Part shown: positions 1-55,601 of the stretch, piece by piece | Numbering within the stretch: the first letter of the stretch is position 1 | How the letters are laid out: every line of letters starts with the position of its first letter | Source of the DNA: an uncultured Candidatus Saccharibacteria bacterium | GTDB taxonomy: Bacteria; Patescibacteriota; Doudnabacteria; UBA920 | Length of the DNA: 55,601 nt | Reading direction: 5' to 3' | Assembly (NCBI GenBank): GCA_964477745.1 | Contig: CAYZEI010000006.1 | Location: forward strand, 1 to 55,601 | Translations under genes and position numbers: made by a program | The notes under the pieces: generated by a model | Seen by the model: the letters and a program-made list of their open reading frames with translations, nothing else | The model's database searches: none | Told to the model about the DNA's origin: nothing

Positions 1-3
1 ATC

Positions 4-1407
4 CTAGCTACTTGCGATCATTCTCAGCAAATCTGTAAACTTTTCAAATTCTTCCCTGTCTAAAAATGCATCGATTGTTTGACCGGTATCAAAAGTTTCA
101 AAAGTCTGCTGTTTGTTCATTAATTCTACGCCAGTTTTAATATATATATCATAAAGCGTGGATTTTTCTAAGTTAAAAATCACGTCATAATATCCGAATT
201 TCTCAATTAAGTGCCGAATTGCTTTTACATAATTTTCCAACGAACTCTTCTTAAAACTAGCCAAAGTTAGCAAGGTCAGGTCTTTCGGCCAATGCAATTC
301 TACCGGTTTTTCATCTTTAATTTTTATGCTTTCCGGTTTTTGCGACAAGACTGATTCACTCATGCGTTGCTTAATGCCCGCTAAAGTGTCAATTCTTACT
401 TTTTCGGAAATCTCCTGGATATTTAAACCCGGCTTATGACTATCTTCTGGCTTAATTTGAGTTTTCGGTTTCTCCGGTATGCTAACTTTAGGCAAAGGTG
501 AGGTTTTTTTTGCCAAAAACGCTTCCAAATCAATTACTGGAGGATTTTTATCCGGTAACGGCTGAGCAACAACTTTAGGAATTGGGGCAATAGGCGGAAT
601 TTTTATTCCCGCCGAGACCTTATCTTTAAACTCCTGACTAATTATCATTCCGCCACCAGAAGCGCCGTCTCGCTTTGTAAATGTGACCGGTCCTTGAATA
701 ATAACCTGACTTGCTGTTACTACTGTTGGTTTTTCTGCCGGCTTCTCTGCCGGTACTTTTACAACCGCCGGCTTTTCTTCAACGAATTTACTTGCGGGTG
801 GTTTTACCGAGGCAGGCATAACAACTTCCGGTTTTGGCTTAACAGGGACAACCGGCGCAACTTTTTGTTGAATAGTATGCTCCGGTAAACTCAATTCATT
901 TTTCGGTTTTCCTGCCGGTAATTCTTTTTCCGCAAAAATAGCTTTTAACTTATCAGCAAAATTTTGTTTGGTTTTTATGGTTTTACTGCTAACCGCCACG
1001 GGCGGTACGGGTTCTTTTACCGGTAAAGATACAGGGATTTTTGAAGCCTGTTTTAAAGGAGAAGATCCTTGTCCACCCATAGCCTTAGGCAGGTTCATAA
1101 TATGGCTTAGGCTGGGCATATGCGGACGCACGGGCTGGAATCCCGCGCTAATACTGGCCGGTTTTGGACTTATAGGTTTTGAGTCTACCTGTTTATTCCT
1201 ATCTACTATATGCTCAATGCTCTCTGCCGGCTTCTTCTGTTCGCTATTCCCTATTCGCTTTTCGCTATTTAGTATTTTCTCCAATTCACCCAATTGCTTG
1301 TCGTTCATCAATTCCAAAAGCGACAGCCATTCAGCCCGCTCGCTCTCGTTTAATATCCGAGATACTTTTATTAAACCTTTAATTTGTTCTGATTTTTCCG
1401 GTTGCAT
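4..1407 (-). CDS. hypothetical protein with Pro/Lys/Val-rich low-complexity core
   Basis: 467-aa ORF. It has a helical N-terminus, a central PxxKP/PVxxKP-rich tract and a globular C-terminus. Its start abuts the stop of the upstream ORF (1407/1408), which suggests coupling. No catalytic motif recognised. Confidence 0.6.
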   Translation of the reverse strand: MQPEKSEQIKGLIKVSRILNESERAEWLSLLELMNDKQLGELEKILNSEKRIGNSEQKKPAESIEHIVDRNKQVDSKPISPKPASISAGFQPVRPHMPSLSHIMNLPKAMGGQGSSPLKQASKIPVSLPVKEPVPPVAVSSKTIKTKQNFADKLKAIFAEKELPAGKPKNELSLPEHTIQQKVAPVVPVKPKPEVVMPASVKPPASKFVEEKPAVVKVPAEKPAEKPTVVTASQVIIQGPVTFTKRDGASGGGMIISQEFKDKVSAGIKIPPIAPIPKVVAQPLPDKNPPVIDLEAFLAKKTSPLPKVSIPEKPKTQIKPEDSHKPGLNIQEISEKVRIDTLAGIKQRMSESVLSQKPESIKIKDEKPVELHWPKDLTLLTLASFKKSSLENYVKAIRHLIEKFGYYDVIFNLEKSTLYDIYIKTGVELMNKQQTFETFDTGQTIDAFLDREEFEKFTDLLRMIASS

Positions 1408-2631
1408 TTATTTTTGCACTTTTTTCTTTAAATCCTCTAGTTTTTTATCTATATCTACCGTCGGTTTTTTTGGCATTTCCGGTGGCTGGCCACTCCACAT
1501 TTTCAATCCCGGAGACGCCAATTCAACTTCCACCGGCTTTTTCTTAAGCATTTCCTCTATATTAACCGGTCTAACCACAGGATTAGCCAAAATCTCCGGT
1601 GGTGGCACAATCTTTACAATTTCCTGAATCGGTTTTTGAATAGGTTGATTCTTTGGAGCTGGAATAATGGGGGGACTGGCTTTTATTTCTGTATAACTCT
1701 CTTGATTTAATTCAGACGACACAAACTTTTCTTTTTCAAAAGATCTTTTTACCCTTTCAATATTTCCGTTGCCCTTACGATTATCTCTTAGTTTTTCAAC
1801 TGATACAATTAAATCATCGGGAATTAGACTTTGTGGTGACTCAATGTTTATGTACTCCTCATTACTCACGGTCTGACCGGGCAATCTAAAATCATACTGT
1901 AATGGATCAAACTTCAACCAATCATAAAACTGTACTATCTTTAACAATAAATCCCTATTTTCCTTATCTAGCTTTCGCGCATTTAAAGAACCAGTAACAA
2001 AATTTACCTGTTCATACCCACCTCTCCTGTTTAAATCTTTACTAACATGACTACTGCTGTTGTAATCAAAAAGCCAATTCTGAATAGTCGGGTTAACCAA
2101 TTTTTCCTCACCATTTATAATTAACTTTATATTATCCGAGCCCAAAATTTCTTGATTTTTCTCAATAGATTTTAAATAAAGCGCTCTTAAGTTTTCATTT
2201 TGATCCCCACCGTCGAAATAGGAAATAAAAATCTTCTCTACCCATTCTTTTGCGTCTATTATGTCTGTCTTGAAGGTATCTAAAATCTGCTCCTTAAAAA
2301 ATACTTCCTGCTGTTTTTCGTCTAAAGTCCTTAAACTTAAGAGTTTAAGAATTTTTAACAAGCGTAAGTATTTCGTTGATAATTCTTTTGGCAAATTACC
2401 TTCAATGGCTAAAAGCTTGTCTGCAAGAATCATAGCAAAATTAACAGCCTCGTCAGACGAGCCCCCTGCCACAATACTTAAAACAACATCCTCAACATTT
2501 TGATATGCCTTTAAGTCAAGCAATAATAGAGGGTCTATGGTTTTTAAATTGTCTTCAAAGATAACTACCATTTTTTTCAAAAAATTAATTAAATCCAAAA
2601 GTTGCGCCACCAGATCCATCTTTTGACACAA
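1408..2631 (-). CDS. hypothetical protein
   Basis: 407-aa ORF in the same operon direction. The annotated start overlaps the upstream gene by 47 nt, so an internal Met at 2619 or 2571 may be the real start. No recognisable domain. Confidence 0.6.
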   Translation of the reverse strand: MCQKMDLVAQLLDLINFLKKMVVIFEDNLKTIDPLLLLDLKAYQNVEDVVLSIVAGGSSDEAVNFAMILADKLLAIEGNLPKELSTKYLRLLKILKLLSLRTLDEKQQEVFFKEQILDTFKTDIIDAKEWVEKIFISYFDGGDQNENLRALYLKSIEKNQEILGSDNIKLIINGEEKLVNPTIQNWLFDYNSSSHVSKDLNRRGGYEQVNFVTGSLNARKLDKENRDLLLKIVQFYDWLKFDPLQYDFRLPGQTVSNEEYINIESPQSLIPDDLIVSVEKLRDNRKGNGNIERVKRSFEKEKFVSSELNQESYTEIKASPPIIPAPKNQPIQKPIQEIVKIVPPPEILANPVVRPVNIEEMLKKKPVEVELASPGLKMWSGQPPEMPKKPTVDIDKKLEDLKKKVQK

Positions 2632-5600
2632 TTAAATCTGGTCCCAGCACAACACCTGTATCAGACCTTTTCATTTTAATCCCTAGAGGGGCAATATAAG
2701 CTGGATACAAAGTACTTAAGTTATTATAAATTTGTATCACTTGATCTTCAGTAAAACCAGCTCTTGTTAACGAACCGGAGGCCTCAAATTTGTTTAATTG
2801 GAAAAGTTTTGCCATCATCTTGTAATTTGTCCCATCGGGGTTTGCGTCTGTTTTTGGACTTAAATCAAAATGACCATCTTCGCCTTTATTCAAACCCAAA
2901 CGCTTAATCATTCTGTTTTGGATAACACGGGTTCTACCCAAAGAAACCACTGTACCAGTTGGCCTTTTGGCAATTGAACGCCTGCCATAAGAAGTAAATT
3001 GGTCAAATCCGCTTTCGTATTGAATTGTGTCAGCAGCAGGCTCAATAGAACCAGCCCAGCGTTCGCTATTACCTCTTTCTTTTCTTTTTTGCGCGTCCAT
3101 ATTTTTGCGCGCCCCCATAAGCTCATACTTTAAATCTGCTTGTCTTCCATGGTCATATGGGCTACCATATTTTTCACCCAACTCATCCATTGCGGACTTA
3201 AGAGAAGCAAAACTAGTAATATCTTTAAACTCTGTGGTGTTATTTCCTACATCATCTTGAACATAAAAACGCAAGGCTGTAATGTTCCCCGAGGCATCCC
3301 TAATCTCATCAAAAACTTCAGTCTTTGCTAATTCTTCAAGCATGTCGCCAGCTTTTTCGTGCTCTGCATATTGATTTAAGTCACTAATTGCGTAAAATCT
3401 TTTGAATTCATCATCCCAAACCGCATAGCCAAGACCTCTCTCTTTGTTTTCCCCTTCGGCATGTTCCTGAAGGTGAGAAAGTTTTTCACCAATTTGGGCA
3501 GCGTTTAAACCTGAATGTTTTAATTTATCAACAAGCAAATCACTAAACTCAACCGCATCGTAATAAGATTCAAAGTCTCTTTCTGCTTTTGCTTGAGCAT
3601 CGGCCTTAGAGGTAACAGCATTACCAAATTTATCTTCTTCTTTTTTAAAATAAGATTCTGCTAATTTTTTTATATACTTTGGTTTATTTCTATTCATATA
3701 CTCAATCATTACACCATCTTCATGTCTTCCTTCCTGAATTACATAACTCAAAGCTTCAACATCTTCATAATGGTGCGCATCTAAAAATGCCTGAACTTTT
3801 TCTTCTTCAGAAAGAGGGATTTTTTCCCATAAAGAACGCTTCTTATTTATCATGGCAGCCTGAGCAATACGACCATAATAAGTTTTCTGCCCTAATCTAA
3901 TTTTTCCATGATCTTTGGACCACTCAGTTGGTATTATTCTGCTAATAGAATCCCTTACATAACCAATGGCTGGTTCGTATGCCTCTTCTTCCTTTTCGTG
4001 CATTCTTTGTTTATAGGCTTCAGAGGCTACTTTTAAATTCAAAAACTGAGCGGTTCTCCACATATTTGCCGTTTTTGTTTTCCCAGATTTATCTGCGGCT
4101 TCAAGTTTTTTGGTTGTATACCTTGTATACGCACGTCCAACAGCCCCAAACCCAGCCGCCGCACCCATGCCAGCAACTCCAAACGGAGCAAAAATTCCTT
4201 TTTCCGCAATCTTGGTTATCCCACTGGCGCCATATATCCCCGCCTTGTCTGCAACTTGTAACGCGGCAAACAAGAAAACTAACAACAATAAATTACTGGC
4301 CACTTTAAATACAAACCCTGCCAGGTCAGAATTACCTAAGTCATTGACTAATGATTTATCCGCAACCGTTTGAAGTATAGGTATGTCTCTAAACTGGTTA
4401 GAAATTACTGCTGTAAGGTTTAAAAAGAATGCCATTATTGGAGTAAAAAACGCGTACTTTAAAAATGCATCCCACCAAGTTTTTCTGTATTGTGCGGTAG
4501 AAGGAAGCACGCCACAAGCATAAGCAATTGGAGAAATTAACAACAAAAGCCATAAGGCAACAATTCTAATTACCAGGAAAACCGCAATGGCGGCAAATAC
4601 CATAAAACTCCCGAGAGACATTGCCAAAAAGAATAACGGTTTAATAATTCCGGCAAAAGAGGCATCTGCAAAGGCTTTAGTGCCATACAAATCCCGGTAG
4701 GTGCCCACCATTAAATCTCCGGCCAGTGACCGGATTACCGTGACATTCGCGGGCAAAAATTGCGCTTGAATGGTATCTGCCAATGCCAAAATCGCTTGGG
4801 CAATAACCAAGCTAAAATTAATCATTAACGCGGCTAAAATTAACTGAATTAAGAGTGGTCTGGTCTGATAGCTATCCACCCTAAATAATGTGGCCAACGC
4901 AATTACCATTAGCGCCACAATAAAGAATATATTACAAATATTTCTAATAACTTCCCAGCCCGGATAAATCACCGCCACAAAAGTGTCTGTGTAAACGTGA
5001 ATAGACAACATAGCCTGAATTAAAGGCGCTATGAGCCAATAAAATAGTCCGTAAACCAATTCTTGAACAAAACCAATCAGAACACCAATAATTTCATTAA
5101 TTATTGACGCCACTGAACCAGCCAAACTGTTTCCAGGAGTTTGGTTTGGAGTGGTCACCAACGAACCATTTGCAGGGACACCTTGTGGGCGGGGGTCCGA
5201 TATATGTTGATTTAAAATAGCTGTATCCGGATAGACCTGCAAAAAAACACTTTTTGCTGGAGAAAAAGAGGTATTTGTGCCAATACCGGCCAATTCAAAA
5301 GTCGGATAGACATACACCTCATGCACCAAACCTTCATTTGTGGCGGAGTTTATTCCTAATTTTTCTCTAGCTGAAGTATCTAAAGAAAGTGTATAACTGA
5401 GTTCATCTCCTTGCTTTAAGGTTATGGCTGTTGCAAAATCTGGCTTTAAACCTGTTTTTACATCAAAACTACAATTATAAATGGACGAGCCCACTAAATT
5501 TCCGAATAAACTAGATATATTTTTACAAATTGTATCATTTTGGGTTTTTTCCACAACCCCGACAAAAAAACCGTTAATGGCATCAGAAGCACCACCTCTT

Positions 5601-5878
5601 GTCAAACTATCCCTAATTGGTTGTCCAGCCCGCCCTAAGACAATCTGACTTGGACTTATTAGCTTTAATTTAACGGGTATATTAATGCTTCCTTTTTGGT
5701 CAACTCTATAAAAATTGTCTCCTACTGTTAGTTCAAATTTAACATCTTTAGCTTGAATTGCGGTTGCTTTGGCGGAATTTGGCAAAAATAAAAACAAACC
5801 ACCTAAAATTAAAAAGGCAATGCTAATAAAAAATGACGGTTTTAGCTTGAAAAATTTTGTTTTTAGTTTCTTAACCAA
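2585..5878 (-). CDS. large polytopic membrane protein (signal/anchor, ~240-aa exodomain, multi-TM core, ~470-aa cytoplasmic tail)
   Basis: 1097-aa ORF. The N-terminal hydrophobic segment is 'FFISIAFLILGGLFLFLPNSAKA', and about 10 hydrophobic helices span residues ~255-620. The topology recalls TrbL/VirB6-type proteins, but no sequence motif confirms this. Confidence 0.75.
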   Translation of the reverse strand: MVKKLKTKFFKLKPSFFISIAFLILGGLFLFLPNSAKATAIQAKDVKFELTVGDNFYRVDQKGSINIPVKLKLISPSQIVLGRAGQPIRDSLTRGGASDAINGFFVGVVEKTQNDTICKNISSLFGNLVGSSIYNCSFDVKTGLKPDFATAITLKQGDELSYTLSLDTSAREKLGINSATNEGLVHEVYVYPTFELAGIGTNTSFSPAKSVFLQVYPDTAILNQHISDPRPQGVPANGSLVTTPNQTPGNSLAGSVASIINEIIGVLIGFVQELVYGLFYWLIAPLIQAMLSIHVYTDTFVAVIYPGWEVIRNICNIFFIVALMVIALATLFRVDSYQTRPLLIQLILAALMINFSLVIAQAILALADTIQAQFLPANVTVIRSLAGDLMVGTYRDLYGTKAFADASFAGIIKPLFFLAMSLGSFMVFAAIAVFLVIRIVALWLLLLISPIAYACGVLPSTAQYRKTWWDAFLKYAFFTPIMAFFLNLTAVISNQFRDIPILQTVADKSLVNDLGNSDLAGFVFKVASNLLLLVFLFAALQVADKAGIYGASGITKIAEKGIFAPFGVAGMGAAAGFGAVGRAYTRYTTKKLEAADKSGKTKTANMWRTAQFLNLKVASEAYKQRMHEKEEEAYEPAIGYVRDSISRIIPTEWSKDHGKIRLGQKTYYGRIAQAAMINKKRSLWEKIPLSEEEKVQAFLDAHHYEDVEALSYVIQEGRHEDGVMIEYMNRNKPKYIKKLAESYFKKEEDKFGNAVTSKADAQAKAERDFESYYDAVEFSDLLVDKLKHSGLNAAQIGEKLSHLQEHAEGENKERGLGYAVWDDEFKRFYAISDLNQYAEHEKAGDMLEELAKTEVFDEIRDASGNITALRFYVQDDVGNNTTEFKDITSFASLKSAMDELGEKYGSPYDHGRQADLKYELMGARKNMDAQKRKERGNSERWAGSIEPAADTIQYESGFDQFTSYGRRSIAKRPTGTVVSLGRTRVIQNRMIKRLGLNKGEDGHFDLSPKTDANPDGTNYKMMAKLFQLNKFEASGSLTRAGFTEDQVIQIYNNLSTLYPAYIAPLGIKMKRSDTGVVLGPDLIVSKDGSGGATFGFN

Positions 5879-6158
5879 GGTATTAAAAAAGCTTAAGGAA
5901 TAGCTATTTTTCTTTGCAAATTACTCTAAAATTATACCATAATTTTTTAAAAACCACAAAATTTTGCAAAGCCAGGGCAATTTAAGCTTTTTCTTACTTT
6001 TCCACAGCCTAAATTCATAAAGGCTGACCCGGCACAGCTTGAATTTTGCTTTCTAAATCCGTTTTACTCCTACCAGAACCTAAAACCCCAATGCCACACA
6101 ACAATACTTCAACAACAAAAACCCAACCTTTAAACCTCTTACTAAAACAATTTATCTT

Positions 6159-6198
6159 CATTCTACGCGACTCTGTAATTACAGAGTCGGGTAGAATT
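6159..6198. repeat. 40-nt near-perfect palindrome (copy 1 of a 2-copy family)
   Basis: 'attctacgcgactctgtaattacagagtcgggtagaat' has one arm mismatch. 37 of 38 nt are identical to the copy at 6998-7035. It lies just downstream of the PaaX-like gene and upstream of the 1097-aa gene. Confidence 0.9.
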
Positions 6199-6225
6199 GT
6201 CCTAAAATTCAATATTATTAAAATT

Positions 6226-6903
6226 TTAAATAATTCCTTTTTCTTTAAAATGATCTTTCAACTTTTTTAAATCTTCCGGATCTAGTGATACAACCTCCAT
6301 AACTGTGACAAATCTTTCCACTTTATAATACGCCGATGCAAACCCAACTTCCTCCCTCGGGTCAAACGGATAGACCCACACAGTGCGCTGAAGCGGATAC
6401 AAACCCATCCTTTTTACTTTCTGTCTAAATAAATCGGCATTGGAGCGGTATGGATTAGACGGGATATCCGCCAGCGCCAGCCACCAATGCCCATCCCATT
6501 TGCGGGCTCGCTTAATTTGCATAAACCTAAATTGCATCATGTCAATTTGTTTTTGCCCCTTGCCGGTAATTTTTATGGTAAAATCTTTGCCGTTCGGTTC
6601 CAGGATTACATAACCTTTATTTTTTAAATAGTAAAAAGTTTTGGCAATTTTTTTTCGCTGATCATCACGCTTAGTATTCCATTGAGAATAAGTTTTCTTT
6701 CTCCACGGAACTTTATCCAAAATTTGAAACAGATTTGGCGCAACCGCCGCCACGGTAATAACTCCTGCCATCACCGTAACCGCCAAAATCACTTGGGCAA
6801 TATTTTCAAATAATTTAATTTCCGAATTGCTTATTTTAAACTTTTGTTTTGGCGCTCCGGATTTTACTAAATCCGAAATATTTACCTTACTATATTTATC
6901 CAT
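6226..6903 (-). CDS. PaaX-family-like protein (N-terminal TM anchor, winged-helix region, PaaX_C/Cas2-fold-like C-terminus)
   Basis: 225-aa ORF. 'WDGHWWLALADIPSNPYRSNADLFRQKVKRMGLYPLQRTVWVYP' fits the PaaX C-terminal domain pattern W-DG-W-x-IP-x-R-x-LR-x-G-x-VWV-P. The hydrophobic helix is 'VILAVTVMAGVITVAAVAP'. Confidence 0.6.
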   Translation of the reverse strand: MDKYSKVNISDLVKSGAPKQKFKISNSEIKLFENIAQVILAVTVMAGVITVAAVAPNLFQILDKVPWRKKTYSQWNTKRDDQRKKIAKTFYYLKNKGYVILEPNGKDFTIKITGKGQKQIDMMQFRFMQIKRARKWDGHWWLALADIPSNPYRSNADLFRQKVKRMGLYPLQRTVWVYPFDPREEVGFASAYYKVERFVTVMEVVSLDPEDLKKLKDHFKEKGII

Positions 6904-6995
6904 ATTTTTAGGATTAAGGGTATTTAAATCCTAAATTAATTATACTACTTTTGCAAAATTTGTTAAATTTTCAATCCTCTCATCTTCATAAATTA

Positions 6996-7037
6996 GTATT
7001 CTACGCGACTCTGTAATTACAGAGTCGCGTAGAATAC
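6996..7037. repeat. 42-nt perfect palindrome (copy 2)
   Basis: 'gtattctacgcgactctgtaattacagagtcgcgtagaatac' equals its own reverse complement. It lies about 90 nt upstream of the PaaX-like gene start. Confidence 0.95.
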
Positions 7038-7084
7038 TCGCAAGTGTTATTGAATAAATGTATTAACAATTACCGAGCGAACAA

Positions 7085-7118
7085 TTTAAAACCCCTTCAC
7101 AATTTTGTGAAGGGGTTT
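7085..7118 (-). terminator. rho-independent terminator after the 624-aa gene
   Basis: The stem ccccttcac/gtgaagggg has a 6-nt loop and is followed on the minus strand by TTTT. Confidence 0.7.
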
Positions 7119-7132
7119 ATTTAAACTTGTAA

Positions 7133-9007
7133 TTATTGTTGTGGACCACGAATCTCAATCACTCTAGGCTCGCCACGAATATTTAACGGCTCTTTGGTGG
7201 TGAAAGCACCGGCGACTTTTGGTAGCGCGTCATTATTGTACGCTTGAGTTGAATTTACGTTAATGGCCATAGTTACAGATGTCATGGCTCTGCCGTTTGC
7301 ATCAAACACAGTCAATATATACCCGCCACCTTTAGTGGTACGAATTGACTTACTACCATTAAGTGGCAACTTGTTTGGAACTGTTTGCTTAGTGGTCTGA
7401 TCTGTTTTAGTTGTTAAAATTCCATCTCCACCGATAGTCACAAAACTGGCCTTGTCCAAAAGAGCTGTGACAACATCCCAATTCAAAACATATTCATCAC
7501 TATAATTTGAACCTCTTTCGGCATTAAACACTATGCCTTTTCCTAAATTTTCTGTAGCATTGCTGTATAATGCATCTGTACCGGCTTGAACAACTGCATT
7601 AGCCACTCTCTGTTCATTAATTATGGCCGCACCTTTGGCCCCTTCAAGTCCGCCAAAGATCATACTAGTGCCGATTTGCGATGCTACATCACCAATTAAA
7701 TTCATAAAGCCGGGTAAGTTATTATCGTTATATTGCCCTAACTTACTGCCAACAGATTTAAATGCTTCGTCTATACCTTTATCTATCAAACTTGCCGGGG
7801 ATACAATAGCTTCGCAAATAGTAGTGGCTGGCGACGAAACATTTTGTGGTAAAACTTTCATTGCATTTCGAGCTGCGTCAAAATCAGCTTGCGCTTTTTG
7901 CAAATCGCTGTCCGAAACATTTTGACCTAAACCTTTAGCTTGTTGAAGATTTTTTAATAACGCGTATCGGTCATCAAACCTGGCACTAGCCATTTTATAT
8001 TGTTGGTCAACAGATTGTTGTTGTGCCATACTGCCGGCGCAGGTAACCGGAGTTTTTAAACCGTTTCCTTGAGTAACCTGAGCTTGAGCATATTGCAAAG
8101 ATTGTGCCCGGGCTTGATCCACGCCCCCTATATTAGTAGTGTGCTGATAATAAGGATTAGCTACTGTACTGCCTACGTGAGACATTTTAACATAGAAATC
8201 CGGATCATTAGTGTCTAAATACTTTGGATCAAAACCCAAAGCGGTATCGGCCGCTACAAATGCATAAGATGGCACGTCATTGCGTACTAGCGGGTTTTCT
8301 AAAATCGCTCTGGCCATAAATTGGCCTTCGGACCCGGGGAAATTTTTGCGAATGAACTGGTTGTCATACATTAACGTGGCCACCGAGTCTGTGTATTGCA
8401 TGACGTTACGCACTTTATAATTACTAACCAATTTTTGCACCAAGGAATTCGCGACCGACTTACTGGTTTTAATTAAAATATTAAAAACCAAAGTTTTCCA
8501 AAAACCTTGTTTGGCGTTATTGTACCGCGCCTGAGCATTTTCCAATTTTGCCTTATAGGCTTGTATAGCAGAAGTAATTTGAGTTATGTATGCTTGTTTC
8601 TGTTGAGCAGTATAAGCGTTCGGCGCACCAATTGCATCCACAGAAGCAATTGAAGTATTAGCGCATGTAATAAAAACTTGATACGCGGTTAACTTTGCGG
8701 CAAGCCTGACCATTAAAACCGAATCCCCACCAATTAAAGACAAACCCGTAAAGCCAAGCTGAGAAGCATTGTCAGCCGTGTCCGCGGTATTAACCGCCGT
8801 TAAGCAAGCAGCAAAAGTAGCTCTAGGCGTAACCATAGCTGCGGAAAAAATCGCATTTTGAACTGATGAACCACCATCATTAGTTGGAACCGGATTCAGC
8901 ACAAATTGCGCCGAAGCAGAAAGCGGAAAAACCGCCAGCTCCCCTGCCAGTAAAATTATTGTAATATATTTTTTTATATTTTTATTGCGCATTGTAAATT
9001 TGAACAT
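7133..9007 (-). CDS. secreted hypothetical protein
   Basis: 624-aa ORF with a signal-peptide-like N-terminus ('ITIILLAGELAVFPLSASAQ'). It is Ala/Gln/Asn-rich with predicted coiled segments. Confidence 0.7.
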   Translation of the reverse strand: MFKFTMRNKNIKKYITIILLAGELAVFPLSASAQFVLNPVPTNDGGSSVQNAIFSAAMVTPRATFAACLTAVNTADTADNASQLGFTGLSLIGGDSVLMVRLAAKLTAYQVFITCANTSIASVDAIGAPNAYTAQQKQAYITQITSAIQAYKAKLENAQARYNNAKQGFWKTLVFNILIKTSKSVANSLVQKLVSNYKVRNVMQYTDSVATLMYDNQFIRKNFPGSEGQFMARAILENPLVRNDVPSYAFVAADTALGFDPKYLDTNDPDFYVKMSHVGSTVANPYYQHTTNIGGVDQARAQSLQYAQAQVTQGNGLKTPVTCAGSMAQQQSVDQQYKMASARFDDRYALLKNLQQAKGLGQNVSDSDLQKAQADFDAARNAMKVLPQNVSSPATTICEAIVSPASLIDKGIDEAFKSVGSKLGQYNDNNLPGFMNLIGDVASQIGTSMIFGGLEGAKGAAIINEQRVANAVVQAGTDALYSNATENLGKGIVFNAERGSNYSDEYVLNWDVVTALLDKASFVTIGGDGILTTKTDQTTKQTVPNKLPLNGSKSIRTTKGGGYILTVFDANGRAMTSVTMAINVNSTQAYNNDALPKVAGAFTTKEPLNIRGEPRVIEIRGPQQ

Positions 9008-9728
9008 CGGTTAAATTAAATTTTTCCGCGACTAGCGAATTTTCCGCATCTAGATCCTGTTGGCTTTTTAAAAATTCCTGTAAGTATTTTCCCACCAGTT
9101 CCGGGTTAGTGTCGGCCTGGGTAAAATTTTGTAACACTCCAACCGAAGCGCTGTACTGAATTATTTTTAACTTTTGTAATCTCACCAAACTTTGCGGTAC
9201 AGATAATTTTTGCAGAGCATCTTTGACCGCATTTAATTTTTGTGCTTGCGCGTCTATTAACTTTTGGTTGCTGGATGAAAGAGCGGTTTCAAATTCACCA
9301 GAGTCTACTACCCCTGCTTCAATACTATTTGCTTGAACAAAATAATTTTTAATTGCTTCGCTTGAATCCGCAATAGTATTTACTTTTACTTCGTCTAAAG
9401 AAAGAACTACTCCCTCTGTGCTCGCTCCCAAAACTTCTCCCATGTCCACTTGTGACACGGTGCCATCTTCATTAATAACGCTCGGTCCGTCGTTGGTGTT
9501 GGCCCCGGCCACCAGTGGCATAATGTCCCCTTCCGGTTGAACGTAGGCATAATATTTTGGCACGTTGTTTTCCGCCACATTGGCAGATTTTTTTATACTA
9601 AAAAGTTGCGGTTGTTTTAACCAAGTTAAACCCAATAGCACAATTAAACAAAACACCACCGCTCCTAAATGTCCAAAATTAATCGGCGGGCTTGTTTGTT
9701 CTAAATTTGCTGTTTGAATATTTTCCAT
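8982..9728 (-). CDS. membrane-anchored hypothetical protein
   Basis: 248-aa ORF with a single N-terminal TM ('GAVVFCLIVLLGLTWL'). It overlaps the next gene by 26 nt. Confidence 0.65.
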   Translation of the reverse strand: MENIQTANLEQTSPPINFGHLGAVVFCLIVLLGLTWLKQPQLFSIKKSANVAENNVPKYYAYVQPEGDIMPLVAGANTNDGPSVINEDGTVSQVDMGEVLGASTEGVVLSLDEVKVNTIADSSEAIKNYFVQANSIEAGVVDSGEFETALSSSNQKLIDAQAQKLNAVKDALQKLSVPQSLVRLQKLKIIQYSASVGVLQNFTQADTNPELVGKYLQEFLKSQQDLDAENSLVAEKFNLTDVQIYNAQ

Positions 9729-9745
9729 ATATTTATTTTAAAAAA

Positions 9746-10090
9746 TTACGGGGCGATACTTGAACCGGTTAAATATAATGTCGGGGGGCAGATCCCGGTG
9801 GGAAAATCTGTGGCCATTCCCAACATGCTATTCCCGATGTGTGAAATGGTGTAGTAAAAATAATCGTAAATTAAAGTAGGCACCCAAGTATATATTCCAA
9901 TTGTCCCGTCAGTTTTCAAAACAGTAACCTGCAAACCACAGGCTACTGTAGGAGTAAAAATATCAAAGAGTCCCGGTAAAAATCTGCCCCCTACTGCAGC
10001 CGCACTCGCCTCCTTGGGCACCAAAAAATTCCCGACAAAAAGTCCGGTAATAATTATCATGACTGAGGTAAAACGTAAGGTGGTTGACAT
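9746..10090 (-). CDS. small secreted Cys-containing protein
   Basis: 114-aa ORF with a signal/anchor ('VMIIITGLFVGNFLVPKEASA'). It is the first gene of the minus-strand envelope cluster. Confidence 0.55.
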   Translation of the reverse strand: MSTTLRFTSVMIIITGLFVGNFLVPKEASAAAVGGRFLPGLFDIFTPTVACGLQVTVLKTDGTIGIYTWVPTLIYDYFYYTISHIGNSMLGMATDFPTGICPPTLYLTGSSIAP

Positions 10091-10320
10091 TTGATATATT
10101 GATTTTTGTTTTGATTTTACTTAAAGTTTTAGCGAAAAAAATATCTTATCACATACAACAAAAAATATCCTTGCGGGAATAACAATATTTAAACGCCCTC
10201 TTTATAAATTGTATTTTTCTTTTGGTTTCTTTGCTGTTTCTAACTTAACTACTATTATTATAGCATATCTAAAGAAATTTTGCAAGAGCAAATAAAAAAG
10301 TGTATCATAAATTAAGTCTT

Positions 10321-10854
10321 ATGAATTATTTTACAAAAAAACTCTTGGTTTTGCTGTGCATTGTGCTTTTTTCTGTTGCTTGCTCCGGCAACAACCACTC
10401 CCCCGCTTCAAATATAAAACCGGCTTACGATTACTCCCACAAATTGGAAATTGGAAAAGAAATTTTGTTAGTGGAAGTTGTTAGTGACGAAAAAAAAATG
10501 CAAACCGGATTGTCTAATCGCGAAAAGTTAAATAACAATAACGGTATGCTATTTGATTTCGGGGTGAAAAAAGTAGCCCGAAACTTCTGGATGAAAAATA
10601 TGTTGTTTGATATAGATATAATTTGGATTGCGGACAAAAAAATAATCGGCATTACGCCGAATGTTCGTGCCCCCAAAAAAGATGAAGGATTTCCGCCAGA
10701 GGCGGATCCGCCTCTGGCGGAAGAGATTAAAGATTTAAGATTGCCAACCTACCAAGCTCCTGCCGAGATTGACCAAGTGTTGGAAGTAAACGCCGGCTGG
10801 TCAGAAAAAAATAAAATAAAAGTTGGAGATGAAGTAACTAGCGTCAAATTCTAA
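10321..10854 (+). CDS. DUF192-family lipoprotein
   Basis: The 'GLSNRE..NGMLFDF...FWMKNMLFDIDIIWI....VLEVNAGW....GDEV' pattern is typical of DUF192/COG1430. The lipobox-like sequence is 'LFSVAC'. The ATG at 10321 is preferred over the GTG at 10300. Confidence 0.8.
   Translation: MNYFTKKLLVLLCIVLFSVACSGNNHSPASNIKPAYDYSHKLEIGKEILLVEVVSDEKKMQTGLSNREKLNNNNGMLFDFGVKKVARNFWMKNMLFDIDIIWIADKKIIGITPNVRAPKKDEGFPPEADPPLAEEIKDLRLPTYQAPAEIDQVLEVNAGWSEKNKIKVGDEVTSVKF
10691..10722. repeat. 32-nt perfect GC-rich palindrome inside the DUF192 CDS
   Basis: 'ttccgccagaggcggatccgcctctggcggaa'. 30 nt are identical to 52640-52669. It is translated in frame as 'FPPEADPPLAE'. Confidence 0.95.
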
Positions 10855-10859
10855 TGTCT

Positions 10860-10987
10860 AATTTCTAAATCCTAAACAATATCAAAATCCAAATAATACA
10901 AATTTTAAAACCATACTTTTTTGTTTTTGATTTGGCATTTTGAAAATTTGACTTTGTTTAGAATTTGGAGCTTAGGATTTAGAAATT
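10860..10987. repeat. 128-nt extended imperfect hairpin between convergent genes
   Basis: The outer 16-nt arms 'aatttctaaatcctaa' and 'ttaggatttagaaatt' are perfect. Inner pairings are 'ctaaacaa'/'ttgtttag' and 'tcaaaatccaaa'/'tttggcattttga'. Confidence 0.8.
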
Positions 10988-10998
10988 CATAATGTGCC

Positions 10999-11856
10999 CT
11001 AACTGAGTTTCTCGACAAGTCTAATCCAATCTTCAATCGATAATTCCTGCGGACGACTTGTGGGTTTTATTTTTAACTGGTTTAAAATTTCTAGGGCGCG
11101 AGCTTTATCCAATCCTAAATTATTTGTCATGGTGTTGTGAATTTGTTTTCGCTTGCCGGTAAAACACGCTTTGACAATTTTGAAGAATTTTTTTTCGTCC
11201 GCTAATTTATAGCGCGGAGTTTTGTCCAAAGTAATTTTTAAAATGGCACTGTCCACTTTTGGCGCCGGGTAAAAACTTCGAGCCAGTACCGGCGCGACTA
11301 ATTCGGGCACGCCGAACAGTTGAACGGAAATTGCCAACACCGAAAGATTCCCCGGCTTGGCACAAACATTTTGCGCCACTTCTTTTTGCGTTAAGATGGT
11401 TACACTCTCCGGTTTAATTTTTGCGTACATTAACATTTTTAAAATTTTGCCGGTAATGTAGTACGGGATGTTGGCCACGACTTTATAATTTAACTTACTC
11501 CCCTCTTCCAAGCGATCGCTGAAAACTTTCAAAAAATTAAATTCCAGAGCATCGGCAATTTCAAACCGAAAATTATCTTTAAAATCTTTTTTTACATTGT
11601 GTAAAATTTGAAAAAACTTTGGGTCTTTTTCCACGGACAATAAAAAACCTGCACGCTCAGCCAACACGCGAGTAAGATTACCTACCCCCGGACCGATTTC
11701 CAAAATGTTATCTTCTTTGGTGACCTTGGCCGCGTCGGCAATATCTTGCAAAACAAACTCGTCAATTAAAAAATTCTGGCCATAGGTAAAATTCGGCTTA
11801 ATGCCGTTATTGCGTAATAAACTTTTTAATTGTTCGACGTCCATATTTTTTCTCAT
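10999..11856 (-). CDS. rsmA: 16S rRNA (adenine1518/1519-N6)-dimethyltransferase
   Basis: 'YGQNFLIDEFVL' and the SAM motif 'ILEIGPGVGNLT' are present. An internal Met (MRKNMDVEQ) is preferred because the longer ORF runs into the upstream repeat element. Confidence 0.9.
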   Translation of the reverse strand: MRKNMDVEQLKSLLRNNGIKPNFTYGQNFLIDEFVLQDIADAAKVTKEDNILEIGPGVGNLTRVLAERAGFLLSVEKDPKFFQILHNVKKDFKDNFRFEIADALEFNFLKVFSDRLEEGSKLNYKVVANIPYYITGKILKMLMYAKIKPESVTILTQKEVAQNVCAKPGNLSVLAISVQLFGVPELVAPVLARSFYPAPKVDSAILKITLDKTPRYKLADEKKFFKIVKACFTGKRKQIHNTMTNNLGLDKARALEILNQLKIKPTSRPQELSIEDWIRLVEKLS

Positions 11857-11864
11857 ACAATTGA

Positions 11865-11932
11865 TTTTACGAAGTACGAAATTATACGAACTTACGAATT
11901 CGTACATTAGTACATATTCGTACTTCGTAAAG
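11865..11932. repeat. 68-nt TACGAA-word palindromic element (copy 1)
   Basis: It fills the uvrD-rsmA intercistronic gap, is centred on gaattc, and is 62/68 identical to 18390-18457. Confidence 0.95.
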
Positions 11933-11934
11933 AC

Positions 11935-14088
11935 TTAAAAGTCCATTGGCTCCACGCTAAGCTCGCCATCATCATCTTTAAAATGATTTTTGGCCAGGCC
12001 CTTGTATTCTATATTACTTTTTGGTAAGACTTTTAAAATCCGTGACGGTGTGTTTACCTGCAAGTTACCAAAGACCCGACGATTTACAGTATACACCAAA
12101 TACAGCCGTTTGCGTGCCCGGGTTAGACCGACATAGGCCAAGCGAACTTCTTCGGAAAGTTCGTCAGGATTTATTAAACTTCTAGAGTGCGGCAAAATTC
12201 CTTCTTCTAACCCGACAAAAAAGACGTTATCAAATTCCAAACCCTTGGCTGAATGCAAAGTCATTAACGTGACCACGTCGCGCGCGTCGTCTTTTTGGTC
12301 AATTTCGGCGAGCAGAGCCACCTCTTCCAAAAATTCCTGCAATGCTTTGGCCCAAGGCAGATTGCGAAATTTATGAGCCACGTTAATTAACTCCTCCACG
12401 TTTTCCCAACGCGACTCACCTTTTTCACTGCCGTCTTTAACCGACCGCTCGTAGCCCATTCTTCTGACAATTTGAGTCATTAGCTCGGGCAAAGTCGACC
12501 GGGCATTAAAATCACTCAGTTCTTCCAAGGTGGCAAAAAACTCCTGCGCCGCGGTAAAAGCTTTGGGCTGAAGTTTTACTTCCGCAAAGTGAGTGCGAAA
12601 ATCTTTTAGGCTCAATTCTTGGCCCGTGGAATTTAAATTTAAAATAAAATCCCTAATTACTGCATACGACTTATCCCCCAAGCCCCTGGCCGGCTCATTA
12701 ATGACACGCTTTAAAGACACCAAGTCGCGATAATTTATAACCAAACGTAAATACCCCAGCATATCTTTAACTTCTTTGCGGTCATAAAATTTTAGCCCCC
12801 CGACAATTTGGTACGGAATCGAGGCTTCAATTAAGGCTTCTTCAATCGCACGACTCTGTGCGTGTGTCCGATATAAAATACAATATTCGGTCAAAGCATC
12901 ATGAGTTTTGGGCAACTGCGGAAGCACTCCACCACTGCCTCGGCTAAAATTCGCGGAAAATTGCGCCTGCATCTTTTTTGCCATAATAAACCGATCCAAA
13001 ATGCTATACCCTTTCTTTGGCGTTATGTCTTCCTCTGCCTCGTATTCCACTTCGGTCTTGGCGGGACTGGCCAGCTTCACTATAGTTCTGGCTACAAATT
13101 CCGCCTCGCCCCGCTCATCCGCCTCGCAGGTTAGGACAATCTTCTCGCCTTGGGGATTTTCCGTCCACAGAGTTTTAGGTTTTTGCTCGGGGTTTAGCTC
13201 AATAACCTTTTGTGCCGCTTCCAGAATATTTTTGGTGGAGCGGTAATTTTGTTCTAATTTGATTACCAAGCTTTCCGGGTAATCCTTTTCAAAATTCAAG
13301 ATGTTAGTAATGTCGCTTCCGCGAAACTTATAAATACTTTGGGCGTCGTCCCCGACTACAAAAATATTGCGGGAGACAGCCAACATCGACAGCAGTAAAT
13401 ACTGCGCCTGGTTAGTGTCCTGATACTCATCTACTAATATATAGGTAAACTTTTTTTGGTATTTTTTTAGCACCTCGGGGAAATTCTGAAAAATTTTCAC
13501 GGTCAGCATTAGCAGATCGTCGAAATCCAGGGCGTTTTGCTTATACAGCGCGTCCTGATAACGGGCATAAACTTCCACCAAACGCTCCCGCAAAGGAGAT
13601 TCCAAGCCCAAATTCAACTCATCCGGGGTTTGGAGCAAATTTTTTCCGCGAGAGATTAGCGCGCCAAACATGGATGCCGGCAATTTTTTACTGTCTATAC
13701 GTAAATCTTCCAATATCTCCTTAATGGTTTTTTGCTGGTCGTCAGTATCAAATATTACAAACCCACTGCCATAACCTAAAGCGGTAATTTCGTGACGCAA
13801 GATCTTGGCGCAAACCGAATGAAAAGTGCCCATGGTTAAACTATCTGCTGCGGTTTTATTTTTGGCCAATAACTTACTAACCCGCTCGCGCATCTGTTTT
13901 GCCGCCTTGTTGGTAAAGGTCAAAGACAAAATATGCTCCGGCGTCACCATCTTCTTCTCTATAATATAAGCAATCCGATTGGTTAAAGTCTTGGTTTTAC
14001 CGCTACCTGGGCCCGCCAAAAGTAAAATCGGCCCCATTGGCGCTGTTACTGCTTCTTTTTGTTTTTCGTTTAAAGAGGTTAAATCCAT
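11935..14088 (-). CDS. uvrD: ATP-dependent DNA helicase, UvrD/PcrA family
   Basis: The Walker A is 'AGPGSGKTKTL'. 'LVDEYQDTN', 'VGDDAQSIYKFRG' and a C-terminal 'VGLTRAR' motif are also present. Confidence 0.92.
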   Translation of the reverse strand: MDLTSLNEKQKEAVTAPMGPILLLAGPGSGKTKTLTNRIAYIIEKKMVTPEHILSLTFTNKAAKQMRERVSKLLAKNKTAADSLTMGTFHSVCAKILRHEITALGYGSGFVIFDTDDQQKTIKEILEDLRIDSKKLPASMFGALISRGKNLLQTPDELNLGLESPLRERLVEVYARYQDALYKQNALDFDDLLMLTVKIFQNFPEVLKKYQKKFTYILVDEYQDTNQAQYLLLSMLAVSRNIFVVGDDAQSIYKFRGSDITNILNFEKDYPESLVIKLEQNYRSTKNILEAAQKVIELNPEQKPKTLWTENPQGEKIVLTCEADERGEAEFVARTIVKLASPAKTEVEYEAEEDITPKKGYSILDRFIMAKKMQAQFSANFSRGSGGVLPQLPKTHDALTEYCILYRTHAQSRAIEEALIEASIPYQIVGGLKFYDRKEVKDMLGYLRLVINYRDLVSLKRVINEPARGLGDKSYAVIRDFILNLNSTGQELSLKDFRTHFAEVKLQPKAFTAAQEFFATLEELSDFNARSTLPELMTQIVRRMGYERSVKDGSEKGESRWENVEELINVAHKFRNLPWAKALQEFLEEVALLAEIDQKDDARDVVTLMTLHSAKGLEFDNVFFVGLEEGILPHSRSLINPDELSEEVRLAYVGLTRARKRLYLVYTVNRRVFGNLQVNTPSRILKVLPKSNIEYKGLAKNHFKDDDGELSVEPMDF

Positions 14089-14552
14089 CTATTTATATTA
14101 TCACAAGAATAACTATTCTCACACTCTAGCCGGATATCTGTTAAGACCCCTATATTACTCCTTATTTAAGCCAAAAGGACATAAATTAAGCCTTAAATAA
14201 GACATTTTTTGCCTGGTTGTGGATGAAATCCTTGCCCTCTCCGGGTGGGGGTGTTAAAATTCAATTTAGAAATTATAGAAACAATTAAAAATATTTACGA
14301 AAGTTAAATTTTAGCTTCGGTTTGATATTTAGAAGCTAAAATTATTTGTTGCCTATCTGTTTACTTTCTTAAATATTTCTTATCATTTCTGACCAGTTTA
14401 GGATTTTAACGGTCATAAATGATAAAGGGGACTTTATTTCCGAGATAAAATCATGGCTAACTCAATTTAAGACGGTTTATACCCGAGTAGCCTTTTTTAT
14501 ACAACAATATAACAAAAAGCTCTTTACTCAAATTAAAAAAAGAGCCCCACAT

Positions 14553-15677
14553 TTGAAAAAGCTACACATTGATAGCTTTCCGGCCATACATATCAAGCAC
14601 ATGGACTGGATGGATTTTTTATTTAAATTCTCCGGCGAATTGCTTGTTTTAATTTTGGCCGTTGTGGTTTCGGTTATGAATTGGCATTTTTTCTCAACTA
14701 AAAATTATCACGATAACAGCCTGGCAGGAAACTTTTTGAGCAATCACTCGGAAATGAATCGCAAGCTCTCGGCTAAAAACAACAGCATTGTTACTTTGGT
14801 ATCTAGTAATAGCTTTGTTCAGCAGGCCATGGCCGAAGATTTTGTCGGGTTAGATTCCCAAGGCCTGGAAGGACAAGACAGCAGTAACGACGGCGCGGAT
14901 ATAATTACCGGGGATGGGACTTCCCTTTTGGCTCCGAACCCGGACAGTGTCAGCAGTTTAATCGCCAAACAGGTTAAAATCTACCAAACTCAGTCCGGCG
15001 ACACCTTGCCGAACGTTGCCAAAAATTTTGGCATTAGCCAGCAAACTATAATGTGGGCAAATAAACTAACCTCCTCAGCTATTAAGCCAGGATGGCAGTT
15101 GTTAATTTTGCCGACAGACGGCGTTTTAATTAAAGCCGATTCCAATACTACTCTACCAGACATTGCCAAAAAATACGGCGTAACCATGGAAAAAATTATT
15201 GCTTATAACGCATTAGACGGCGCGGAAGATATTGAAGCCGGACAAATTGTAATTGTTCCCGGTGGTGTCATGCCGGCACCCCCGGTAGTCAAAAAGGCGC
15301 CGGTAAAAAGAAATGACGGTAAAGTTAAACCCGAGGGCGTACAAAAACCACAAGTGGTAGATAACGGAACCGGACACACCTTCCCTTGGGGTTACTGTAC
15401 TTGGTATGTGGCTACAAAAGTTCATGTTCCTTGGGGTGGAAATGCCAAAGCTTGGCTAACCAATGCTAAAGCTTACGGGGCTGTGGTCAGTAAAACCCCA
15501 TCCGTAGGAACTATTATGGTTTCCACCGAAAGTCGTTTCGGGCATGTCGCTTACGTAGAAAGCGTCGATGATAATGGATTTACTGTTTCCGAGATGAATT
15601 ACGTAAAATTCGGTAAAACCAATACTCGTTGGATTTCCAAAAATAGCCCGGTTATTCGAGGATTTATAAATCCGTAG
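14553..15677 (+). CDS. LysM-domain / CHAP-domain peptidoglycan hydrolase
   Basis: There are two LysM repeats ('YQTQSGDTLPNVAKNFGISQQTIMWANKL' and 'SNTTLPDIAKKYGVTMEKIIAYNAL'). The C-terminal region 'FPWGYCTWYV...GHVAYVESV' is CHAP-like with Cys/His. The start is uncertain (TTG 14553 or ATG 14601). Confidence 0.85.
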   Translation: MKKLHIDSFPAIHIKHMDWMDFLFKFSGELLVLILAVVVSVMNWHFFSTKNYHDNSLAGNFLSNHSEMNRKLSAKNNSIVTLVSSNSFVQQAMAEDFVGLDSQGLEGQDSSNDGADIITGDGTSLLAPNPDSVSSLIAKQVKIYQTQSGDTLPNVAKNFGISQQTIMWANKLTSSAIKPGWQLLILPTDGVLIKADSNTTLPDIAKKYGVTMEKIIAYNALDGAEDIEAGQIVIVPGGVMPAPPVVKKAPVKRNDGKVKPEGVQKPQVVDNGTGHTFPWGYCTWYVATKVHVPWGGNAKAWLTNAKAYGAVVSKTPSVGTIMVSTESRFGHVAYVESVDDNGFTVSEMNYVKFGKTNTRWISKNSPVIRGFINP

Positions 15678-15720
15678 AATAGTAGATAGAATTTAGCATA
15701 TAGCATATAGCATTTAGTAG

Positions 15721-15746
15721 AGCCCGTTCCGATATCGGAACGGGCT
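15721..15746. terminator. bidirectional hairpin between convergent genes
   Basis: A perfect 26-nt palindrome, 'agcccgttccgatatcggaacgggct', is followed by a T-rich tract. Confidence 0.75.
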
Positions 15747-15790
15747 TTGTTACTTGTTACTTGTTACTTGTTACTTGTTACTTGTTACTT
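15747..15790. repeat. heptamer tandem repeat (TTGTTAC x6)
   Basis: Six perfect units plus a partial one. The first unit on the minus strand supplies the TAA stop of the 610-aa gene. Confidence 0.95.
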
Positions 15791-17617
15791 CCCCACCGTT
15801 CCGTTGCCAAAAGCCACGCCTTCTACATCGTTAGTAGTTAAATCACTGGCTGAAACATTTACACTTTCGCCGGTAAAGGAATCTTTGGCTGTAAAATTAA
15901 TGTTTTTAACCAAGGTTGGAGACTGATTAACTTGAGAGGCGGAAGGATTAAATTTAATTTGAAACTCTAAAGTTCTGGTTTGGGCAAAACGGCCGGTATT
16001 GGCCGGCAGTACACCGACATTCCAAGTTAACTTGCCGGTTGAGGAGTCGTAAGATGCATTTGAGGCCTCGCCAGTATTATAACTGCCGGATACCAAGGAA
16101 TTCGGCCCCAATGGAATAAACGCGGTTACCACCCCATCGGCAAAATCATTTGTGGAATTATTCAAAGATAGCTTGACCTTATATACGCTTTGCCTGCCCA
16201 CTTGCGGTGGCAACTGACCGGAAACAAAACTTAAATACGAGTTAATAGAAGACGGACTGGAAACTTTTAAAGTTAAAGCATTACCGGAAAAATATGCGCC
16301 GTATTCATTGGACTTAATTTTAATATTGGAAATAACCGTTAAATTTTTGGCGGAATCTTTTACCGCCGGGTTATTTAACTGTAAACTAAAACTTAATTGT
16401 CCGGATTCATTTGGTGCCAAATTTTCCAAATTGGATACCGTAGAAGCATTCCATAAAATGGTATTATTATTGACTTGTCCGCCCTCCGCACGAAGAGTGG
16501 ATAAATTAATCACCCGAGAATCCAAAGTGACCATAATATTTACGCCGGTGGCCGCGGTGCTGGCATTGTTTTGATAGCGAATGCGATAGGTTAAATTATC
16601 TCCCGGCTTAACCGCACCATTTGTTGTTGCCGGCTCCAGCTCCTGACTGACTATTAAAGGTGAGGTAGAAATTGCTGTAACAAAAGTGGAAGAATTTTGA
16701 GTTTGAGCCTGGCCATTACCGTCTAAAACAATAAATTCCGCCACAGCTGTTTTTGCCTCGCCCGGATTTACTGAGGAAAAACTCCCCTGAATTTGGATTT
16801 GTCCGCTGGCTCCTTTGGCCAGTGTGCCAATGTTCCAAGTATCAGAACCAACTCCCGGAGACGGATCTGCGCTAGCAAAAACAAAGCCTTGCGGATAAAT
16901 CATTTTAATACGCGCATTTTTAACTTCTGAGTCGGAATTGTTTTGATACTTCGCGGTGTAAACAATAATTTCCGCGTTATTGGCGGTTTGCGGACCCGAA
17001 AGCTCAACTAAAACATCGGACGCAACCAGGCGCACCACACTGACCTGATTTTTAACAAATTCCGATGTAAAATTTGCGTAGCTGTAATGCAATTTCAAAC
17101 CTAGCTTTTTTTCGTCATTTACATTGCCACTGGCTTTGGATTTTACAATAACCGTAGCATTTTGCCCCGGAACCAAATCGGGCACAATAAACTTTGTTCC
17201 GGAAATATTTTCCGCATTCGGCACACTGCTAATGTAAGAAAAGCCGTCCGGGTAAATTAACTCTAGCTCTGTCTTGGTTAATTTTTGGGTGTCGTTATTT
17301 TTAATGGTAATTTTATAAACCGCTTCCCCGCCACTAGCCACATTTTCCGGTACACCCACACTTATATCCACATTAGCTTCTTTTGGTGCCACCACCGCCG
17401 GCTTTTTAAATGCCAGATACGACAAAACCGCAATAATCGCCACACCCAAAACTATGGCTAAAAAATAAAACCTATTTTCTTTAAAAAAACTTTTCGGCTG
17501 ACTATTCCCGATCTGGTGACGCAAATCACTGTCTAAAATGGGTGTCTCAACCACTTTGGTCACAAATCCTGCATTATTATTTACTGGCTTATCTAATGGT
17601 GTTTGGTTATTTTCCAT
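15785..17617 (-). CDS. cell-surface protein with repeated beta-rich (DUF11/CARDB-like) modules
   Basis: 610-aa ORF with an N-terminal TM ('FYFLAIVLGVAIIAVLSYLAF'). The remainder has Asn/Ser/Thr/Val-rich repeated modules with a 'Y.I...N......N' pattern. Confidence 0.7.
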   Translation of the reverse strand: MENNQTPLDKPVNNNAGFVTKVVETPILDSDLRHQIGNSQPKSFFKENRFYFLAIVLGVAIIAVLSYLAFKKPAVVAPKEANVDISVGVPENVASGGEAVYKITIKNNDTQKLTKTELELIYPDGFSYISSVPNAENISGTKFIVPDLVPGQNATVIVKSKASGNVNDEKKLGLKLHYSYANFTSEFVKNQVSVVRLVASDVLVELSGPQTANNAEIIVYTAKYQNNSDSEVKNARIKMIYPQGFVFASADPSPGVGSDTWNIGTLAKGASGQIQIQGSFSSVNPGEAKTAVAEFIVLDGNGQAQTQNSSTFVTAISTSPLIVSQELEPATTNGAVKPGDNLTYRIRYQNNASTAATGVNIMVTLDSRVINLSTLRAEGGQVNNNTILWNASTVSNLENLAPNESGQLSFSLQLNNPAVKDSAKNLTVISNIKIKSNEYGAYFSGNALTLKVSSPSSINSYLSFVSGQLPPQVGRQSVYKVKLSLNNSTNDFADGVVTAFIPLGPNSLVSGSYNTGEASNASYDSSTGKLTWNVGVLPANTGRFAQTRTLEFQIKFNPSASQVNQSPTLVKNINFTAKDSFTGESVNVSASDLTTNDVEGVAFGNGTVGK

Positions 17618-17674
17618 ATGTTGTATTTCCTAAATGCTAAATACTATCTTCTATCTACTAATTATTATACCACT

Positions 17675-18388
17675 TTAAATTCCCTTTAAATACACTTCCG
17701 ATTTTATTTTCCGTTCCAGCTGATATTCAATAAATTCCGACATTAAAGCCTGAAGTTGGCTTAATGACTGTGGGGAAAATTTTAATACTGCCACATCTGC
17801 CGGACGAGCGGTTTTTAATTGCAAAAATAGCTGGTACCCTTCCCAAGTAACCGTTACACCGCCCGGATTTGACGAAAAACCGCCTGATGCGGGGCTAAAA
17901 TACAGTCGTTGGTCAGAGTGAGCCTGTGGAGGATAATGAACCGCAAAACCCACAGTTTCTAAAGCGGATAGTTTAAACTTTAATAAACCCAAATCCAATA
18001 TTTCGACATTTGGACTTGAATTTAAAAATTCCAAAAAGCTTTCAAAAATAAAAAATAATTTTTCATTTTTTTGCTCATCGGCGGAAAATTTTAAAACAAA
18101 TTCCAAGGAATAAAAGGCATAGCGTAAACCCTCCAGATTTTCCCGTAAAGAAGAATAAGTTTTAACGGTTTCCACACCAATAACTTTAGGCAAAGTCCCG
18201 GTCGTGACCCGAACCTCCACAAAAAACAAAGCCTGCAATTTTTGTTGCAGTTTTGATTTAGCGCTCTTAACCGATTTCGCGAGCACGCGAACCTTCCCCT
18301 GTTCCTTGGTAAACAGAGTAATTATTTCGTCGGTATCACCGAAAGGCTGTTTTTTTAAAATAATGCCGGTGTATGTATTTTCTCTCAT
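17675..18388 (-). CDS. recO: DNA repair protein RecO
   Basis: The N-terminal OB-fold signature 'GIILKKQPFGDTDEIITLFTKEQGKVRVLAKSVKSAKSKL' is present, and the length (237 aa) fits. Confidence 0.85.
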   Translation of the reverse strand: MRENTYTGIILKKQPFGDTDEIITLFTKEQGKVRVLAKSVKSAKSKLQQKLQALFFVEVRVTTGTLPKVIGVETVKTYSSLRENLEGLRYAFYSLEFVLKFSADEQKNEKLFFIFESFLEFLNSSPNVEILDLGLLKFKLSALETVGFAVHYPPQAHSDQRLYFSPASGGFSSNPGGVTVTWEGYQLFLQLKTARPADVAVLKFSPQSLSQLQALMSEFIEYQLERKIKSEVYLKGI

Positions 18389-18389
18389 A

Positions 18390-18457
18390 TTTTACGAAGT
18401 ACTAAACTCTACGAACTTACGAATTCGTACTTTCGTATATATTCGTACTTCGTAAAG
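18390..18457. repeat. 68-nt TACGAA-word palindromic element (copy 2)
   Basis: It fills the ileS-recO intercistronic gap from stop to start codon. Confidence 0.95.
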
Positions 18458-18459
18458 TC

Positions 18460-21400
18460 TTATATTTTGATTATTCCCAACCAAATGGCTTTTCCGCCGA
18501 TCTCCGCTTGGATTTCAAAGTCTGCTTCCACTTCATAGCTTTTGGAAATTTGGCTGACAAAAGTTTTTTTCCGGTCTACCAATTTCAGCAAACAGCTTTC
18601 CAAGTTTTCATCTTGGGTATTGTAATATAAATCCACCAGCTCCCCTGGTTTAAGCCCGCTTTTTTTGCGCAAATCCTGAACCTGTCGTTCCAGCTCTCTG
18701 GCAGTTCCTTCCAGTTTTAATTCCGGTGTAAGGCGGGTATCAAGGTAAAAGTTTTCCACGGTTCCAACGCCGGGAACAATTATTATGCCGGTGTCCGGTC
18801 TTGAATCTTTATCTAATAAACTGGCATCGATTTCTTTAATATTTAACTCTTCCAAAATCAGTTTATTAAATTCTTCCGGCAAATTTGTGTCTTTTTGCTT
18901 AGATGAAAAAGCGATTGCGCGGAGTGGCTGGCGTACGGGTAAAGCTTTGTCTTTACGGATTGCCAAGCCCAAGGTGGAAACTTCACGCACTATATCCATT
19001 TTACTGAACACGTCCGACTCCACGGCAAACACAGACAAATTGGACCACGAAGCCAAATGTACGGATTCTTTGCCAGTCACGTCTTTATAAATAAAGTCGG
19101 CCAAAAACGGCATATATGGAGCCAGCATTTTACTGAGCTCGGCTAAAACATAACTTAAAGTTTCTCCGGCCTGCTTCCCTTCTTGCCCTTCCATTTTTAA
19201 ACGATCCCGGCTCCGGCGCAAATACCAAGTGGACAGGTCGTTAATAAAGTCCACCATATCTTTTCCGGCTTTGACCGTATTATATTCGTCCAAATAATTG
19301 GTAACTTTTCCGTGTAATTCAAATAGTTTGGCCAGTATCCAGCGGTCCAACACATGGTCTGAAGTGGGCTTACTTTCCGGCGCCGTGCCTTTGTAGTACA
19401 TGCGCAAAAAGCTCCAAACATTATAAAGCAACATATTAACTTTTCGGCTAATTTCCGAAACGCCTTTTTCGCTAAAATTAAAATCATCGCCGTTCATTAC
19501 CGGAGAGACCAATAAATAAAACCGAATCGGGTCAATGCCGAATTTTTCTATGAGGATGTTCGGGTCGGGAAAATTATTTTTGCTCTTGGACATTTTACTG
19601 CCGTCCTCGGCTAAAATATTTCCGGTGGTCACCACGTTCTTAAACGGGGCTTTTTCAAAAATGGTGGACGACACGGCATGCATGACATAAAACCAGGCGC
19701 GGGTTTGCGCAATATATTCGGCCACAAAATCCGCCGGGAATCTGGCTTTAAACAATTCCTTATTTTCGAACGGGTAATGCAGTTCGGCAAACGGCATAGA
19801 AGCGGACTCTACCCAGCAATCCACCACTTCCGGAACCCGGCTCATTTGTCCGCTACACTTTTCGCACTTTACTTTAACCCGGTCTATATAGGGACGATGC
19901 AGATCAATAGATTCAAGATTTAAAATTTCGGATTTTAGATCCTGGCCTCTTTCGGTTAAATCTTTAATCTTTAATCTTAAATCTTCTGATTCCGGGTATA
20001 CTTCTTGGAAGTTGGTTGATTTAGCAATTAATTCTCCAATCGAACCAATACAAACTACATCTCTACAGTCTTCCCGGTCGCATTTCCAAAACGGCAAAGC
20101 CGTAGCCCAAAATCGGTTGCGGGAAATATTCCAATCCGGCGCTTGCGCCATGCTGTTGCCGAACCGGCCGTGCTTTAAGTGCTCGGGGTACCAATTTATA
20201 TCTTCGTTATTTTTTATTAAATCTTGCTTAACCGATTGAATGTTAATAAACCAAGCAGGAAGTGCATTGTAAAACAACGGAGTGCCACAACGATAACAAT
20301 GCGGATAGGAGTGGGTATAGCTTTCGGTTTTATAAACTTTTCCGGTTTCGGTTAACTCTTTTAAAATAATTTTGTCGGCATTCTTAAAGAACACTCCGCG
20401 CAAATTTTCCGGCGCCATTTCCATATAATGGCCTTTGTGGTCCAACATATCCACGCGCGGTAAATTCTTGGCCTTGGCTAACTGATAATCTTCTTCACCA
20501 TACATAGCGGCATTATGCACAATCCCCGTACCATCGGTTGTGGTCACAAAATCGGCTATATAAATTTTATGAGCCCGGTTATTTGGGTCTGTAATTACTC
20601 CCGGATAAAGTGGCTCATAAGACAATCCTTCAATAGCGCGCGCCGGAAATTCCGCCACAGTTTCATAAGCGCCCTCAATTATGGACAGTCTATCTTTGGC
20701 TAAAATATAGCGCTCCCCATTTTCCTGTTCAATTAACACATAACGAATATCCCCGCCAATATTTAGCGAAGTATTTCCCGGCAAGGTCCAAGGTGTGGTG
20801 GTCCAGGCCAAGCAGTAAGTTTTATCGTTAGTAAGGTCGTTTATTATTCTTTGCCGAGGGGTCAGCCTAAACTTGGCGTACACCGATTCTTCGGTCACGT
20901 CTTTATAGCTGTTATCCATAGCCACTTCAAAATTAGAAATGGGAGTCTCACAGCGGGAACAATAAAGTAGAACTTTACGGTCTTCGTAAATTAACCCTTT
21001 ATTCCAAATTTGTTGCAAGGCCCACCAGACCGATTCCTGGTAACTGGTATCCATGGTCTTGTAGGAATTTTCAAAATCCACCCAGCGTCCCATTCGGCGC
21101 ACGGTTTTCCCCCACTCGTCGGCAAACTTAAGTACGTTGTCCCGACAGACTTTATTAAACCGGTCCACGCCTAGTTCTTCAATTTGTTTTTTGCCAGAAA
21201 TTTTTAAATTTTGCTCTACAATATTTTCAATTGGCAAGCCGTGACAATCCCAACCCCAACGCCTTCGGACAAACCGCCCCTTCATAGTTTGGTAACGCGG
21301 TATGGCGTCTTTTATAGTGGAAGCAAGAATGTGACCGTAATGCGGTAAGCCCGTAGCAAAAGGCGGACCGTCGTAAAAAATATACGGCTCATACGTCTTT

Positions 21401-21513
21401 GTTATTTCCAAAGACTTTTCAAAAATTTTATTCTCATCCCAAAATTTTAAAATATCCTGTTCTAGTTTATTAAAATCCGGGGTGGTTGATGGTTTTTGAT
21501 TATTATCCGCCAT
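18460..21513 (-). CDS. ileS: isoleucine--tRNA ligase
   Basis: The HIGH motif 'PHYGHIL', the 'KMSKSKNN' motif, the CP1 editing region and the length (1017 aa) all fit. Confidence 0.95.
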   Translation of the reverse strand: MADNNQKPSTTPDFNKLEQDILKFWDENKIFEKSLEITKTYEPYIFYDGPPFATGLPHYGHILASTIKDAIPRYQTMKGRFVRRRWGWDCHGLPIENIVEQNLKISGKKQIEELGVDRFNKVCRDNVLKFADEWGKTVRRMGRWVDFENSYKTMDTSYQESVWWALQQIWNKGLIYEDRKVLLYCSRCETPISNFEVAMDNSYKDVTEESVYAKFRLTPRQRIINDLTNDKTYCLAWTTTPWTLPGNTSLNIGGDIRYVLIEQENGERYILAKDRLSIIEGAYETVAEFPARAIEGLSYEPLYPGVITDPNNRAHKIYIADFVTTTDGTGIVHNAAMYGEEDYQLAKAKNLPRVDMLDHKGHYMEMAPENLRGVFFKNADKIILKELTETGKVYKTESYTHSYPHCYRCGTPLFYNALPAWFINIQSVKQDLIKNNEDINWYPEHLKHGRFGNSMAQAPDWNISRNRFWATALPFWKCDREDCRDVVCIGSIGELIAKSTNFQEVYPESEDLRLKIKDLTERGQDLKSEILNLESIDLHRPYIDRVKVKCEKCSGQMSRVPEVVDCWVESASMPFAELHYPFENKELFKARFPADFVAEYIAQTRAWFYVMHAVSSTIFEKAPFKNVVTTGNILAEDGSKMSKSKNNFPDPNILIEKFGIDPIRFYLLVSPVMNGDDFNFSEKGVSEISRKVNMLLYNVWSFLRMYYKGTAPESKPTSDHVLDRWILAKLFELHGKVTNYLDEYNTVKAGKDMVDFINDLSTWYLRRSRDRLKMEGQEGKQAGETLSYVLAELSKMLAPYMPFLADFIYKDVTGKESVHLASWSNLSVFAVESDVFSKMDIVREVSTLGLAIRKDKALPVRQPLRAIAFSSKQKDTNLPEEFNKLILEELNIKEIDASLLDKDSRPDTGIIIVPGVGTVENFYLDTRLTPELKLEGTARELERQVQDLRKKSGLKPGELVDLYYNTQDENLESCLLKLVDRKKTFVSQISKSYEVEADFEIQAEIGGKAIWLGIIKI

Positions 21514-21727
21514 AGTTTATGTAAGTCAAGAATAAAAATATTAATCCAAAAATAATAAATAAAATTCCAATAATGTTAAATAAATACCTTTTCCATTTAA
21601 CAGATACTGTTAAAACCTCCGGTCCCATTAGCTTTTCTTCCTGAGTCGTAACTCTAACTAATAAATTAATATTAGATAAAATTAATATACCAACAATTAT
21701 TATTAAAAACCCTATAAGTATTTTCAT
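21503..21727 (-). CDS. small two-TM membrane protein
   Basis: 74-aa ORF with two hydrophobic helices. It overlaps the ileS start by 11 nt. Confidence 0.5.
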   Translation of the reverse strand: MKILIGFLIIIVGILILSNINLLVRVTTQEEKLMGPEVLTVSVKWKRYLFNIIGILFIIFGLIFLFLTYINYGG

Positions 21728-21791
21728 AATCTAATTATTTGCTCTAATGCTTTTTATCAGCGTTATCTGTTCCCATATGCGTATCCGTGAA

Positions 21792-23552
21792 TTACATTTC
21801 TTCCGGTGCCTCTATCCCCAAAAGATACAAACCATTTCTTAACACCTGCGCGGTGGCGGTAATTAACTGTAATCTAAAATTTCTAATCTTTTCATCCGGT
21901 TCCTGTGACACCGGGACTTCCTGATAAAAAGAATTAAAGGTCTGGGACAGTTCAAATAAATAATTACACAAGTTATTCGGCAAATAGTCTTTGGTTACTT
22001 GGGCCACAACTTCCGGATAAATCTGTAATTTTCTCAAAACTAAAGATTCGTGACTGTTTATAGTTTGTAAAATTTGATCATTTGAAATTGTTTGAAAATT
22101 GGAAATTGGAAATTGGAAATTGCTTTTTCTTAATATCCCATAAATCCTGGCATGGGTGTATTGCAAGTACGGACCGGTATTCCCTTCAAAGGACAAAGCT
22201 TTGTCCCAATTAAACACAATTTCCGTTTTGCGGTTATGGGACAGGTCAAAATATTTTATGGCCGACAGTGCCACTTGCTCGGACACTGACTGTTTATTTT
22301 CCAGTGCCGGATTTTTTTCTTCAATAATTTTTATTGCGCGGGCTCGGGATTCTTCAATCAAGTTCTTTAAACTAATAGTTGTGCCTTTGCGGGTAGAGAT
22401 CGGTCCTTCGGGCAAAGACATAAAACCAAAATCCACATGTTCGGCAGACTCTGGATCCGGCAAATAACTCGCCTGCTTGGCAATTTCAAAAACTTGATTA
22501 AAATGATGTGACTGGCGGTTATCTACCACATACAACATTTTTTCCAACTTCATATCTTCAATTCTATATTTTATAGTGGCCAAATCTCTGGTTAAATAAG
22601 TGGTGGCTCCGTCAGACTTTACAACCACGGCAAACCCCATTTTTTGCGGTTCTAAATTCACCACTTGCGCGCCTTGGGATTCCACCAATAGCCCTTTTTG
22701 TTTTAAATCCGCTAGGATGGCGGGCATTTTATCTTCGTAAAAACTTTCGCCCAAGTTGTGATCAAACGGCAAAACATCTAAAATTTTGCGGTAATTTTCA
22801 AAGTCTTCCAAAGATACCCGAACAAACCACTGCCACAGCTCGCGATTTTCGGTATCCCCTTTTTCCAGATGGACAAATTCTTCTTTGCCTAAATCCCGCA
22901 AGCCCGGGTCTGTTTCAATTTTTGCGGACATTGCCACATATAATTTATTCAGTTCGTTAATCGGGTCGGCTTCAATTTGCTTTTTATCACCGCCGGCTTT
23001 TATAAATTCTTTATACGCAAACAGTAAAATTCCAAATTGAGTGCCCCAATCGCCAATGTGCGTATCTGATACCGCTTTAAAACCCTGACTGCGAAAAACA
23101 CGCAACAAACAATCACCGATTACCGCACTGCGCAAATGCCCCACATGCGGAGGCTTGGCCACATTATTTTGAAAATATTCCACAACCACGGTTTTACCGC
23201 CTCCGGTTACCGAACAGCCATATAAATCACCCTGATCCAAAATTCTGTTTAAGTTAGTCAGTAAAAATTGCGGGGATAAAGTAAAGTTTATAAATCCGCC
23301 GACTTCCTGCATGGTGACTAAATCTTTAGCAAGCTCATTCTCCTGAATTTTTTCTATTATTTTATTTGCCAGCTCTTTAGGATTTTGCTTTAATTTTTTG
23401 CCCAAAACTAAAGCAGTATTGGTGGAATAATCCCCAAAGCTTAAATCAGGAACTTTTATATCCCAACTGTCTAAATAAGACGTTAACTTTAAGTCCGAAA
23501 GCGCTGAAGCCAACAAATGACTTATCCAATTTTTTCCTGTTTCATTGTTCAT
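21792..23552 (-). CDS. argS: arginine--tRNA ligase
   Basis: 'NVAKPPHVGHLRSAVIGD' is the class I HIGH region, and a C-terminal anticodon-binding DALR-like region is present. 586 aa. Confidence 0.93.
   Translation of the reverse strand: MNNETGKNWISHLLASALSDLKLTSYLDSWDIKVPDLSFGDYSTNTALVLGKKLKQNPKELANKIIEKIQENELAKDLVTMQEVGGFINFTLSPQFLLTNLNRILDQGDLYGCSVTGGGKTVVVEYFQNNVAKPPHVGHLRSAVIGDCLLRVFRSQGFKAVSDTHIGDWGTQFGILLFAYKEFIKAGGDKKQIEADPINELNKLYVAMSAKIETDPGLRDLGKEEFVHLEKGDTENRELWQWFVRVSLEDFENYRKILDVLPFDHNLGESFYEDKMPAILADLKQKGLLVESQGAQVVNLEPQKMGFAVVVKSDGATTYLTRDLATIKYRIEDMKLEKMLYVVDNRQSHHFNQVFEIAKQASYLPDPESAEHVDFGFMSLPEGPISTRKGTTISLKNLIEESRARAIKIIEEKNPALENKQSVSEQVALSAIKYFDLSHNRKTEIVFNWDKALSFEGNTGPYLQYTHARIYGILRKSNFQFPISNFQTISNDQILQTINSHESLVLRKLQIYPEVVAQVTKDYLPNNLCNYLFELSQTFNSFYQEVPVSQEPDEKIRNFRLQLITATAQVLRNGLYLLGIEAPEEM
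22083..22122. repeat. heptamer repeat (GGAAATT x3 perfect plus 2 degenerate) inside argS
   Basis: It is translated as 'SNFQFPISNFQTISN'. Confidence 0.9.
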
Positions 23553-23728
23553 GATACTACCATAATTACCCTACTACTATAACATAAAACCCACCTGTTT
23601 CACAAATTCACCTGCTCTGGAAGAGGTGTCCCCTCTTCCAATTCAATTTTATGGTGTAATGAGGAATATTCTTGAGATTAACGCCGATGGTTTTAAGCCT
23701 AAAAAAATGCTAAAATTATTCTATCTTT

Positions 23729-24187
23729 ATGAAATCTACTCAATCCTCTTTTGGCGGAAAAATTTTCGCTGACAATAAACGAGCCCGGTTTGATTACGAC
23801 ATTAAAAACACTTTAATGGCGGGTTTGGTTTTGTCCGGACCGGAAGTAAAGTCCGTAAAAATGGGAAATATATCTTTAACCGGTGCATATGTTACTGTCT
23901 CGATCTCTGGTGCTTCACTGATTAACTGTCATATTGGTCCTTACAAGTACGCCAAAAACGAAAAGTATAACCCTACTCAAACCCGTGGGCTTCTTCTAAA
24001 GAAAGATGAAATAAATGAACTGTTGGGAAAAGAAAAAGGACTAACCATAATCCCCTTGGAAATATTTTTGGGTAACCGAGGTTTAATAAAAATGAAAATT
24101 GGCTTGGGCAAAGCCCGCAAAAAAACCGACAAACGCGAATACATAAAAAAACGCGACGCGCAAAAAGAGATTAGAGCATCATTTTAA
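23729..24187 (+). CDS. smpB: SsrA-binding protein
   Basis: 'NKRARFDYDI', 'GLVLSGPEVKSVK' and the basic C-terminal tail 'GKARKKTDKREYIKKRD' are present. Confidence 0.93.
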   Translation: MKSTQSSFGGKIFADNKRARFDYDIKNTLMAGLVLSGPEVKSVKMGNISLTGAYVTVSISGASLINCHIGPYKYAKNEKYNPTQTRGLLLKKDEINELLGKEKGLTIIPLEIFLGNRGLIKMKIGLGKARKKTDKREYIKKRDAQKEIRASF

Positions 24188-24238
24188 CAAAAATCATATT
24201 AACATATTATCATTTTAACATCCTAACATACTATCATC
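24180..24238. repeat. word-like (TTAACAT / CTAACAT / TATCAT) low-complexity arm, left of the four-helix-bundle gene
   Basis: It is an imperfect inverted partner of 24617-24664. Confidence 0.7.
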
Positions 24239-24248
24239 TGAAACAATC

Positions 24249-24620
24249 ATGTCGGAAACAAAAACTCAATTTAATTATTTTGAACTTTTGAAAAACAAAA
24301 TGAATATTTACGTTCATTTTGTGTATAATTTTACTAAAAATTTCCCGAAAGAAGAAATATACGGAACAACTTCTCAGTTACGCCGAGCGACTTTGTCAAT
24401 TGTTTTAAATTTTATTGAGGGGTTTGCTAGAAAAAAAATTGCCGTAAAAAGAAACTTTTGGGAGATATCTTATGGTTCGCTTCAGGAATCAAAATATTTA
24501 ATCGGTTTTTGTGCGACAGAAGGATATATTAATCAAGAAGATTCAATAAAAGCAGAAAAGATGGCAGACGAAATTGGCGCCATGCTCTGGAAAGCTTTAG
24601 AACCCTTGTCAGATTGTTAA
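24249..24620 (+). CDS. four-helix-bundle protein (23S rRNA intervening-sequence protein family)
   Basis: The 'FPKEEIYGTTSQLRRATLSIVLNFIEGFARKK...SYGSLQESKYLIGFC' pattern is typical of TIGR02436/PF05635. Confidence 0.85.
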   Translation: MSETKTQFNYFELLKNKMNIYVHFVYNFTKNFPKEEIYGTTSQLRRATLSIVLNFIEGFARKKIAVKRNFWEISYGSLQESKYLIGFCATEGYINQEDSIKAEKMADEIGAMLWKALEPLSDC

Positions 24621-24664
24621 TTTGTTAAAATGTTAAAATGTTAGCATGATAAAATGTTAGAATG
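24617..24664. repeat. word-like arm, right of the four-helix-bundle gene
   Basis: The reverse complement of 'ttgttaaaatgttaaaatgttagcatgataaaatgttag' shares the words cattttaaca, ctaacat and tatcat with the left arm. Confidence 0.7.
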
Positions 24665-25222
24665 ACCCGTATGTCTCCCCAAACAAAAGAAAAAATCTAT
24701 CTCCTAATTATTGCTCTATTAATTGCACTCTGTGGGCAGTTTTATTATTCCTATCGTTATGTTCCTGTAACGGAACGACAAGTTAAGGTTTATTACAATC
24801 AGGAACGGGAACTAAACAAAGAAATAATTAACGTGGTTCGTGATGCTGACCAATTTGTATATTTCGCAGTCTACACCTTTACCCGGGCAGATATAAAAGA
24901 CGCGCTACTGGCCGCTAAACAACGCGGGCTAAAAGTAATCGGCTTAACCGATAAAGATCAATACCAAAAACTGGATTCTCAACAAAAAATTATAGACGAA
25001 CTTAAAAAAGCCGGCATTCCGGTTTACACACAAGATCATTCCGGGATTATGCATTTAAAAGTTGTAGTTACGGAAAAAGCCTATGCCTCCGGCAGTTATA
25101 ACTGGACCGCAGCGGCCACAAATTTAAATGACGAGGTTTTGGAAGTCGGTCATGACGAAAGCCTAAGGACAGTTTTTCAAAATATTTTGGAAGAGATGTT
25201 TGCGAAATATGGCCAAAACTAA
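24662..25222 (+). CDS. phospholipase D-like (Nuc-type HKD) domain protein with N-terminal TM
   Basis: The single HKD-like motif is 'HLKVVVTEKAYASGSYNWT'. 186 aa. Confidence 0.75.
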   Translation: MTRMSPQTKEKIYLLIIALLIALCGQFYYSYRYVPVTERQVKVYYNQERELNKEIINVVRDADQFVYFAVYTFTRADIKDALLAAKQRGLKVIGLTDKDQYQKLDSQQKIIDELKKAGIPVYTQDHSGIMHLKVVVTEKAYASGSYNWTAAATNLNDEVLEVGHDESLRTVFQNILEEMFAKYGQN

Positions 25223-25312
25223 CTTGCACAATGGGAACCATTGTGCAAAAACGGAAATGATTAAAATCTATGGTATAATTAATGTACAATAAATTAATCA
25301 CTAAACAAAAAT

Positions 25313-25801
25313 ATGGAAACCAATCAAAATCAAGCCCCAGTAACCCCTCCTAGCTCACCAACAGGTTTTATGGAGCAAATGGAGCAATTTTTTAAAACTT
25401 ATTTACATGACAAGGCGCCTTTTCATTTTCCGCCGAATGTTAAAGAATTCTTGGTAAAATTTGGTCCGTGGATTACCTTAGTAGTCCTGGTGCTCTCTAT
25501 CCCTGCACTATTGGCAGCCTTAGGTTTGGCCGCAATATTTATGCCGGTTGTGGCAATGTCAGCCGTCAGATCCGGCGGGTTTGGAATTATTGGGTTAATT
25601 TTTTCTCTAGCCTCTTTGGCTTTAGAAGGTTTTGCCTTGCCGGGTTTATTTGCCAGAAAAATGCAAGGCTGGCGATTAGCTTACTATGCGGTATTGGTTT
25701 CCACTTTAGGCAACTTACTCAGTGGCGATATTATTGGAGCCATTCTCGGAATAGTTATTTCCATGTATGTATTGTTTGAAATTAAAGACTACTATAAATA
25801 A
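25313..25801 (+). CDS. integral membrane protein, function unknown
   Basis: 162-aa ORF with 4 hydrophobic helices after a soluble N-terminus. Confidence 0.65.
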   Translation: METNQNQAPVTPPSSPTGFMEQMEQFFKTYLHDKAPFHFPPNVKEFLVKFGPWITLVVLVLSIPALLAALGLAAIFMPVVAMSAVRSGGFGIIGLIFSLASLALEGFALPGLFARKMQGWRLAYYAVLVSTLGNLLSGDIIGAILGIVISMYVLFEIKDYYK

Positions 25802-25844
25802 ACTGATCAAAACAAAGAAATTAGGAAATTAAAACAAATCTTGT

Positions 25845-26105
25845 ATGAGCGAATTTGCTAAAATGGACATATTTTTTGTCATTACCAGCTCCGCGGTTGT
25901 ATTACTCGGCATTCTTTTTGCCGTACTAATTGTCTATATAATAAAAATTTCTCGGGATATTAAATATATTTCCCAAAAAGCCCGCGGTGAAGCAGACCTT
26001 ATTTCTCAGGATTTATCGGAACTGCGCCAAAATGTTAAAGACAAGGGTGCCAAGTTAAAATTTTTCGCCAGTTTTTTCAATAACCTAAGCAAGAAAAAAA
26101 AGTAA
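25845..26105 (+). CDS. small membrane-anchored protein (DUF948-like)
   Basis: 86-aa ORF with an N-terminal TM and a charged helical tail. Confidence 0.55.
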   Translation: MSEFAKMDIFFVITSSAVVLLGILFAVLIVYIIKISRDIKYISQKARGEADLISQDLSELRQNVKDKGAKLKFFASFFNNLSKKKK

Positions 26106-26110
26106 ACTCA

Positions 26111-26272
26111 GGGTCTGTTACCGAATGTGCTTTTTGATGCAAAAGGAGATGGTTTGAGGAAAATTTTCAAAATAAATTTTGATGTTTACCTGGAAGGAAA
26201 GCGGATAAATTTTTTTGGAAATTTTACCAAACAAGCTCATTTTGGGCAAAAATGACATTCGGCAACAGACCC
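26111..26272. mobile_element. MITE-like 162-nt element with 18-nt terminal inverted repeats
   Basis: 'gggtctgttaccgaatgt' and 'acattcggcaacagaccc' pair at 17 of 18 positions and enclose an AT-rich, non-coding 126 nt. Confidence 0.55.
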
Positions 26273-26291
26273 CACAAACGAAAGGGACTGT

Positions 26292-26669
26292 ATGCAAAAA
26301 ACCACAAAAAAAATTGCCGAAGGACTAGGACTTGCGGCTTTGGCCGCCGGCGCGGCTGCTACCTATTTCTTTTACGGCCAAGACGGTAAAAAGAACCGCA
26401 AAACCTTAACCGCTTGGAGCAAAAAAGCCAAAGAAGAAATGGTTAAAAAGATTAAAGGCATGAAGAAGGTTAGCAAAGCAAACTACGAAGTGGCCGCCAA
26501 AGAAGTCTTAGCAAAATACAAGCAAATAAAAAATATTGACCCGAAAGACGTGGAAGTTTTGGGTAAAGAGTTAAAAGGTCACTGGCAAAAAATTTCCGGT
26601 GATTTAACCAAGCTTGGCCAGACAAAGAAACCGGCCGTTAAAAAAGCTGTGTCCAAAGCCAAAAAGTAA
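26292..26669 (+). CDS. YtxH-like lysine-rich membrane-anchored protein
   Basis: 125-aa ORF with an N-terminal 'GLGLAALAAGAAATYFFYG' helix and a K-rich amphipathic remainder. Confidence 0.6.
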   Translation: MQKTTKKIAEGLGLAALAAGAAATYFFYGQDGKKNRKTLTAWSKKAKEEMVKKIKGMKKVSKANYEVAAKEVLAKYKQIKNIDPKDVEVLGKELKGHWQKISGDLTKLGQTKKPAVKKAVSKAKK

Positions 26670-26680
26670 TATTTTTCAGC

Positions 26681-27310
26681 GTGCAACCAAAAGCTACAAC
26701 TACCCTATATTTTATTCGCCACGGCGAGACCATAAAAAATAAACAGCATATTCGCCAAGGTGTACAAATAGACGACTATTTGGACACCTTAGGCGTAATT
26801 CAAGCCCAAACCCTGGCTAAGTTAGCCTTGCATTTGGATTTGGATGTTTTGTATACATCACACTTACGCCGAGCGGAAGAAACGGCTGTATATATTAACA
26901 ATATGTTACCGGAAAAAATTCAAATTTTCCACGACTACAGATTAACCGAACGGGACTTCGGCAGTTTAACCGGCAAACCCATGACCGAGTGGGACAAACT
27001 ACTTCCTAACCATAAAGAATTGGAAGCGATGCAGGAATACGACTATCGCCCATTTGGCGGAGAAAGTGCCGACGATGTGCGCCAGCGTTCTGTCAGCGCG
27101 GTATTGGATATAATAGAAAATTTTACCCATAGCAACATTGGTATTGTCACCCACAATGGTGTTATTCGAATTTTGTTATTCCATTTTCCTTCCATTACCA
27201 GAATTTACCGTGGAAAAGACGGCTCAGATAAAGACATTACCAACGCGGATATTTATGAATGGGAAATAACCGACGGCCGAATTGCAAATTTAAAAAGCTT
27301 GCTAAAATAA
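26681..27310 (+). CDS. histidine phosphatase family protein (phosphoglycerate mutase-like)
   Basis: The 'LYFIRHGET' RHG motif and a downstream 'VTHNGVIR' His motif are present. GTG start. Confidence 0.85.
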   Translation: MQPKATTTLYFIRHGETIKNKQHIRQGVQIDDYLDTLGVIQAQTLAKLALHLDLDVLYTSHLRRAEETAVYINNMLPEKIQIFHDYRLTERDFGSLTGKPMTEWDKLLPNHKELEAMQEYDYRPFGGESADDVRQRSVSAVLDIIENFTHSNIGIVTHNGVIRILLFHFPSITRIYRGKDGSDKDITNADIYEWEITDGRIANLKSLLK

Positions 27311-27333
27311 AAATTCGCATAAGATTAAATTAT

Positions 27334-29010
27334 ATGTCTAATCGAATATTTTTTATTAGATTATCAAAAATTTTGTTTATTTTTGGTTTTTTAATAATGT
27401 CTTTAATTCTCGCTCCCACAGTCAAAGCCGTGGCCGACATTGAGGCACCATCTGCGCCACAAAGTCTTTCAATTCAAGCCAACACCGACACAACGGTTAC
27501 GTTAAGTTGGATTTTTTCCATAGATAACTCTATGGACCAAATGACATACACTGTTTACGTGGACGGCAATGCCAAAGGCACCACCACCTCAACCACATTC
27601 ACCATTACCGGCTTAAGCCCGCTAACCACTTACGCGTTTACGGCCAAAGCCAACGACAGCTCGGGCAATACTTCGGCCTTGTCCAACGTCCTTACCGCCG
27701 GTACCACAGAAGACCGCGTGCCACCTAAAATTGAAATTTTATACCCGCTCAACAACGCTTCAGTTGACGGAGCCGTAACTTTTACCGCTTCTTCCAGTGA
27801 CGATGTTTTATTAACCGGCTTACAATTTATTCTGGATGACCAAAACTTCAGCAGTGTTTTAACCGCCTCCCCTTTTACAGTAAATTTTGATTCCGGTTAT
27901 TATACCCCAGGCAGTCCGCATCGCTTAAAAGTTCTGGCCTATGACAGTTCCGGCAATATCGGTACAGCCAGTGTTTATTTTATTGCCGGCAAACCCACTG
28001 CCTCTGCCCCTTTAGCCATCCAACCCACACAAATTACCAATAATTCGGCAGTTATTATTTGGCAAACCACTAATGGCACCATTGGCACGGTTAAATATGG
28101 TCTAAGTACGGATTATAATTTACAAACCCAGGAAAATTCCTACTCCACAATCCATAGCGTCACTCTAACCGGGCTCGCCAGCAGTACCACTTATAATTAT
28201 TCCGTTCTATCCAACGGTACCGGCTACACTACTGCTTCCTCATCCAATTATACTTTTACCACATCTGAATTTGCACCGGTTGACCAATTAATAACTTCTA
28301 CCGGCAATCACCCGGACGGCACCCTTATTTTGGACGGCTCCACAGTCTATTTAATTAAAAGCGGATCGCGCACCGCTTTCCGCGATGAAGCGGAATATAA
28401 ATCTTACGGCTATAATTTTACCCAAGCGGTAAATGCAAGCAGTCAAGATAAAGACTTACCGCAAACGGGAATTTTAAAAGCTATGGAAGGTTCACTGGTC
28501 TTAGATAAAGCCGACGGTAAAACCGTTTTTATGGTAGGAACCGGCGCCACCAAACGCGGGTTTTCCTCTGCTCAAGTATTTACAGACTTAGGTTATGTAT
28601 TTAAAGATTTGACCCAAATAAATATGAGCGATTACCAAACCGGACCGGCCATTAATTCTGCCTCCCAGGCTCACCCGGACGGCGCTTTGGTGCTGGATAA
28701 TAAAACTGTGTGGTGGATTCGTGGAAATATCCGACAAGGGTTTGAATCGGAAGCGGTATTTAACACCTACGGCTTTAGCTTTAGTAAAATTGTGCCGGCA
28801 AATTCCGCTGACCTGCAACTGGCGCAAGGAGCGAATGTAAAATTCCGGGACGGTACCCTGGTTAAAGACGGTAATGATTATTTTATTATTTCCAACGAAA
28901 AAAAATTAAAATTTTCTTCCGATTCTCAACTAACTTCTAAAGGCTATAAACTTTCCAATGTGCTTTCCGCTAGCCTAACCAATTACGAATCCGGCGGAAA
29001 TATAAATTAA
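27334..29010 (+). CDS. secreted fibronectin-type-III / Ig-like repeat protein
   Basis: There is a signal peptide after the ATG at 27334. The Fn3 module is 'PSAPQSLSIQANTDTTVTLSW...GLSPLTTYAFTAKA'. There is a second Fn3-like module and 3-4 C-terminal 'HPDG.L.LD..TV' repeats. Confidence 0.8.
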   Translation: MSNRIFFIRLSKILFIFGFLIMSLILAPTVKAVADIEAPSAPQSLSIQANTDTTVTLSWIFSIDNSMDQMTYTVYVDGNAKGTTTSTTFTITGLSPLTTYAFTAKANDSSGNTSALSNVLTAGTTEDRVPPKIEILYPLNNASVDGAVTFTASSSDDVLLTGLQFILDDQNFSSVLTASPFTVNFDSGYYTPGSPHRLKVLAYDSSGNIGTASVYFIAGKPTASAPLAIQPTQITNNSAVIIWQTTNGTIGTVKYGLSTDYNLQTQENSYSTIHSVTLTGLASSTTYNYSVLSNGTGYTTASSSNYTFTTSEFAPVDQLITSTGNHPDGTLILDGSTVYLIKSGSRTAFRDEAEYKSYGYNFTQAVNASSQDKDLPQTGILKAMEGSLVLDKADGKTVFMVGTGATKRGFSSAQVFTDLGYVFKDLTQINMSDYQTGPAINSASQAHPDGALVLDNKTVWWIRGNIRQGFESEAVFNTYGFSFSKIVPANSADLQLAQGANVKFRDGTLVKDGNDYFIISNEKKLKFSSDSQLTSKGYKLSNVLSASLTNYESGGNIN

Positions 29011-29032
29011 AATTTGAATTTAAAAAAAGTTT

Positions 29033-29065
29033 AAGGCAGGAGTCCTGGGTGCGGACGCCTGCCTT
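29033..29065. terminator. bidirectional terminator at the left edge of the accessory region
   Basis: The stem aaggcagg(a)gtcc / ggac(g)cctgcctt has T-rich tracts on both strands. Confidence 0.7.
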
Positions 29066-29095
29066 GTTTGATCTTGGGGCACTTCTTTTTCGGCA

Positions 29096-29521
29096 CTAGT
29101 GGATATAGAACTCCTTGTGTCCCGATCTACGGAACCAGGTAATCCCTTCGCGATCGCTGGTAAACCACACCAGTTCCAAGCACCCCAGGTGATCCTCGGG
29201 ACCCACAGAGAGAGCCTCCTCCTGCTCATCCCTCTCTGTCTGCGTGGCCAAGCGAACCAGCACGGCGTGGGAGAAATTGCTGTACCGACTTACCATGCCG
29301 TGACCCTTGAGCAACTCGTTGGATGTCAGCATCATGGCAGTTATCCTAAGAGCCATTATTTGAGAATCCAGAACTCTGGACCCCATATAGAACAGCCTCT
29401 CCTGCTCGTCTAGGATTAGAGCCCCAGCCGGGTTGCAGGTAAAGCCCATCACTGAATGCTCTTTGCAGAGCTTTGCGAGGGCCTTGTTTTGTCTGGCGAA
29501 CGTTGGATCCGTCTCCTTCAT
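29096..29521 (-). CDS. hypothetical protein (GC-rich cassette)
   Basis: 141-aa ORF with the strong SD 'ggaggtgaa' 3 nt before the ATG. It is preferred over the antisense ORF 29099-29413. Confidence 0.6.
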   Translation of the reverse strand: MKETDPTFARQNKALAKLCKEHSVMGFTCNPAGALILDEQERLFYMGSRVLDSQIMALRITAMMLTSNELLKGHGMVSRYSNFSHAVLVRLATQTERDEQEEALSVGPEDHLGCLELVWFTSDREGITWFRRSGHKEFYIH

Positions 29522-29605
29522 TTCACCTCCATTTTATGCCAAGTTTTTTCGTAGTCAAAACTCAGCGGTAAAGTATTATTTCATAAACCAAAATATAAAT
29601 CAAAT

Positions 29606-29650
29606 AAAAATAGCACGATTTTAACGGCCGTTAAAATCGTGCTATTTTTA
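29606..29650. terminator. 45-nt perfect palindrome / bidirectional terminator
   Basis: 'aaaaatagcacgattttaacggccgttaaaatcgtgctattttt' lies just downstream of the 71-aa gene on the minus strand. Confidence 0.75.
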
Positions 29651-29668
29651 TTCTCTGCAGAATTTAAA

Positions 29669-29884
29669 TTACATTTTTAAAAAATCCAATAGTTTGTAAA
29701 CTATCAAAGCCGGCCAGACCAAGGCTTTTAGTACGCCCAAAACCCCGGCCCAAAAGGTGGCGGAATGTTGAATATAATAAACCGCCGCGCCCAAAACCGC
29801 CAAACCATAAGCCCCACCCATTGCAGACCTGGTATGACAGCTACCACACTTTCCCACACAAGAAGTATTTGTTTCGTTGTCCAT
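29669..29884 (-). CDS. small membrane protein with N-terminal Cys cluster
   Basis: 71-aa ORF with 'CVGKCGSCH' followed by two hydrophobic helices ('AYGLAVLGAAVYYIQH', 'VLGVLKALVWPALIVY'). Confidence 0.6.
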   Translation of the reverse strand: MDNETNTSCVGKCGSCHTRSAMGGAYGLAVLGAAVYYIQHSATFWAGVLGVLKALVWPALIVYKLLDFLKM

Positions 29885-29968
29885 ACATTTTTTTAAATTA
29901 ATTCTCTTCTATTATAATAGCAAAAAGCCTGGTAAAATCCAGGGTCTAATTTTTTTCTTTTATCCAAC

Positions 29969-30006
29969 CATGACATAAATTACGCGGCCGCGTAATTTAT
30001 GTCATG
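29969..30006. repeat. 38-nt perfect palindrome
   Basis: 'catgacataaattacgcggccgcgtaatttatgtcatg' lies between two minus-strand cassettes. Confidence 0.9.
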
Positions 30007-30008
30007 TA

Positions 30009-30044
30009 TAAAAAAAGACCCGCCAAGCTGTGATGCCTGGCGGG
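30009..30044 (-). terminator. rho-independent terminator of the 354-aa gene
   Basis: The stem cccgcca/tggcggg is followed on the minus strand by 'tctttttta'. Confidence 0.75.
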
Positions 30045-30065
30045 CCGTGAAGTGAGCAGTTCTTC

Positions 30066-31130
30066 TTACTTCAGTTGTTGCAAAGCTGCAGCCGCCTCAG
30101 CCAACTTTCGTTCAGCTTCAGCGATTGCCGCATCTTTTTCGGCGGCCTTTTTCTCGTTCTTGGACCTGATGTGGACTTTGCGGCCGGCAACCAGCAAGGG
30201 GTAGAGTTGCAGAACTCTAATTACCTCGCGGTAACTGTTTGCCGGGTAGCCCTTTAAGGTAAGTTCCCCGTAGATTTGAGCCAAGTCTACTTTTTGAATG
30301 TTGGCTCGTTCCGCACGCCATGACAGCCCATGCTGGATAATCTCCCAAAGGACCCGACGAGTCGGGCGGTTGAGTGGACTGTCATGCAGGTGCGAGGCCA
30401 TTCCGTAGCGTACCATTAACTTGGCGATGGTCGGCTTCAGTTTGTGGAAGAACTTGATGCTGCTGTCGAGACTTGCTTGTTCTTCTTCACTCAAATCGCG
30501 ATACTCCACACCGTACTTGTATTCCAAGACCGAACGACAATTCCAGGTTTGCCGGAGAAAGTGTCGAGTAAAGGCAACGGCTTTGGCGTCATATGACGAT
30601 TTACCGTTACAATCCAAGTTCGCCTGGTCACAATTCCAGTAGGTTCCATCGAACCATCGTTCCGGGTTAATGAACCGGATAAACGATTCGGCGAGTTTGG
30701 GTGTCAGGAAATATGATTCGTACTTCATCTTGTTCCCTAAACCGTCGTCACTGGAGAAAACAAAGACCCGATTGCACAACTCCATCCAGGCTTTGTCAGC
30801 CAACATCCTCAGGACTTCCTGTTGGGACATGTTGCCAAAGATGGTTGCCTGCTTGTATTCAGGTACGGTGAAGTTCTTGGGGCTGTTGTGCCCGTCAGCC
30901 ACCGACAAGTAGTGACAGAGCATGTCGATGGTGTCGTCTTGCTTCCCACTAAACTGGAGCAGTTGCAAGCCCCAGTGAAGCAAAGACATGATTTCCTTGA
31001 GGTTACCCGCTTCTACCGCGGTTTTCCACTCCTTAAACCATTCTTCAATGGTTGGCGGGGTGAACTTCAGGTTTCGAAATTCCGGCGCGTTGAGAAACAC
31101 ACCAGATGGATAAAACTGCTTTGAAGACAT
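30066..31130 (-). CDS. hypothetical protein (GC-rich cassette), coiled-coil Ala/Lys/Glu tail
   Basis: 354-aa ORF with the SD 'aaggaggaagacaa' directly before the ATG. No recognisable domain. Confidence 0.7.
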   Translation of the reverse strand: MSSKQFYPSGVFLNAPEFRNLKFTPPTIEEWFKEWKTAVEAGNLKEIMSLLHWGLQLLQFSGKQDDTIDMLCHYLSVADGHNSPKNFTVPEYKQATIFGNMSQQEVLRMLADKAWMELCNRVFVFSSDDGLGNKMKYESYFLTPKLAESFIRFINPERWFDGTYWNCDQANLDCNGKSSYDAKAVAFTRHFLRQTWNCRSVLEYKYGVEYRDLSEEEQASLDSSIKFFHKLKPTIAKLMVRYGMASHLHDSPLNRPTRRVLWEIIQHGLSWRAERANIQKVDLAQIYGELTLKGYPANSYREVIRVLQLYPLLVAGRKVHIRSKNEKKAAEKDAAIAEAERKLAEAAAALQQLK

Positions 31131-31203
31131 TTGTCTTCCTCCTTGTACGTTACACCGCCTGCTAGGCAGCGATTGAATGAATAATACACCAAATTGCCAA
31201 AAA

Positions 31204-31230
31204 TAAAAAACAGCCCCCTGGCTGTTTTTT
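31204..31230. terminator. bidirectional A-tract/hairpin/T-tract terminator
   Basis: 'aaaaaacagccccctggctgtttttt'. Confidence 0.75.
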
Positions 31231-31263
31231 GGTGGACAAGAGGAGTTGTGGTTAAGACAAATG

Positions 31264-31458
31264 CTAGACTTTATGCGGAAATTCGCCCCTAGAGCTAGGC
31301 TTTATATTTGATAAAAGCTTCTTTTTAAATTTTTTAGACACAAAATTATTAATTATAGGGGTGATGATGGCGTACAATGAAATCCTTAATTTTTCTAGTT
31401 GCTCAACTGACATTTCAGTAGGGCCGATTTTTTCTTTAAAGTCTTTAAAAGTTAGCAT
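31264..31458 (-). CDS. small hypothetical protein
   Basis: 64-aa ORF located 26 nt downstream of the 217-aa gene. Weak support. Confidence 0.35.
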   Translation of the reverse strand: MLTFKDFKEKIGPTEMSVEQLEKLRISLYAIITPIINNFVSKKFKKKLLSNIKPSSRGEFPHKV

Positions 31459-31484
31459 GATAGTAATATTTACGTTGCAGTCTT

Positions 31485-32138
31485 CTATTTTCTTTCCTGA
31501 ATAAGTTTATTTAACTCCTGTAATTCATTTTCTAATTTTGTTTTAGTAACTTTTGGGTATATATTTGAGTGTACGATAATATTCAAGTAGCCATATATAG
31601 AATGTCGATTTACCTTGTCAGCGACTCGTAAATGCGCAACAGCAGCGGTAACGGCTGGCATGACAAAGTTTGATAAGCCCTCTCTCATTGATTTAATTAC
31701 CCCTCTAGTATATTCATTACTTACCTTGAAAACTGCTTCATCTAATCGTTTGTTCCTATACTCAGATATCATTTCACGATAGTCTTTGTAAATGTTAAAT
31801 AAATCCTTATTGGTTCTGCTCAACATGTGATTTGCGTTAAGCAGCTTATTTACTAAACCTAAATCTCTAATAGCAAAATGACTTTTATCATCAATAGTCA
31901 TTTCCGCAAAGCTACAAGAGAAGGTGGCGTTATTTTGTAACGCATGTTCCCACATCCCCATAAATTCTATGTTGTCATTTAATTCTGTAAGGTTTAAGGC
32001 GAGTATGCGCTCAAAAGTGCTGATAGCAAGCTTCTCCTGGTTGTATCTTTGATAAGATGCTTGAAGTGCCCATGCTAAAAACGTGAAAATTATTCCGCTG
32101 GGTATGATTTTTATAAGTGGCTCTAAAAATTCCAACAT
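31485..32138 (-). CDS. membrane-anchored helical protein, unknown function
   Basis: 217-aa ORF with an N-terminal TM ('IIPSGIIFTFLAWALQA') and a helical remainder. Confidence 0.6.
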   Translation of the reverse strand: MLEFLEPLIKIIPSGIIFTFLAWALQASYQRYNQEKLAISTFERILALNLTELNDNIEFMGMWEHALQNNATFSCSFAEMTIDDKSHFAIRDLGLVNKLLNANHMLSRTNKDLFNIYKDYREMISEYRNKRLDEAVFKVSNEYTRGVIKSMREGLSNFVMPAVTAAVAHLRVADKVNRHSIYGYLNIIVHSNIYPKVTKTKLENELQELNKLIQERK

Positions 32139-32193
32139 ATTTACATAATTAGTTTATTAACTACAGTTTACTCTTATTGAAGGTCAAAATCAA

Positions 32194-32217
32194 AAAACCG
32201 CTTTATTTAGCGGTTTT
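32194..32217. terminator. hairpin aaaaccgc/gcggtttt
   Basis: An 8-bp stem with an 8-nt loop and A/T tracts on both sides, lying between two transcription units. Confidence 0.55.
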
Positions 32218-32485
32218 AGATAACACATGTGGGGAGTTAAACACCTAGTTAAACACAATATTCCTTATATTTAAAAGCTTTTTTAGAATAAATACCAAAA
32301 AAACCTTATCTGGTGGACAAGACGGGAAATTCGTCAAACAGGCTATTTGACTATCTTTCCAACTTTTGGCGGTATTACCAATCTAGTATTACACTTCAAG
32401 ATTTGTTAGTAAATGCGTAATTTTTATTATAAGGATTAACCACAACCCGGGTATTAAACAATATGAACGGCGCAAGTGATTTTAT

Positions 32486-32779
32486 TTATAATCTCTGGTA
32501 CCAAGCAACAATCCTGCCAACAATAAAAAATATTATTCCGTAGCCAATAAGCAAAGTACCGGGGTTATTAAAATCAATACCTGCGGTAGGAGTTGGGTTT
32601 TTACCAAGAACAAAAAGCCCACTTAGAATCATTACAACGGATATAATTATTATCCATTTTCCCGCCTTGCCCGATCGGTTTCCGTGAACAACAACCTTTG
32701 TTGTTCCTCCGATACCCAATAAAGCTGCGATTATAACAACAACAAGTCCGGCTATTATATTTATAAATAATTGGCTCAT
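32486..32779 (-). CDS. small three-TM membrane protein
   Basis: 97-aa ORF with three hydrophobic helices. It is the last gene of the 36589->32486 operon. Confidence 0.6.
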   Translation of the reverse strand: MSQLFINIIAGLVVVIIAALLGIGGTTKVVVHGNRSGKAGKWIIIISVVMILSGLFVLGKNPTPTAGIDFNNPGTLLIGYGIIFFIVGRIVAWYQRL

Positions 32780-32785
32780 ATATAT

Positions 32786-35029
32786 TTAATTTTCTAAAAC
32801 TTCTTTGAACTTCCAAAAACGCCCGCCGCCTATGGGTATTAAGGAGTCGATTAAATCATAAGTTTGCTGCTTTGTAGTCGGGTTTTGGTATAAAATTTTT
32901 AACACCGTAAGTAACTCTTGGTCAATGTACATAGAGGCGTGGTGTTGTATGTCAAACTTATCCGGGTCACCAAGAAATAACCTTACAATTTCCAAAGTCT
33001 GCTCGGGAGACTCTAAAGCAAATTTATCAAGTAAGTGCATGAGGCCGTATTCCCATTCCAAATCTCCTTTAGTCTTCTGTAAAGTCCTTCTAACATGCTC
33101 TGCTAGCCATTGAGTGTCGAATATCTTATTTTCAGTACTTAGCCAATAACCGAATCCATTTAATATTTCTGGGGAAGAGATATTCTCAAGCGCCCAGTCC
33201 CACAGTTTTTTTAATTTTTCTATATCAATTTTTTGAGACTCAAACCAAATTCGATCCTTATCTTTAGAAAAGGCGTATCTTCCAATAAAGGAGAAAAATT
33301 CTTTTTGTCGCTTAGTATTTTCTTTACTCCAAAAATAAGTAAATAGTTGATTCTGAAAATCAAATTCTGGGAAATGAACAAACGCCAATGCTAAATGGGT
33401 AGCAAGGCCGTCGTCTATATCCTTAAAAGGTTTTCTTTTTTTGAATCCCGTATAATCTATCCCTCTTTTATATAAAGAAGTAAAGTTTTCGAACATTTCT
33501 TTATACACGTTCGTTGATAGATAGCCTTCCCAAGCAGCTAAATATAAGTCCTTTTTTGAAGGGTCTGTAGGGAATATTTTATCAATCAAATTTGTTATCC
33601 ATATTTGGTCACGAAAATAGTAGAAAGGTAAATAGTGACCAAACATAAATTTTATCGATTGTGTATTTTCTTTATCTAGGGTCTTTTCATATAGCGTTTT
33701 AATGTCCGCTGAAATCTTTAACTTTTTTTCCTTATCATTTTGTTTGCTATCTTGATAAACAAACAAATTGAATGCCTCAAATGCTCGACCCCTTACAGTA
33801 TTTATCGCTGTGGTAAAAAGATCGCTATCCTCGGGGGATTCGTCTTTAGGAACAGGATCGGGGTATTCAAGTAAGTAGTCTAAAATACTTAATAAAACAT
33901 CTCTGTTCTTACTGAAATCTAATTGGGGCTTATCGTCACCTCTAAGTAATTCTTGTAGGTCATCACTCATGGCACTATGAACGGCCCCCCAGTTTGATAG
34001 CCAAGAGAGGGTTGGTATTTTCTTACGTTTAGTTTTATCAAAAGGTTCTTCTTTTCCCGATTTAGTAATACTTTGAAACGTTTCTATTAAGTTATTCCAA
34101 TCAACATCTTGGGCAATCTTTTCCTTAATAGATTCTTGTATGCCTCTGAAAAATGAGTAGGTATAATGAGGGTCAACTTTCTGTCTATCAAAGAACAATT
34201 CAGAGTTATTAACATAGTCGGTTAACCTTTTTTTAATATCCATGCGCAAAGTTTCTGCTAATCCTTCTGCGTCCAGCGGATTATAAAAATTCTGTTCTTT
34301 ATCTAATTTAGGTAGATTTTCCGGTGACCATTCTTCTTTTAGTCTAGAAGCAATTTCAACAACAGGAATTGAATTAAATTCCTCAATTGAAACCGGGCCT
34401 TTGCTTCTAATAGAACCGGCTATACCACGGCTTATCGTAGGCGAAGGTTCGTAAGAAGCGTTGAGTGGTTGCTTAAACAATTTTTTAGCTTCATCCCTAT
34501 CTGCTTCTGATAAAAAATCATTTATGCTACATGCAATCGCCCAGCCGTAATGAGTTCGCCACTCTTCCTGGCCAGCTTCGCCAAAATGCTTAAATAAAGC
34601 AGTGATAAACTCTTTTTGTTTTACAGAATCAAAAATAGAAAAGACTTTTTTGATAGTCTTTTCATACTCCGTTCCCATAATTAAAACGGAAGCTTTTTTA
34701 TTTTCAAAAATCCTAAATAGCGCTTTCTCAAGCTCACTTTTAAAAATTTCTGGGCAAAGACTCATCACAAACAATCTAAGTCTCCACATAGACTGACTAT
34801 CGGGTAAAGATTTAATATACTTGTTATATAAATCCTTAACTAGCTTCGGGTTGTCGCATTTTTCACCTATTGCTTTTACAGACAGCAACTTAATAACAGC
34901 TGCTAAATCCCTCACGTCATCCCGGTAGGAAATATGTCGTTCATCGCCAATTTCAAGAGTAAAAAAGTCAACATCAAAAAGATAAAAGGTTTCGCCAATC
35001 AGTACTTGTTTTATCTCCAATAAGCACAA
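32786..35029 (-). CDS. large alpha-helical protein, unknown function (possibly the C-terminal part of a ~1000-aa frameshifted protein)
   Basis: 747-aa ORF with a TTG start in the track. It is helix-rich and W/F/Y/K-rich. It overlaps the upstream ORF by 56 nt in the +1 frame. Confidence 0.7.
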   Translation of the reverse strand: MCLLEIKQVLIGETFYLFDVDFFTLEIGDERHISYRDDVRDLAAVIKLLSVKAIGEKCDNPKLVKDLYNKYIKSLPDSQSMWRLRLFVMSLCPEIFKSELEKALFRIFENKKASVLIMGTEYEKTIKKVFSIFDSVKQKEFITALFKHFGEAGQEEWRTHYGWAIACSINDFLSEADRDEAKKLFKQPLNASYEPSPTISRGIAGSIRSKGPVSIEEFNSIPVVEIASRLKEEWSPENLPKLDKEQNFYNPLDAEGLAETLRMDIKKRLTDYVNNSELFFDRQKVDPHYTYSFFRGIQESIKEKIAQDVDWNNLIETFQSITKSGKEEPFDKTKRKKIPTLSWLSNWGAVHSAMSDDLQELLRGDDKPQLDFSKNRDVLLSILDYLLEYPDPVPKDESPEDSDLFTTAINTVRGRAFEAFNLFVYQDSKQNDKEKKLKISADIKTLYEKTLDKENTQSIKFMFGHYLPFYYFRDQIWITNLIDKIFPTDPSKKDLYLAAWEGYLSTNVYKEMFENFTSLYKRGIDYTGFKKRKPFKDIDDGLATHLALAFVHFPEFDFQNQLFTYFWSKENTKRQKEFFSFIGRYAFSKDKDRIWFESQKIDIEKLKKLWDWALENISSPEILNGFGYWLSTENKIFDTQWLAEHVRRTLQKTKGDLEWEYGLMHLLDKFALESPEQTLEIVRLFLGDPDKFDIQHHASMYIDQELLTVLKILYQNPTTKQQTYDLIDSLIPIGGGRFWKFKEVLEN

Positions 35030-35741
35030 CCTCTTTCATCACTTTTGTGACCAAAGCAAAAGCGTCGGCTAAATTTGATTCGTCAACTTTGGCTAGGCGG
35101 TCAAATATTTGAGTGTGACCTAAGTCAGTAAAGTAAAAGGGGTTGTCTGTAGAAATACCTTTATTCGTTTTTGCAATATCTTCGGACGTTCGAACTGCTA
35201 GAACGGCCTCTGCTATTTTAATCAAGCTATCATAATCTTTAGCTTCAGCAAGTTTTTCAAAGATTTTTTCATACTCAAAACCCCACCGATTGAAACCCGC
35301 CATGAGCTTTGGCCAGTTCTCGTTTCGGATTTTTTCAGCCAAATAACCGATTTGTTTAGCTGGAAGCTTGCTGGTTATCCATAAAAATCTATCAACTACT
35401 TCGGGGTTAAAAGAATCTTTTGAAATTGGGACTTCCAAAATTATCCGGCTAACTTTTTCGGGCTCCTTTTCAGCAATATTGACTAAATAATTTAGCTCCG
35501 TGGTTTGATAAGAATACTTAGTTGGATCCGGACTCTTTTCTTTGATTTTATCCAAAAAACCATTCTTCCAAAGCCAATCTAACCACCTAGTATCCGTTTT
35601 TGTAAAAAAGTATCTATTTGCGTCTAGTCCTTGCTCGCGAGAATCACCACGTAAAATTTCCCTCACCTTATTTGGTGTGGTTGCTTCCGGTCCCGCAGCA
35701 GTGACCGCGTCTATTTCTTTGTGAAGTTCTAAATTCTTCAT
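34974..35741 (-). CDS. alpha-helical protein, unknown function (possibly the N-terminal part of the same protein)
   Basis: 255-aa ORF. Its ATG overlaps the stop of the 283-aa gene (ATGA). Confidence 0.65.
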   Translation of the reverse strand: MKNLELHKEIDAVTAAGPEATTPNKVREILRGDSREQGLDANRYFFTKTDTRWLDWLWKNGFLDKIKEKSPDPTKYSYQTTELNYLVNIAEKEPEKVSRIILEVPISKDSFNPEVVDRFLWITSKLPAKQIGYLAEKIRNENWPKLMAGFNRWGFEYEKIFEKLAEAKDYDSLIKIAEAVLAVRTSEDIAKTNKGISTDNPFYFTDLGHTQIFDRLAKVDESNLADAFALVTKVMKEVVLIGDKTSTDWRNLLSF

Positions 35742-36589
35742 ACCAATATCTCAAAGCTAAGTATGGCTCGTACAGCGTCTTCAACGAGCTTAAATTTTTC
35801 CCCGGCATTATCAACTGAAATTTTTCCGTCCCTCACATCAATTAAGCATTTTATCGCTTCATCTAGTGCTGTCAACTGTTGGCCGGCGTTACTAAATCTA
35901 TCAATTTTTTGCAAAGCAAGCAGGGTATTACCAAAAATTCTTATATAAGCTACTGCCGCAGCTTGGCACGAACCATTTTCGGAATTTTTAACCGCAGCTT
36001 CATAATCAGTTCGTGGGTCATAGGAAGAACCTCTTTCGTTAAAAATCCGTTTTATATCTGAATATATAAAAGCTTGCTCGCCGCTCAAAACCGGATCGCT
36101 GCTGGGCGGGGCTGCGGTCGCTTCAGTTGGAGTGCCAAGCCTTTGGTTGCCGGCACCAATGTTTACAGAACTTGCGTATATAGCGAGCTGTGTTGAACCG
36201 TCGCCTCCTTGCATATGTGGGCTATGTTGTTGTATTGGCGCTGAAATATCTCCTCCGGCGGTTGATGTTGCTGAATGAGGACTTTCTGATATTGAAGAGC
36301 TGGCTTCGTTACCTGAATTATCTTCGATAATGTCGCCCTCTGCTAATTGCTGGGTGGAGTTAGGGCTGCCTTCCAACTTTTGTTCGTGTTGGTGTCGAGA
36401 TTTGTCGGTATTTTTATAAAAGAATTTGTAGATATTATTTGCTTTCACTTTGACATCAAAAATCGCGCCGAGGACTGCGCCTAAAATCGTAAAAAATAAA
36501 TCTTTTAAGAAACTAGCCCAACCCGGATGAACTGTGCCCCAATGTGCGACAGAGTCCAATAATTTGGCTATTTCTAATGATACCTGCAT
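35738..36589 (-). CDS. membrane-anchored protein with disordered Ser/Gly/Ala linker
   Basis: 283-aa ORF with a TM ('LFFTILGAVLGAIFDV'), a low-complexity middle and a helical C-terminal domain. Confidence 0.65.
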   Translation of the reverse strand: MQVSLEIAKLLDSVAHWGTVHPGWASFLKDLFFTILGAVLGAIFDVKVKANNIYKFFYKNTDKSRHQHEQKLEGSPNSTQQLAEGDIIEDNSGNEASSSISESPHSATSTAGGDISAPIQQHSPHMQGGDGSTQLAIYASSVNIGAGNQRLGTPTEATAAPPSSDPVLSGEQAFIYSDIKRIFNERGSSYDPRTDYEAAVKNSENGSCQAAAVAYIRIFGNTLLALQKIDRFSNAGQQLTALDEAIKCLIDVRDGKISVDNAGEKFKLVEDAVRAILSFEILV

Positions 36590-36635
36590 AAGTTAAAGTC
36601 AAAAATTTTTCCCTTTACTACGCCTTATTTTACCA

Positions 36636-36666
36636 CTAAAAAATCGGGCTGGCAAAGCGCCAGCCC
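36636..36666 (-). terminator. terminator of the 76-aa gene
   Basis: The stem gggctggc/gccagccc is followed on the minus strand by 'gatttttt'. Confidence 0.75.
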
Positions 36667-36678
36667 AAAGTTATATAG

Positions 36679-36909
36679 CTAATTTTGGCTCGGATTTTTT
36701 AGGAAATATAGAATGACTGCAATATTAAGAAATAGCCCTAAAATGACCGCCGGTATGGCTGCGGCCCCGCTATTACCCGAGTTTAGGGTCGCGAGCCACC
36801 AGTATTGCTGTGAGGTTATACTCGCAATAATTTTAATGTTAAAAATCGTATACACTACTACCGCTAAAATTCCGACCCATTTTCTACTAAACAAATCCCT
36901 ATATTGCAT
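36679..36909 (-). CDS. small two-TM membrane protein
   Basis: 76-aa ORF, monocistronic, with its own terminator. The SD-like 'aagga' lies 8 nt upstream. Confidence 0.55.
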   Translation of the reverse strand: MQYRDLFSRKWVGILAVVVYTIFNIKIIASITSQQYWWLATLNSGNSGAAAIPAVILGLFLNIAVILYFLKNPSQN

Positions 36910-37098
36910 GGCTTTATCCTTAGTTGATTAAAGCCGGCGCAGAAACACAAAGCCCCACGCCAGCCGGTCCCTTGCGGAACCCATACCCCTTTCGAGATAT
37001 GACTCGTTGAAAAGTTGCTGGACGTGAGGTCCAGTATTTTCAACGAGTTTTGCGTGCCATGCCCGGGCAGGTTGCTCGGGTTTAGGCATTCAGTTGTA
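36910..37098 (-). promoter_or_regulatory. GC-rich structured 5' leader (candidate cis-regulatory RNA) of the 76-aa gene
   Basis: An 18-bp interrupted hairpin pairs 'actcgttgaaaa..ctggac' with 'gtccag..ttttcaacgagt'. There is also a GCAA-capped hairpin, 'ggttccgcaagggacc'. The putative promoter TTGATA-17-TAAAAT lies at about 37102-37130 on the minus strand. Confidence 0.45.
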
Positions 37099-37752
37099 GC
37101 TCAATTTTACCAAATTCGCGCTTAAATATCAAGGCGCTTTCACGATGACGACCACGTGCAAAAAGGACGCTTGGCAGACACGGCGAATCCTAGAATCTGT
37201 TATTCAAAAATTCAGATTACCCCAGTACCTTATATTCAGAAACAAGAAAAACAAAAAGCAGACAGTAAACAGAGAGGATGGCACCGTGCCGACACTTTGC
37301 AGGCACATCTGCGACACATTGTCGCACTATTTACCACAAAATACCCCTGTTTTTAGGACATTTCAGCATTTTCAAAATGACGGGTACAACAAGAAACAAT
37401 TTAAGAATAAAAGGATGATATATAAATTACCCTTATTTCAGCTCCTTGCCACTACAACATTTCAGCGCCCTGAAGGATTATGGACAAATTACACCAGAGC
37501 ACGTAAAACCTTAACTTGTATTGACTTATCAACTTTACGAAATTAACATTTGGTTATACAATTTTAGTATCTCACATGCGCAATAACAGGCAGGCTTGGG
37601 TCAGAGTCTACTTTGTTGTTGTGTTTTATTTTAAGATATTTTATGAACCCTTCCTAGAATAGGCCAGCATAGCCAACACTCATAGATTCTGGAAAGCCAG
37701 AATTTCCCGTTTGGTCTTAACTTAACAGCCAGACGGAGCTGAAGATTTTGCG

Positions 37753-38007
37753 GTGAAACCAGCCCGCGTCAGTCAAAAATTGAAAACTAAAAAACTTAAC
37801 ACCCAATCTTCCGGCTTCAATTCGACCGAAGTTGAACCCGAGTTGTTAAAAGATTCGATCTCCGATAAAAGAATAAGCGAGTATAGGCAAATACTAAAAG
37901 ATAATCATAGCTCTGACGAACAGGTTAAAAAACGCTTAAGCTACCTTGAATCCCTATGCCACAATATTATAAGGCTTGAAATAATAAATTATCAAAATAA
38001 AAAATGA
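37753..38007 (+). CDS. small hypothetical protein upstream of the recombinase
   Basis: 84-aa ORF with a GTG start. Its stop overlaps the recombinase ATG (ATGA). Confidence 0.4.
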   Translation: MKPARVSQKLKTKKLNTQSSGFNSTEVEPELLKDSISDKRISEYRQILKDNHSSDEQVKKRLSYLESLCHNIIRLEIINYQNKK

Positions 38008-39620
38008 GTAAAGCAAGGAAAATAAGAATTATAAATGAAAATTACCCCTACACAAAAGCAATAATATATTGCCGTGTTTCTTCAGAGCGCCAAGTAAACG
38101 ACGGACATGGCTTAGATGGCCAAGGAGTTAGGTGCCATCAAAGAGCTGAATCACAAGGTCTTGAGGTGGTTAAGGTATTCCGTGAAGAAGGTGTGTCTGG
38201 AAAACTGTTTGACCGTCCGGCAATGGCGGAGCTTATAGGGTATTTAGACAATCATGCAAAAGATAGGTTTGTCATTATCTTCGACGACTTAAAACGCTTT
38301 GCGAGAGATTTGGAAGTTCATTTAAAATTGAAAGCGGAGTTAGTTACTAAACGAGGGGCAAAATTGGATTGTCTTAATTTCAATTTTGAAAACAGCCCGG
38401 TTGGTCGGGCAATAGAAAATATTATGGCGGCTACTGCACAATTAGAGCGCGAACAAAATGCAGAGCAAGTTATAAATAAAATGAAAGCACGATTAGAAAA
38501 AGGCTATTGGGCTTTTGGCCGCAGAAAAGGTTATGACATGGTTAAGAATCCTGTTCATGGTATGCTTTCTGTCCCAAACAAAGACGGACAAATATTAAAG
38601 GAAGCTTTAGAAGGTTTTGCAGCAGGGATTTATATCCGCAAAATTGATGTTTGCCGTTTTCTTTTACAGAAGCATTTTTGGAAGACACAAAAAGCCGAAA
38701 AATATATTGATAAAATAACCGATATAATGCGCGATCCTTTTTACGCTGGTCATATTGAATATTCTGCTTGGGAAGTCTCGCGCCGCAAAGGACATCATCA
38801 AGGTATTATTTCCCTTGAGACTTTTGATCTAATACAAAAACGCTTGCGTAAAGTTGACCTAAACCAGCGCATACGTCTTGATACATCGCCAGACTTCCCG
38901 TTGCGTGGAGTAATAATCCACGATGAGTGTAAAGGGCACCTTACGAGCGCCTGGTATCCCAATGGTAAGGGTAAGAAATACCGCAAATATGTTTGCCATA
39001 CTAAGGGTTGCCCAAGCTATAATAAACCTTTCTCCGCAGATGAAATGGAAAGCAAATTTGCAGAGGTTCTGAAAAAGGGAGCTGTAAAAAAGGAAACTGA
39101 TTTGATTTTAAAAAAAATATTTGATCAGGTTTGGGAAGATGAGGTGGCAAAAATAAAGGAGTCGGAGCAAAATTCAGAGCAACAAAAAAGAGCCCTTGAG
39201 AAAAGGCTCTCTGACCTTACAGATTTAATGCTAGCAGCTAAGTCCCCGGCGCTGAAGCGTAATTATGAAAAACAGTCAGTGAAAGCGGCTAGCGAAATTG
39301 AGACAATAGAGGGAAAATCAACGAATGGGATCGACCTAACTATCCCTTATCAAACCGCGTTAGAAAAGGCCACTATGTTGCTAAAAATGCCCTACATTGC
39401 TTGGAAAAAGCTCAATGTCCACGAACAGCACGCCTTGTTTTTTTTCTTTTTTCAGGAAAAACTTCCTTACTCTATAAAAGAGGGTTATCAAACCCATCAA
39501 ATTCCTTATGCTGCAAGGCTATTTGAAGATTTTGTAACCCAAAATACCCAATTGGTGGAGATGCCGGGAGTTAAACCCGGGTCCAAAACTAATTCACTTC
39601 CCAATTATTCACAAGATTAG
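38004..39620 (+). CDS. large serine recombinase
   Basis: The N-terminal resolvase catalytic motif is 'AIIYCRVSSERQVNDGHGLDGQ'. A recombinase domain, a Cys-rich zinc-ribbon region ('CKGHLTS...CHTKGC') and a coiled-coil C-terminus follow. 538 aa. Confidence 0.9.
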   Translation: MSKARKIRIINENYPYTKAIIYCRVSSERQVNDGHGLDGQGVRCHQRAESQGLEVVKVFREEGVSGKLFDRPAMAELIGYLDNHAKDRFVIIFDDLKRFARDLEVHLKLKAELVTKRGAKLDCLNFNFENSPVGRAIENIMAATAQLEREQNAEQVINKMKARLEKGYWAFGRRKGYDMVKNPVHGMLSVPNKDGQILKEALEGFAAGIYIRKIDVCRFLLQKHFWKTQKAEKYIDKITDIMRDPFYAGHIEYSAWEVSRRKGHHQGIISLETFDLIQKRLRKVDLNQRIRLDTSPDFPLRGVIIHDECKGHLTSAWYPNGKGKKYRKYVCHTKGCPSYNKPFSADEMESKFAEVLKKGAVKKETDLILKKIFDQVWEDEVAKIKESEQNSEQQKRALEKRLSDLTDLMLAAKSPALKRNYEKQSVKAASEIETIEGKSTNGIDLTIPYQTALEKATMLLKMPYIAWKKLNVHEQHALFFFFFQEKLPYSIKEGYQTHQIPYAARLFEDFVTQNTQLVEMPGVKPGSKTNSLPNYSQD

Positions 39621-40218
39621 CTAAGTTTAATACCTCTATGACAATAACTTAGCAAATAGTCATAAAGGGTAATTTACGTGTCTTAAGTTTGCGGGTGCAA
39701 ATCAAATCCGCAAACAGCAGTCCTGTATGAACCCGGGTGTCTAAAGTCAGGACGAACTTAAGGCCGGGATCTTAACTTAATAAATTAAGCTAAGACTGGT
39801 TGCAAGTCGGCGTTTTGAAACGCGGCTACAACTTTATTCCATGCGTTAGCATTTGTTTGTGTCCGAGGGATTTACGAGGCTTCAGACTGGCTCGTCTTGC
39901 ATATTAGAAAATGTCAAAGTCCTGTCAAAATCCGTCATCCCCAGTAGAATCACCTTGCAATTGTTCGCTGGTTTTCACCAACAATATTATCACAAGGAAA
40001 TGGATACCAAGAGATGGCCAATAGATTTAAATGCATATACACAGCTCACACTGTTGGTTTGCAAGGTAGCTCTACTGGGCATCCCCGTGGGCTCTATAAT
40101 ACCATAAAATTAGCCTTTTATCAATGCTCTAAGTTGGCTACTTATTATAAGTATAGGCAACAAATGGATCATATCTACATTATGATTCATTCCTTTGCCC
40201 ATTTTTGTTCGATTGATA

Positions 40219-41142
40219 TCATTTAGAAAGGTTTCCCGTTCTTCCATACATTCTCATGTATCTTTGTAATAACGTTTCGCTACCTATTTGCCTAGCCATT
40301 CGCATTATTTTTTCGCTGTGACATGATCTACAGACAGTTTTTAAATTACTTAAGCCATTACTCTTTCCATTTATGTGCTGAACAAAAAGATCCCTGCCAA
40401 ACTTCTCGTAGCTTTCTTCTTGAGTAAGCCCACAATTAGTGCATTTAAAGGCATCCCTTTCTAAAGCTTTTTGTCGATTACCATCAAAATTTAAATGGTC
40501 ATTTGCCTTTCTAAATCTTTCTTTGACTTCTGGCCGAGTTTTATATTCCTCCATATATTCTTTCATTTTTTTCTTCCTATCATCAATGTGCTTTAAAAAA
40601 GAAGTTCGTTGTACTTGTTTAAAATATGGGGATTTAGTATAACATCTCATACAATACCCTCTTATTTTGTGAGGTATGGAGCTAGTTTCACACATCTTGC
40701 ATTCCTCATAGTCTCTAGCCCATCTTTTTTCTTTTCCCATGTTAATTTTCTCAACAATTTCAGGGAAGTATTTTTTTAATAAAACTGAATCAACTCCTAT
40801 GGCTCTTGCGTAAGTACTTACACCAAAGAATTCGGAAGGATCTTGCAATACACTATTCTCCCTTATTTTAATTTCAATACATTCTTTCTCATTTTTAGAT
40901 CTCTGAATATATCTATCGAGTGCGATTTGTTTTATTTCTTCATGAGCTGCAATTTTTAACATTTTCCTGTCTTCTTGACTTAGATAGTAAGTAATATTCA
41001 AACTTGCCTTAATTTCGTTTTCCATTTGATTTACAACGATTTGTTGGATTCTGGATCTTGTAACTTTAAAAACCTTAGAAATTTCTTCCAAAGTTTTTCC
41101 ATTCTTATATAAATTTAAAATCTCCTCATTCCTATTAGACAT
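40219..41142 (-). CDS. HTH / zinc-ribbon / HNH endonuclease protein
   Basis: The N-terminal sigma-r4/LuxR-like HTH is 'GKTLEEISKVFKVTRSRIQQIV'. The zinc ribbon is 'CKMCE...CMRCY'. The C-terminal HNH is 'CTNCG...FVQHINGKSNGLSNLKTVCRSCHSEK'. Confidence 0.8.
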   Translation of the reverse strand: MSNRNEEILNLYKNGKTLEEISKVFKVTRSRIQQIVVNQMENEIKASLNITYYLSQEDRKMLKIAAHEEIKQIALDRYIQRSKNEKECIEIKIRENSVLQDPSEFFGVSTYARAIGVDSVLLKKYFPEIVEKINMGKEKRWARDYEECKMCETSSIPHKIRGYCMRCYTKSPYFKQVQRTSFLKHIDDRKKKMKEYMEEYKTRPEVKERFRKANDHLNFDGNRQKALERDAFKCTNCGLTQEESYEKFGRDLFVQHINGKSNGLSNLKTVCRSCHSEKIMRMARQIGSETLLQRYMRMYGRTGNLSK

Positions 41143-42022
41143 TTAGGTTATTTCTAATCTTGTATACTTCTAACAAACGGTCATCTTTTAAAGCATTTAC
41201 CATCTCTGCTAGATTTGTTATTTTATTGGCGGGCACTAATCTTCTGAATCTATTTCTAGTCTCAACATTCGATTTAAAGAGCACTAGGACCTTACTAACA
41301 AAATCAGCCCAAATCTTAGGTAACTTATTGTTCAATTCAATTTCTGGAACAAATAAATCTTCTTGGGTCAAAGCGGATACAAGCTGGGAAATATTATTCA
41401 AATATTCTCCCTTAGCAGTGGCACGGATGTTTTTAATATCTTTAATTTTGTTTAATTTGAGCAATTGAAAAATACTATTGTAGAAATCCACAAAAGCTTT
41501 TGAATAAGGTTCCATTTCTTTTAATTTCTGAGTCCGGGTATTTTTTATGCCTATTTTCTTGCTTTTTATGCCAATAATTTTTGACTTTATAACTCTAAGT
41601 GATTGATTTGAATTTAATAAAACCAATAATTCAGGATACTCCTTATTGGATAATTTAAATTTTGGATTTTCTAATAAAGGCAAAGCTTCTCTAAACAAGG
41701 AGTAAGAGATTAGCTTGGAGAATTGTCCTTTTATCTGGTTTTTACTTTCAAAGTATTTTTTAATCCTAAGACAATAACTTAAGAAGTCTCGTGTAATATA
41801 ACTCTTTTTAAGTCCTTCTGCTTTGCCATAAATCTGCCAATATAATTTATGCGGCTTATCGTCATGCTCTTTTAAATAATCTTCTAATTTCTTTCCAACT
41901 TCCCACATAATTTCTAAAACGCTGGCACCGCTTGCCCCACTATCAACAAGATCTCTGTACTTGTTATTGAGAGGCGTTATTTGTTCAATTAAATTTAAAA
42001 TGTTAATTTCGTTGTCTTTCAT
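41135..42022 (-). CDS. helical protein of unknown function
   Basis: 295-aa ORF with an 8-nt overlap downstream and a 20-nt overlap upstream. The N-terminus 'EIMWEVGKKL...YGKAEGLKKSYITRDFLSYCLRIKKYF' is only vaguely like the YhcG/DUF1016 N-domain. Confidence 0.65.
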   Translation of the reverse strand: MKDNEINILNLIEQITPLNNKYRDLVDSGASGASVLEIMWEVGKKLEDYLKEHDDKPHKLYWQIYGKAEGLKKSYITRDFLSYCLRIKKYFESKNQIKGQFSKLISYSLFREALPLLENPKFKLSNKEYPELLVLLNSNQSLRVIKSKIIGIKSKKIGIKNTRTQKLKEMEPYSKAFVDFYNSIFQLLKLNKIKDIKNIRATAKGEYLNNISQLVSALTQEDLFVPEIELNNKLPKIWADFVSKVLVLFKSNVETRNRFRRLVPANKITNLAEMVNALKDDRLLEVYKIRNNLNV

Positions 42023-43739
42023 AAGAGTTTATGTCCTTATTTTCAGTTTGACTTTCCAGACTGTTAAGGTTTTTATTTACCCACGGTTGTAGTACCGATT
42101 CTAAAAGATATTCACTATCCGTCAAATCATCAAATAGATCAGTTCTGCTGTTTAATATGGATTGGACTTCGGGCTGCTTTCCTCGCTTGTCAAAAAATTT
42201 ATCTTTAAACCTAATGGCCATTTGAGAAGCTAAGTAAGAAACAAGACGATAGGTAAGTATACGTTCTCCATATCGGTTTACGTGGGCACGTTCCTGAAAG
42301 TCAGGGTGAGTGCTATAGATTACGATCCCTTCGCCCTCGATAAATTGCGACCTTAATGAGGTGCCATCCGCCTTCTTTTGTTCTCTGTCTGAAAATTTTA
42401 CTGGAAAACCACTCTTCTTCTTTTCTTGGCCTTTAAGATCTGTATCGTCATCAGTTTTAATAACAGGAACATCATCGGTTTTGTCTGTTTCTGTTTCATT
42501 ATTTCCGAAGCCTCCGCCCGATTTTTTCTCAAAAAGTAAATCGGAAATATCTGACTCGGACACATTAATATCATCTCCCTGAGTGAGCTCGGTTTTAAAC
42601 TTCAAATTGTATTGGCGAGCGAGTTTTGCTAAAGCCGCTGATAGAATATCCTCTAGTTTACCCATTCCAGTATCAGCAGATTTTTTATTGATTTGGACTA
42701 ACTCTTCGAAAATTTCATCTTCAAAAGACAAAATTTTATCATAAACCATGCTTCTATTTTCCGATCTCTGGAAGTCGTCTCTCGGTAAAGTTGGACTTAT
42801 TAAACCCGCTATATCAATATAGCCAGTCAAATTAGAATGACCCCATAATTGCGAACCATATTTTGACTTATTTCTAAAAGACTTAATACTCTGTATTTCT
42901 TCAATTCTCCGGCCTTTGTTAACAAATATTGGCCTCTTACTCGGTATAATGTCCTCGGTAATCTTTAAATACACTTTTAATGGTAAATCTAATTTTGTAT
43001 TCGTAGTTACCCCTCTTCTCGTACTTGCCAATTCATTAATCTCTTTCTGAACTTTTTTACCAAGAAAATTATCATAATTAAAAGGCTGGCAAATTTCTTC
43101 TTCATTTCCAAAAATAACTTTTATTTCTAAATCTTGCCTAGCTAGGAGTTGTTCAAAATGTTTTTCTATTTCTTCCTTTAGAACTTGTGGATCCACTTCA
43201 TTCCACCAATCCTTTTTAAAACCGCTTATGGTGACTAAGGTTCCTGACTCAAAAGGAAATTTATTTTTAGATAACCTTTTCTCATCTTCTACATCCAAGG
43301 TATTGCTAAAAAGTTCAATATACAAACAATGGTCCATTTCTTTCTGAACCGTGGTAATAGACATCTTATCAGCGCAAGCCATATAAGCGTGAGCGCCGAA
43401 ACCAAACTGACCGTTTAACCAAGAAACGGTCTTTTTATTTGACTTCCCTATACTAGTTACGATAGCCAGGAGTCCATCTTTCCATACACCTTCTTTGGTT
43501 TTTATACCCTTACTCATACCTACACAGTTGTCTGCAAAAGAAACCGTCTTATTTTTAGGATCGATTGTGACTGAAATCTTTATAGGATAAGGATATTTGC
43601 CATATTGATTATAAAGGGTCTCGGCACTATCAAGAGAGTTGTCAATATACTCCATAAATATTCGCATACTGTGTTGGTATATATTGGCTACTTGATTTAG
43701 AAATTCGTTTGTGTCGGCTATAGTTTTTTTATATGGCAT
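42003..43739 (-). CDS. GHKL-superfamily (HATPase_c_3 / MORC-like) ATPase
   Basis: The Bergerat-fold motifs are the N-box 'MEYIDNSLDS', G1 'FADNCVGMS' and G2 'GQFGFGAHAY'. The Met at 43739 is preferred because it removes the overlap with the 76-aa ORF. Confidence 0.8.
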   Translation of the reverse strand: MPYKKTIADTNEFLNQVANIYQHSMRIFMEYIDNSLDSAETLYNQYGKYPYPIKISVTIDPKNKTVSFADNCVGMSKGIKTKEGVWKDGLLAIVTSIGKSNKKTVSWLNGQFGFGAHAYMACADKMSITTVQKEMDHCLYIELFSNTLDVEDEKRLSKNKFPFESGTLVTISGFKKDWWNEVDPQVLKEEIEKHFEQLLARQDLEIKVIFGNEEEICQPFNYDNFLGKKVQKEINELASTRRGVTTNTKLDLPLKVYLKITEDIIPSKRPIFVNKGRRIEEIQSIKSFRNKSKYGSQLWGHSNLTGYIDIAGLISPTLPRDDFQRSENRSMVYDKILSFEDEIFEELVQINKKSADTGMGKLEDILSAALAKLARQYNLKFKTELTQGDDINVSESDISDLLFEKKSGGGFGNNETETDKTDDVPVIKTDDDTDLKGQEKKKSGFPVKFSDREQKKADGTSLRSQFIEGEGIVIYSTHPDFQERAHVNRYGERILTYRLVSYLASQMAIRFKDKFFDKRGKQPEVQSILNSRTDLFDDLTDSEYLLESVLQPWVNKNLNSLESQTENKDINSYERQRN

Positions 43740-43743
43740 AGAT

Positions 43744-43974
43744 TTAAAATGTGAAATGCTTGTGCTTTTTAGGATAGTGGAATTTGGACTTGGTCTCTTT
43801 GACGGACCGTTCAATCTCCGCGAACATCTTATTTACTTCTTCTTCATTGTACTCGTAAGCACTTCTATTTGAGCAATTACTGAGCACTTTTAATTTTTTT
43901 AGAACTTCATTTGTTCTATATGCTCCTAACCGTTTAAAACGTTCTCTTTTGTTGTCTGAAATTTCTTTTGTCAT
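43744..43974 (-). CDS. small basic protein, first gene of the GHKL/HNH operon
   Basis: 76-aa ORF that ends 4 nt before the ATPase start. Confidence 0.5.
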   Translation of the reverse strand: MTKEISDNKRERFKRLGAYRTNEVLKKLKVLSNCSNRSAYEYNEEEVNKMFAEIERSVKETKSKFHYPKKHKHFTF

Positions 43975-44093
43975 AGATTTGCAATTTTATAATAGTAAGT
44001 ATATAATTCTAATGTAAGGATATATCATATTTATACCATTGTCAAGATCCTTATATATGTATATAATCTAATAATAAAATAAGCTTCTAACAA
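43975..44093. promoter_or_regulatory. divergent control region between the two candidate defence modules
   Basis: Two direct copies of 'gtatataat(t)ctaat', each containing TATAAT, lie at 43999-44013 and 44059-44072. They flank the inverted repeat 'taaggat'/'atcctta'. Confidence 0.5.
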
Positions 44094-44882
44094 ATGTACA
44101 ATTTACTCCCCACCCTAAGTCCACAGGACCAGTATCTTCAAGGGATTCTTTCTAAATATAAAGCGGTTCACCCACTTTTAAATCCCCAATTAAATTTAGC
44201 CCAACAGCAAGTAGTTTCTCATATAAAAAATTGGTCGGGAAACCAACTCAGTTCGATAATACTATCGGGGTCCAACGCAAAAGGAACAGCATTGGTAACG
44301 TCTGCTGATGTTGATTTATTTATTTCTTTAAAACCTACTACCGTTGAAAATCTAAGAGAGCTTTATAATAAGCTTGATACAAGGCTTAAAGATTTAGGCT
44401 ATTCAACCTTGCGTCAAAACGTGTCGATTGGCATATATCATAATCACTATAAATTTGACCTTGTGCCAGCAAAGCTACAGCCAGGCCTTACTTCAAACCA
44501 CTCGATATACAAAAGAAAGCAGGATTCTTGGCAACAAACAAATATACATAAACACATTTCGGTAGTGAAAAATTCAGGTAGAATTAATGAAATATTGTTG
44601 GCGAAAAGATGGAGAGAAATTCACAACTTCGAATTTCCATCATTATATGTGGAATTGACCGCCATAGACGCATTAACCGGCTTCAGGATTGGTGATGTGG
44701 CAAATAACTTTTGGCGGTTATTAACTTATTTATCAAATAAATTCATTAGTTCTAGGGTAATCGACCCTGGAAATACAAATAATGCGATCTCAGACGATTT
44801 AACTCTGCAGGAAAAACTCCTAATTTCAAATCAAGCAAAAGCAGACTTACAAAAACAACATTGGGAAAAAATAATTTGGTAA
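44094..44882 (+). CDS. pol-beta superfamily nucleotidyltransferase (SMODS / CD-NTase-like)
   Basis: 'LSGSNAKGTALVTSADVDLF' gives the GS...DxD motif, with the third acidic residue in 'KFDLVPA'. The C-terminal half is helical. 262 aa. Confidence 0.75.
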   Translation: MYNLLPTLSPQDQYLQGILSKYKAVHPLLNPQLNLAQQQVVSHIKNWSGNQLSSIILSGSNAKGTALVTSADVDLFISLKPTTVENLRELYNKLDTRLKDLGYSTLRQNVSIGIYHNHYKFDLVPAKLQPGLTSNHSIYKRKQDSWQQTNIHKHISVVKNSGRINEILLAKRWREIHNFEFPSLYVELTAIDALTGFRIGDVANNFWRLLTYLSNKFISSRVIDPGNTNNAISDDLTLQEKLLISNQAKADLQKQHWEKIIW

Positions 44883-44887
44883 CAAAT

Positions 44888-45634
44888 ATGAGCAAAAATA
44901 AGATCGATATCAAGACAATTTTCTCTGGCCTCCAACAACAAATGGAAGCCCGCCTAACGCTAAATAAAAAGGTTATAAAACACCCAACTACCAAAGGAGA
45001 CGCTTCGGAGTTAGAATGGGCAGATATGTTATCTGTATATTTACCCAAACGATACTGTATTGATAAGGCCTTCGTTATTGATTATGAAGGGAATGTGAGC
45101 GAACAAATCGATTTAGTAATTTTTGACAGACATTATTCACCTTTTATATTAAAACAAAATGGGGCAATCTATTTACCCGCTGAATGTATCTACGCAGTAA
45201 TTGAAATTAAACCAGATTTATCATTATCCCACTTAAAATATGCTGCAAAAAAAGCTACCTCAGTAAGAAAACTAAAAAGAACAACTGCTACTATCGTCCA
45301 AGCAGATAACCAGAAATTTAAACAAAAAGACCCCCCAAAAATATTAGCGGGAATTCTTACTTTAAATGGAAACTTATCGGTTGGTATGAAACAATATCTT
45401 CAAAACCTTAAGGAAGAGAATCGGCTTAATTTTGGGTGTTCCTTATCTGGGGTGCTTTTTACTCAAACTAACTATGACCCCTACGAGGTTGGCGATGTAA
45501 CTTATGAGTTTAAGACTCTGAAAGATAATCCAAATAGCCTAATTTTATTCTTTCTGAACTTACTTCAAGAATTGAGGAAAATGGGGACAGTCCCTGCAAT
45601 GGACTTAGAAAAATATATAAAAAATATAAAATAA
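44888..45634 (+). CDS. PD-(D/E)xK restriction-endonuclease-fold protein (DUF6602-like)
   Basis: 'KGDASELEW...LP..Y', 'QIDLVIFD' and 'IYAVIEIK' give an E...D...ExK arrangement. About 120 aa at the C-terminus are unassigned. The ATG lies 5 nt after the NTase stop. Confidence 0.7.
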   Translation: MSKNKIDIKTIFSGLQQQMEARLTLNKKVIKHPTTKGDASELEWADMLSVYLPKRYCIDKAFVIDYEGNVSEQIDLVIFDRHYSPFILKQNGAIYLPAECIYAVIEIKPDLSLSHLKYAAKKATSVRKLKRTTATIVQADNQKFKQKDPPKILAGILTLNGNLSVGMKQYLQNLKEENRLNFGCSLSGVLFTQTNYDPYEVGDVTYEFKTLKDNPNSLILFFLNLLQELRKMGTVPAMDLEKYIKNIK

Positions 45635-45644
45635 CTAGCACGTT

Positions 45645-45705
45645 TATAAATCTAAATGGGGACATGACCCATTTAGGCTTTTTTGTACAAAGTTATTTAT
45701 TCACC
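45645..45705. repeat. direct repeat copy A (terminator hairpin + TTTTTTGTACAAAG + TTATT-ATT-AC)
   Basis: It is roughly 90% identical over its ~45-nt core (about five differences) to 47765-47822. It contains the hairpin aaatggg/cccattt plus a T-tract, which is the terminator of the nuclease gene. Confidence 0.8.
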
Positions 45706-45710
45706 ATAAA

Positions 45711-45746
45711 CATAAAAATATGCCCGCGGAATTGCTTCCGCGGGCA
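45711..45746 (-). terminator. terminator of the GH17 gene
   Basis: The stem tgcccgcggaa/ttccgcgggca has a 4-nt loop and is followed on the minus strand by 'tatttttat'. Confidence 0.85.
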
Positions 45747-45765
45747 CTGTGCTGAAACTGACTGA

Positions 45766-47697
45766 CTAACGGGTTACTGTGGTAGTGGCCACCGCCCCGC
45801 TCAGCGTTGGGAGGTTTGAATCTCCATACGCTAGCGGAATGGTATAGCCAATCGGTACCACGAATGCCGTCACCATATCGGCTTCTTCGTCGACACCTCC
45901 GGTGTCGATGTCGCAGATAAAACTTCCATCTGCATTTATTGTTGTTCCAGGGGAACTCCAATATGGTTTTGTCCACCACCATCCGCGAACGCGGATGTAG
46001 ACCGCGACCTGGTAGTCACTCGGCAGTACGTGCAGGACCGTTCCTGCAACGCTCCCATTGAGTGCATACCTTGGGGTTACAGATGTGAACTGGATGGATG
46101 CCTTGCCCGGTCCACCAGGGATGGGGTTAGGCGTTGGTGTGGGAGTTGGCGTCGGCGTTGGAGTGGGAGTTGGCGTGGGGTTTGGACCGGGTGCTGGAGT
46201 TTGAACAGGAACCGTTGGGCTCCAGTTGTCCGGAATGGTCTTACCGGAAAACACATCCAACATACCAGGTTTCAAATTCCCTTCCGAATCAAGTACTCCC
46301 CAGTTCTTTCCTTGCGGACCTTCATACCGCTCCTTCCACGGTTCGTCGTACGCTTCAAAGTAGAAGTATTTGACGTTCCGTGCACGCGCCCAAGACACAA
46401 AGTTCAAAAAGTACTGAGACGCATTCCTGGCGGAAGGCACCGCAGTATTGATGGTGTTGCCGGCACTCGGCCAACCGGTTTCGGAAACGATGATCTCCTT
46501 ATTCGGGTACTTGGCCTTGAGTTTTTCGTAGTTGGAATTGAGAGATATCATCGCCTCTTCAATTTTCGTCCCCTCCCAGTATGGGTAGGAGTTGAAGAGA
46601 ACTACGTCGCTTACGGCAACCACTTCCGGGTGGTCGTAGAGCGAAGCGAAGGTGTCAGCCGTGGCGACGATCGCCCCCGGAGCAGACTGCTTAACCCATG
46701 AAATATACGTGGCGAGTTGCGGGCCGGTAAGGTCCCGGCGATACAGCGTCTCCGAACCGACAATCAGCATCCCACCATAGCCGGCTTTGTAAGACGCAAG
46801 CATACTTTGAAGTTCCAGATCGTTGGCCTGGCTGTTGTTGTTTAACCAAGCACTGAGAACTGCTTTGACTCCATAGCGCTTGCAAATCTTCCCAAACATC
46901 TCCATGCCGTTGGTGTTGCCGTAGGCGCGAAGCCACTGAGTATATGGAGCGAGCCGACTAATCCGCTCGTCCAGTTGCTCTTCGCTTACTACAAAGCCCG
47001 TAGCCGGATCCTGAGTTCCGATGTACGGACCAAAGTCCAGCCCGTGCAAAACATAACTGACCGGCGTGCCCACCGTAAACGAGATTGGGTTGGACTCGTC
47101 GCCCGTGGTGAACCGGAGCCACTCCACCCAACCTCCTTCGGAGGTTTTGGGGAATGCCCCAGACAAGTACCACGCGCCCTTGTCGTCCGTCTTGCCAAGG
47201 CTTTGGCAGGAATAAGCACTTGCTCCTTGCGAAGCGCAGTGCTCAACCAAGGCATTCGGGATTCCACCGGTGTACTTGAGTATCCAACCTTGGTTGGGGG
47301 TAAAGTTGCCCCCGACCGAATTGTTTATCGTGAGTGTCCCCAAGGTGGGAACGCTAACGGTAAAAGCAATCCTGTTGGACGTTGCGCCGGATGGAAATTC
47401 CATCCATTGCACCCAGGTGCCTTCCGTGCCGGGGGTGAACGTCCCTGTGGCTTTCCAGACGCCCTTGGCGTCCGTTTTGCCAAAATTCGGCACGCATAGG
47501 GGTACGCGATCCCGAATTTCGCAGTAGGTGAACACCGCATCTGAATGCGGGCTCACGAGTTCGAGCGTCCAGGCTTGCCCCTTGGCAAAACCGCCACCGA
47601 CTCCACCGTTAATGGTCAAACTCCCGTTGATAACGGGAGCGCCATAGAGACTGACCGCCATAGTTATGACAGCCAGAATGCCTCTGACTTTCTGCAT
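45766..47697 (-). CDS. secreted glycoside hydrolase family 17 (beta-1,3-glucanase-like) with two N-terminal ~95-aa repeats, a Pro-Thr linker and a C-terminal beta-rich domain
   Basis: 'KEIIVSETGWPSAG' matches the GH17 nucleophile signature. The signal peptide is 'MQKVRGILAVITMAVSLYGAP' after the SD 'aaggaggg'. The linker is 'PNPTPTPTPTPTPTPTPNP'. Confidence 0.85.
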   Translation of the reverse strand: MQKVRGILAVITMAVSLYGAPVINGSLTINGGVGGGFAKGQAWTLELVSPHSDAVFTYCEIRDRVPLCVPNFGKTDAKGVWKATGTFTPGTEGTWVQWMEFPSGATSNRIAFTVSVPTLGTLTINNSVGGNFTPNQGWILKYTGGIPNALVEHCASQGASAYSCQSLGKTDDKGAWYLSGAFPKTSEGGWVEWLRFTTGDESNPISFTVGTPVSYVLHGLDFGPYIGTQDPATGFVVSEEQLDERISRLAPYTQWLRAYGNTNGMEMFGKICKRYGVKAVLSAWLNNNSQANDLELQSMLASYKAGYGGMLIVGSETLYRRDLTGPQLATYISWVKQSAPGAIVATADTFASLYDHPEVVAVSDVVLFNSYPYWEGTKIEEAMISLNSNYEKLKAKYPNKEIIVSETGWPSAGNTINTAVPSARNASQYFLNFVSWARARNVKYFYFEAYDEPWKERYEGPQGKNWGVLDSEGNLKPGMLDVFSGKTIPDNWSPTVPVQTPAPGPNPTPTPTPTPTPTPTPTPNPIPGGPGKASIQFTSVTPRYALNGSVAGTVLHVLPSDYQVAVYIRVRGWWWTKPYWSSPGTTINADGSFICDIDTGGVDEEADMVTAFVVPIGYTIPLAYGDSNLPTLSGAVATTTVTR

Positions 47698-47764
47698 AGG
47701 GCCCTCCTTAGGGGACTTCATTATAGTACAAACAGGACACCTACTCAAATCCTAAATTTAGGGA

Positions 47765-47822
47765 AAAAATAAAATGGAGCCTGGCCCATTTTAGGTTTTT
47801 TGTACAAAGCTATTCATTGACA
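47765..47822. repeat. direct repeat copy B
   Basis: 'aaaatggagcctggcccattttaggttttttgtacaaagctattcattgaca'. It runs into the TTGACA -35 of the next gene. Confidence 0.8.
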
Positions 47823-47845
47823 ATACCACAGAAATGTGGTATTTT
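47817..47845 (+). promoter_or_regulatory. sigma70-type promoter
   Basis: TTGACA - 17 nt - TATTTT, with TGn immediately upstream of the -10. Confidence 0.65.
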
Positions 47846-47925
47846 TTAAAGTCTACTTTCTTGTCTTCTTGTCCTCAAACCAGAGACAAAAATGTAGCTG
47901 TGTAAATCCACCAGAGGTGACAACT

Positions 47926-48189
47926 ATGCCCGGTACGACAAATCCGTTGCAGTTTCTTGGGGAATCTCTCGCCGCCGCTGACGGCGACAAATTCACGCCC
48001 GAAAAGTTCATAACCATGCTCGATGAGTTGTTCGCCGCCGCGAAAAAGAGCCCCAATCTCACGCTGATTGTTGTGGCTCGCCACAATGGTAATGTGGGAA
48101 TGCTCGGGGTTGCGGGCTCCGAAAGCATCAGCGGAAAGACAGGGTTCCTTGAAGCCCTCGAGCCGGTGATGACAGCACTGCAAAAATAA
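47926..48189 (+). CDS. hypothetical protein (GC-rich cassette)
   Basis: 87 aa from the ATG, preceded by 'agaggtga'. The antisense ORFs are rejected. Confidence 0.6.
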   Translation: MPGTTNPLQFLGESLAAADGDKFTPEKFITMLDELFAAAKKSPNLTLIVVARHNGNVGMLGVAGSESISGKTGFLEALEPVMTALQK

Positions 48190-48200
48190 GGAGGAAGTGC

Positions 48201-48473
48201 ATGTTACATTCAGTTGGACAATTGGTTGACTGTCCCGTAACTTGGGACGGTCACACTTTCACGGTGTACGATGAACGACTAACGCCGGGAATCCAAACCA
48301 GGCTGTCAGCAGTAAAAGAAGACTGCGGACTGGAAGACATGGACAACGGCGAAATGCACGGCAAGGTGACTGACTGTAATGCCGAAGGTCATATTCTCTG
48401 CCAGTTTGATGCTGAAGGCGCTGGCGTCTTCAACATTGCAGTCCCGCAAGGGATGTATATCGTCGTCTACTAA
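48201..48473 (+). CDS. hypothetical protein (GC-rich cassette)
   Basis: 90-aa ORF with the SD 'aaggaggaagtgc' before the ATG. Confidence 0.65.
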   Translation: MLHSVGQLVDCPVTWDGHTFTVYDERLTPGIQTRLSAVKEDCGLEDMDNGEMHGKVTDCNAEGHILCQFDAEGAGVFNIAVPQGMYIVVY

Positions 48474-48526
48474 CACCAAGAACAGGCCTTGGGGATTAAG
48501 GGCCACACGCAAACCAACACCGCATA

Positions 48527-48562
48527 AACTCGCAGTTCCCCACTGCGAGTTCTTTTTATTTT
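48527..48562 (+). terminator. rho-independent terminator
   Basis: The stem aactcgcagt/actgcgagtt is followed by 'ctttttatttt'. Confidence 0.85.
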
Positions 48563-48630
48563 AATTTCCGACACTATAGACAAGTACAAAGTTTTTTTGA
48601 TACTATAAAGCGTCTTTTAAGGAGGCTCAC

Positions 48631-49065
48631 GTGACCCTAATTTTCGGGAAGGTCTCTGACCTAACCCCTGAACAGCTGATTACTGCAATCCGACTAGCAG
48701 CACAACGGGAGTATGAACGACGTTTGCATTACCTCGCATATCACGACTGGGAGAAAGCTTGCCGTCGGGTGAAAACCGAAGACAATCCCAACCCGGCAGA
48801 TGATGAAATCCGCCCCGTTGCGGAAAAAGTTTACAAAGAGCGCATCAAACAAGAATCTCTCGATGAACGCAGATTGGCAACCGTACTACTCAAACAGGAA
48901 GGCAACAGCCACCCGACCGACGAGCAAATCCAATGGAAGACGGAACAACTTCACGAGGACTATAAACGCAAACAAGCAGAGGAAGACTGGCTCCAGACTG
49001 AAAAAAGCATCATCACGAGCCAGAGTGTTATGTACCCTATAGAATGGAGGAAATCAATCAGTTAA
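48631..49065 (+). CDS. hypothetical charged helical protein (GC-rich cassette)
   Basis: 144-aa ORF with a GTG start preceded by 'taaggaggctcac'. The putative promoter is TAGACA-18-TACTAT at 48577-48606. Confidence 0.6.
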   Translation: MTLIFGKVSDLTPEQLITAIRLAAQREYERRLHYLAYHDWEKACRRVKTEDNPNPADDEIRPVAEKVYKERIKQESLDERRLATVLLKQEGNSHPTDEQIQWKTEQLHEDYKRKQAEEDWLQTEKSIITSQSVMYPIEWRKSIS

Positions 49066-49090
49066 CGCTCTCAGGTCACCACCACACCCT

Positions 49091-49130
49091 ACCGCATACC
49101 ACCAGCCTTAATTGGCAAATGGTATGCGGT
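49091..49130 (+). terminator. hairpin accgcatacc/ggtatgcggt
   Basis: A 10-bp stem with a 20-nt loop and a T-rich tail. Confidence 0.55.
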
Positions 49131-49141
49131 TATTAATTTTT

Positions 49142-49172
49142 AACCACCGGCAAAAGCCGGTGGTTTTGTTTT
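49142..49172 (+). terminator. rho-independent terminator
   Basis: The stem aaccaccggc/gccggtggtt has an AAAA loop and is followed by 'ttgtttt'. Confidence 0.85.
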
Positions 49173-49216
49173 GGAAAATTTAGGGCTCTGTCCCCTTTTA
49201 TATAAACATAAGCGTG

Positions 49217-49245
49217 TTGACAAATGGGTAAAAAAATGCGATAAT
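49217..49245 (+). promoter_or_regulatory. near-consensus extended -10 sigma70 promoter
   Basis: TTGACA - 17 nt - (TGc)GATAAT. Confidence 0.7.
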
Positions 49246-49341
49246 CACAAGTTAAAATTTGTTTGTGCTAAATGCCGATTTATGGTCGCTGTTTAGGACA
49301 AACCAATTGTCCAAGTCTGAAATTCCGTAGGAGGATTCGCC

Positions 49342-50028
49342 ATGACGAATACTACCGATTCAGCCCCCACGCCCAGAGCGTTGGAGCTTGTCCCGTCGCA
49401 GTACTTTGACCGCCTGACTGCTCGTATGGAGCGGTCTGGCTACAAACTATTTTCGCGCGTGGCAGTCGACACCAACGACTGTCCGTATCATGTTAGTGTA
49501 AAGTATGCGAGGCATACGTCACTGTTCTTTCATCTCATCAACCGGAAGCTCATTATCCACTTTGAGTTTATTGAGCACGACAATCCCGGCTGGCACGAAC
49601 CGACTCAGTACTGGACCATTCGCTTCTACCCGATTTTCAAGTCGGTGAAGCGACTGGTGGAGATGACGTACGTCCCATTCGACAAGCGGGATCTCAACGA
49701 TAGTTCCAACCCGCTTCTCGACTCGATGCCCTTGTACGCAGAGAACTTGGAGATTCCGGGGTTCCGGCCGTACGGCGGGCACAAGTATGAGCAAGACTGC
49801 GCAACGGGAAAACCAATCAAGCCCGAAGATCTGGGCAAATGGATTGTCCAGCAACTGTACCCAATCTTAAGATACCTCGGGTACGGCCAGTTCCAGCACC
49901 TCCAGGTGACGGACTTCTGGCCTCACTACACTTTCCACGGCTCGAACACAATTTTCTGGAGTCGCTTCAACAATGAAGCGTTCAAAGAGATTGTGGAGCG
50001 CCCATGGGGTGGCGAGGACCTCCGTTAA
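49342..50028 (+). CDS. hypothetical protein (GC-rich cassette)
   Basis: 228-aa ORF with the SD 'gtaggaggattcgcc' before the ATG. No recognisable domain. Confidence 0.7.
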   Translation: MTNTTDSAPTPRALELVPSQYFDRLTARMERSGYKLFSRVAVDTNDCPYHVSVKYARHTSLFFHLINRKLIIHFEFIEHDNPGWHEPTQYWTIRFYPIFKSVKRLVEMTYVPFDKRDLNDSSNPLLDSMPLYAENLEIPGFRPYGGHKYEQDCATGKPIKPEDLGKWIVQQLYPILRYLGYGQFQHLQVTDFWPHYTFHGSNTIFWSRFNNEAFKEIVERPWGGEDLR

Positions 50029-50048
50029 GGCAAACTAGTATTCGATCG

Positions 50049-50090
50049 CAAAGACAGCAGTGGGTTTTCCCTGCTGTCTTTCCTTTTCTG
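50049..50090 (+). terminator. rho-independent terminator
   Basis: The stem aaagacagcag/ctgctgtcttt is followed by 'ccttttc'. A second hairpin, atacctat/ataggtat plus a T-run, lies at 50128-50157. Confidence 0.75.
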
Positions 50091-50211
50091 CCAACTTCTA
50101 AATATTTATAATTCTGTCCCCTTTTAAATACCTATGGAAATAGGTATATTTTTTTATGCCTTAATCCAGTAATGGACATTTTTTCAATTTTTTGGTATTC
50201 TATTTAGTCTC

Positions 50212-51147
50212 TTGAAGGTCAAACTTCTTGAGACAATATTCCCCGCGCCCAATGGGGACAAGGGCACAAGGAGGATCCTAGTGATCCAAACAGCGATTGA
50301 TAGTTTGTGCGGTATGATTAACAACATCCCACAGACGGAAGATGCTTCTAAACACAGGGCGAAAATTCTCCAAGATTTCGCCACCATGGTGTCCGAAGAG
50401 ATATTACGACGTGCCGGGTTCGACGAAAAAGACTCCGAGCAATGGAGGAGCAACCTGCTGGCAATAGTGGCATGTATTCCGTATACTGACGTGCCACAAG
50501 ACACCATTGGCCGTTGCGGTCTGTTCTTGCGCAACTTGCCCAGCTCTCTAACCGGGGAAGATGGTAACATCAGCTTGGCTCATGCCCTGGTTTTTGGAAA
50601 CAACCGAGTCATAGAGTTGAACGACAAAACCGGCAAGCCTCGCCGGGTCATGTCCTACGAAGAGGCGGCTCGGTTCTTGGTGTTCTGGCTCCAAATCAAA
50701 ATTCTCGAGATCAGCCGTAAGAACAACTGGGACCGAATTTCCGGACTCCCTGACCTGTACGACCGGATCGAGGCCATGACGGCCAGTCTCACTCAGAAGC
50801 CCATAAGTGGCGAAGAGCTTCAGCAGAAACTGGGTCTGCCCTACAACCCGGCAGATCTGCTGGCAGACTTGCACATACTTGGCCTTCCAATGAAGACATA
50901 CCATACGCTACTAAACTCATACGCAACCAGGAATTCCGGCTTCGGCTTTAGGATCAAGTCGCTCCGCTTGGACTACCTGGTCACACTGAAGCGGGCTGAA
51001 TTTCAAAAAGTAAAGAATCTCGGCAGAAAATCAATCAATGGCTTTGTCGAAATTCTTCGCAGGATGGGCCTGGACATCGGGATGACGATCCCGGATGAAG
51101 TCAAAGCCTGGTGCGAAGCCTTAGCAAAGGAGGAACCAACAGAATAA
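50212..51147 (+). CDS. protein with C-terminal RNA polymerase alpha-CTD-like helix-hairpin-helix domain
   Basis: 'VKNLGRKSINGFVEILRRMGLDIGM' closely parallels the RpoA CTD sequence '[23 protein letters not shown]'. The N-terminal ~230 aa are unassigned. The start is uncertain (TTG, no SD). Confidence 0.65.
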   Translation: MKVKLLETIFPAPNGDKGTRRILVIQTAIDSLCGMINNIPQTEDASKHRAKILQDFATMVSEEILRRAGFDEKDSEQWRSNLLAIVACIPYTDVPQDTIGRCGLFLRNLPSSLTGEDGNISLAHALVFGNNRVIELNDKTGKPRRVMSYEEAARFLVFWLQIKILEISRKNNWDRISGLPDLYDRIEAMTASLTQKPISGEELQQKLGLPYNPADLLADLHILGLPMKTYHTLLNSYATRNSGFGFRIKSLRLDYLVTLKRAEFQKVKNLGRKSINGFVEILRRMGLDIGMTIPDEVKAWCEALAKEEPTE

Positions 51148-51153
51148 CGGCAC

Positions 51154-51201
51154 GCGCCGTCTCACGCCCCCACCGGGGGTGCGAGACGGCGCTTTCATTT
51201 T
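51154..51201 (+). terminator. very strong rho-independent terminator at the right edge of the GC-rich block
   Basis: A 17-bp GC-rich stem (gcgccgtctc.cgccccc / gggggtg.gagacggcgc) is followed by 'tttcatttt'. Confidence 0.9.
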
Positions 51202-51241
51202 GGAAAAATTAGTCTGGGCGTTATTTGGCAAAAATCTGTGG

Positions 51242-51271
51242 TTGACATATAATCTTTTTAGCAAGACTATT
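51242..51271 (+). promoter_or_regulatory. sigma70-type promoter upstream of yhhQ
   Basis: TTGACA - 18 nt - ACTATT. The leader is short and lacks an SD. Confidence 0.5.
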
Positions 51272-51288
51272 AAACTTACATTAAGTAA

Positions 51289-51945
51289 ATGGAAAATTTA
51301 AGCGAAACCGACTATAAAAAAATTACTCTATGCCTAACCATTTACCTGGCCTCGCTGTTTGCGGCCAACACTTTAGGCTTAAAAATTATGCCGTTTTTAT
51401 TTCACTCCCATCTTTCCGTGGGCGTGTTTTCTTTTCCCATTGTATTTATTATGACCGACGTAATCGGTGAAGTCTACGGTAAAAAAATTGCCAAATTATT
51501 TGTCTGGTCCGGCTTTTTAGCCACCGCCGTATTTATTTTATACTCCCTAATCTCTCTGGCAGTACCTTGGTCAAGTGAAGGCTTGTGGGCCAAAGAAGGA
51601 TACAATTTAATTTTTGGCATTTCTGCCAGAATTTCTTTGGCTTCGCTTATAGCTTTTGGCATTGGCGAATATCAAGATGTCTTGTCATTCTTCTTTTTTC
51701 GTAAACTCACAGCCGGAAAATATTTCTGGCTCCGCTCTAACCTTTCCAATATGTGGTCACAATTTTTAGACACAGTAATTTTTATGGTTATTGCTTTTGC
51801 CGGTGTGTACGAAACCCGCACGCTACTTGGCATTATTATTACCTGGTGGCTGTATAAAGTGGCAATGGGGTTAGTTTATACCCCACTGTCGTATTTAGGC
51901 ATTAAACTTTTGAAAGGGAAAACCGTTGCAGTTCCTCAAAGTTAA
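51289..51945 (+). CDS. yhhQ: queuosine precursor transporter (YhhQ/DUF165, VUT family)
   Basis: 'FSFPIVFIMTDVIGEVYGKK', six TM helices and 'SQFLDTVIF' are present. Confidence 0.85.
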   Translation: MENLSETDYKKITLCLTIYLASLFAANTLGLKIMPFLFHSHLSVGVFSFPIVFIMTDVIGEVYGKKIAKLFVWSGFLATAVFILYSLISLAVPWSSEGLWAKEGYNLIFGISARISLASLIAFGIGEYQDVLSFFFFRKLTAGKYFWLRSNLSNMWSQFLDTVIFMVIAFAGVYETRTLLGIIITWWLYKVAMGLVYTPLSYLGIKLLKGKTVAVPQS

Positions 51946-52708
51946 AACTCCAAAACTTCGGCCTCCTCAAATAAATATTTTTGACGTGCTTGATAAACAC
52001 TTGCCCAAACTGAAAAATGGGGATGTGTTATTTATTGCCTCCAAAATTTTAGGTCTACACCAAGGGCGAACAAAAAAAATAGGTGACGGAAAAAATAAAC
52101 ACCAACTAATATTGCAGGAAGCGGATTACTGTATGCCCAAGCATACTGTGGCCGGTACTGACATTGTCCTGACCATAAAAGACCATACATTAATCCCCTC
52201 TGCCGGCATAGATGAAAGCAACGGCGAGGGCTACTATATTTACTGGCCTAAAAATACCAATCTGCTAGCCAAACAAATTACCAACTATTTAAAAAAGAAA
52301 TTTAAATTAAAAAAACTGGCTGTCATAGTTACCGATAGCCACACCACCCCGCTAAGATGGGGTACGCTCGGTATTAGCATTGGATTTTGGGGACTTGAAC
52401 CCAACTTTGATTACCGCGGAAAAAAAGACATTTTTTCACGGAAATTAAAATATACTCAAAGCAATATTGTAGACGCGCTTTCCGCTATGGCAGTTTTACT
52501 TATGGGCGAAGGCAACGAACAAACTCCTATGGTTATTGGGCGAGATATAAAATTTATTAAATTTACCGCTAAAAATACTTACAATAAATTTATTATTGAC
52601 CCGGAAAAAGATTTATACTTTCCAATTTTAAAACAATTCTCCGCCAGAGGCGGATCCGCCTCTGGCGGAAAAAAAGTTAAAAAATTATCACAAATGAGAA
52701 GTTTATAA
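51926..52708 (+). CDS. CofE-like (F420-0:gamma-glutamyl ligase family) protein
   Basis: 'IPSAGIDESNG', 'AVIVTDSHTTPLRWGTLGISIGFWGL' and 'DALSAMAVLLMGEGNEQTPMVI' are present. TTG start overlapping yhhQ. Confidence 0.8.
   Translation: MQFLKVKTPKLRPPQINIFDVLDKHLPKLKNGDVLFIASKILGLHQGRTKKIGDGKNKHQLILQEADYCMPKHTVAGTDIVLTIKDHTLIPSAGIDESNGEGYYIYWPKNTNLLAKQITNYLKKKFKLKKLAVIVTDSHTTPLRWGTLGISIGFWGLEPNFDYRGKKDIFSRKLKYTQSNIVDALSAMAVLLMGEGNEQTPMVIGRDIKFIKFTAKNTYNKFIIDPEKDLYFPILKQFSARGGSASGGKKVKKLSQMRSL
52640..52669. repeat. 30-nt perfect GC-rich palindrome inside the CofE-like CDS
   Basis: 'tccgccagaggcggatccgcctctggcgga' is identical to 10692-10721. Here it is translated as 'SARGGSASGG'. Confidence 0.95.
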
Positions 52709-52836
52709 AGGTTGTTCTGTTCTTATTCAATCATTTAAATCCTGCTCAATCATGTCAATTAAATTGGATATCCACTGCTCATATTTTTTAGGGATATCGC
52801 CACCTCGCACCAAAACGGTACAAAGTGGCGTTTTTT

Positions 52837-52864
52837 TTGGCATTTTTTCATTACAGTGTATAAT
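52837..52864 (+). promoter_or_regulatory. sigma70-type promoter giving a leaderless or near-leaderless mRNA
   Basis: TTGGCA - 16 nt - TATAAT. The -10 ends 6 nt before the ATG at 52871. Confidence 0.55.
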
Positions 52865-52870
52865 TATTTT

Positions 52871-53083
52871 ATGAAAAAAATATTTATTAAAATATTAGGG
52901 GCGTGGGTATTACTTTCCTCTGCGGTAATTACTGTACTTGTATGGCAACACCCAATTGAGCGCGCCACTATATTTATGGCTTGGGGATTAATTTTGCTTT
53001 GGGTGGTATTTGGCGGAAGGTTAATGTATAACCATCGCGAAGCAGTAAAACAATTTGTCCAAAAAATCCCGCTAAAATGGTAA
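52871..53083 (+). CDS. membrane protein fragment / small membrane protein
   Basis: 70 aa with two TM helices. It ends at a TAA that is in frame with the next ORF. Confidence 0.5.
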   Translation: MKKIFIKILGAWVLLSSAVITVLVWQHPIERATIFMAWGLILLWVVFGGRLMYNHREAVKQFVQKIPLKW

Positions 53084-53092
53084 GTTAAATTT

Positions 53093-53572
53093 GTGCTGTT
53101 TGCCACTTTCCTTATATTGATAGAAGAAGCCATAACCACAACAATGACTAATTTAGCCCCAGTCTTTGGAGCGCCCCTTGGCTCCGCCTACATTACCGCG
53201 TCAGCAAACTATTTAGACGTAATATTTTTTCACAGCGTAATAGTTATAGCGCCAATGTTTGTGGCTTGGGCGGTAATTTTACATTTTTATAAATTCAGTC
53301 CGTTTGCGGTATTTTTATTATTCGGTATAACCGGGACTATTGCCGAAGGAATGTTTAGCGGTTCCTGGGGAAGTTTTGGGATGTGGATTTTTGTTTACGG
53401 GCTTATGGTTTATTTGCCGGCCTACTGTGTTCCCGAAGAGCGCAATGCCAAAACACCTAGCTGGTGGCTTTACCCGCCGGTATTAATTTTTCCGTTTTTG
53501 TTTATTCCCCTAACCGGTTGGCTCCCCCACATTTTTGACCCCAACCACCCAAAAATAGATTTTGTAAAATAA
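53093..53572 (+). CDS. integral membrane protein (same frame as the preceding ORF)
   Basis: 159-aa ORF with 4-5 TM helices and a GTG start 9 nt after the in-frame TAA. Confidence 0.6.
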   Translation: MLFATFLILIEEAITTTMTNLAPVFGAPLGSAYITASANYLDVIFFHSVIVIAPMFVAWAVILHFYKFSPFAVFLLFGITGTIAEGMFSGSWGSFGMWIFVYGLMVYLPAYCVPEERNAKTPSWWLYPPVLIFPFLFIPLTGWLPHIFDPNHPKIDFVK

Positions 53573-53587
53573 TCTTTTTAAAAATTT

Positions 53588-53623
53588 AAACCACTCTAAT
53601 ACGTCGACGTATTAGAGTGGTTT
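53588..53623 (+). terminator. 36-nt perfect palindrome terminator
   Basis: 'aaaccactctaatacgtcgacgtattagagtggttt'. Confidence 0.8.
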
Positions 53624-53630
53624 TGGTTTC

Positions 53631-53659
53631 TTGCTATTTCCCAAATATTTTGCTATATT
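53631..53659 (+). promoter_or_regulatory. extended -10 sigma70 promoter of the 247-aa cassette
   Basis: TTGCTA - 17 nt - (TGc)TATATT. Confidence 0.6.
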
Positions 53660-53720
53660 TGGCCAGATAAAGAACAGCCTGGTGCTGTTTTTAATCTAAG
53701 AAGTGGTTAGGAGGTGAGCC

Positions 53721-54464
53721 ATGGCCAACGGTCTTTTGGCCGAAACGAGAACGATCTCCCTGGAGGTCGGCTCAAGAATTCTGGTGATTGGAGTTAACCA
53801 GACATGCGTCCCGCATAAATTCCACGCGCCCGGCGAACACCGGTGCGTCTGGGCAGATGTCGGAACAGCCAGGACTTTCCGGGAGTTGCCCGGGAGAAAC
53901 TTCAGTGCCGTTGTAATAAACGGCAAAATTAGCAATAGCATCGTCGATGAGATGATTGCCCTGGCAGATCAGGCAAAGGTTCAGACAATCCTCATCGTGG
54001 AAAACGGTGGGAGCATACAACGACTGATGGAGGACTTCCCTCTTGAAAATAAGGGAGTGATTACGATCGAAGTCAGTGGGGTTATTAAGGAAGTCGAGAC
54101 TTCGGCATCCCAAACCCCCAACCGGCAAACGCAAAACATCGCTCCGCCCGCGAAAATCCCTGAGACGCCACCGCCTGCTGTTGCCCAAGCGCCGGACAAA
54201 CCAGCGAAGTCTGCGGAACCCCAATGTGCCAATATTGGCATTGCGGAGATGTTCCTGGCGGCGGTCAATGCGTCCATCGATTCTCAGACCAAAGCAGCGA
54301 CTTTGGCCATGGGCGTTGTGGAAGAAAACAAACGGCTGCAAGCGCAGGTGGTTGACCAGGCGGAACGCATCATTCGCCTGGAACAAAAAATCGCTGGGCT
54401 GGAAAAACAAAACACCGACCTGCGCGAAAAAATAAGCGCAGCCAAAGCCCTGTTTCAGGGCTAA
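53721..54464 (+). CDS. hypothetical protein (GC-rich cassette): globular N-domain, Pro-rich linker, C-terminal coiled coil
   Basis: 247-aa ORF with the SD 'taggaggtgagcc' before the ATG. The fully antisense 235-aa ORF is Arg-rich junk. Confidence 0.7.
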   Translation: MANGLLAETRTISLEVGSRILVIGVNQTCVPHKFHAPGEHRCVWADVGTARTFRELPGRNFSAVVINGKISNSIVDEMIALADQAKVQTILIVENGGSIQRLMEDFPLENKGVITIEVSGVIKEVETSASQTPNRQTQNIAPPAKIPETPPPAVAQAPDKPAKSAEPQCANIGIAEMFLAAVNASIDSQTKAATLAMGVVEENKRLQAQVVDQAERIIRLEQKIAGLEKQNTDLREKISAAKALFQG

Positions 54465-54488
54465 GGAGGAAAAGAACACGAATCAAAC

Positions 54489-54528
54489 AGCGCGGGACCT
54501 TTATAGGACCCGCGCTACTTTTATTTAT
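54489..54528 (+). terminator. rho-independent terminator
   Basis: The stem agcgcggg.cc/gg.cccgcgct is followed by 'acttttatttat'. Confidence 0.8.
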
Positions 54529-54782
54529 ATACCACCAACGCAATTTTTCTACTTAAAGCAGTCTTCCTAATATTTATTGTTAAAGCAATTCGCAAATAGT
54601 CTACTTTAACCAGGCACGATCTTATCCTTTAAATTAAGCCCTTTTTATAAGTATAAACGGGCTTGCCAAGAACAAGATTATGTGCCATACTTACTGATGT
54701 AAAAGGTATGTGGCTAGAAAATAGTCGAATTTTAAAAACATACTTCACTTTTACAAATTTACTCACTAAATTTACTAAAACC

Positions 54783-54980
54783 ATGACCGGCGTAATAAAA
54801 AAACTTACCGACAAGGGCTTTGGCTTCATCACTGTTGAAGGCCAGGAAAAAGATTTATTTTTCCATAGCAAAGCTTTGGTTGGCGTATTGTTTGACGAAC
54901 TGCATGAAGGTGACACTGTCACTTTTGAAACAGAAGATTCCCCAAAAGGAATGAATGCTGTCAACGTACAAAGAGCTTAA
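54783..54980 (+). CDS. cspA: cold-shock domain protein
   Basis: 'GVIKKLTDKGFGFITVEGQEKDLFFHSKAL' carries RNP1 (KGFGFI) and an RNP2-like (LFFH) motif. 65 aa from the internal ATG. Confidence 0.9.
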   Translation: MTGVIKKLTDKGFGFITVEGQEKDLFFHSKALVGVLFDELHEGDTVTFETEDSPKGMNAVNVQRA

Positions 54981-54996
54981 TTTTCTTAAGCAATTT

Positions 54997-55037
54997 AAAT
55001 ACCCTTGCCCTTAACCGGGCAGGGGTATTTTTTTGTT
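54997..55037 (+). terminator. rho-independent terminator of csp
   Basis: A 14-bp stem (aaatacccttgccc / gggcaggggtattt) is followed by 'ttttgttt'. Confidence 0.85.
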
Positions 55038-55053
55038 TAATTGATATTGGACT

Positions 55054-55095
55054 TTCATCGCATTTTACGTGCATATGCACGTAAAATGCGATGAA
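55054..55095. repeat. 42-nt perfect palindrome
   Basis: 'ttcatcgcattttacgtgcatatgcacgtaaaatgcgatgaa'. Confidence 0.9.
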
Positions 55096-55107
55096 CAATT
55101 TAAGCCA

Positions 55108-55139
55108 AAAAATTCTCCCGATACATTGGGAGAATTTTT
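55108..55139. terminator. bidirectional hairpin
   Basis: A 12-bp stem, aaaaattctccc/gggagaattttt. Confidence 0.6.
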
Positions 55140-55341
55140 ATTTTACTTATTAATTAACCCGATTTCAAAATTTCACGAACCCATTTTATCACCCAAACCA
55201 GTACTATATATACTCGTTGCCTGAATCATTAACCCCTTTATTATTATCCCCTTTCTTTAAGGAATGATAAATTCGGCACCGAGTAAAAAGGTCGTAAACT
55301 AACTTGTTGAAAATTAACATTAAAAGGAAAACCAACGAATT

Positions 55342-55601
55342 ATGATTTCTAAAAAAACAGCCGTACTATTTAGTATAATCGGTTTGGCCGCCGGCACTGC
55401 CGGCACAATTGCTCTCCAAACCCAAGCAAGTACTACTACCGACAGTACATCCGGTTTGCGTGGCCGGATGATGCAAGGAGTAAGGCCGACAGCCGGGGGT
55501 GAAGTTACTGCCATAAGCGGTAACACTATAACTATTAAAGACCGAAGAACCGGCACTGTGTATGCGGTAGACGCTTCATCGGCAACTTTAGAAAAGTTTG
55601 C
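55342..55601 (+). CDS. secreted protein, 3'-truncated by the window end
   Basis: This ORF is not in the supplied track, which appears to list only ORFs closed by a stop inside the window. The ATG at 55342 gives the signal peptide 'MISKKTAVLFSIIGLAAGTAGTIALQTQA' followed by 'VTAISGNTITIKDRRTGTVYAVDASSA'. It is more protein-like than the antisense ORF 55320-55556. Confidence 0.6.
   Translation, partial: MISKKTAVLFSIIGLAAGTAGTIALQTQASTTTDSTSGLRGRMMQGVRPTAGGEVTAISGNTITIKDRRTGTVYAVDASSATLEKF

Follow-up and report, generated by a model that had tools for sequence, protein, structure and literature searches.

A 30-nt GC-rich sequence that lies in frame in two unrelated genes of the window, by which we mean the whole 55.6-kb stretch of DNA that was analysed, is best explained as an inserted, dispersed and non-autonomous element that is defined by its structure and filtered by the peptide tolerance of the proteins it enters, a reading that we consider likely. 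The sequence (TCCGCCAGAGGCGGATCCGCCTCTGGCGGA) matches the window exactly at positions 10692-10721 and 52640-52669, no further match was found in the window with up to three mismatches allowed, and the number of 30-mer matches expected by chance is 0 (100 shuffles). Its GC content is 73%, compared to 36-45% in the surrounding 2-kb windows, and each of its halves consists of a 6-bp stem and a 3-nt loop. Folded as single-stranded DNA, the 30-mer of the window has a minimum free energy of -17.5 kcal/mol (z = -6.7). A covariance model of the family recovered only these two copies in the 55.6-kb window, with scores of 56.4 bits for copy 1 (E 5e-16) and 61.6 bits for copy 2 (E 1e-17). A search for additional degenerate copies in the window returned nothing significant, the best candidate being at 23724-23762 on the minus strand (E 0.19), and no Rfam family reached its gathering score at either copy, a weak hit near copy 1 (E 0.25) falling far below threshold.

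Copy 1 (10692-10721) resides in a gene at 10300-10854 on the plus strand that encodes a DUF192 (PF02643) lipoprotein-like protein (Pfam E 1.4e-25), whose Pfam alignment places 123 residues onto 93 profile positions. The copy is an exact match to the 30-nt double hairpin, with unit A at 10692-10706 (TCCGCC-AGA-GGCGGA) and unit B at 10707-10721 (TCCGCC-TCT-GGCGGA), and together with the flanking T and A it forms a 32-nt perfect palindrome at 10691-10722. Its left flank, GATT (10688-10691), and its right flank, AGAG (10722-10725), fit the family consensus sequences TTYT and ARAA, respectively, only in part. Read on the plus strand as PPEADPPLAE, copy 1 corresponds to residues 132-141 of the protein and falls in a variable loop whose length differs across the DUF192 family. 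The closest DUF192 orthologue (P0002, 73% identical), which comes from a syntenic Doudnabacteria contig (L120), lacks these 10 residues. In an AlphaFold2 model, residues 132-141 are coil with a pLDDT of approximately 53 (53-61 for the loop blocks), and the strands on either side of this loop have pLDDT values of 93-98. Copy 1 is also shared at the same DUF192 site with a relative that is approximately 9% diverged (run X7).

Copy 2 (52640-52669, with units at 52640-52654 and 52655-52669) is identical to copy 1 and is located in a gene at 51926-52708 on the plus strand, whose product is a CofE-like F420-0:gamma-glutamyl ligase family protein (PF01996, F420_ligase; Pfam E 4.6e-35). It is read on the plus strand as SARGGSASGG, which is the frame preferred by the family and differs from that of copy 1, and it accounts for residues 239-248, directly after the invariant F238, in a C-terminal tail beyond the Pfam domain, which ends at residue 206. 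Both halves of the insertion target can be recognized on the plus strand: to the left a TTC Phe codon (52637-52639), which is TTT in empty-site relatives, and to the right AAAAAA encoding Lys-Lys (52670-52675), which is the same in those relatives. The closest CofE orthologues, L127 and L128 (91% and 88% identical), have the empty site TTT|AAAAAA with a stop codon further on, and the filled site in the window, L131 and L133 reads TT(C/T), the 30 nt and then AAAAAA. F238 is invariant in the CofE alignment, and 114 of the 120 nearest homologues continue from it into a Lys-rich tail, from which it follows that the insert is exactly 30 nt long and was placed between Phe and Lys codons without target duplication. 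An insert or its remnant is present in only about 6 of these 120 homologues, and L132 holds a mutated 30-nt remnant at the same CofE site that represents a decayed copy. A second CofE clade is filled at the identical junction, with loops AAA/TCC in L131 and AGA/TCT in L133; because the sisters of the window sequence are empty, this implies either at least two gains at one junction or a single gain and later precise losses. In a pair of AspRS orthologues (52% identical), each protein has a 10-residue insert at a site where the other has none.

Together, these data show that both copies in the window are insertions with exact boundaries and no target duplication. A shorter, 28-nt insertion (CCGCC...GGCGG) into T^A is ruled out, as the ancestral protein already had Phe238 and the Lys-Lys tail and as exactly 10 residues are gained in internal insertions.

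The family to which these copies belong is shown to be built from two 15-nt GC-rich units, in each of which a 6-bp stem closes a 3-nt loop, such that the conserved core T-CCGCC-NNN-GGCGG-A occurs twice. The two loops vary independently and, when read towards the centre, follow the pattern N-R-A, with a purine at loop position 2 in 90% of units and A at loop position 3 in 95%. This asymmetry (N-R-A in unit 1, T-Y-N in unit 2) indicates that unit 2 is the inverse of unit 1, and as the units are joined head to head, the element looks alike on both strands. Non-palindromic members fold into two hairpins, and the perfect version found in the window can also form one long hairpin. Perfect palindromes make up 24 of 125 members in the genome set and 15 of 123 in the metagenome set, and because this amounts to only about 16% of the family, perfect palindromy is incidental and the defining feature is the pair of head-to-head hairpin units. 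Single 15-nt units also occur alone, and in some genomes units sit in longer mosaic intergenic repeats.

These results bear on several claims of the original prediction, which was made from the sequence alone. An identical 30-nt GC-rich palindrome in frame in two unrelated coding sequences was confirmed as exact matches in the DUF192 and CofE-like genes, and the claim that each half is a mini-hairpin was borne out by the stem and loop present in both halves. The inserts were held to be lineage-specific, and the nearest DUF192 (73%) and CofE (91% and 88%) orthologues indeed lack them; they were held to occupy tolerant positions, which agrees with the DUF192 coil (pLDDT of approximately 53) and the CofE C-terminal tail. 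The emphasis placed on the palindrome, by contrast, needs correction, given that only about 16% of members are perfect palindromes and that it is the two hairpin units that define the family.

Base pairing in the stems is supported by compensated variants, including CTCGCC-AAA-GGCGAG joined to TGCGCC-TCT-GGCGCA (L093), TCAGCC-GAA-GGCTGA joined to CCAGCC-TTT-GGCTGG (L084), TCGGCC/GGCCGA (L109) and CCCTCC/GGAGGG (L055). Among finds made with a loose pattern and with the covariance model, compensatory changes stay within one unit and the two-hairpin shape is kept. In a 14-sequence alignment, double changes are shown in 7 of 12 stem pairs and 94.6% of cells are paired; none of 500 shuffles reached 7 of 12, and none of six slid registers came close. 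The sequences in this alignment were drawn from covariance-model hits and are biased towards structure. Outside the stems, the flanks have the consensus TTYT to the left of the element and ARAA to its right, with T conserved at position -1 in 97% and at position -3 in 83% of copies, and this pattern was replicated in the second (metagenome) data set. The two flanks are constrained independently, with the consensus present on one side in 92 of 125 copies, on the other in 78 of 125 and on both in 58, compared to 57.4 expected. The possibility that the flanks extend the stem is ruled out, as positions -2 and +2 do not covary (C/A 21 times, C/G 6 times).

We next describe where the family occurs outside the genome under study. 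A scan of one genome per species with the pattern CCGCC-NNN-GGCGGATCCGCC-NNN-GGCGG places the element at no fewer than 119 loci in species-representative genomes, all of which are metagenome-assembled, and a second scan adds at least 120 loci on metagenome contigs. The family motif at these loci is TCCGCC-NNN-GGCGGA-TCCGCC-NNN-GGCGGA, 26 of the 30 positions are conserved across phyla, and the genome-scan loci range from 30 to 70% GC. All carriers are uncultured bacteria. Their labels cover many CPR/Patescibacteria lineages; Omnitrophota and the PVC groups Kiritimatiellae, Verrucomicrobiota, Lentisphaerae and Planctomycetes; and Ignavibacteria, Chloroflexota/Dehalococcoidia, Margulisiibacteriota, Auribacterota, Firestonebacteria, a Desulfotomaculaceae MAG and others. 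These labels are those of the database records, and some that read 'TPA_asm uncultured Gammaproteobacteria' are possibly unreliable. Nanopore contigs of 0.7-1.6 Mb contain the element in their interior, and many unrelated studies have it in their Illumina assemblies. In four independent sludge, wastewater and groundwater runs that contain the window organism, contigs have a depth of about 4-14 that climbs to about 120-470 over copy 1 and to about 160-680 over copy 2. This jump is confined exactly to the 30-mer, which has dozens of distinct flanks in these runs, and k=31 contigs break at it. Empty-site polymorphism gained no support, as no contig skipping the 30 nt was found for the window population in the four runs, a result that rests on assembled contigs, which lose rare variants. 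Searches of other sequence collections were largely negative: only two matches were found in 2.9 million viral contigs, on which grounds phage carriage of the element was rejected, none in 5,426 E. coli genomes, and 72,556 plasmids yielded a single partial match at chance level (E 0.4, Streptomyces).

The 30 nt can be read through in all frames of both strands without a stop codon, and their number is a multiple of three, so a gene that receives the element gains 10 residues and is not broken. ORFs of at least 200 residues contain 69 of the 125 elements of the genome set, and the SAxGG frame alone is found in long stop-free spans for 58 of 125 elements (ORFs of at least 200 aa) and for 63 of 123 (spans of at least 600 nt). 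Among internal coding copies, defined for the genome set as those flanked on each side by an open stretch of at least 30 codons, the SAxGGSAxGG frame is used by 42 of 46 in the genome set and 58 of 64 in the metagenome set, or approximately 91%. These host ORFs also have 68 unoccupied TTT^AAA sites, 27 in the SAxGG phase versus 41 in the PPxADPPxAE phase. As target availability has no matching bias, the frame preference is explained by selection on the encoded peptide, and we regard this frame filter as shown. The DUF192 copy is likely to be among the few that survive in the PPxADPPxAE frame. When 20 hosts were scanned against Pfam, 17 received annotations, namely ArsA, Mfd, UvrB, DnaG, PolX, GH57, a MurA-like enzyme, two AspRS-type synthetases, CysRS, a solute-binding protein, an S41 peptidase, a Mur ligase, GyrA, DnaJ, a glycosyltransferase and TsaD. 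These hosts are mutually unrelated and often essential, and replication and repair genes (Mfd, UvrB, DnaG, PolX and GyrA) account for five of the 17. As a separate observation, contigs from one run labelled as metatranscriptomic and from one run for which this status was a guess ('RNA?') span the element together with its DUF192 flanks. It is possible that the element stays in the DUF192 mRNA, the evidence being weak and DNA carry-over not being excluded.

How copies arise and persist can in part be read from their variants. An identical loop variant is shown to be shared by 9 of 22 same-genome copy pairs, compared to 5.4% of pairs between genomes (0 of 2000 permutations), which is what copying within genomes would produce. 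Copy number appears to be low, at about four extra copies in 847 kb and three in 796 kb beyond the ascertaining copy, and the window, with its two copies in 55.6 kb, is comparatively dense. The insertion site is common to 18 of 43 homologous host pairs with 40-78% protein identity, and in these same-site pairs only about 40% of the flanking third codon positions agree; two adjacent paralogues that are 42% identical both carry an intact element near the N-terminus. The stem identity of same-site pairs is circular, given that the search pattern fixed the stems, but the sharing of the site itself is not. Intact same-site copies in diverged orthologues are not expected of a purely selfish insert that decays neutrally. 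This persistence is unexplained; maintenance in some lineages, through selection or copy-correction, is possible, as is reuse of a hotspot.

No gene was found to travel with the element. All-against-all clustering of ORFs, carried out around 119 and then 239 elements and covering 1-15 kb around each of the 239, returned no family present in more than eight loci. The absence of a recurring neighbour gene is shown at this scope and indicates that the elements are non-autonomous. No RAYT was detected among the window ORFs scanned or in the 1-15 kb of sequence around the 239 elements.

The closest comparison among known systems is with REPs and REPINs, which fall into superfamilies with GTAG and CGTC tags and owe their mobility to RAYT tyrosine transposases. 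The element resembles them in having short GC-rich hairpin units that mostly occur as head-to-head pairs with a palindromic dimer, in being non-autonomous, and in having units that are also found singly and in mosaics with other hairpin modules; some REP families are, moreover, common to distant taxa. Intragenic REP dimers have been described by Di Nocera et al. (2013, PMC3733652), with replication and repair genes of the uvrA, uvrB and recB type as notable cases of in-frame dimers, and the element is similarly intragenic and in frame, including in repair genes. Nonetheless, its units are only 15 nt long, more than half of its copies lie inside long ORFs whereas REPs and REPINs are predominantly extragenic, it has few copies per genome rather than tens to thousands, and its sequence is near-identical across many phyla. 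In addition, no more than 6 of 124 copies have GTAG, CTAC, CGTC or GACG within 10 nt of an end. Membership of the GTAG- or CGTC-tagged REPs can be rejected on the absence of these tags, in place of which the flanks are TTYT and ARAA. The low copy number per genome also counts against a REP-like element, classical REPs and REPINs being far more abundant.

Rickettsia palindromic elements are in-frame palindromic selfish repeats of unrelated and essential genes (Ogata et al. 2000, per PMC10969869). Like them, the element adds a peptide at fold-compatible positions of unrelated genes. Unlike them, it measures 30 nt and 10 residues as opposed to about 100-150 bp and 30-50 residues, spans many phyla where they are confined to Rickettsia, and has no CGTC tag; sequence relatedness between the two was untested. 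The likeness to Rickettsia palindromic elements put forward in the original prediction was therefore only partly upheld, the behaviour agreeing but not the family (30 nt versus about 150 bp, no CGTC tag). The check it had set for a dispersed repeat was met, with the 30-mer found in very many contexts across genomes, metagenomes and run contigs. Overall, the evidence upholds its interpretation in substance, and the finding is wider than it proposed, namely a cross-phylum family of minimal double-hairpin insertions.

Other small elements share fewer features. Mitochondrial GC clusters and double-hairpin elements of fungi and sponges (e.g. PMC4478555, PMC2800124) are tiny GC-rich invaders of AT-rich genomes made of one or two hairpins. 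They sometimes lie in frame in protein genes and, to our knowledge, have no enzyme of their own. By contrast to the element, they are organellar, lineage-restricted, usually of other length and accompanied by flanking duplications, and no sequence similarity is expected. Miniature elements derived from IS200/IS605 (PATEs) have hairpin-defined ends, a short specific target and no target duplication. The element is like these in that its ends are set by hairpins, not inverted repeats, and in that it inserts without duplication, but PATEs have asymmetric ends and guide sequences and insert 3' of a tetra- or pentanucleotide on one side only, whereas both flanks of the element are constrained and show no link to the loops. 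MITEs have terminal inverted repeats on either side of a non-coding core (70-300 bp) and a target-site duplication; membership of this class was rejected, as there is no core between the units and no duplication at empty and filled sites. DNA uptake sequences and HIP1-type palindromes originate by point substitution and occur about once per kb. The element resembles them as a short conserved intragenic motif with a frame bias shaped by peptide tolerance, but it arrives as a 30-nt indel and is rare per genome (two in 55.6 kb, with no degenerate copies). A literature search by sequence, peptide and topic words recovered no description of the element, although its coverage was incomplete and this is not proof of novelty.

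In the mechanism that we favour, the element inserts as exactly 30 bp at junctions of T-runs and A-runs, with the consensus TTYT^ARAA and, in the CofE-like gene, TTT^AAA; this mode of insertion and a dependence on structure are shown. Selection would then purge most copies, and the survivors would be those in loops, tails and linkers and in the small, flexible SAxGGSAxGG frame. The copies themselves may be made in trans by an unidentified enzyme that reads the folded hairpins, most plausibly on single-stranded DNA, by analogy with RAYTs and the IS200-type HUH transposases that act on REPs. We hold this enzymatic step, taken alone, with less confidence than its negation: it is purely inferred, with neither an enzyme nor a directly observed transposition event to support it. 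Enzyme-free copy-choice through T/A microhomologies is possible and has not been excluded. An IS608-style arrangement in which the loops guide recognition of the flanking target was rejected, as loops and flanks show no association (Fisher p 0.6 and 0.3; all mutual-information tests non-significant). That both flanks are constrained independently is also a poor fit to the one-sided target of IS200/IS605-type single-strand transposition. Finally, conservation of the same 26 positions across phyla counts against our preferred reading.

One rival explanation is that the element is a functional cis-element, that is, a recognition site in DNA or an RNA structure for machinery common to these lineages, maintained by nucleotide-level selection, with insertion being the way in which new sites get installed. 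It could serve, for example, in chromosome organisation or DNA uptake, in the control of nucleases or restriction at the central GGATCC/GATC, or in translational pausing. This explanation gains support from the cross-phylum conservation of 26 of 30 positions, from intact same-site copies in orthologues that are 40-78% identical with flanking third positions at about 40%, from the intact copies in the two adjacent 42%-identical paralogues, from the low copy number per genome and from the share of replication and repair genes (5 of 17) among annotated hosts. Against it, the element is present only sporadically (in about 6 of the 120 nearest CofE homologues, counting remnants, with the closest relatives of the window lacking it), decayed copies are known, as at the CofE site of L132, and the positions occupied are tails and loops of unrelated genes with no common neighbourhood. 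Furthermore, the strong frame bias resembles damage limitation rather than design, and the stem identity of orthologous copies is partly circular, as the pattern fixed the stems. We consider this explanation unlikely.

A second rival is enzyme-free spread by template switching or short-patch gene conversion, in which hairpins stall forks and T- and A-runs supply microhomology. The lack of target duplication, the constraint on both flanks (TTYT and ARAA) that microhomology requires, the failure to find a linked gene, the low copy number, the sharing of loop variants by same-genome copies beyond chance, and the use of the TTT^AAAAAA junction in two separate CofE clades all speak for it. However, microhomology of three or four bases is very common (68 unoccupied TTTAAA sites exist in the hosts), which leaves the rarity of the element and its choice of site unexplained, and neither the identical stems across phyla nor the 95% A at loop position 3 is accounted for. 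As an explanation for the family it, too, appears unlikely. A technical artefact (adapter, linker, chimera, assembly error or a synthetic Gly-Ser linker contaminant), which would have refuted the original prediction and could be suspected from the central BamHI site of the palindrome, from the appearance of GGSASGG as an engineered linker in papers, and from Logan contigs that break at the 30-mer and some MAG contigs that end in it, is all but excluded by the presence of the element inside 0.7-1.6 Mb Nanopore contigs and in Illumina assemblies of many unrelated studies and laboratories, by host reading frames that are always preserved, by variable loops, compensated stems and mutated remnants, by same-site inheritance in a 9%-diverged relative and by its absence from 72,556 plasmids (one chance-level partial match) and 5,426 E. 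coli genomes, the contig breaks being what a k=31 assembler produces when it meets a 30-nt repeat.

Our preferred reading, that of an inserted and peptide-filtered element, would mean that thousands of proteins from uncultured bacteria, among them the essential enzymes aspartyl-tRNA synthetase, primase, UvrB and gyrase, carry a 10-residue patch that derives from invading DNA rather than from the evolution of the protein. Such patches bear on annotation, alignment, phylogeny and structure prediction in CPR and similar genomes. That an element of only 30 nt has a defined structure and a precise target, and enters without duplication, implies that an insertion mechanism or enzyme has so far gone unrecognised. 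Such a mechanism would be of interest to mobile-element biologists and tool builders, and the SAxGGSAxGG frame filter constitutes a natural experiment on the short insertions that proteins tolerate. Its cross-phylum identity and its persistence at orthologous sites raise the question of whether horizontal spread or selective maintenance is responsible. A bolder reading, which we offer tentatively and would not ourselves back against the alternatives, is that this is the smallest family of mobile or self-maintaining bacterial DNA elements yet seen: 30 nt long, near-unchanged across many phyla, placed at TTT^AAA-type junctions by unidentified machinery and long kept intact at orthologous sites, and so perhaps a REPIN-like 'genomic symbiont' or a functional site and not simple junk. 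The hosts to which this bolder reading would apply are uncultured and often ultra-small bacteria.

A different GC-rich insert (CCCGCCCGCATGAGCCTTCGGCTC...GGCGGG), whose translation is PSAQSDGGQASP, occupies the same loop of the DUF192 protein in two Doudnabacteria-like relatives, the DUF192 orthologues P0003 and P0007 (contigs L122, 3369-3420, and L125, 3339-3390). In one of the relatives this insert adopts a hairpin fold (z = -3.9); in another it has decayed. The DUF192 loop is therefore a recurrent landing place of GC-rich hairpin DNA.

Among the other protein genes that host the 30-nt double hairpin, two neighbouring membrane-protein paralogues that share 42% identity, with an HTH gene between them (contig L203, 16-546 and 763-1281), both begin with M..MSA(Q/K)GGSA(S/F)GGKK and therefore both have an intact element near the N-terminus. 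Of the 17 hosts with an annotation, five are replication and repair genes, namely those encoding DnaG, UvrB, Mfd, GyrA and PolX (loci L001, L020, L035, L091 and L108). This proportion recalls the excess of intragenic REPs that has been reported for replication and repair genes (PMC3733652), with the caveat that our sample is small and does not permit a proper test.

The element also occurs in other arrangements. The double hairpin of a Kiritimatiellae MAG (PVC) is one module within longer intergenic mosaic repeats (L003:4480-4610; L006:4563-4830 and 6384-6470; L053), where it adjoins other GC-rich palindromes of the type 'GTCATTCCGAGCG..GGAATC...GGATGAC', an arrangement that recalls the BIME mosaics of enterobacteria. 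Two further variants were seen at L044:7580-7647 and L187:2331-2404: in one element an additional GC-rich insertion of 30 nt interrupts the first hairpin, and in another locus a pair of elements lies 14 nt apart, each with AT-rich palindromic flanks.

Several perfect, loop-less palindromes of 36-50 nt in the window are AT-rich and unrelated to the 30-mer (6995-7038, with a near-copy at 6160-6197; 29603-29652; 29969-30006; 53588-53623; 55054-55095). All lie between ORFs of at least 150 residues, and one is present twice with a spacing of 838 nt. Additionally, a TACGAA-rich, imperfectly palindromic 74-nt repeat is present in two copies that are 91% identical (11864-11937 and 18389-18462). The copies mark the upstream ends of two genes on the minus strand, one RrnaAD methyltransferase-like and the other at 17675-18388. 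Directly upstream of the Vut_1 transporter gene, a GC-rich stem of 18 bp (89% complementary) with a 3-nt loop is followed by a T-rich run (51154-51192); judged from sequence alone, this structure resembles a terminator, and it is unrelated to the 30-mer.

A gene for a large serine recombinase (38004-39620; Resolvase and Recombinase domains) overlaps at its 3' end with a minus-strand tmRNA gene (39553-39942), an organization that, by inference from the sequence, probably represents an element integrated at ssrA; a LOOT RNA lies at 36966-37088. At 44094-45634 a SMODS nucleotidyltransferase is encoded together with a DUF6602 protein as a defence-like pair, and the segment that follows (within 44094-50000) has a GC content of 49-53% compared to 36-44% elsewhere and encodes a GH17-like protein of 660 residues with GGNGTTGG-type repeats at 46130-46177. 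This segment may be cargo of the same island.

Follow-up and report, generated by a model that had tools for sequence, protein, structure and literature searches.

Septu, among the closest described systems, consists of a PtuA ATPase and a PtuB HNH protein. The Mza system (MzaA-E), said to have been described by Gao et al. in 2020, reportedly pairs a MutL-like GHKL ATPase with a protein of the sigma-70 family. The Ambrosia operon, experimentally validated in defence, is composed of AbrR, a MTase, a HK/Hsp90-like HATPase, a REC protein and an HNH protein (bioRxiv 10.1101/2025.09.30.679545). In type I-D Shedu, represented by VcSduA, a GHKL domain is fused to a DUF4263 nuclease; its anti-phage activity has been validated, a mutant of the ATPase glutamate serving as a test (PMC12137116). 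Finally, GHKL ATPases with an S5 domain were assigned to restriction-like operons, some of them with HNH nucleases, by Iyer, Abhiman & Aravind in 2008 (PMC2292703), and have been linked to Ymh-HEPN (PMC3710099).

Gene content and neighbourhood of the operon

The locus lies in a window of 55,601 nucleotides from a candidate-phylum bacterium, which is the whole stretch of DNA analysed. Its genes and their neighbours are as follows.

38004-39620: large serine recombinase, neighbour of the operon
39553-39942, minus strand: tmRNA gene, between the recombinase and g4
40219-41142, minus strand: g4, ORF of 307 aa, sigma-70 region-4-like HTH, CxxC..CxxC zinc ribbon and HNH nuclease
41135-42022, minus strand: g3, ORF of 295 aa, all-helical, arginine-rich orphan protein
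42003-43739, minus strand: g2, ORF of 578 aa from ATG, GHKL ATPase with a transducer domain and an orphan C-terminal domain
43744-43974, minus strand: g1, ORF of 76 aa, first gene of the operon, orphan family
43975-44093: AT-rich spacer of 119 bp between the divergent g1 and CD-NTase genes, with back-to-back promoter-like hexamers
44094-45634: CD-NTase and NucC pair (CBASS), neighbour of the operon

The ORF coordinates bear out the tightly packed four-gene minus-strand operon (43974-40219) proposed by an earlier, sequence-only reading, with a 4-nt gap between g1 and g2, a 20-nt overlap between g2 and g3 and an 8-nt overlap between g3 and g4. Such short distances are weak evidence of coupling, since most host genomes appear compact. 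The longest ORF of g2 starts at a TTG (43814), but the ATG is preferred because the N-termini of homologues and public gene calls support it. All four ORFs have conserved homologues elsewhere and are therefore real genes. The basicity claimed for g1 was confirmed by a computed pI of 9.75; g3 (9.65) and g4 (9.46) are also basic, and g2 is acidic (5.70).

The operon and CBASS share a block (40-45.7 kb) with a GC content of 30-36% vs about 40% in the flanks. The serine recombinase and the NTase/nuclease pair (CD-NTase and NucC) were correctly recognized as neighbours by the earlier reading, but the island marked by the recombinase lies beyond the tmRNA gene, which that reading had missed. In the spacer, hexamers are found on the minus strand (TTGACA..TATCCT, 44045-44017) and on the plus strand (TTGTCA..TATAAT, 44039-44067), both as consensus matches only. 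Among the window ORFs, phmmer detected neither a Res helicase nor a methylase of the type III Mod, Dam or N6_N4 kind.

A number of similarities with the described systems can be noted. As in Septu, an NTPase thought to sense or license is associated with an HNH nuclease, and no methylase is present. However, PtuA is an ABC/AAA_15 protein rather than a GHKL ATPase, PADLOC detects no PtuA or PtuB match, and the present operon has two extra orphan subunits and an HNH protein that carries a sigma-4 HTH and a zinc ribbon. The combination of a GHKL ATPase with a sigma-70-family-type protein recalls Mza, and there is a weak match (E 1.3e-3) between the HTH of g4 and region 4 in the NCBIfam MzaA model. 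In Ambrosia, too, a single operon encodes both an HNH endonuclease and a protein of the HATPase type, but the system depends on a methylase, an XRE regulator and a REC protein of the response-regulator type, all absent here, and g3 is all-helical in its AF2 model, not a REC fold. As for VcSduA/Shedu, a GHKL ATPase is proposed to gate a nuclease. Shedu, by contrast, consists of one polypeptide that bears a PD-(D/E)xK nuclease and is devoid of the transducer-plus-C-terminal-domain architecture and of g1 or g3 equivalents.

The g2 ATPase and its orphan partners

Three regions can be delineated in g2.

43140-43739, minus strand: residues 1-200, Bergerat-fold ATP-binding domain, with E30 (N-box), D70 (G1 box), G110-G115 (G2 box) and T167
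42612-43139, minus strand: residues ~201-376, transducer (S5-like) domain and long helix, from the Foldseek alignment and conserved motifs
42006-42467, minus strand: residues 425-578, family-specific C-terminal domain, from the alignment (GF.I.F...RS...I.IY..HPDF..R...RL.SYLA...YKD.F...QPE)

The strings EYIDNSLDS, DNCVGMS and GQFGFGAHAY, read earlier as Bergerat-fold motifs, are present and fall on invariant alignment columns; E30, D33, N34, D70, G74, G110, F112, G113, G115 and T167 are invariant in a 24-sequence family alignment. The ATP-binding and catalytic residues are unchanged across relatives at 34-72% identity, and 228 full-length homologues are known. Pfam HATPase_c_3 matches g2 with 26.9 bits (cut-off 25). 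The transducer domain carries the motifs KGRRIEEI, W..H.NLTGY and P..RDDF, with invariant G276, R277, R278, E281, W299, H301 and R320. The C-terminal domain matches nothing in PDB or Pfam. It was detected in 90 of 91 GHKL ORFs, all but L081, and thus also in each of the 27 without g3.

By both sequence and structure, g2 is most similar to Hsp90-family and GyrB/ParE proteins: its PDB sequence matches are Hsp90 N-domains (best 3h80, E 1e-7), and its AF2 model matches Hsp90/TRAP1/GRP94 and the 43-kDa fragment of GyrB/ParE (Foldseek, E about 1e-14 to 1e-15), the alignment covering GyrB 43K and the Hsp90 N+M domains with a target-normalised TM-score of 0.50-0.55. Its GQFGFG lid motif is also similar to that of Hsp90, and one branch of the family, from Chloroflexi, occupies a conserved neighbourhood that is not mobile. 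The explanation that g2 is a housekeeping HtpG chaperone, MutL or gyrase/topoisomerase subunit in an ordinary operon is nevertheless effectively refuted. The NCBIfam HtpG model gives 24 bits against a cut-off of 371, the matches do not extend beyond the ATPase-transducer core and show 13-17% identity, and neither an Hsp90 client-binding C-terminal domain nor MutL_C, Toprim or GyrB C-terminal domains (Pfam) are present. The patchy distribution, the low-GC island context and the dedicated orphan partners g1 and g3 also argue against it.

Parallels are also offered by MORC and paraMORC1-5, which share with g2 an N-terminal GHKL domain with intact motifs (HATPase_c_3), a transducer/S5 domain, a family-specific C-terminal extension and a sporadic distribution driven by horizontal transfer (PMC2292703). 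Type III Mod/Res, adenine methylases, HNH nucleases (PMC2292703) and Ymh HEPN (PMC3710099) are operonic neighbours in both cases. However, none of 24 g2-family sequences carries the S5 signature of MORC, and a comparison by signature or domain covering paraMORC2-5 found neither the paraMORC2 (ExxxH) and paraMORC5 (HxH) signatures nor the REase or TIR C-terminal domains of paraMORC3 and paraMORC4. The orphan partners g1 and g3 are not mentioned in the available part of the 2008 MORC paper (PMC2292703). g2 has an Hsp90/GyrB-like GHKL domain, a transducer and an orphan C-terminal domain, and is neither MORC nor MzaB.

The g1 family has the signature RERFKRLA..RTN..L..L..LGNCSNRS.Y.Y, without significant match in Pfam, PDB or PADLOC. 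Likewise, g3 matches nothing in Pfam, PADLOC or PDB, and its 114 homologues carry no Pfam domain or informative name; 188 representative clusters were found among 1.84 billion proteins. Its motifs are SYITRDF, N.R.Q and RNRFRR, and its AF2 model (pLDDT 93.1) has 15 helices, with no Foldseek hit in PDB (best E 0.75) or BFVD (best E 0.19). Relative to the window copies, median identity amounts to 63% for g1, 36% for g2 and 39% for g3. From the basic pI and the conserved arginines of g1 and g3, both may bind DNA.

Distribution of the cassette and its associated genes

Patescibacteria, Ignavibacteriota, Actinomycetota, Nitrospirota and other phyla together yielded 102 non-redundant g3 loci. Wherever upstream sequence exists, a g2 ORF lies directly upstream of g3, except in two decayed loci (L056 and L074), and g1 lies directly upstream of g2 in 40 of the 67 complete loci. 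The conserved unit is g2 with g3, with or without g1, rather than the four-gene operon: the neighbourhood is conserved well beyond this genome, but g4 belongs to one clade. The cassette is patchily distributed across phyla and known from uncultured lineages only. Two GHKL branches, from Chloroflexi and Ignavibacteria, lack g3 and occur in other contexts, which counts against a defence reading.

The patchy cross-phylum distribution would also fit a cassette that serves its carrier mobile element (in maintenance, competitor exclusion or anti-defence); g4 would then act on DNA to the benefit of the element. In 11 of 63 loci a large serine recombinase or a tyrosine integrase is encoded at a distance of 0.3-6 kb, and two cassettes (L029 and L061) lie in islands bounded by a tRNA gene overlapped by a recombinase ORF. 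This explanation is improbable, however: the other 52 loci have no nearby recombinase, in the window the tmRNA gene separates the tetrad from the island, and the cassette matches a single one of 2.9 million viral contigs and none of 50,697 phage and 72,556 plasmid records. Moreover, defence genes too are typically cargo near integrases.

Other clades adjoin different genes, or nothing, and partner types follow distinct, deep clades of the GHKL tree. Partners at 0-35 nt are genuine immune components, namely MTase_III (E 8e-193) with REase_III (E 3e-288), PycTM (1e-27), a mad6/PD-T4-6-like kinase, a trypsin-like protease, Ymh/HEPN, Schlafen, Dam and N6_N4 MTase. The claim that the operon lacks a methyltransferase therefore holds for the window and for the HNH clade, but in sister clades the cassette is joined to a complete type III Mod-Res system, a Dam methylase or an N6_N4 methylase. 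Self-sufficient partners such as type III R-M or CBASS may be mere island neighbours. Many loci consist of g2 and g3, with or without g1, next to no recognisable nuclease or effector, which implies that the core has its own activity or unlinked partners.

The HNH protein g4 and the possible role of the cassette

The proposed fusion of an HTH, a zinc ribbon and an HNH domain in g4 was corroborated: Pfam HNH matches residues 234-278 with 23.4 bits (cut-off 21.4), Sigma70_r4 scores 22.0 bits, slightly below its cut-off of 24.1, and CxxC motifs start at 148, 164, 234 and 271.

41029-41133, minus strand: residues 4-38, sigma-70 region 4.2-like HTH (LYKNGKTLEEISKVFKVTRSRIQQIV), from profile matches and alignment
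40630-40722, minus strand: residues 141-171, zinc ribbon, with C148, C151, H158, C164 and C167 invariant
40309-40476, minus strand: residues 223-278, HNH beta-beta-alpha-metal domain, with C234, C237, D251, H256 (the HNH His), N-loop, C271, C274 and H275

The catalytic set of the HNH domain is intact at the sequence level. Four close g4 homologues were found among 5.8 billion proteins, each adjoining the cassette; g4 is thus a clade-specific add-on and putative effector, present in one small clade and always beside the cassette. This restriction to one clade could also mean that a selfish homing-type HNH endonuclease gene landed downstream of an unrelated GHKL/g3 pair with a cellular function. 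A PHROG family of phage HNH endonucleases, phrog_8446, matches g4 over most of its length (residues 12-277, E 5e-10), and a LAGLIDADG ORF follows g3 in L093 and is absent from the near-identical L094, so selfish nucleases do insert 3' of g3. Such an origin of g4 is nonetheless very improbable. Every close homologue abuts or overlaps g3 (junctions of -8, 0 and -23 nt) at just 52-54% g4 identity, which indicates long co-inheritance. Relatives in L040, L060 and L137 that share the HTH and zinc ribbon but lack the HNH His and N-loop are likewise dedicated 3' neighbours of g3. The g4-type HTH also recurs in partner proteins of other clades and in P0391, a natural fusion of a sigma-4 HTH protein with the C-terminal half of g3. 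No free-standing phage copy of g4 appears in the five-hit homologue list.

Three of the four HNH-clade members, all but L001, lie near CBASS operons with differing cyclases and effectors, compared with none of about 95 other loci, which makes a regulatory role over adjacent immune operons a live rival, although an unlikely one. The g1-g2-g3 set, together with the HTH protein g4, would then be a sensor or regulator of the adjoining operon (CBASS here, type III R-M elsewhere) and not an effector system, in a logic likened to CapW/BrxR, CapH-CapP, CapK-CapS or MORC-type silencing. The cassette is almost always 5' of its variable neighbours, some of which are complete systems (Mod+Res, or SMODS+SLATT 8 nt past g4 in L152), and the promoter-like sites of the divergent g1 and CD-NTase genes overlap in the spacer. 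Recurrent partners are purely DNA-binding (sigma-4, alpha-CTD and DnaA-C domains), and GHKL-type regulators upstream of immune operons have a precedent (PMC13373217). However, CapK has a different architecture, a small anti-sigma-kinase-like GHKL protein with a STAS substrate (PMC13373217), and a 578-aa clamp ATPase with a catalytically intact HNH protein would be heavy and odd for regulation. In addition, many loci have no adjacent immune operon, and the CBASS association is based on four clade members only.

The defence reading proposed from sequence stands in part, since the ATPase is not a housekeeping one, the neighbourhood is widely conserved and PADLOC names no system for g1-g3, which match none of its 5027 models (g4 matches only the generic HNH parts of ZorE and DpdF). 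The general concept of GHKL+S5 restriction-like operons had been put forward in 2008 (PMC2292703). We tentatively place the operon, at somewhat short of even confidence, in an unnamed family of GHKL-ATPase conflict (defence) cassettes that moves horizontally and of which it would be a methylase-less member. The most likely arrangement would be a paraMORC-like defence system without a methylase, in which an ATP-driven clamp or sensor licenses a nuclease. With its GHKL and transducer domains, g2 would act as a dimerising clamp that is driven by ATP, as in the Hsp90/GyrB/MutL/MORC type; with the obligate basic helical g3, and usually the small basic g1, it would form a nucleic-acid-engaging sensor or licensing complex. 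In the HNH clade, this complex would be coupled to g4, whose sigma-4-type HTH and zinc ribbon may keep it on DNA while its HNH domain would cut invading DNA (or cellular DNA, in an abortive mode) once the ATPase complex has engaged its target. The analysis establishes the gene structure, the domain identities, the intactness of the catalytic motifs, the conserved g2-g3 pairing, a partner exchange that is stable within clades and a location in mobile or defence-rich surroundings; from these we infer complex formation, DNA binding by g1 and g3, ATP-dependent nuclease licensing and an anti-phage or anti-plasmid phenotype. In sister clades, the partner of g1-g2-g3 would instead be type III Mod-Res, a Dam or N6_N4 methylase, a HEPN (Ymh) RNase or another immune gene. 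With a defence role suggested by its genomic context, the cassette is a credible candidate for a new immune module.

The operon, its ATPase and its orphan subunits

The sequence-only reading had proposed a tightly coupled four-gene operon on the minus strand of the window, and re-calling returned the four ORFs at the same coordinates:

43744-43974, minus strand: g1, ORF of 76 aa, small basic protein
42003-43739, minus strand: g2, ORF of 578 aa counted from ATG, GHKL ATPase
41135-42022, minus strand: g3, ORF of 295 aa, helical protein
40219-41142, minus strand: g4, ORF of 307 aa, HTH/zinc-ribbon/HNH protein

The junctions, a 4-nt gap, a 20-nt overlap and an 8-nt overlap, were also as described. 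The longest ORF of g2 opens at a TTG codon (43814), and the ATG start is favoured by the N-termini of homologues and by gene calling on three further public contigs of identical sequence. Only g2 is acidic, the other three proteins being basic (pI 9.5-9.8).

The catalytic motifs of g2 are intact. The N-box Glu/Asn, the DxGxG motif, the G-rich lid, and the motif IV Thr of the GHKL (Bergerat-fold) superfamily are all present, and Pfam HATPase_c_3 matches with 26.9 bits (cut-off 25). The GHKL strings originally quoted for g2 fall on invariant columns of a 24-sequence family alignment (members about 36-73% identical to the window protein), in which E30, D33, N34, D70, G74, G110, F112, G113, G115, and T167 are invariant. 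The AF2 model (pLDDT 76) predicts a transducer (S5-fold) domain after the GHKL domain, which would place g2 in the class of GHL-type clamp ATPases (GyrB/Hsp90/MutL/MORC). Foldseek matched this model to full-length Hsp90, TRAP1, and GRP94 (E about 1e-14 to 1e-15), with alignments that span the Hsp90 N+M domains and cover the GyrB/ParE 43-kDa fragment (TM-score normalised to the target 0.50-0.55, E about 1e-14); sequence matches in PDB are Hsp90 N-domains. That g2 is a housekeeping GHKL protein is scarcely credible, and its placement outside HtpG, MutL, and GyrB holds: the NCBIfam equivalog NF003555, whose full-length pass defines HtpG, scored 24 bits against a cut-off of 371 and covered residues 30-134 only, and Pfam found no MutL or topoisomerase C-terminal domains. 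Residues 425-578 form instead a family-specific conserved C-terminal domain (HPDF..R, YKD.F, QPE; conserved residues G, H, F, R, K, and Q/P), for which profile searches found no Pfam or PDB relative. The idea that this domain docks g3 was dropped because it was detected in 27/27 GHKL proteins from branches lacking g3.

The g3 model is all-helical (pLDDT 93.1), and Foldseek found no match for it in PDB (best E 0.75) or BFVD (best E 0.19), with TM <0.2. None of 114 g3 homologues carries a Pfam domain or an informative name, and profile searches with g3 and g1 against PDB sequences and Pfam returned nothing. An exhaustive HMM search of 1.84 billion proteins gave 188 representative clusters of about 290 aa. 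This family is closed, the only informative fusion being P0391, a metagenomic protein of 409 aa in which a sigma-70 region-4 HTH protein, with an HNH_repeat-like segment, is fused to the C-terminal half of g3. Arginines dominate the invariant residues of g3 (SYITRDF, N.R.Q, RNRFRR). Like g3, g1 is an orphan family; it is far more conserved than g2 or g3 (median identity to the window copy 63% for g1, 36% for g2, and 39% for g3; n=40), yet missing from about 40% of complete loci.

Spread of the cassette and its changing partners

We collected 153 loci from GTDB species genomes (GHKL alignment), metagenomes (g3 alignment), and exact-protein look-ups; according to our own ORF calling and HMM searches, 102 non-redundant loci have g3. 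The pairing of g2 and g3 is obligate, a g2 ORF lying directly 5' of g3 in all those of the 102 non-redundant loci that have upstream sequence, except two decayed ones (L056 and L074). In 40 of the 67 complete loci, g1 is found directly 5' of g2. The hosts are MAGs of many Patescibacteria lineages, Ignavibacteriota, Actinomycetota, Nitrospirota/Thermodesulfovibrionia, Acidobacteriota, Bacteroidota, Omnitrophota, Planctomycetota, Bdellovibrionales, Gastranaerophilales, and others; the window sequence belongs to a genome like those of Candidatus Doudnabacteria. Annotated phage (50,697) and plasmid (72,556) records yielded no cassette, a single weak match to HtpG aside, and of 2.9 million viral contigs (IMG/VR) one matched. 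The neighbourhood is thus conserved across many phyla, well beyond the source genome; as for the four-gene unit originally proposed, g2-g3, often with g1, holds together, whereas g4 is limited to the cassettes that we call the HNH clade.

GHKL branches without g3 occur in Chloroflexi and Ignavibacteria, in other contexts. The Chloroflexi loci (L042, L046-L048, L050, L052, L053, L058, L059) have a conserved neighbourhood of genes which, on reading of the sequences only, are acetate kinase-, EutJ-, oxidoreductase-, AraC-type response regulator-, and histidine kinase-like. In the Ignavibacteria loci (L062-L069, L075, L080), the GHKL gene has other small partners and adjoins a homologue of the Pfam-confirmed tyrosine integrase of L001.

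Outside the HNH clade, the gene downstream of g3 varies widely, and the partners that are swapped are of immune type.

Genes downstream of g3 outside the HNH clade, 0-35 nt 3' of g3 unless stated otherwise
Type III Mod then Res, 13 loci (PADLOC MTase_III 8e-193, REase_III 3e-288)
Dam, 3 loci
N6_N4 methylase
Ymh, 8-nt overlap with g3
PycTM
Schlafen/AlbA_2
Ser/Thr kinase like mad6/PD-T4-6
Trypsin-like protease
DUF2130
Proteins without assignment
LAGLIDADG endonuclease ORF, L093 7842-8348, overlapping the end of g3

Ymh is classed as a HEPN family in PMC3710099. In many loci nothing co-directional follows g3. The absence of a methyltransferase, stressed in the sequence-only reading, is true of the window operon, and type III R-M (Mod, Res) was not found in the window; elsewhere, however, type III, Dam, and N6_N4 methylases stand beside the cassette. 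The LAGLIDADG ORF is the difference between two near-identical cassettes, L093 (present) and L094 (absent); it appears to be a selfish element inserted recently, at the position taken by dedicated partners in other loci. On a neighbour-joining GHKL tree, type III, HNH, Dam, and degenerate-HNH partners map to one clade each, the type III clade being deep. These associations have thus been stable across long divergence.

In the HNH clade, the partner is g4, and its proposed fusion of an HTH, a zinc ribbon, and an HNH nuclease was recovered. The zinc ribbon consists of two CxxC pairs (148/151 and 164/167), and the Pfam match to Sigma70_r4 is near-threshold. Membership of the HNH (beta-beta-alpha-metal) superfamily, judged by a catalytic His, an Asn, a His/Asn, and a CxxC...CxxC zinc site, is indicated by an intact core (C234/C237, H256, N-loop, C271/C274-H275) and by Pfam HNH (23.4 bits, cut-off 21.4). 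In PADLOC, g4 matched ZorE and DpdF, in both cases over the HNH portion only. A collection of 5.8 billion proteins holds only four close homologues of g4, and each is encoded directly 3' of a g3 gene (L001/L002, L089, L151-153), with g3/g4 junctions of -8, 0, and -23 nt in the clade and a g4 identity of only 52-54%; the association with the cassette is thus a dedicated one. That g4 is a selfish HNH gene which happens to lie beside an unrelated gene pair seems to us decidedly improbable.

The sigma-4 HTH and zinc ribbon are common to g4 and to the partner proteins of three other loci (L040, L060, and L137). In the latter proteins, RNAP alpha-CTD-like and DnaA-C HTH domains are added, and the His and the N-loop of the HNH are lost. 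Another sigma-4/alpha-CTD protein is encoded 5' of the GHKL gene in the Dam clade. Because of these proteins and the P0391 fusion, a sigma-4-type DNA-binding subunit is a recurrent, and probably physical, partner of g3.

With slightly less than even confidence, we favour a paraMORC-like, restriction-type conflict (defence) system in which a clamp complex licenses g4. For such a system we infer complex formation, DNA binding, ATP-dependent licensing, and a phenotype: g2 would be an ATP-operated dimerising clamp; the basic g3, usually with g1, would engage nucleic acid and/or bridge g2 to its partners; and g4 would be, in the HNH clade, a DNA-tethered HNH nuclease licensed by the g2-g3(-g1) complex.

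A mobile or defence-rich setting

Features of the setting, in the window and at other loci
44094-45634, plus strand: CBASS pair, CD-NTase (PADLOC E 5e-79) and NucC (E 4e-83), divergent from g1; no HORMA/TRIP13 seen
39553-39942, minus strand: tmRNA gene (ssrA), Rfam 137 bits
38004-39620, plus strand: large serine recombinase ORF
L152 2011-3370: SMODS+SLATT, 8 nt after the HNH gene
L089 11656-14048: SAVED+SMODS, 7.6 kb from the cassette
L029 5331-6869 and 5343-5417: recombinase ORF and tRNA gene
L061 13810-15339 and 15299-15373: recombinase ORF and tRNA gene

The four genes and the divergent CBASS pair share a block (40.0-45.7 kb) of 30-36% GC, with about 40% in the left flank and 50-54% in the right flank. 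They are separated by a common intergenic region of 119 bp with back-to-back promoter-like sites. A CBASS operon lies near 3/4 distinct HNH-clade members (the exception is L001), and its cyclase and effector differ: NucC in the window, SAVED in L089, and SLATT in L152. No CBASS was found near the other cassette loci, about 95 in number. These data bear on the main rival to a restriction-type system, in which the cassette would act as sensor or regulator of neighbouring immune operons that are themselves self-sufficient. In favour of this regulator, which we nevertheless consider unlikely, the cassette lies 5' of its neighbours, shares a divergent promoter region with CBASS, is associated with CBASS in the HNH clade, and has partner proteins that are purely DNA-binding. 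A 660-aa ORF (45766-47748, minus strand) encodes a GH17-like domain and a long linker of PT repeats. The stretch around it (46-51 kb) has 49-54% GC, well above the roughly 40% in the rest of the window, and abuts the low-GC block.

The sequence-only reading had placed the operon in an accessory island next to the serine recombinase and did not mention the tmRNA gene between the recombinase and g4. The low-GC block with CBASS agrees with such a setting. The recombinase-marked island, however, lies downstream of ssrA, on the side opposite to the four genes, because the last 68 nt of the recombinase ORF overlap the 3' end of the tmRNA gene, which is encoded on the other strand. In the window, blastn-short found no att-type repeat of the 3' end of the tmRNA in direct orientation, a result that is uninformative because serine integrases need none. 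A full-length match to the LOOT RNA (RF03000; 36966-37088, minus strand; 90 bits vs a gathering score of 46.4) lies in the region downstream of the tmRNA gene, adjoining ORFs without assigned function.

Homologous serine recombinases or tyrosine integrases are found 0.3-6 kb from the cassette in 11/63 loci. In L029 and L061 the cassette is within the island, and the recombinase ORF overlaps a tRNA gene, convergent as in the window; the tRNA genes overlapped in these two loci are for tRNA-Gly and tRNA-Glu. This suggests a family of serine-integrase islands in which the integrase gene spans a tRNA/tmRNA attachment site. A role of the cassette that serves only such an element is, in our judgment, improbable.

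Relation to known systems and significance

GHKL+S5 ATPases of the MORC/paraMORC type in R-M operons, with type III and HNH links, were predicted in 2008 by Iyer, Abhiman and Aravind (PMC2292703), with Ymh links added in 2013 (PMC3710099). As a GHKL+S5 ATPase in a restriction-like operon, the window cassette is like this prediction in kind. The MORC signature given in the 2008 paper, a GhXhhpXXRhl motif in the S5 domain (PMC2292703), is found in 0/24 members of the g2 family by regex scan. The paraMORC2 motif ExxxH occurs in just 10/24 members, with no conserved alignment column of that pattern; the C-terminus of g2 has neither the REase-fold (E-D-ExK) nor the TIR domain of paraMORC3/paraMORC4; and the paraMORC5 motif HxH is found in 1/24 members, the conserved motif there being HPDF..R. 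The architecture of g2 and its HNH/methylase context are compatible with paraMORC1.

Among named systems, Septu consists of PtuA (an ABC-type ATPase) and PtuB (HNH); here PADLOC matched neither, and the ATPase is of the GHKL type. Zorya type II consists of the membrane proteins ZorA/ZorB and ZorE; in ZorE only the HNH part is matched by g4 (E 9e-5, residues 193-299), and ZorAB are absent. Ambrosia and HEF_HK/Response_reg_2 two-component-like systems were rejected for lack of REC, HK, or methylase, and Mza and GHKL-Shedu on gene content and model searches. CapK-CapS, a small anti-sigma-factor-kinase-like GHKL protein with a STAS-domain DNA-binding repressor (PMC13373217), was rejected on architecture, g2 having 578 aa and a transducer, and g1, g3, and g4 no STAS domain. 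No PADLOC model (2023 catalogue) matches g1, g2, or g3. For the named systems compared in this paragraph, the initial view that the operon fits none of them stands. In the literature on GHKL/MORC/HATPase_c_3 with defence or type III R-M, no description of the g1-g2-g3 cassette was found. The proposal of an undescribed defence system therefore survives as to a real, non-housekeeping, uncatalogued operon; its role in defence is what we infer, and its kind was predicted in 2008. The cassette is best filed under the GHKL-ATPase restriction-like kind, what is new being the two orphan subunits and, here, the sigma-4-HTH/zinc-ribbon/HNH effector.

A broader reading is quite improbable in our view. 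On this reading, g2-g3(-g1) would form a DNA clamp, MORC-like, ATP-driven, and portable, which would sense infection in general for, or gate, whichever immune operon adjoins it (HNH, type III R-M, CBASS, HEPN, and others). Its recurrent companions, built from copied host DNA-binding modules (sigma-70 region 4, RNAP alpha-CTD, DnaA domain IV), would be decoys that report phage hijack of host transcription or replication, and g1, with its unusual conservation, would contact a conserved host or phage target.

If functional, the cassette would add an immune module that has no name yet and includes two protein families without known relatives; for one of these, g3, the confidently predicted fold has no counterpart in PDB or BFVD. 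Our survey placed the cassette chiefly in Patescibacteria and further uncultured lineages, and we know of no defence screen that had these lineages as its subject. The literature searched contained no test of the 2008 prediction for free-standing GHKL+S5 proteins; if functional, the cassette would be a tractable case for the idea of restriction-like immunity driven by MORC-like GHKL clamps in prokaryotes. Its frequent occurrence in CPR bacteria, in particular, makes it a good candidate for experiment, but it is not a conceptual surprise. The swapping of its partners (HNH, type III R-M, Dam, HEPN), which is stable by clade, is a natural experiment on the wiring of one ATPase sensor, and allows effectors with and without DNA methylation to be compared.

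Follow-up and report, generated by a model that had tools for sequence, protein, structure and literature searches.

A cyclase–NucC gene pair with the features of a compact type I CBASS operon in a Candidatus Saccharibacteria contig

The CD-NTases that are associated with NucC belong to the clades C01, C03 and D05, and it was proposed that all of them make the cyclic tri-AMP signal cAAA (cA3) (Lau et al., bioRxiv 694703). Among these clades, it is C01 and D05 that go together with HORMA/Trip13 (Ye et al.). The sensor of NucC is neither a SAVED nor a CARF domain, but a three-fold allosteric cAAA pocket that is formed by elements embellishing the restriction-endonuclease fold. The type I operon XpCdnC03-NucC was listed as functional in E. 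coli, where it restricts dsDNA phages (Richmond-Buccola et al., bioRxiv 2023.05.21.541620), and the cyclases EcCdnC, BcCdnD and PaCdnD were all reported to be cA3 synthases (PMC13424991).

Here we describe a pair of adjacent genes in a stretch of 55,601 nucleotides from an uncultured Candidatus Saccharibacteria bacterium, referred to as the window in the following. We assign a probability of roughly 0.87 to the reading that these two genes by themselves form a type I CBASS operon directed against phages, in which a cyclase would signal by cAAA to the nuclease NucC and thereby cause abortive infection.

The locus and its cyclase

The pair and its flanking signals have the following layout:

44039..44067, + strand, promoter-like site TTGTCA-17-TATAAT, 27 nt upstream of the cyclase ATG
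44094..44882, + strand, cyclase ORF of 262 aa with ATG start and TAA stop (44880-44882)
44888..45634, + strand, NucC ORF of 248 aa with ATG start
45651..45687, + strand, terminator-like hairpin (10-bp stem, 7-nt loop) with a CTTTTTTGTA tail, 17 nt past the NucC stop

The gap between the cyclase TAA and the NucC ATG at 44888 amounts to 5 nt. In-frame TTG codons at 44861 and 44876 are alternative starts of the NucC ORF, and the N-termini of homologs back the ATG at 44888. The two ORFs, the gap, the motif numbering and the peptide strings quoted in the original prediction, which had been made from the letters of the sequence, were all confirmed as described. Judged by such signals the putative operon appears to have a promoter-like site in front and a terminator-like hairpin behind it; the promoter-like site agrees with 11 of 12 consensus positions, which is a consensus match only, and this consensus may not be the promoter type of the host. 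The first of the copies of a 61-nt direct repeat (repeat family D5) is formed by the same hairpin.

The cyclase matches the PADLOC model PDLC00803 (CBASS oligonucleotide cyclase) with an E-value of 5.2e-79, residues 11-262 aligning to positions 3-253 of the 253 model positions, and it passes the cut-off of the Pfam family SMODS (33.4 bits, cut-off 26.5), one of the families that the original prediction had named for HMM searches. The scores for the NCBIfam families CBASS_cyclase_a and CBASS_cyclase_b were 54.4 and 35.5 bits with cut-offs of 200, and equivalog status failed in both cases. Because these scores are far under the cut-offs, the protein does not appear to be an equivalog of the curated longer cyclases, which would leave its membership in the superfamily unaffected. 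A database search revealed a coherent family of ~250-aa proteins with 37-52% identity and a median length of 254 aa. The length of 262 aa is therefore normal for this family, and the view that the nucleotidyltransferase is atypically short is not supported, considering also its full-length match to the PADLOC model of 253 positions.

The string 'LSGSNAKGTALVTSADVDLF' holds G59-S60 and D72-x-D74, and 'KFDLVPA' holds D122. In an alignment of 34 family sequences G59, K63, T65, D72, D74 and D122 are invariant, and G59, D72, D74 and D122 are kept in 78-79 of the 79 homologs from genomes. The XGSX motif of the cyclase consists of S58-G59-S60-N61. Its first residue is Ser in 77 and Thr in 2 of 79 family members, Ser being the state that was reported for cA3 makers (PMC13424991), and the second X, N61 in the window cyclase, varies across the family.

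The AlphaFold2 model of the cyclase, built on the family alignment, reached a pLDDT of 92.6 and a pTM of 0.87 and contains no disordered segment. When this model was compared to the PDB with Foldseek, EcCdnC from E. coli MS115-1 (6p80/6u7b) came out on top with E ~1e-12 and TM scores of 0.71-0.75, at a sequence identity of only ~19-20%. Among the best 50 matches the CD-NTases showed TM scores of 0.58-0.79, and the lowest E-value was that of EcCdnC. The predicted fold, a pol-beta N-lobe with a helical C-lobe, is that of a CD-NTase and is closest to E. coli CdnC. In agreement with this, the family profile matched the PDB sequences of EcCdnC (1.5e-13), BcCdnD from B. cereus (1.6e-13) and PaCdnD from P. 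aeruginosa (4e-10), so that CdnC and CdnD are the nearest characterised relatives of the cyclase.

The original prediction had also considered an action of the MNT/HEPN or AbiEi/AbiEii kind, in which the nucleotidyltransferase would modify a protein or a tRNA as part of a toxin-antitoxin pair and no diffusible signal would be made. A weak generic match to Pfam NTP_transf_2 (5.7e-5) is all that speaks for it, and this signal is common to all pol-beta nucleotidyltransferases. Neither this reading nor an identity of the cyclase as KNTase or antibiotic nucleotidyltransferase, a candidate that we rejected, found family support, since searches of Pfam, NCBIfam and PADLOC matched no family of the AbiEii, KNTase, HEPN or antibiotic-NTase kind. 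In fold and profile the protein is nearest to CD-NTases instead, and its conserved partner, a cAAA-gated nuclease, is neither HEPN nor AbiEi. We regard the toxin-antitoxin or nucleotidylation reading as effectively refuted and give it next to no credence.

The NucC effector and its gate loop

The second protein matches the PADLOC model PDLC00745 (Effector, Endonuclease NucC) over residues 3-247 with an E-value of 3.7e-83. E-values of 5e-79 for the cyclase and 4e-83 for NucC rule out chance for the family matches, and the proposal of a signal synthase with a nuclease effector of the CBASS/SMODS kind was borne out by both PADLOC models together with SMODS. In Pfam only DUF6602, which had also been named beforehand, was found, on residues 26-129. 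A phmmer search against PDB sequences aligned residues 8-247 of 248 to five solved NucC structures with E-values from 1e-38 to 7e-43:

7zgv (Serratia), E 6.6e-43
6p7o (E. coli), E 2.1e-41
6p7p (E. coli), E 9.7e-41
6q1h, E 1.5e-39
6uxf (Vibrio metoecus), E 1e-38

An N-terminal half with a restriction-endonuclease fold had been read from the strings 'ELEW', 'QIDLVIFD' and 'AVIEIK', all of which are found in the second protein; the protein is a full-length NucC in which the D/E/K site is kept. The description of the C-terminal ~120 aa as unassigned holds for Pfam only, while the PADLOC model and the NucC structures in the PDB cover the protein up to residue 247. The C-terminal half is the rest of the solved NucC fold with the T234/V235 ligand contacts, and because it is part of this fold and carries known contacts, it does not represent a new sensor domain. 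Such a domain, which had been suggested as a new ligand sensor, was rejected, since the NucC structures align up to residue 247. Likewise, the effector does not lack a known sensor, but is a NucC with the known cAAA pocket.

The roles of individual residues were taken from Lau et al. (bioRxiv 694703) and transferred by the phmmer alignment to the PDB sequences. Conservation was counted in 73 NucC sequences, comprising 72 cyclase-linked homologs and the one of the window:

Active site, Ec D73, window D75, kept in 73/73
Active site, Ec E104, window E106, kept in 73/73
Active site, Ec K106, window K108, kept in 72/73
cAAA contact, Ec R53, window R55, kept in 72/73
cAAA contact, Ec Y81, window Y83, kept in 72/73
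cAAA contact, Ec T226/V227, window T234/V235, T kept in 72/73

The IDx30EAK motif is present in the window NucC as I74-D75, 30 residues and E106-I107-K108, with A replaced by I. By these comparisons the catalytic site of the cyclase as well as the nuclease site and the cyclic tri-AMP contacts of NucC are intact.

The gate loop deviates from the family. Residues ~137-146 of the window NucC read VQADNQKFKQ, the family consensus is PHAGGTY-xP, and in the closest relatives the loop is VHAGGRIEKP or VHAAGEIKKP. Where the consensus has 'AGGTY' the window protein has 'ADNQKF', so that the GG pair is changed to DN. The latch residues Ec H136 and Y141 are not kept, their places being taken by Q138 and F144. 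In E. coli NucC, mutation of H136 or Y141 abolished cAAA-activated cleavage (bioRxiv 694703). The latch His is present in 55 of the 73 sequences, and since 18 of them lack it, the latch is not universal; Q138 is unique among the 73.

Without the latch His activation might in principle fail, as in the inactive H136 mutant of EcNucC (bioRxiv 694703), and the pair could thus be a decaying or inactive CBASS remnant that has lost signalling and cutting. However, both ORFs are full length with all catalytic residues intact, the promoter-like and terminator-like signals are intact as well, and the His is missing from a quarter of the family members (18/73). Moreover, the identical cyclase with the same neighbours recurs on three other metagenome contigs and comes from three or four independent metagenome samples. 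We consider a remnant very improbable.

The CBASS could also use another signal, such as a different cyclic tri- or dinucleotide (e.g. cAAG), or its gate loop could alter specificity, affinity or threshold. The unusual loop with the unique Q138 and the change from GG to DN would fit this idea, as would the variable second X of the XGSX motif (N61), and we found no measured product in the literature for the ~250-aa cyclase family. Against it stand the conserved adenine- and phosphate-reading residues Y83, T234/V235 and R55, the Ser at the first XGSX position as in cA3 makers, and the nearest characterised cyclases, which are all cA3 producers. The proposal of Lau et al. of cAAA for all NucC-associated CD-NTases (bioRxiv 694703) argues in the same direction. 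An altered signal or gating is therefore rather improbable in our view, albeit less so than a remnant, and by analogy we infer cAAA as the product of the window cyclase.

Conservation and context of the gene pair

For a survey of the pair, one genome per species was scanned with the cyclase family alignment as query. The same scan with the single cyclase sequence gave zero matches and succeeded only with the family alignment, which detected relatives in 274 species genomes from many bacterial phyla and Bathyarchaeia. A NucC homolog adjoins the cyclase in 72 of the 80 loci that were kept; in 70 of them it follows the cyclase on the same strand, nearly always at a distance of ≤68 nt. The remaining 8 loci have no NucC and comprise orphans, a frameshifted copy, or cyclases with other adjacent genes. 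They look like cases of effector exchange, which is commonly described for CBASS. When all flanking ORFs of the 72 loci were clustered, no third conserved gene was found, the biggest family being HsdR-like and present at 6 of 72. Many phyla have inherited cyclase and NucC together as one operon, without accessory genes. The original prediction had listed clustering of the cyclase with KNTase or antibiotic nucleotidyltransferases, loss of the D/E/K residues and lack of synteny elsewhere as findings that would speak against it; we observed no such clustering, conserved D/E/K residues and synteny in 72/80 loci.

With E≤1e-30 as limit, a search of 1.84 billion representative proteins yielded 453 cluster representatives, nearly all of them 248-270 aa long. 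In RefSeq the plasmid-borne members are labelled only as 'nucleotidyltransferase' and 'DUF6602 domain-containing protein'. Both proteins nevertheless belong to families that were described before, and because they match existing PADLOC-DB models end to end, the family of short cyclases with NucC was catalogued as CBASS by 2023.

The window is chromosomal, as it carries ileS, argS, a pcrA/uvrD-type helicase gene and ssrA. Around the pair the GC content is low (30-36% over 40-45 kb), and a segment of 49-54% GC lies beside this stretch. Pfam and PADLOC revealed no HORMA, TRIP13, Cap2/Cap3 or other CBASS accessory genes among the window neighbours. Since Cap2/Cap3, HORMA/TRIP13 and type IV accessory genes as well as a conserved third gene are missing, the operon is assigned to type I. 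Two further candidates from the neighbourhood were rejected: a regulator like CapW, CapH or CapP, since the divergent 76-aa ORF does not recur along with the pair, and a functional link to the nearby GHKL-ATPase/HNH operon, as the pair has no conserved flanking gene.

Type III CRISPR loci are also known to carry NucC homologs (bioRxiv 694703), and the window NucC could accordingly serve a type III CRISPR-Cas system as accessory nuclease, with the nucleotidyltransferase as an unrelated neighbour. However, the 55.6-kb window contains no CRISPR-like interspaced repeat array, no Cas proteins were found among the neighbours and the large ORFs scanned in it, and the cyclase-NucC operon is kept in 70/80 loci. 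A CRISPR accessory role is hardly conceivable under these circumstances, and the type I CBASS operon remains the preferred reading.

Proposed signalling and comparison with known systems

By analogy to the described systems (bioRxiv 694703), a cue that arises during phage infection would switch on the cyclase, which would then join three ATP to 3',3',3'-cyclic tri-AMP (cAAA). Each NucC trimer would take up one cAAA in the three-fold pocket at its base, and its gate loops would shut over the ligand. Two trimers would subsequently assemble into a hexamer with juxtaposed active sites, which is expected to cut dsDNA with little sequence preference. Destruction of host and phage DNA would kill the infected cell before phage release, resulting in abortive infection.

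The ~250-aa cyclases have neither HORMA partners nor an AGS-C domain, and the cyclase model contains no low-confidence loop that would be a candidate for a protease-cleaved activation loop. These proteins may be stripped-down, accessory-free cA3 synthases with a distinct way of infection sensing, and the gate loop of the window NucC may alter ligand or threshold, but we consider this combined reading unlikely, if slightly less so than an altered signal or gating. If accessory-free cA3 synthesis of this kind were true, the mechanism of infection sensing would be distinct from the known ones. As a compact model, the family could help to study infection sensing by a HORMA-less clade-C cyclase, and the window locus adds no special leverage to this. 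What the analysis provides is that a pair of "nucleotidyltransferase + DUF6602" can confidently be named a type I CBASS with CdnC-like cyclase and NucC, which has little meaning beyond annotation, and that the cyclase-NucC pair is a widespread self-contained module that is under-annotated in RefSeq.

The cyclase family most likely corresponds to the CD-NTase sub-clade C03, which is HORMA-less and NucC-associated, a placement made by matching descriptions and not by a reference phylogeny. XpCdnC03-NucC is one of the closest described systems. It and the window pair are two-gene operons with a CdnC-like cyclase followed by NucC, and both are devoid of HORMA/TRIP13 and Cap2/3, a likeness by operon description and not by sequence identity; they differ in the gate loop of the window NucC, which has no latch His. 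The PADLOC-DB models PDLC00803 and PDLC00745 match both window proteins end to end, whereas the naming in RefSeq is generic.

The type III CBASS of E. coli MS115-1 consists of CdnC, HORMA, Trip13 and NucC (6p80, 6p7o), and its CdnC is the best structural and profile match of the window cyclase. The NucC proteins of the two systems are homologous over their full length (E 2e-41) and share active site and cAAA contacts, and the signalling logic from cAAA to the NucC hexamer and DNA cutting is presumed to be the same. The window cyclase is ~60 aa shorter than the MS115-1 CdnC (262 versus 321 aa), which carries additional loop insertions as well as a tail at the C-terminus. While MS115-1 possesses the regulators HORMA and Trip13, the window locus has neither of them, and therefore the control of activation must differ between both systems. 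The NucC proteins associated with type III CRISPR (6uxf of V. metoecus, 7zgv of Serratia) belong to the same effector family and are activated by cA3. Their signal derives from Cas10, whereas the window NucC, in a locus without CRISPR-Cas, would receive its signal from a dedicated CD-NTase.

Neighbourhood of the CBASS pair

Upstream of the CBASS pair (cyclase and NucC, plus strand) and in divergent orientation to it lies a four-gene operon on the minus strand (40219-43974), whose gene starts and stops overlap:

43744..43974, minus strand: 76-aa ORF
42003..43814, minus strand: GHKL ATPase of ~580-600 aa (Pfam HATPase_c_3, 6e-6)
41135..42022, minus strand: 295-aa protein without matches
40219..41142, minus strand: HTH and HNH nuclease protein

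Matches of the ATPase to the Hsp90/HtpG N-domain are weak (7e-8). PADLOC gave no strong match to any of the four genes, and its only matches for the HTH-HNH protein were weak ones to ZorE and DpdF (E ~1e-4). The same arrangement recurs on three further metagenome contigs, and it is not kept alongside the cyclase-NucC pairs of the other loci. We propose that these genes may constitute an uncharacterised defence operon of a MORC/GHKL-plus-HNH type.

On the 3' side of the CBASS operon, the GC content rises abruptly from ~35% to ~52% at the boundary marked by a direct repeat of 61 nt. Its two copies, at 45648-45708 and 47765-47825, are 75% identical, and the first contains the terminator hairpin of the operon. 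Between both copies a GC-rich gene (52-54%) is located on the minus strand (45766..47748); its product is a GH17-like glycosidase that includes a PT-rich linker.

Cyclase loci without NucC and further repeats

NucC is absent from 8 of the 80 homologous cyclase loci (L005, L015, L052, L057, L064, L067, L070 and L079). At some of these the end of another gene abuts the cyclase start, for example that of an 837-aa protein (L052), a 445-aa NTase-like protein (L067) or a 185-aa membrane protein (L079); L005, with a second CD-NTase-like gene and a 498-aa protein, also belongs to these examples. The cyclase of L070 is frameshifted and set amid transposase-like genes.

Two further repeat families occur in the window. 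A 74-nt direct repeat (family D2; 11864-11937 and 18389-18462, 91% identity), rich in nested TACGAA/TTCGTA palindromes, immediately precedes two genes of the minus strand, 10999..11907 and 17675..18388, and may function as an operator or regulatory element common to both. The 31-nt near-perfect palindrome TCCGCCAGAGGCGGATCCGCCTCTGGCGGAA (family D4) is present in two identical copies 42 kb apart (10692-10722 and 52640-52670).

The ssrA region

The segment 32786-39942 comprises the following features:

39553..39942, minus strand: tmRNA gene ssrA (Rfam, 137 bits)
38004..39620, plus strand: large serine recombinase gene
36966..37088, minus strand: LOOT RNA (RF03000, 90 bits)
32786..35029, minus strand: 747-aa ORF

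The recombinase gene overlaps the tmRNA gene, sharing 68 nt with its 3' end. Altogether, this region looks like an element integrated at ssrA and carrying defence cargo, the 747-aa ORF matching the C-terminal region of the defence protein Dsr1 (PADLOC, 1.5e-25).

Follow-up and report, generated by a model that had tools for sequence, protein, structure and literature searches.

The DNA described here raises the question of how two sets of genes, different in composition and in the signals that start their translation, come to be interleaved on one contig, and where the smaller set came from. We refer to the whole stretch of 55,601 nucleotides that was analyzed as the window.

Two sets of genes in one window

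Judging by its sequence, the backbone belongs to the Patescibacteria, and within them to Ca. Doudnabacteria, small bacteria of the symbiont type. Its ArgRS is 81-85% identical to those of MAGs named Doudnabacteria, and synteny with Doudnabacteria MAGs is kept over positions 11.9-27.3 kb of the window, beyond which relatives diverge. The backbone genes identified are ileS, argS, uvrD, smpB, recO and ksgA, the first five of them as a first-pass annotation had named them.

That annotation had also described GC-rich, SD-led genes in an AT-rich, SD-poor backbone. The observation is confirmed, and it extends past the window. While the window has a GC content of 0.403, the region 46.0-51.0 kb ranges over 0.44-0.57 in 500-nt windows, vs. 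about 0.30-0.45 in the remainder. Gene by gene, the separation is complete: nine genes in eight transcription units have GC 0.48-0.55 and GC3 0.51-0.69, and 42 backbone genes have GC3 0.27-0.485 (Mann-Whitney P = 3e-6). Such disjoint ranges are the compositional mark of horizontally acquired island or accessory genes. We call the eight units cassettes, and they are as follows.

29023..29611, minus strand: p141 cassette; terminator about 29032-29064, ORF 29096-29521, SD GGAGGTG, promoter-like sites 29603-29575 and 29558-29531
30004..31230, minus strand: p354 cassette; terminator 30017-30046, ORF 30066-31130, SD AAGGAGG, conserved leader hairpin plus SD at about 31131-31175, extended -10-like TGTATTAT at about 31181-31188, upstream hairpin 31205-31230
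45709..47764, minus strand: GH17 cassette; terminator hairpin 45720-45747, ORF 45766-47697 (643 aa, GC3 0.61), SD AAGGAGG 47703-47709, promoter TTGAGT-17-TATAAT 47748-47720
47817..48551, plus strand: p87-p90 bicistronic cassette; promoter TTGACA-17-TATTTT with TG 47817-47845, p87 47926-48189 (SD GAGGTGA), 11-nt spacer, p90 48201-48473 (SD AAGGAGG), terminator 48527-48551
48577..49165, plus strand: p144 cassette; promoter-like TAGACA-18-TACTAT with TG 48577-48606, ORF 48631-49065 (GTG start, SD AAGGAGG), two 3' hairpins, the second being the terminator 49142-49165
49212..50078, plus strand: p228 cassette; promoter TTGACA-17-GATAAT with TG 49217-49245, leader of roughly 95 nt, ORF 49342-50028 (SD AGGAGG), terminator 50057-50077
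50079..51201, plus strand: p311/p288 cassette; promoter-like TGGACA-17-TATTCT with TG 50173-50201, ORF likely from GTG 50281 to 51147 (SD AAGGAGG; TTG 50212 is an alternative upstream start), terminator 51154-51192 plus T-run
53631..54516, plus strand: p247 cassette; promoter-like TTGCTA-17-TATATT with TG 53631-53659, SD AGGAGGTG, ORF 53721-54464 (coiled-coil-like C-terminus), terminator about 54489-54516

Signals for translation and transcription

All nine cassette genes have an SD match of 6-8 nt to AAGGAGGTGA at no more than 20 nt from the start, vs. any SD match at all in 2 of the 42 backbone genes, both merely AAGGA (Fisher P = 1.8e-8). The three SD strings quoted previously are all where they had been placed. 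The gene at 50212 had been named as the one cassette gene without an SD, and this is wrong: the likely start is the GTG at 50281, and AAGGAGG lies 7 nt before it. The 288-aa product of this start is what gene callers report in three other assemblies, and the alignment with a 41%-identical homologue begins at that same residue, the homologue being preceded by its own AAGGAGG.

The core genes present a different picture. As had been claimed, TGTGATAAT ends 8 nt upstream of the uvrD ATG, a leaderless-type signal, and a -10 box 5-11 nt before the start is 3-5 fold enriched in core genes. Two expression dialects do coexist on one contig, with cassettes that are leadered and SD-led, and a core that is SD-less and often leaderless-like. 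Judging from their conservation, the SDs are presumably functional in the host; in Parcubacteria, an anti-SD motif has been detected in just 48% of 16S genes (PMC9297842).

Transcription signals are less specific. A consensus scan predicts promoter sites upstream of every cassette unit, five of them on the plus strand with TG before the -10 (47817, 48577, 49217, 50173 and 53631), and on the minus strand the site at 47748 plus the one at 29603 or 29558. The scan finds 39 sites over 44-55.6 kb where 18 are expected. Backbone genes have similar promoters (at 51225 and 44039), and thus promoter type does not discriminate the two sets. By folding, the best hairpin within 110 nt downstream averages -23 kcal/mol for cassette genes vs. 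-12.7 for backbone genes. The earlier description of individually promoted and terminated genes stands for the presence of both signals at each unit; strong terminators also lie at many backbone operon ends.

Are the junctions real?

The switches in composition are sharp and the contig is metagenome-derived, as might be expected if GC-rich fragments of another organism had been joined to a Doudnabacteria contig by assembly or binning. However, there are eight separate units interleaved with backbone genes, the spacers are continuous on both sides, and the junctions recur. One assembly (L001) is 100% identical to the window from 39553 to 52669, the junctions are identical in other assemblies from different runs (L001-L003), a 98.5%-identical strain (L091) spans the right junction, and three further contigs (L090, L094 and L097) have single cassettes embedded in other backbones. 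With independent assemblies and a distinct strain crossing the junctions, chimerism is excluded in practice, and we give an artefact virtually no chance.

Cassettes vary as whole units

The p228 cassette is the best-defined mobile unit. The segment 49212-50078 has 86% nucleotide identity to L090 7853-8723, from the -35 through the terminator, and the neighbors differ. In L089 the ORF is 76% identical, and the SD and flanks are invariant. Comparison with strain L091 reveals a recombination tract at 49365-50045; there p228 has pS 0.286 and pN 0.031 (pN/pS 0.11), vs. pS of 0-0.025 in the flanking genes. This is allele replacement by recombination, together with purifying selection.

Other cassettes come and go. 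L090 lacks p311, and a copy of the 51154-51201 terminator directly follows the p228 terminator, which makes the p311 unit an indel. In L092, the p311/p288 homologue adjoins a tRNA gene. The C-terminus of p288 resembles the RNA polymerase alpha CTD (E 4.5e-7); its probable role is to bind DNA or to contact the polymerase. The p354 unit recurs with 77% nucleotide identity in L094 and 81% in L097, where it lies beside the tmRNA gene. It is found in four contexts with matching 3' boundaries, two of which (30004 and 30008) agree within 4 nt. The p141 cassette has 73% nucleotide identity to L094 1686-2270, where it comes directly after the p354 cassette and borders on the His_Phos gene; that arrangement lacks both the p71 block and the fn3 gene, and p71 is an indel as well. 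Homology with L090, L094 and L097 begins at the promoter and stops at the terminator. The dichotomy in composition and SD use is thus seen directly, and so are the cassette boundaries, the changes of context and the whole-cassette indels.

Diverged copies of a 61-nt direct repeat, at 45648-45708 and at 47765-47825, flank the GH17 cassette; apart from them, no target-site duplications are seen at cassettes. The 643-aa protein of the GH17 cassette has a signal peptide, two N-terminal repeat domains, a GH17 core, a Pro/Thr linker and a C-terminal domain. It matches PF00332 (E 6.6e-15, 56 bits, cut-off 28.2), residues 246-479 match the beta-1,3-glucanosyltransferase PDB 4WTP (E 6e-35), and the SETGWPSAG and YPYWEG motifs align, in keeping with the conserved Glu-containing motifs of a GH17 catalytic domain. 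It is predicted to be a secreted enzyme active on beta-1,3-glucan. For p87 and p90, family searches gave no matches; L023 holds a p90 homologue that is likewise GC-rich and SD-led.

A pattern across the lineage

The association between SDs and accessory status is lineage-wide. In loci from 24 low-GC relatives, a strong SD is present in 14 of the 24 genes with high GC3 and in 35 of the remaining 352 (OR 12.7, P 5e-8). When composition is not used at all, SDs occur in 46 of 175 ORFs classed as accessory and in 3 of 178 classed as core (OR 20.8, P 1e-12), so that over 34 relatives' loci a strong SD is about 15 times commoner in accessory ORFs; all these figures come from a crude ORF caller and from only about 20 kb around argS per genome. 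The high-GC relatives are SD-poor too (13/198), and therefore the SD is not a by-product of GC.

The particular cassettes are patchy, with p311 and p71 as indels, recurrence of one cassette in differing contexts, and absence from syntenic positions. It had been asked whether the same GC-rich genes might be universal in the lineage: the class of genes with these signals does recur throughout, but the individual genes are not universal. Composition, patchy distribution and absence from syntenic positions agree with the earlier view of these genes as foreign or accessory rather than core.

Genomic surroundings

The main cassette island is on the 5' side of the tmRNA gene, next to the following features.

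38004..39620, plus strand: large serine recombinase (LSR) gene, Resolvase and Recombinase (phrog_95, E 1e-60)
39553..39942, minus strand: tmRNA gene, ssrA (RF00023, 137 bits)
40219..45634, between tmRNA and GC-rich cassettes: defence-type block, GC 0.31-0.36
44094-44882: CBASS cyclase (PADLOC E 5e-79)
44861-45634: NucC effector (PADLOC E 4e-83)

The defence-type block holds an HNH/HTH protein, an unknown protein and a HATPase_c_3 protein besides the CBASS cyclase and the NucC nuclease effector. The ssrA gene is a landmark of the hypervariable region where cassettes accumulate: cassettes adjoin tmRNA in L090, L097, L011 and L013, and tRNA genes in L092 and L095. The 3' end of the LSR gene overlaps the 3' end of the tmRNA, and the LSR is a probable sign of an integrative element that spans about 31.3-39.6 kb. 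In L090 the same place is taken by a different LSR (21% identity). We considered and rejected the main island itself as a tmRNA-targeted integrative element, given that the tmRNA separates it from the LSR element and that no tmRNA-derived (att) repeat is found elsewhere in the window.

Where do the cassettes come from?

The first-pass annotation argued for recent acquisition from a distant, higher-GC donor. In its strictest form, each gene would be a recent direct import from an SD-using organism, such as the host of an epibiont, with its signals unadapted. The GC3 excess and the SDs are indeed the classic marks of recent HGT, the cassettes are missing at the syntenic positions of the closest comparable MAGs, and GH17 has full-length homologues in contigs (L005, L006 and L009) that are GC-rich throughout (0.54-0.57) and use SDs. 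But those homologues are only 41-50% identical, nothing closer than 50% was found in any GC-rich context, and no cassette but that of GH17 yielded a candidate donor. The families of p228, p311 and p354 are very rare, forming 6, 2 and 19 clusters among the billions of library proteins, and they occur, in every contig with readable DNA, as GC-rich cassettes in low-GC, SD-poor backbones. In L095, a p354 homologue at 37% amino acid identity retains the leader, which indicates that the association of ORF and leader is old. Thus the foreign or accessory character of the genes survives, the recent arrival is not supported in the form proposed, and a recent import of each gene seems unlikely to us.

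Alternatively, the cassettes could be cargo of phages or plasmids, either morons or remnants of a higher-GC, SD-led Doudnabacteria element, delivered by LSR elements at tmRNA. The promoter-ORF-terminator layout and deviant composition fit, LSR genes abut tmRNA both here and in L090, the putative LSR element has p354, p71 and p141 at its distal end, and CBASS genes lie alongside. Yet structural phage genes are absent, and the main island is opposite the LSR element. Searches were negative as well, if weakly so since CPR phages and plasmids are poorly sampled: PHROG matched no cassette protein and no gene of 31.4-38 kb besides the LSR, IMG/VR has no relatives of p228, p288 or p354, and by tblastn p354 and p247 are unmatched in INPHARED phages and p228 in PLSDB plasmids. 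Placement of the cassettes within a phage or prophage genome is rejected on these searches, and delivery as cargo is quite unlikely. We find it just as improbable that the cassettes have long resided in the Doudnabacteria pangenome and owe their high GC3 to local causes rather than to a donor, by GC-biased gene conversion in a hot spot or by selection on mRNA properties. High GC3 does persist over deep divergence in low-GC hosts, the GC-rich ORF travels with an AT-rich promoter and leader, and the fresh recombination tract falls on the ORF with the highest GC. A GC3 shift of 0.25-0.3 is, however, very large for bacterial gene conversion, the use of strong SDs and long leaders, in contrast to the core, is left unexplained, and GH17 clearly has GC-rich relatives outside the lineage.

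The pattern looks like a shared accessory gene pool rather than one recent import. We think it likely that the GC-rich genes are self-expressing accessory cassettes in an SD-free Doudnabacteria core, drawn from a flexible pool whose members pass as whole units from one related Patescibacteria genome to another. Each unit combines a predicted sigma-70-type promoter, in many cases of the extended -10 kind, with a strong-SD leader (to which p354 adds a 5' hairpin), a single ORF or a pair of them, and a terminator of the intrinsic type. The receiving core is AT-rich, essentially SD-free and often leaderless-like. That AT-rich promoter and leader modules are common to these genomes points to transfer as cassettes within the group. 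Cassettes may enter when DNA is taken up and then recombines, homologously or illegitimately, at conserved spacers bounded by hairpins. They accumulate at hypervariable spots, next to tmRNA, next to tRNA genes and at the end of the conserved uvrD-to-His_Phos block. The ultimate source may be a higher-GC, SD-using gene pool, possibly other classes of Patescibacteria or an unsampled mobile element. In Patescibacteria, genomic islands and HGT are common, with 83% of detected transfers within the phylum, and competence and pili are a proposed uptake route (PMC12455944).

Two results sit less well with the shared pool. Neither a mobilizing enzyme nor a recognizable recombination site was found attached to the cassettes. 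And long circulation among low-GC genomes should make GC3 drift down, but GC3 is still high at 37-41% protein identity. A bolder and rather unlikely possibility is that Doudnabacteria, perhaps other Patescibacteria too, keep a cassette pool that has an expression dialect to itself (strong SDs, conserved 5' leaders and GC-rich ORFs) and does not reach compositional equilibrium with a core that is leaderless and SD-free. If true, this would imply an unrecognized dedicated reservoir or mobilization mechanism for hairpin-bounded units at tmRNA/tRNA hot spots, or else a two-tier translation that keeps SD-led initiation for accessory genes alone.

Comparison with known systems

An array of small, individually exchangeable, mostly ORFan, hairpin-ended units at one locus recalls integron cassettes. 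Here, unlike there, each unit has its own promoter and orientations are mixed (GH17, p141 and p354 being on the opposite strand). An integron array is rejected: when 50 proteins from all over the window (about 47 genes) were scanned with Pfam, the LSR was the only hit of this kind and neither IntI nor another tyrosine integrase turned up, and by inspection the hairpins are ordinary T-tailed terminators without a common attC core. As in tmRNA/tRNA-targeted integrative islands, hypervariable DNA abuts ssrA and tRNA genes and a recombinase gene overlaps the tmRNA 3' end; unlike them, the cassettes are mostly 5' of ssrA and outside the putative recombinase element, vary singly and not as one island, and lack detected att repeats.

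The phage moron concept reportedly goes back to Juhala and Hendrix. A moron is an ORF or ORF pair with its own sigma-70 promoter and factor-independent terminator, of deviant composition, inserted between genes that are adjacent in relatives. The cassettes share all of this, the promoter upstream and the intrinsic terminator downstream of one ORF or a pair being predicted by scan and folding. They differ in lying in variable tmRNA/tRNA regions of a bacterial chromosome, not between prophage genes, in the absence of phage genes and PHROG matches, and in departing from their host in translation-initiation signals, which is outside the moron definition.

A core without SDs and with many -10 boxes immediately before the start is also known from SD-poor lineages (Bacteroidota-type initiation, and leaderless-rich genomes, GeneMarkS-2 group C, PMC6028130), but here the split tracks the core/accessory boundary and a GC3 jump, a coincidence for which our literature search found no description in Patescibacteria. 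The genomic islands of Patescibacteria are similar in being compositionally deviant accessory DNA in streamlined CPR genomes, mostly transferred within the phylum and with defence genes; the available parts of that account (PMC12455944) deal with islands and single transferred genes, and do not mention promoter-SD-ORF-terminator cassettes, an SD/leaderless split or clustering near tmRNA. Phage morons and genomic-island HGT in Patescibacteria are the closest concepts to what we observe.

Composition and translation signals within the window

The window has a GC content of 40.3%, which is unevenly distributed: in 500-nt windows GC is 0.44-0.57 at 46.0-51.0 kb and about 0.30-0.45 elsewhere, with lesser peaks at 29.0-31.0 and 53.5-54.5 kb. 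Per gene, the GC content of third codon positions (GC3) is 0.51-0.69 in the nine genes that the first-pass annotation had singled out as GC-rich, and 0.27-0.485 in the 42 others, two ranges that are disjoint. The Shine-Dalgarno (SD) signal follows the same division. A 6-8 nt match to AAGGAGGTGA stands immediately 5′ of the start in 9/9 of the GC-rich genes, and any match at all is found in 2/42 backbone genes, each a 5-nt AAGGA (Fisher P=1.8e-8). Thus the description of GC-rich, SD-bearing genes in an AT-rich, SD-poor backbone stands, and without the exception that had been made for the gene starting with TTG at 50212 (p311; numbers after p are lengths in amino acids). This gene likely starts at GTG 50281 (p288), which has AAGGAGG 7 nt upstream. 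It is the start chosen by gene callers in other assemblies, and the alignment with the sole distant homologue begins at that residue, before which the homologue too has an AAGGAGG.

The GC-rich genes form eight transcription units, which we call cassettes: GH17, p87-p90 (one unit), p144, p228, p311/p288, p141, p354, and p247. Each has a promoter-like site, with a TG extended -10 in five, and each is followed by a strong hairpin and a T-run; the best hairpin averages -23 kcal/mol for cassette genes and -12.7 for backbone genes. The promoters of backbone genes are of the same kind as those of cassettes, so the two expression "dialects" proposed earlier do differ in composition and translation signals, but not in promoter type.

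Backbone identity and contig integrity

The backbone includes ileS, argS, uvrD, recO, smpB, ksgA, and the tmRNA gene. ArgRS (21792-23552) is 81-85% identical to proteins of metagenome-assembled genomes (MAGs) named Candidatus Doudnabacteria, generic Patescibacteria, or "Saccharibacteria". The gene order from uvrD to the histidine phosphatase gene (11.9-27.3 kb) is kept in six relatives, and beyond it every genome differs.

The cassette-bearing contig is real and not an assembly artefact. Chimerism at the composition switches had been raised as a check, and a Logan assembly contig (L001) matches positions 39553-52669 at 100%, covering both junctions of the main island intact. Two further assemblies match at 100% inside the main island. 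A distinct strain from another run (L091, 98.5% identity) has the same order of GH17, p87, p90, p144, p228, p288, Vut_1, and an F420_ligase-family (CofE-like) gene, and single cassettes lie within low-GC backbones in three other genomes. A sharp GC switch in a CPR contig, then, does not have to be read as a binning error.

Two other features of the backbone deserve mention. Between smpB and a PLD-family gene, positions 24249-24667 hold a low-GC (0.32) gene for a four-helix protein like those of 23S-rRNA-IVS/bAvd, with a tblastn match in 0/6 of the relatives compared (L010-L014, L042); four tandem copies of TTAAAATG come after it, and a similar string occurs at 31436-31462. There are also three families of palindromic intergenic repeats that look like REP-like elements or bidirectional backbone terminators:

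11864-11937 and 18389-18462, 74-nt repeat, 91% identity
10692-10722 and 52640-52670, 31-nt perfect palindrome, 100% identity
6160-6197 and 6998-7035, 38-nt repeat, 97% identity

The SD split across the lineage

Statistics for the relatives come from argS loci of about 20 kb each. If we say that a gene is GC3-high when its GC3 is at least 0.15 above the median of its locus, then in the set of 24 low-GC loci a strong SD precedes 14/24 GC3-high genes vs. 35/352 others (OR 12.7, P=5e-8). A second test makes no use of composition, and takes as accessory any ORF found in at most two other loci, and as core any ORF found in at least eight: a strong SD precedes 46/175 accessory ORFs vs. 3/178 core ORFs (OR 20.8, P=1e-12). 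Relatives with wholly GC-rich genomes are also SD-poor (13/198), therefore the SD is not a by-product of GC. The same pattern is seen in individual cases: the p90 homologue in locus L023 is GC-rich and SD-led, and the low-GC patescibacterial-type contig L092, which carries a p311 homologue, has ribosomal-protein and translation-factor genes without a strong SD.

For the core genes we observe a different signal. A -10-like hexamer 5-11 nt before the start codon is enriched 3-5 fold in core genes with an upstream gap (42/161 core genes vs. 17/180 accessory ORFs), which supports the earlier suggestion that some backbone genes, such as uvrD, appear leaderless.

Across a lineage, core and accessory genes thus differ cleanly in their translation-initiation signals, and a strong SD in an otherwise SD-free lineage provides a simple sequence marker of accessory genes in these MAGs. 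The split also poses a testable question about the ribosome: is an anti-SD present and used? There is no 16S rRNA in the window or in any relative locus retrieved; PMC9297842 reports the motif in only 48% of Parcubacteria 16S genes.

Conservation of the leaders

The p354 leader consists of a 7-bp hairpin and then GTAACGT..AAGGAGGAAGAC, and it is near-invariant across four genomes, one of them with a protein just 37% identical. For p228, a 21-nt stretch around the SD is unchanged in locus L089, which has a 76% identical ORF and unrelated sequence further upstream. This conservation argues that the SD-containing leaders are selected and hence used. An Rfam search of the cassette leaders reported no known family.

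A leader element of about 50 nt (ccttctaagttYataaa..ctactttgt..ttttRGAAGGGGAAACCC) is common to L089 (9917-9970) and L092 (9922-9975), and occurs also in L093. The cassettes that it precedes are unrelated, since L089 has a p228 homologue there and L092 a p311 homologue, and it has no Rfam match in L092. The leaders themselves may be exchangeable modules.

Cassettes as discrete units, and their surroundings

A relative whose tmRNA is 83% identical to that of the window (L090) carries the p228 unit with 86% nucleotide homology that runs from the -35 hexamer (49212) to the p228 terminator (50078), and the neighbours differ. In that genome, what comes immediately after the p228 terminator is a copy of the terminator at the end of the window's p311 unit, which makes the p311 cassette (50079 to about 51150) an indel. 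The p354 unit is found again at 77% identity in L094 and at 81% in L097, the one locus returned by a metagenome scan with the p354 family alignment, with 3′ boundaries within 4 nt of each other (30004 and 30008). In L094, the p141 unit comes directly after the p354 unit and is itself succeeded by the end of the histidine phosphatase gene; the window's p71 block and fn3 surface-protein gene are absent. The p354 unit of L097 is 1.6 kb away from a tmRNA gene and oppositely oriented. Of the distant homologues, that of p354 in L095 (37% protein identity) adjoins a tRNA gene and a type IV pilus operon, and that of p311 in L092 (41% identical) adjoins a tRNA gene.

Other features of the region are:

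36966-37088, minus strand, LOOT RNA (RF03000), full-length Rfam match of 90 bits vs. a gathering score of 46.4, within the putative integrative element
39553-39942, tmRNA gene, backbone
40219-45634, block below backbone GC (0.31-0.36) with an HNH/HTH protein, an uncharacterised protein, a HATPase_c_3 protein, and a two-gene CBASS
44094-44882, CBASS oligonucleotide cyclase (PADLOC E 5e-79)
44861-45634, NucC-type nuclease, CBASS effector (PADLOC E 4e-83)

Judged by their predicted genes, the surroundings of the cassettes are a defence and variable region. In the 38004-39942 region, a large serine recombinase (LSR) gene (phrog_95 integrase) has a 68-nt overlap with the 3′ end of the tmRNA gene, and an LSR integrative element that has gone into ssrA probably takes up about 31.3-39.6 kb. 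The genes at 31.4-38 kb have no Pfam or PHROG match, and a tmRNA-derived att repeat was sought in the window and not found. In the corresponding region of L090 (3747-5925), a different LSR (21% identity) has the same position at the tmRNA. With respect to argS, the tmRNA has opposite orientations in the window and in the relative L011.

The GH17 cassette is flanked by a diverged 61-nt direct repeat (45648-45708 and 47765-47825, 75% identity) containing a terminator hairpin and TTTTTTGTACAAAGYTATT, which may be an insertion footprint or a cassette-boundary module in common use. An integron reading of the cassettes was considered and rejected.

Recent exchange and selection

A comparison of the window with strain L091 gives 99 differences over 6.6 kb, 69 of them inside 49365-50045, approximately the p228 ORF. 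A second cluster of 14 (50265-50403) runs from the end of the p288 leader into the 5′ part of its ORF. Elsewhere, GH17 has 2 differences in 1,645 aligned positions, and pS is 0 in p87, p90, p144, and Vut_1, and 0.025 in the CofE-like gene. The p228 tract is an allele replacement by recombination within an otherwise near-clonal background, and p228, with a pS of 0.286 and a pN of 0.031, is under purifying selection.

Protein functions

The 643-aa GH17 protein combines a signal peptide and two N-terminal repeat domains with a GH17 core, a Pro/Thr linker, and a C-terminal domain. Its core is closest to the Rhizomucor beta-1,3-glucanosyltransferase 4WTP (E 6e-35), and both Glu motifs align; the protein is most likely secreted and active on beta-1,3-glucan. 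The other cassette proteins scanned have no matches in Pfam, PHROGs, NCBIfam, or PADLOC (the last for p87-p288 only), except for weak coiled-coil matches for p247 and the C-terminal end of p288, which resembles the RNA polymerase alpha CTD. PDB sequence searches with p354 and p228 reported no match, and for the cassette proteins other than GH17 and p288 no relative with a known function was detected. AlphaFold models have a mean pLDDT of 49 for p228 (7-sequence alignment) and 44 for p288 (3 sequences), and are therefore too poor for a fold search. The p87-p90 pair (47926-48473) is bicistronic, with an 11-nt spacer and a layout like that of toxin-antitoxin pairs; a toxin-antitoxin reading was considered, and has no supporting family match. 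The cassettes may have a role in interactions with phages or a host.

Where do the cassettes come from?

The first-pass annotation had the GC-rich genes recently imported from a distant, high-GC donor. GH17 is widespread, with full-length relatives 41-50% identical in uniformly GC-rich (0.54-0.57), SD-using contigs, and its closest relative (59%; L004, 1186-3033) is again SD-led, with a GC3 of 0.54, and richer in GC than the contig around it. This contig also has a type IV pilin gene, and shows the same GC and SD pattern in an unrelated context. The other families searched are very rare: p228 has 6 clusters and p288 has 2 among 5.8 billion proteins, p354 has 19 representatives among 1.84 billion, and in each readable context the three sit in low-GC, SD-poor backbones of one and the same type. 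Scans of IMG/VR with p228, p288, and p354, and tblastn searches for p354 and p247 in phages and for p228 in plasmids, gave no match in collections where CPR mobile elements are poorly sampled. According to PMC12455944, Patescibacteria have many genomic islands, and 83% of detectable transfers are within the phylum. Some other Patescibacteria loci, for instance L068 and L046, combine higher GC with moderate SD use, and would be plausible sources.

Long residence in a low-GC genome should erase a high GC3. Yet in each host the cassette ORFs retain a GC3 of 0.55-0.69, also where protein identity is down to 37-41%, and AT-rich promoter and leader modules remain attached to them. This persistence is a puzzle, and a challenge to models that expect transferred genes to approach the composition of their host. 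Two explanations may apply: an unsampled GC-rich reservoir re-seeds the cassettes repeatedly, or their GC is held up locally, whether by selection or because gene conversion is biased in a recombination hot spot.

Conclusion

Patescibacteria are a large and mostly uncultured share of bacterial diversity, and how such tiny genomes gain functions is an open question. Here, accessory genes are seen to arrive and be swapped as ready-to-express cassettes. These are best described as moron-like, self-expressing accessory units from a pool common to Doudnabacteria and related Patescibacteria, at hot spots near tmRNA and tRNA genes. The general kind is already known from islands of horizontally transferred genes, from morons, and from SD-poor and leaderless lineages. 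The combination of modularity at the level of the cassette, a core/accessory split in translation signals, and a GC content that does not drift towards that of the host appears to be undescribed.
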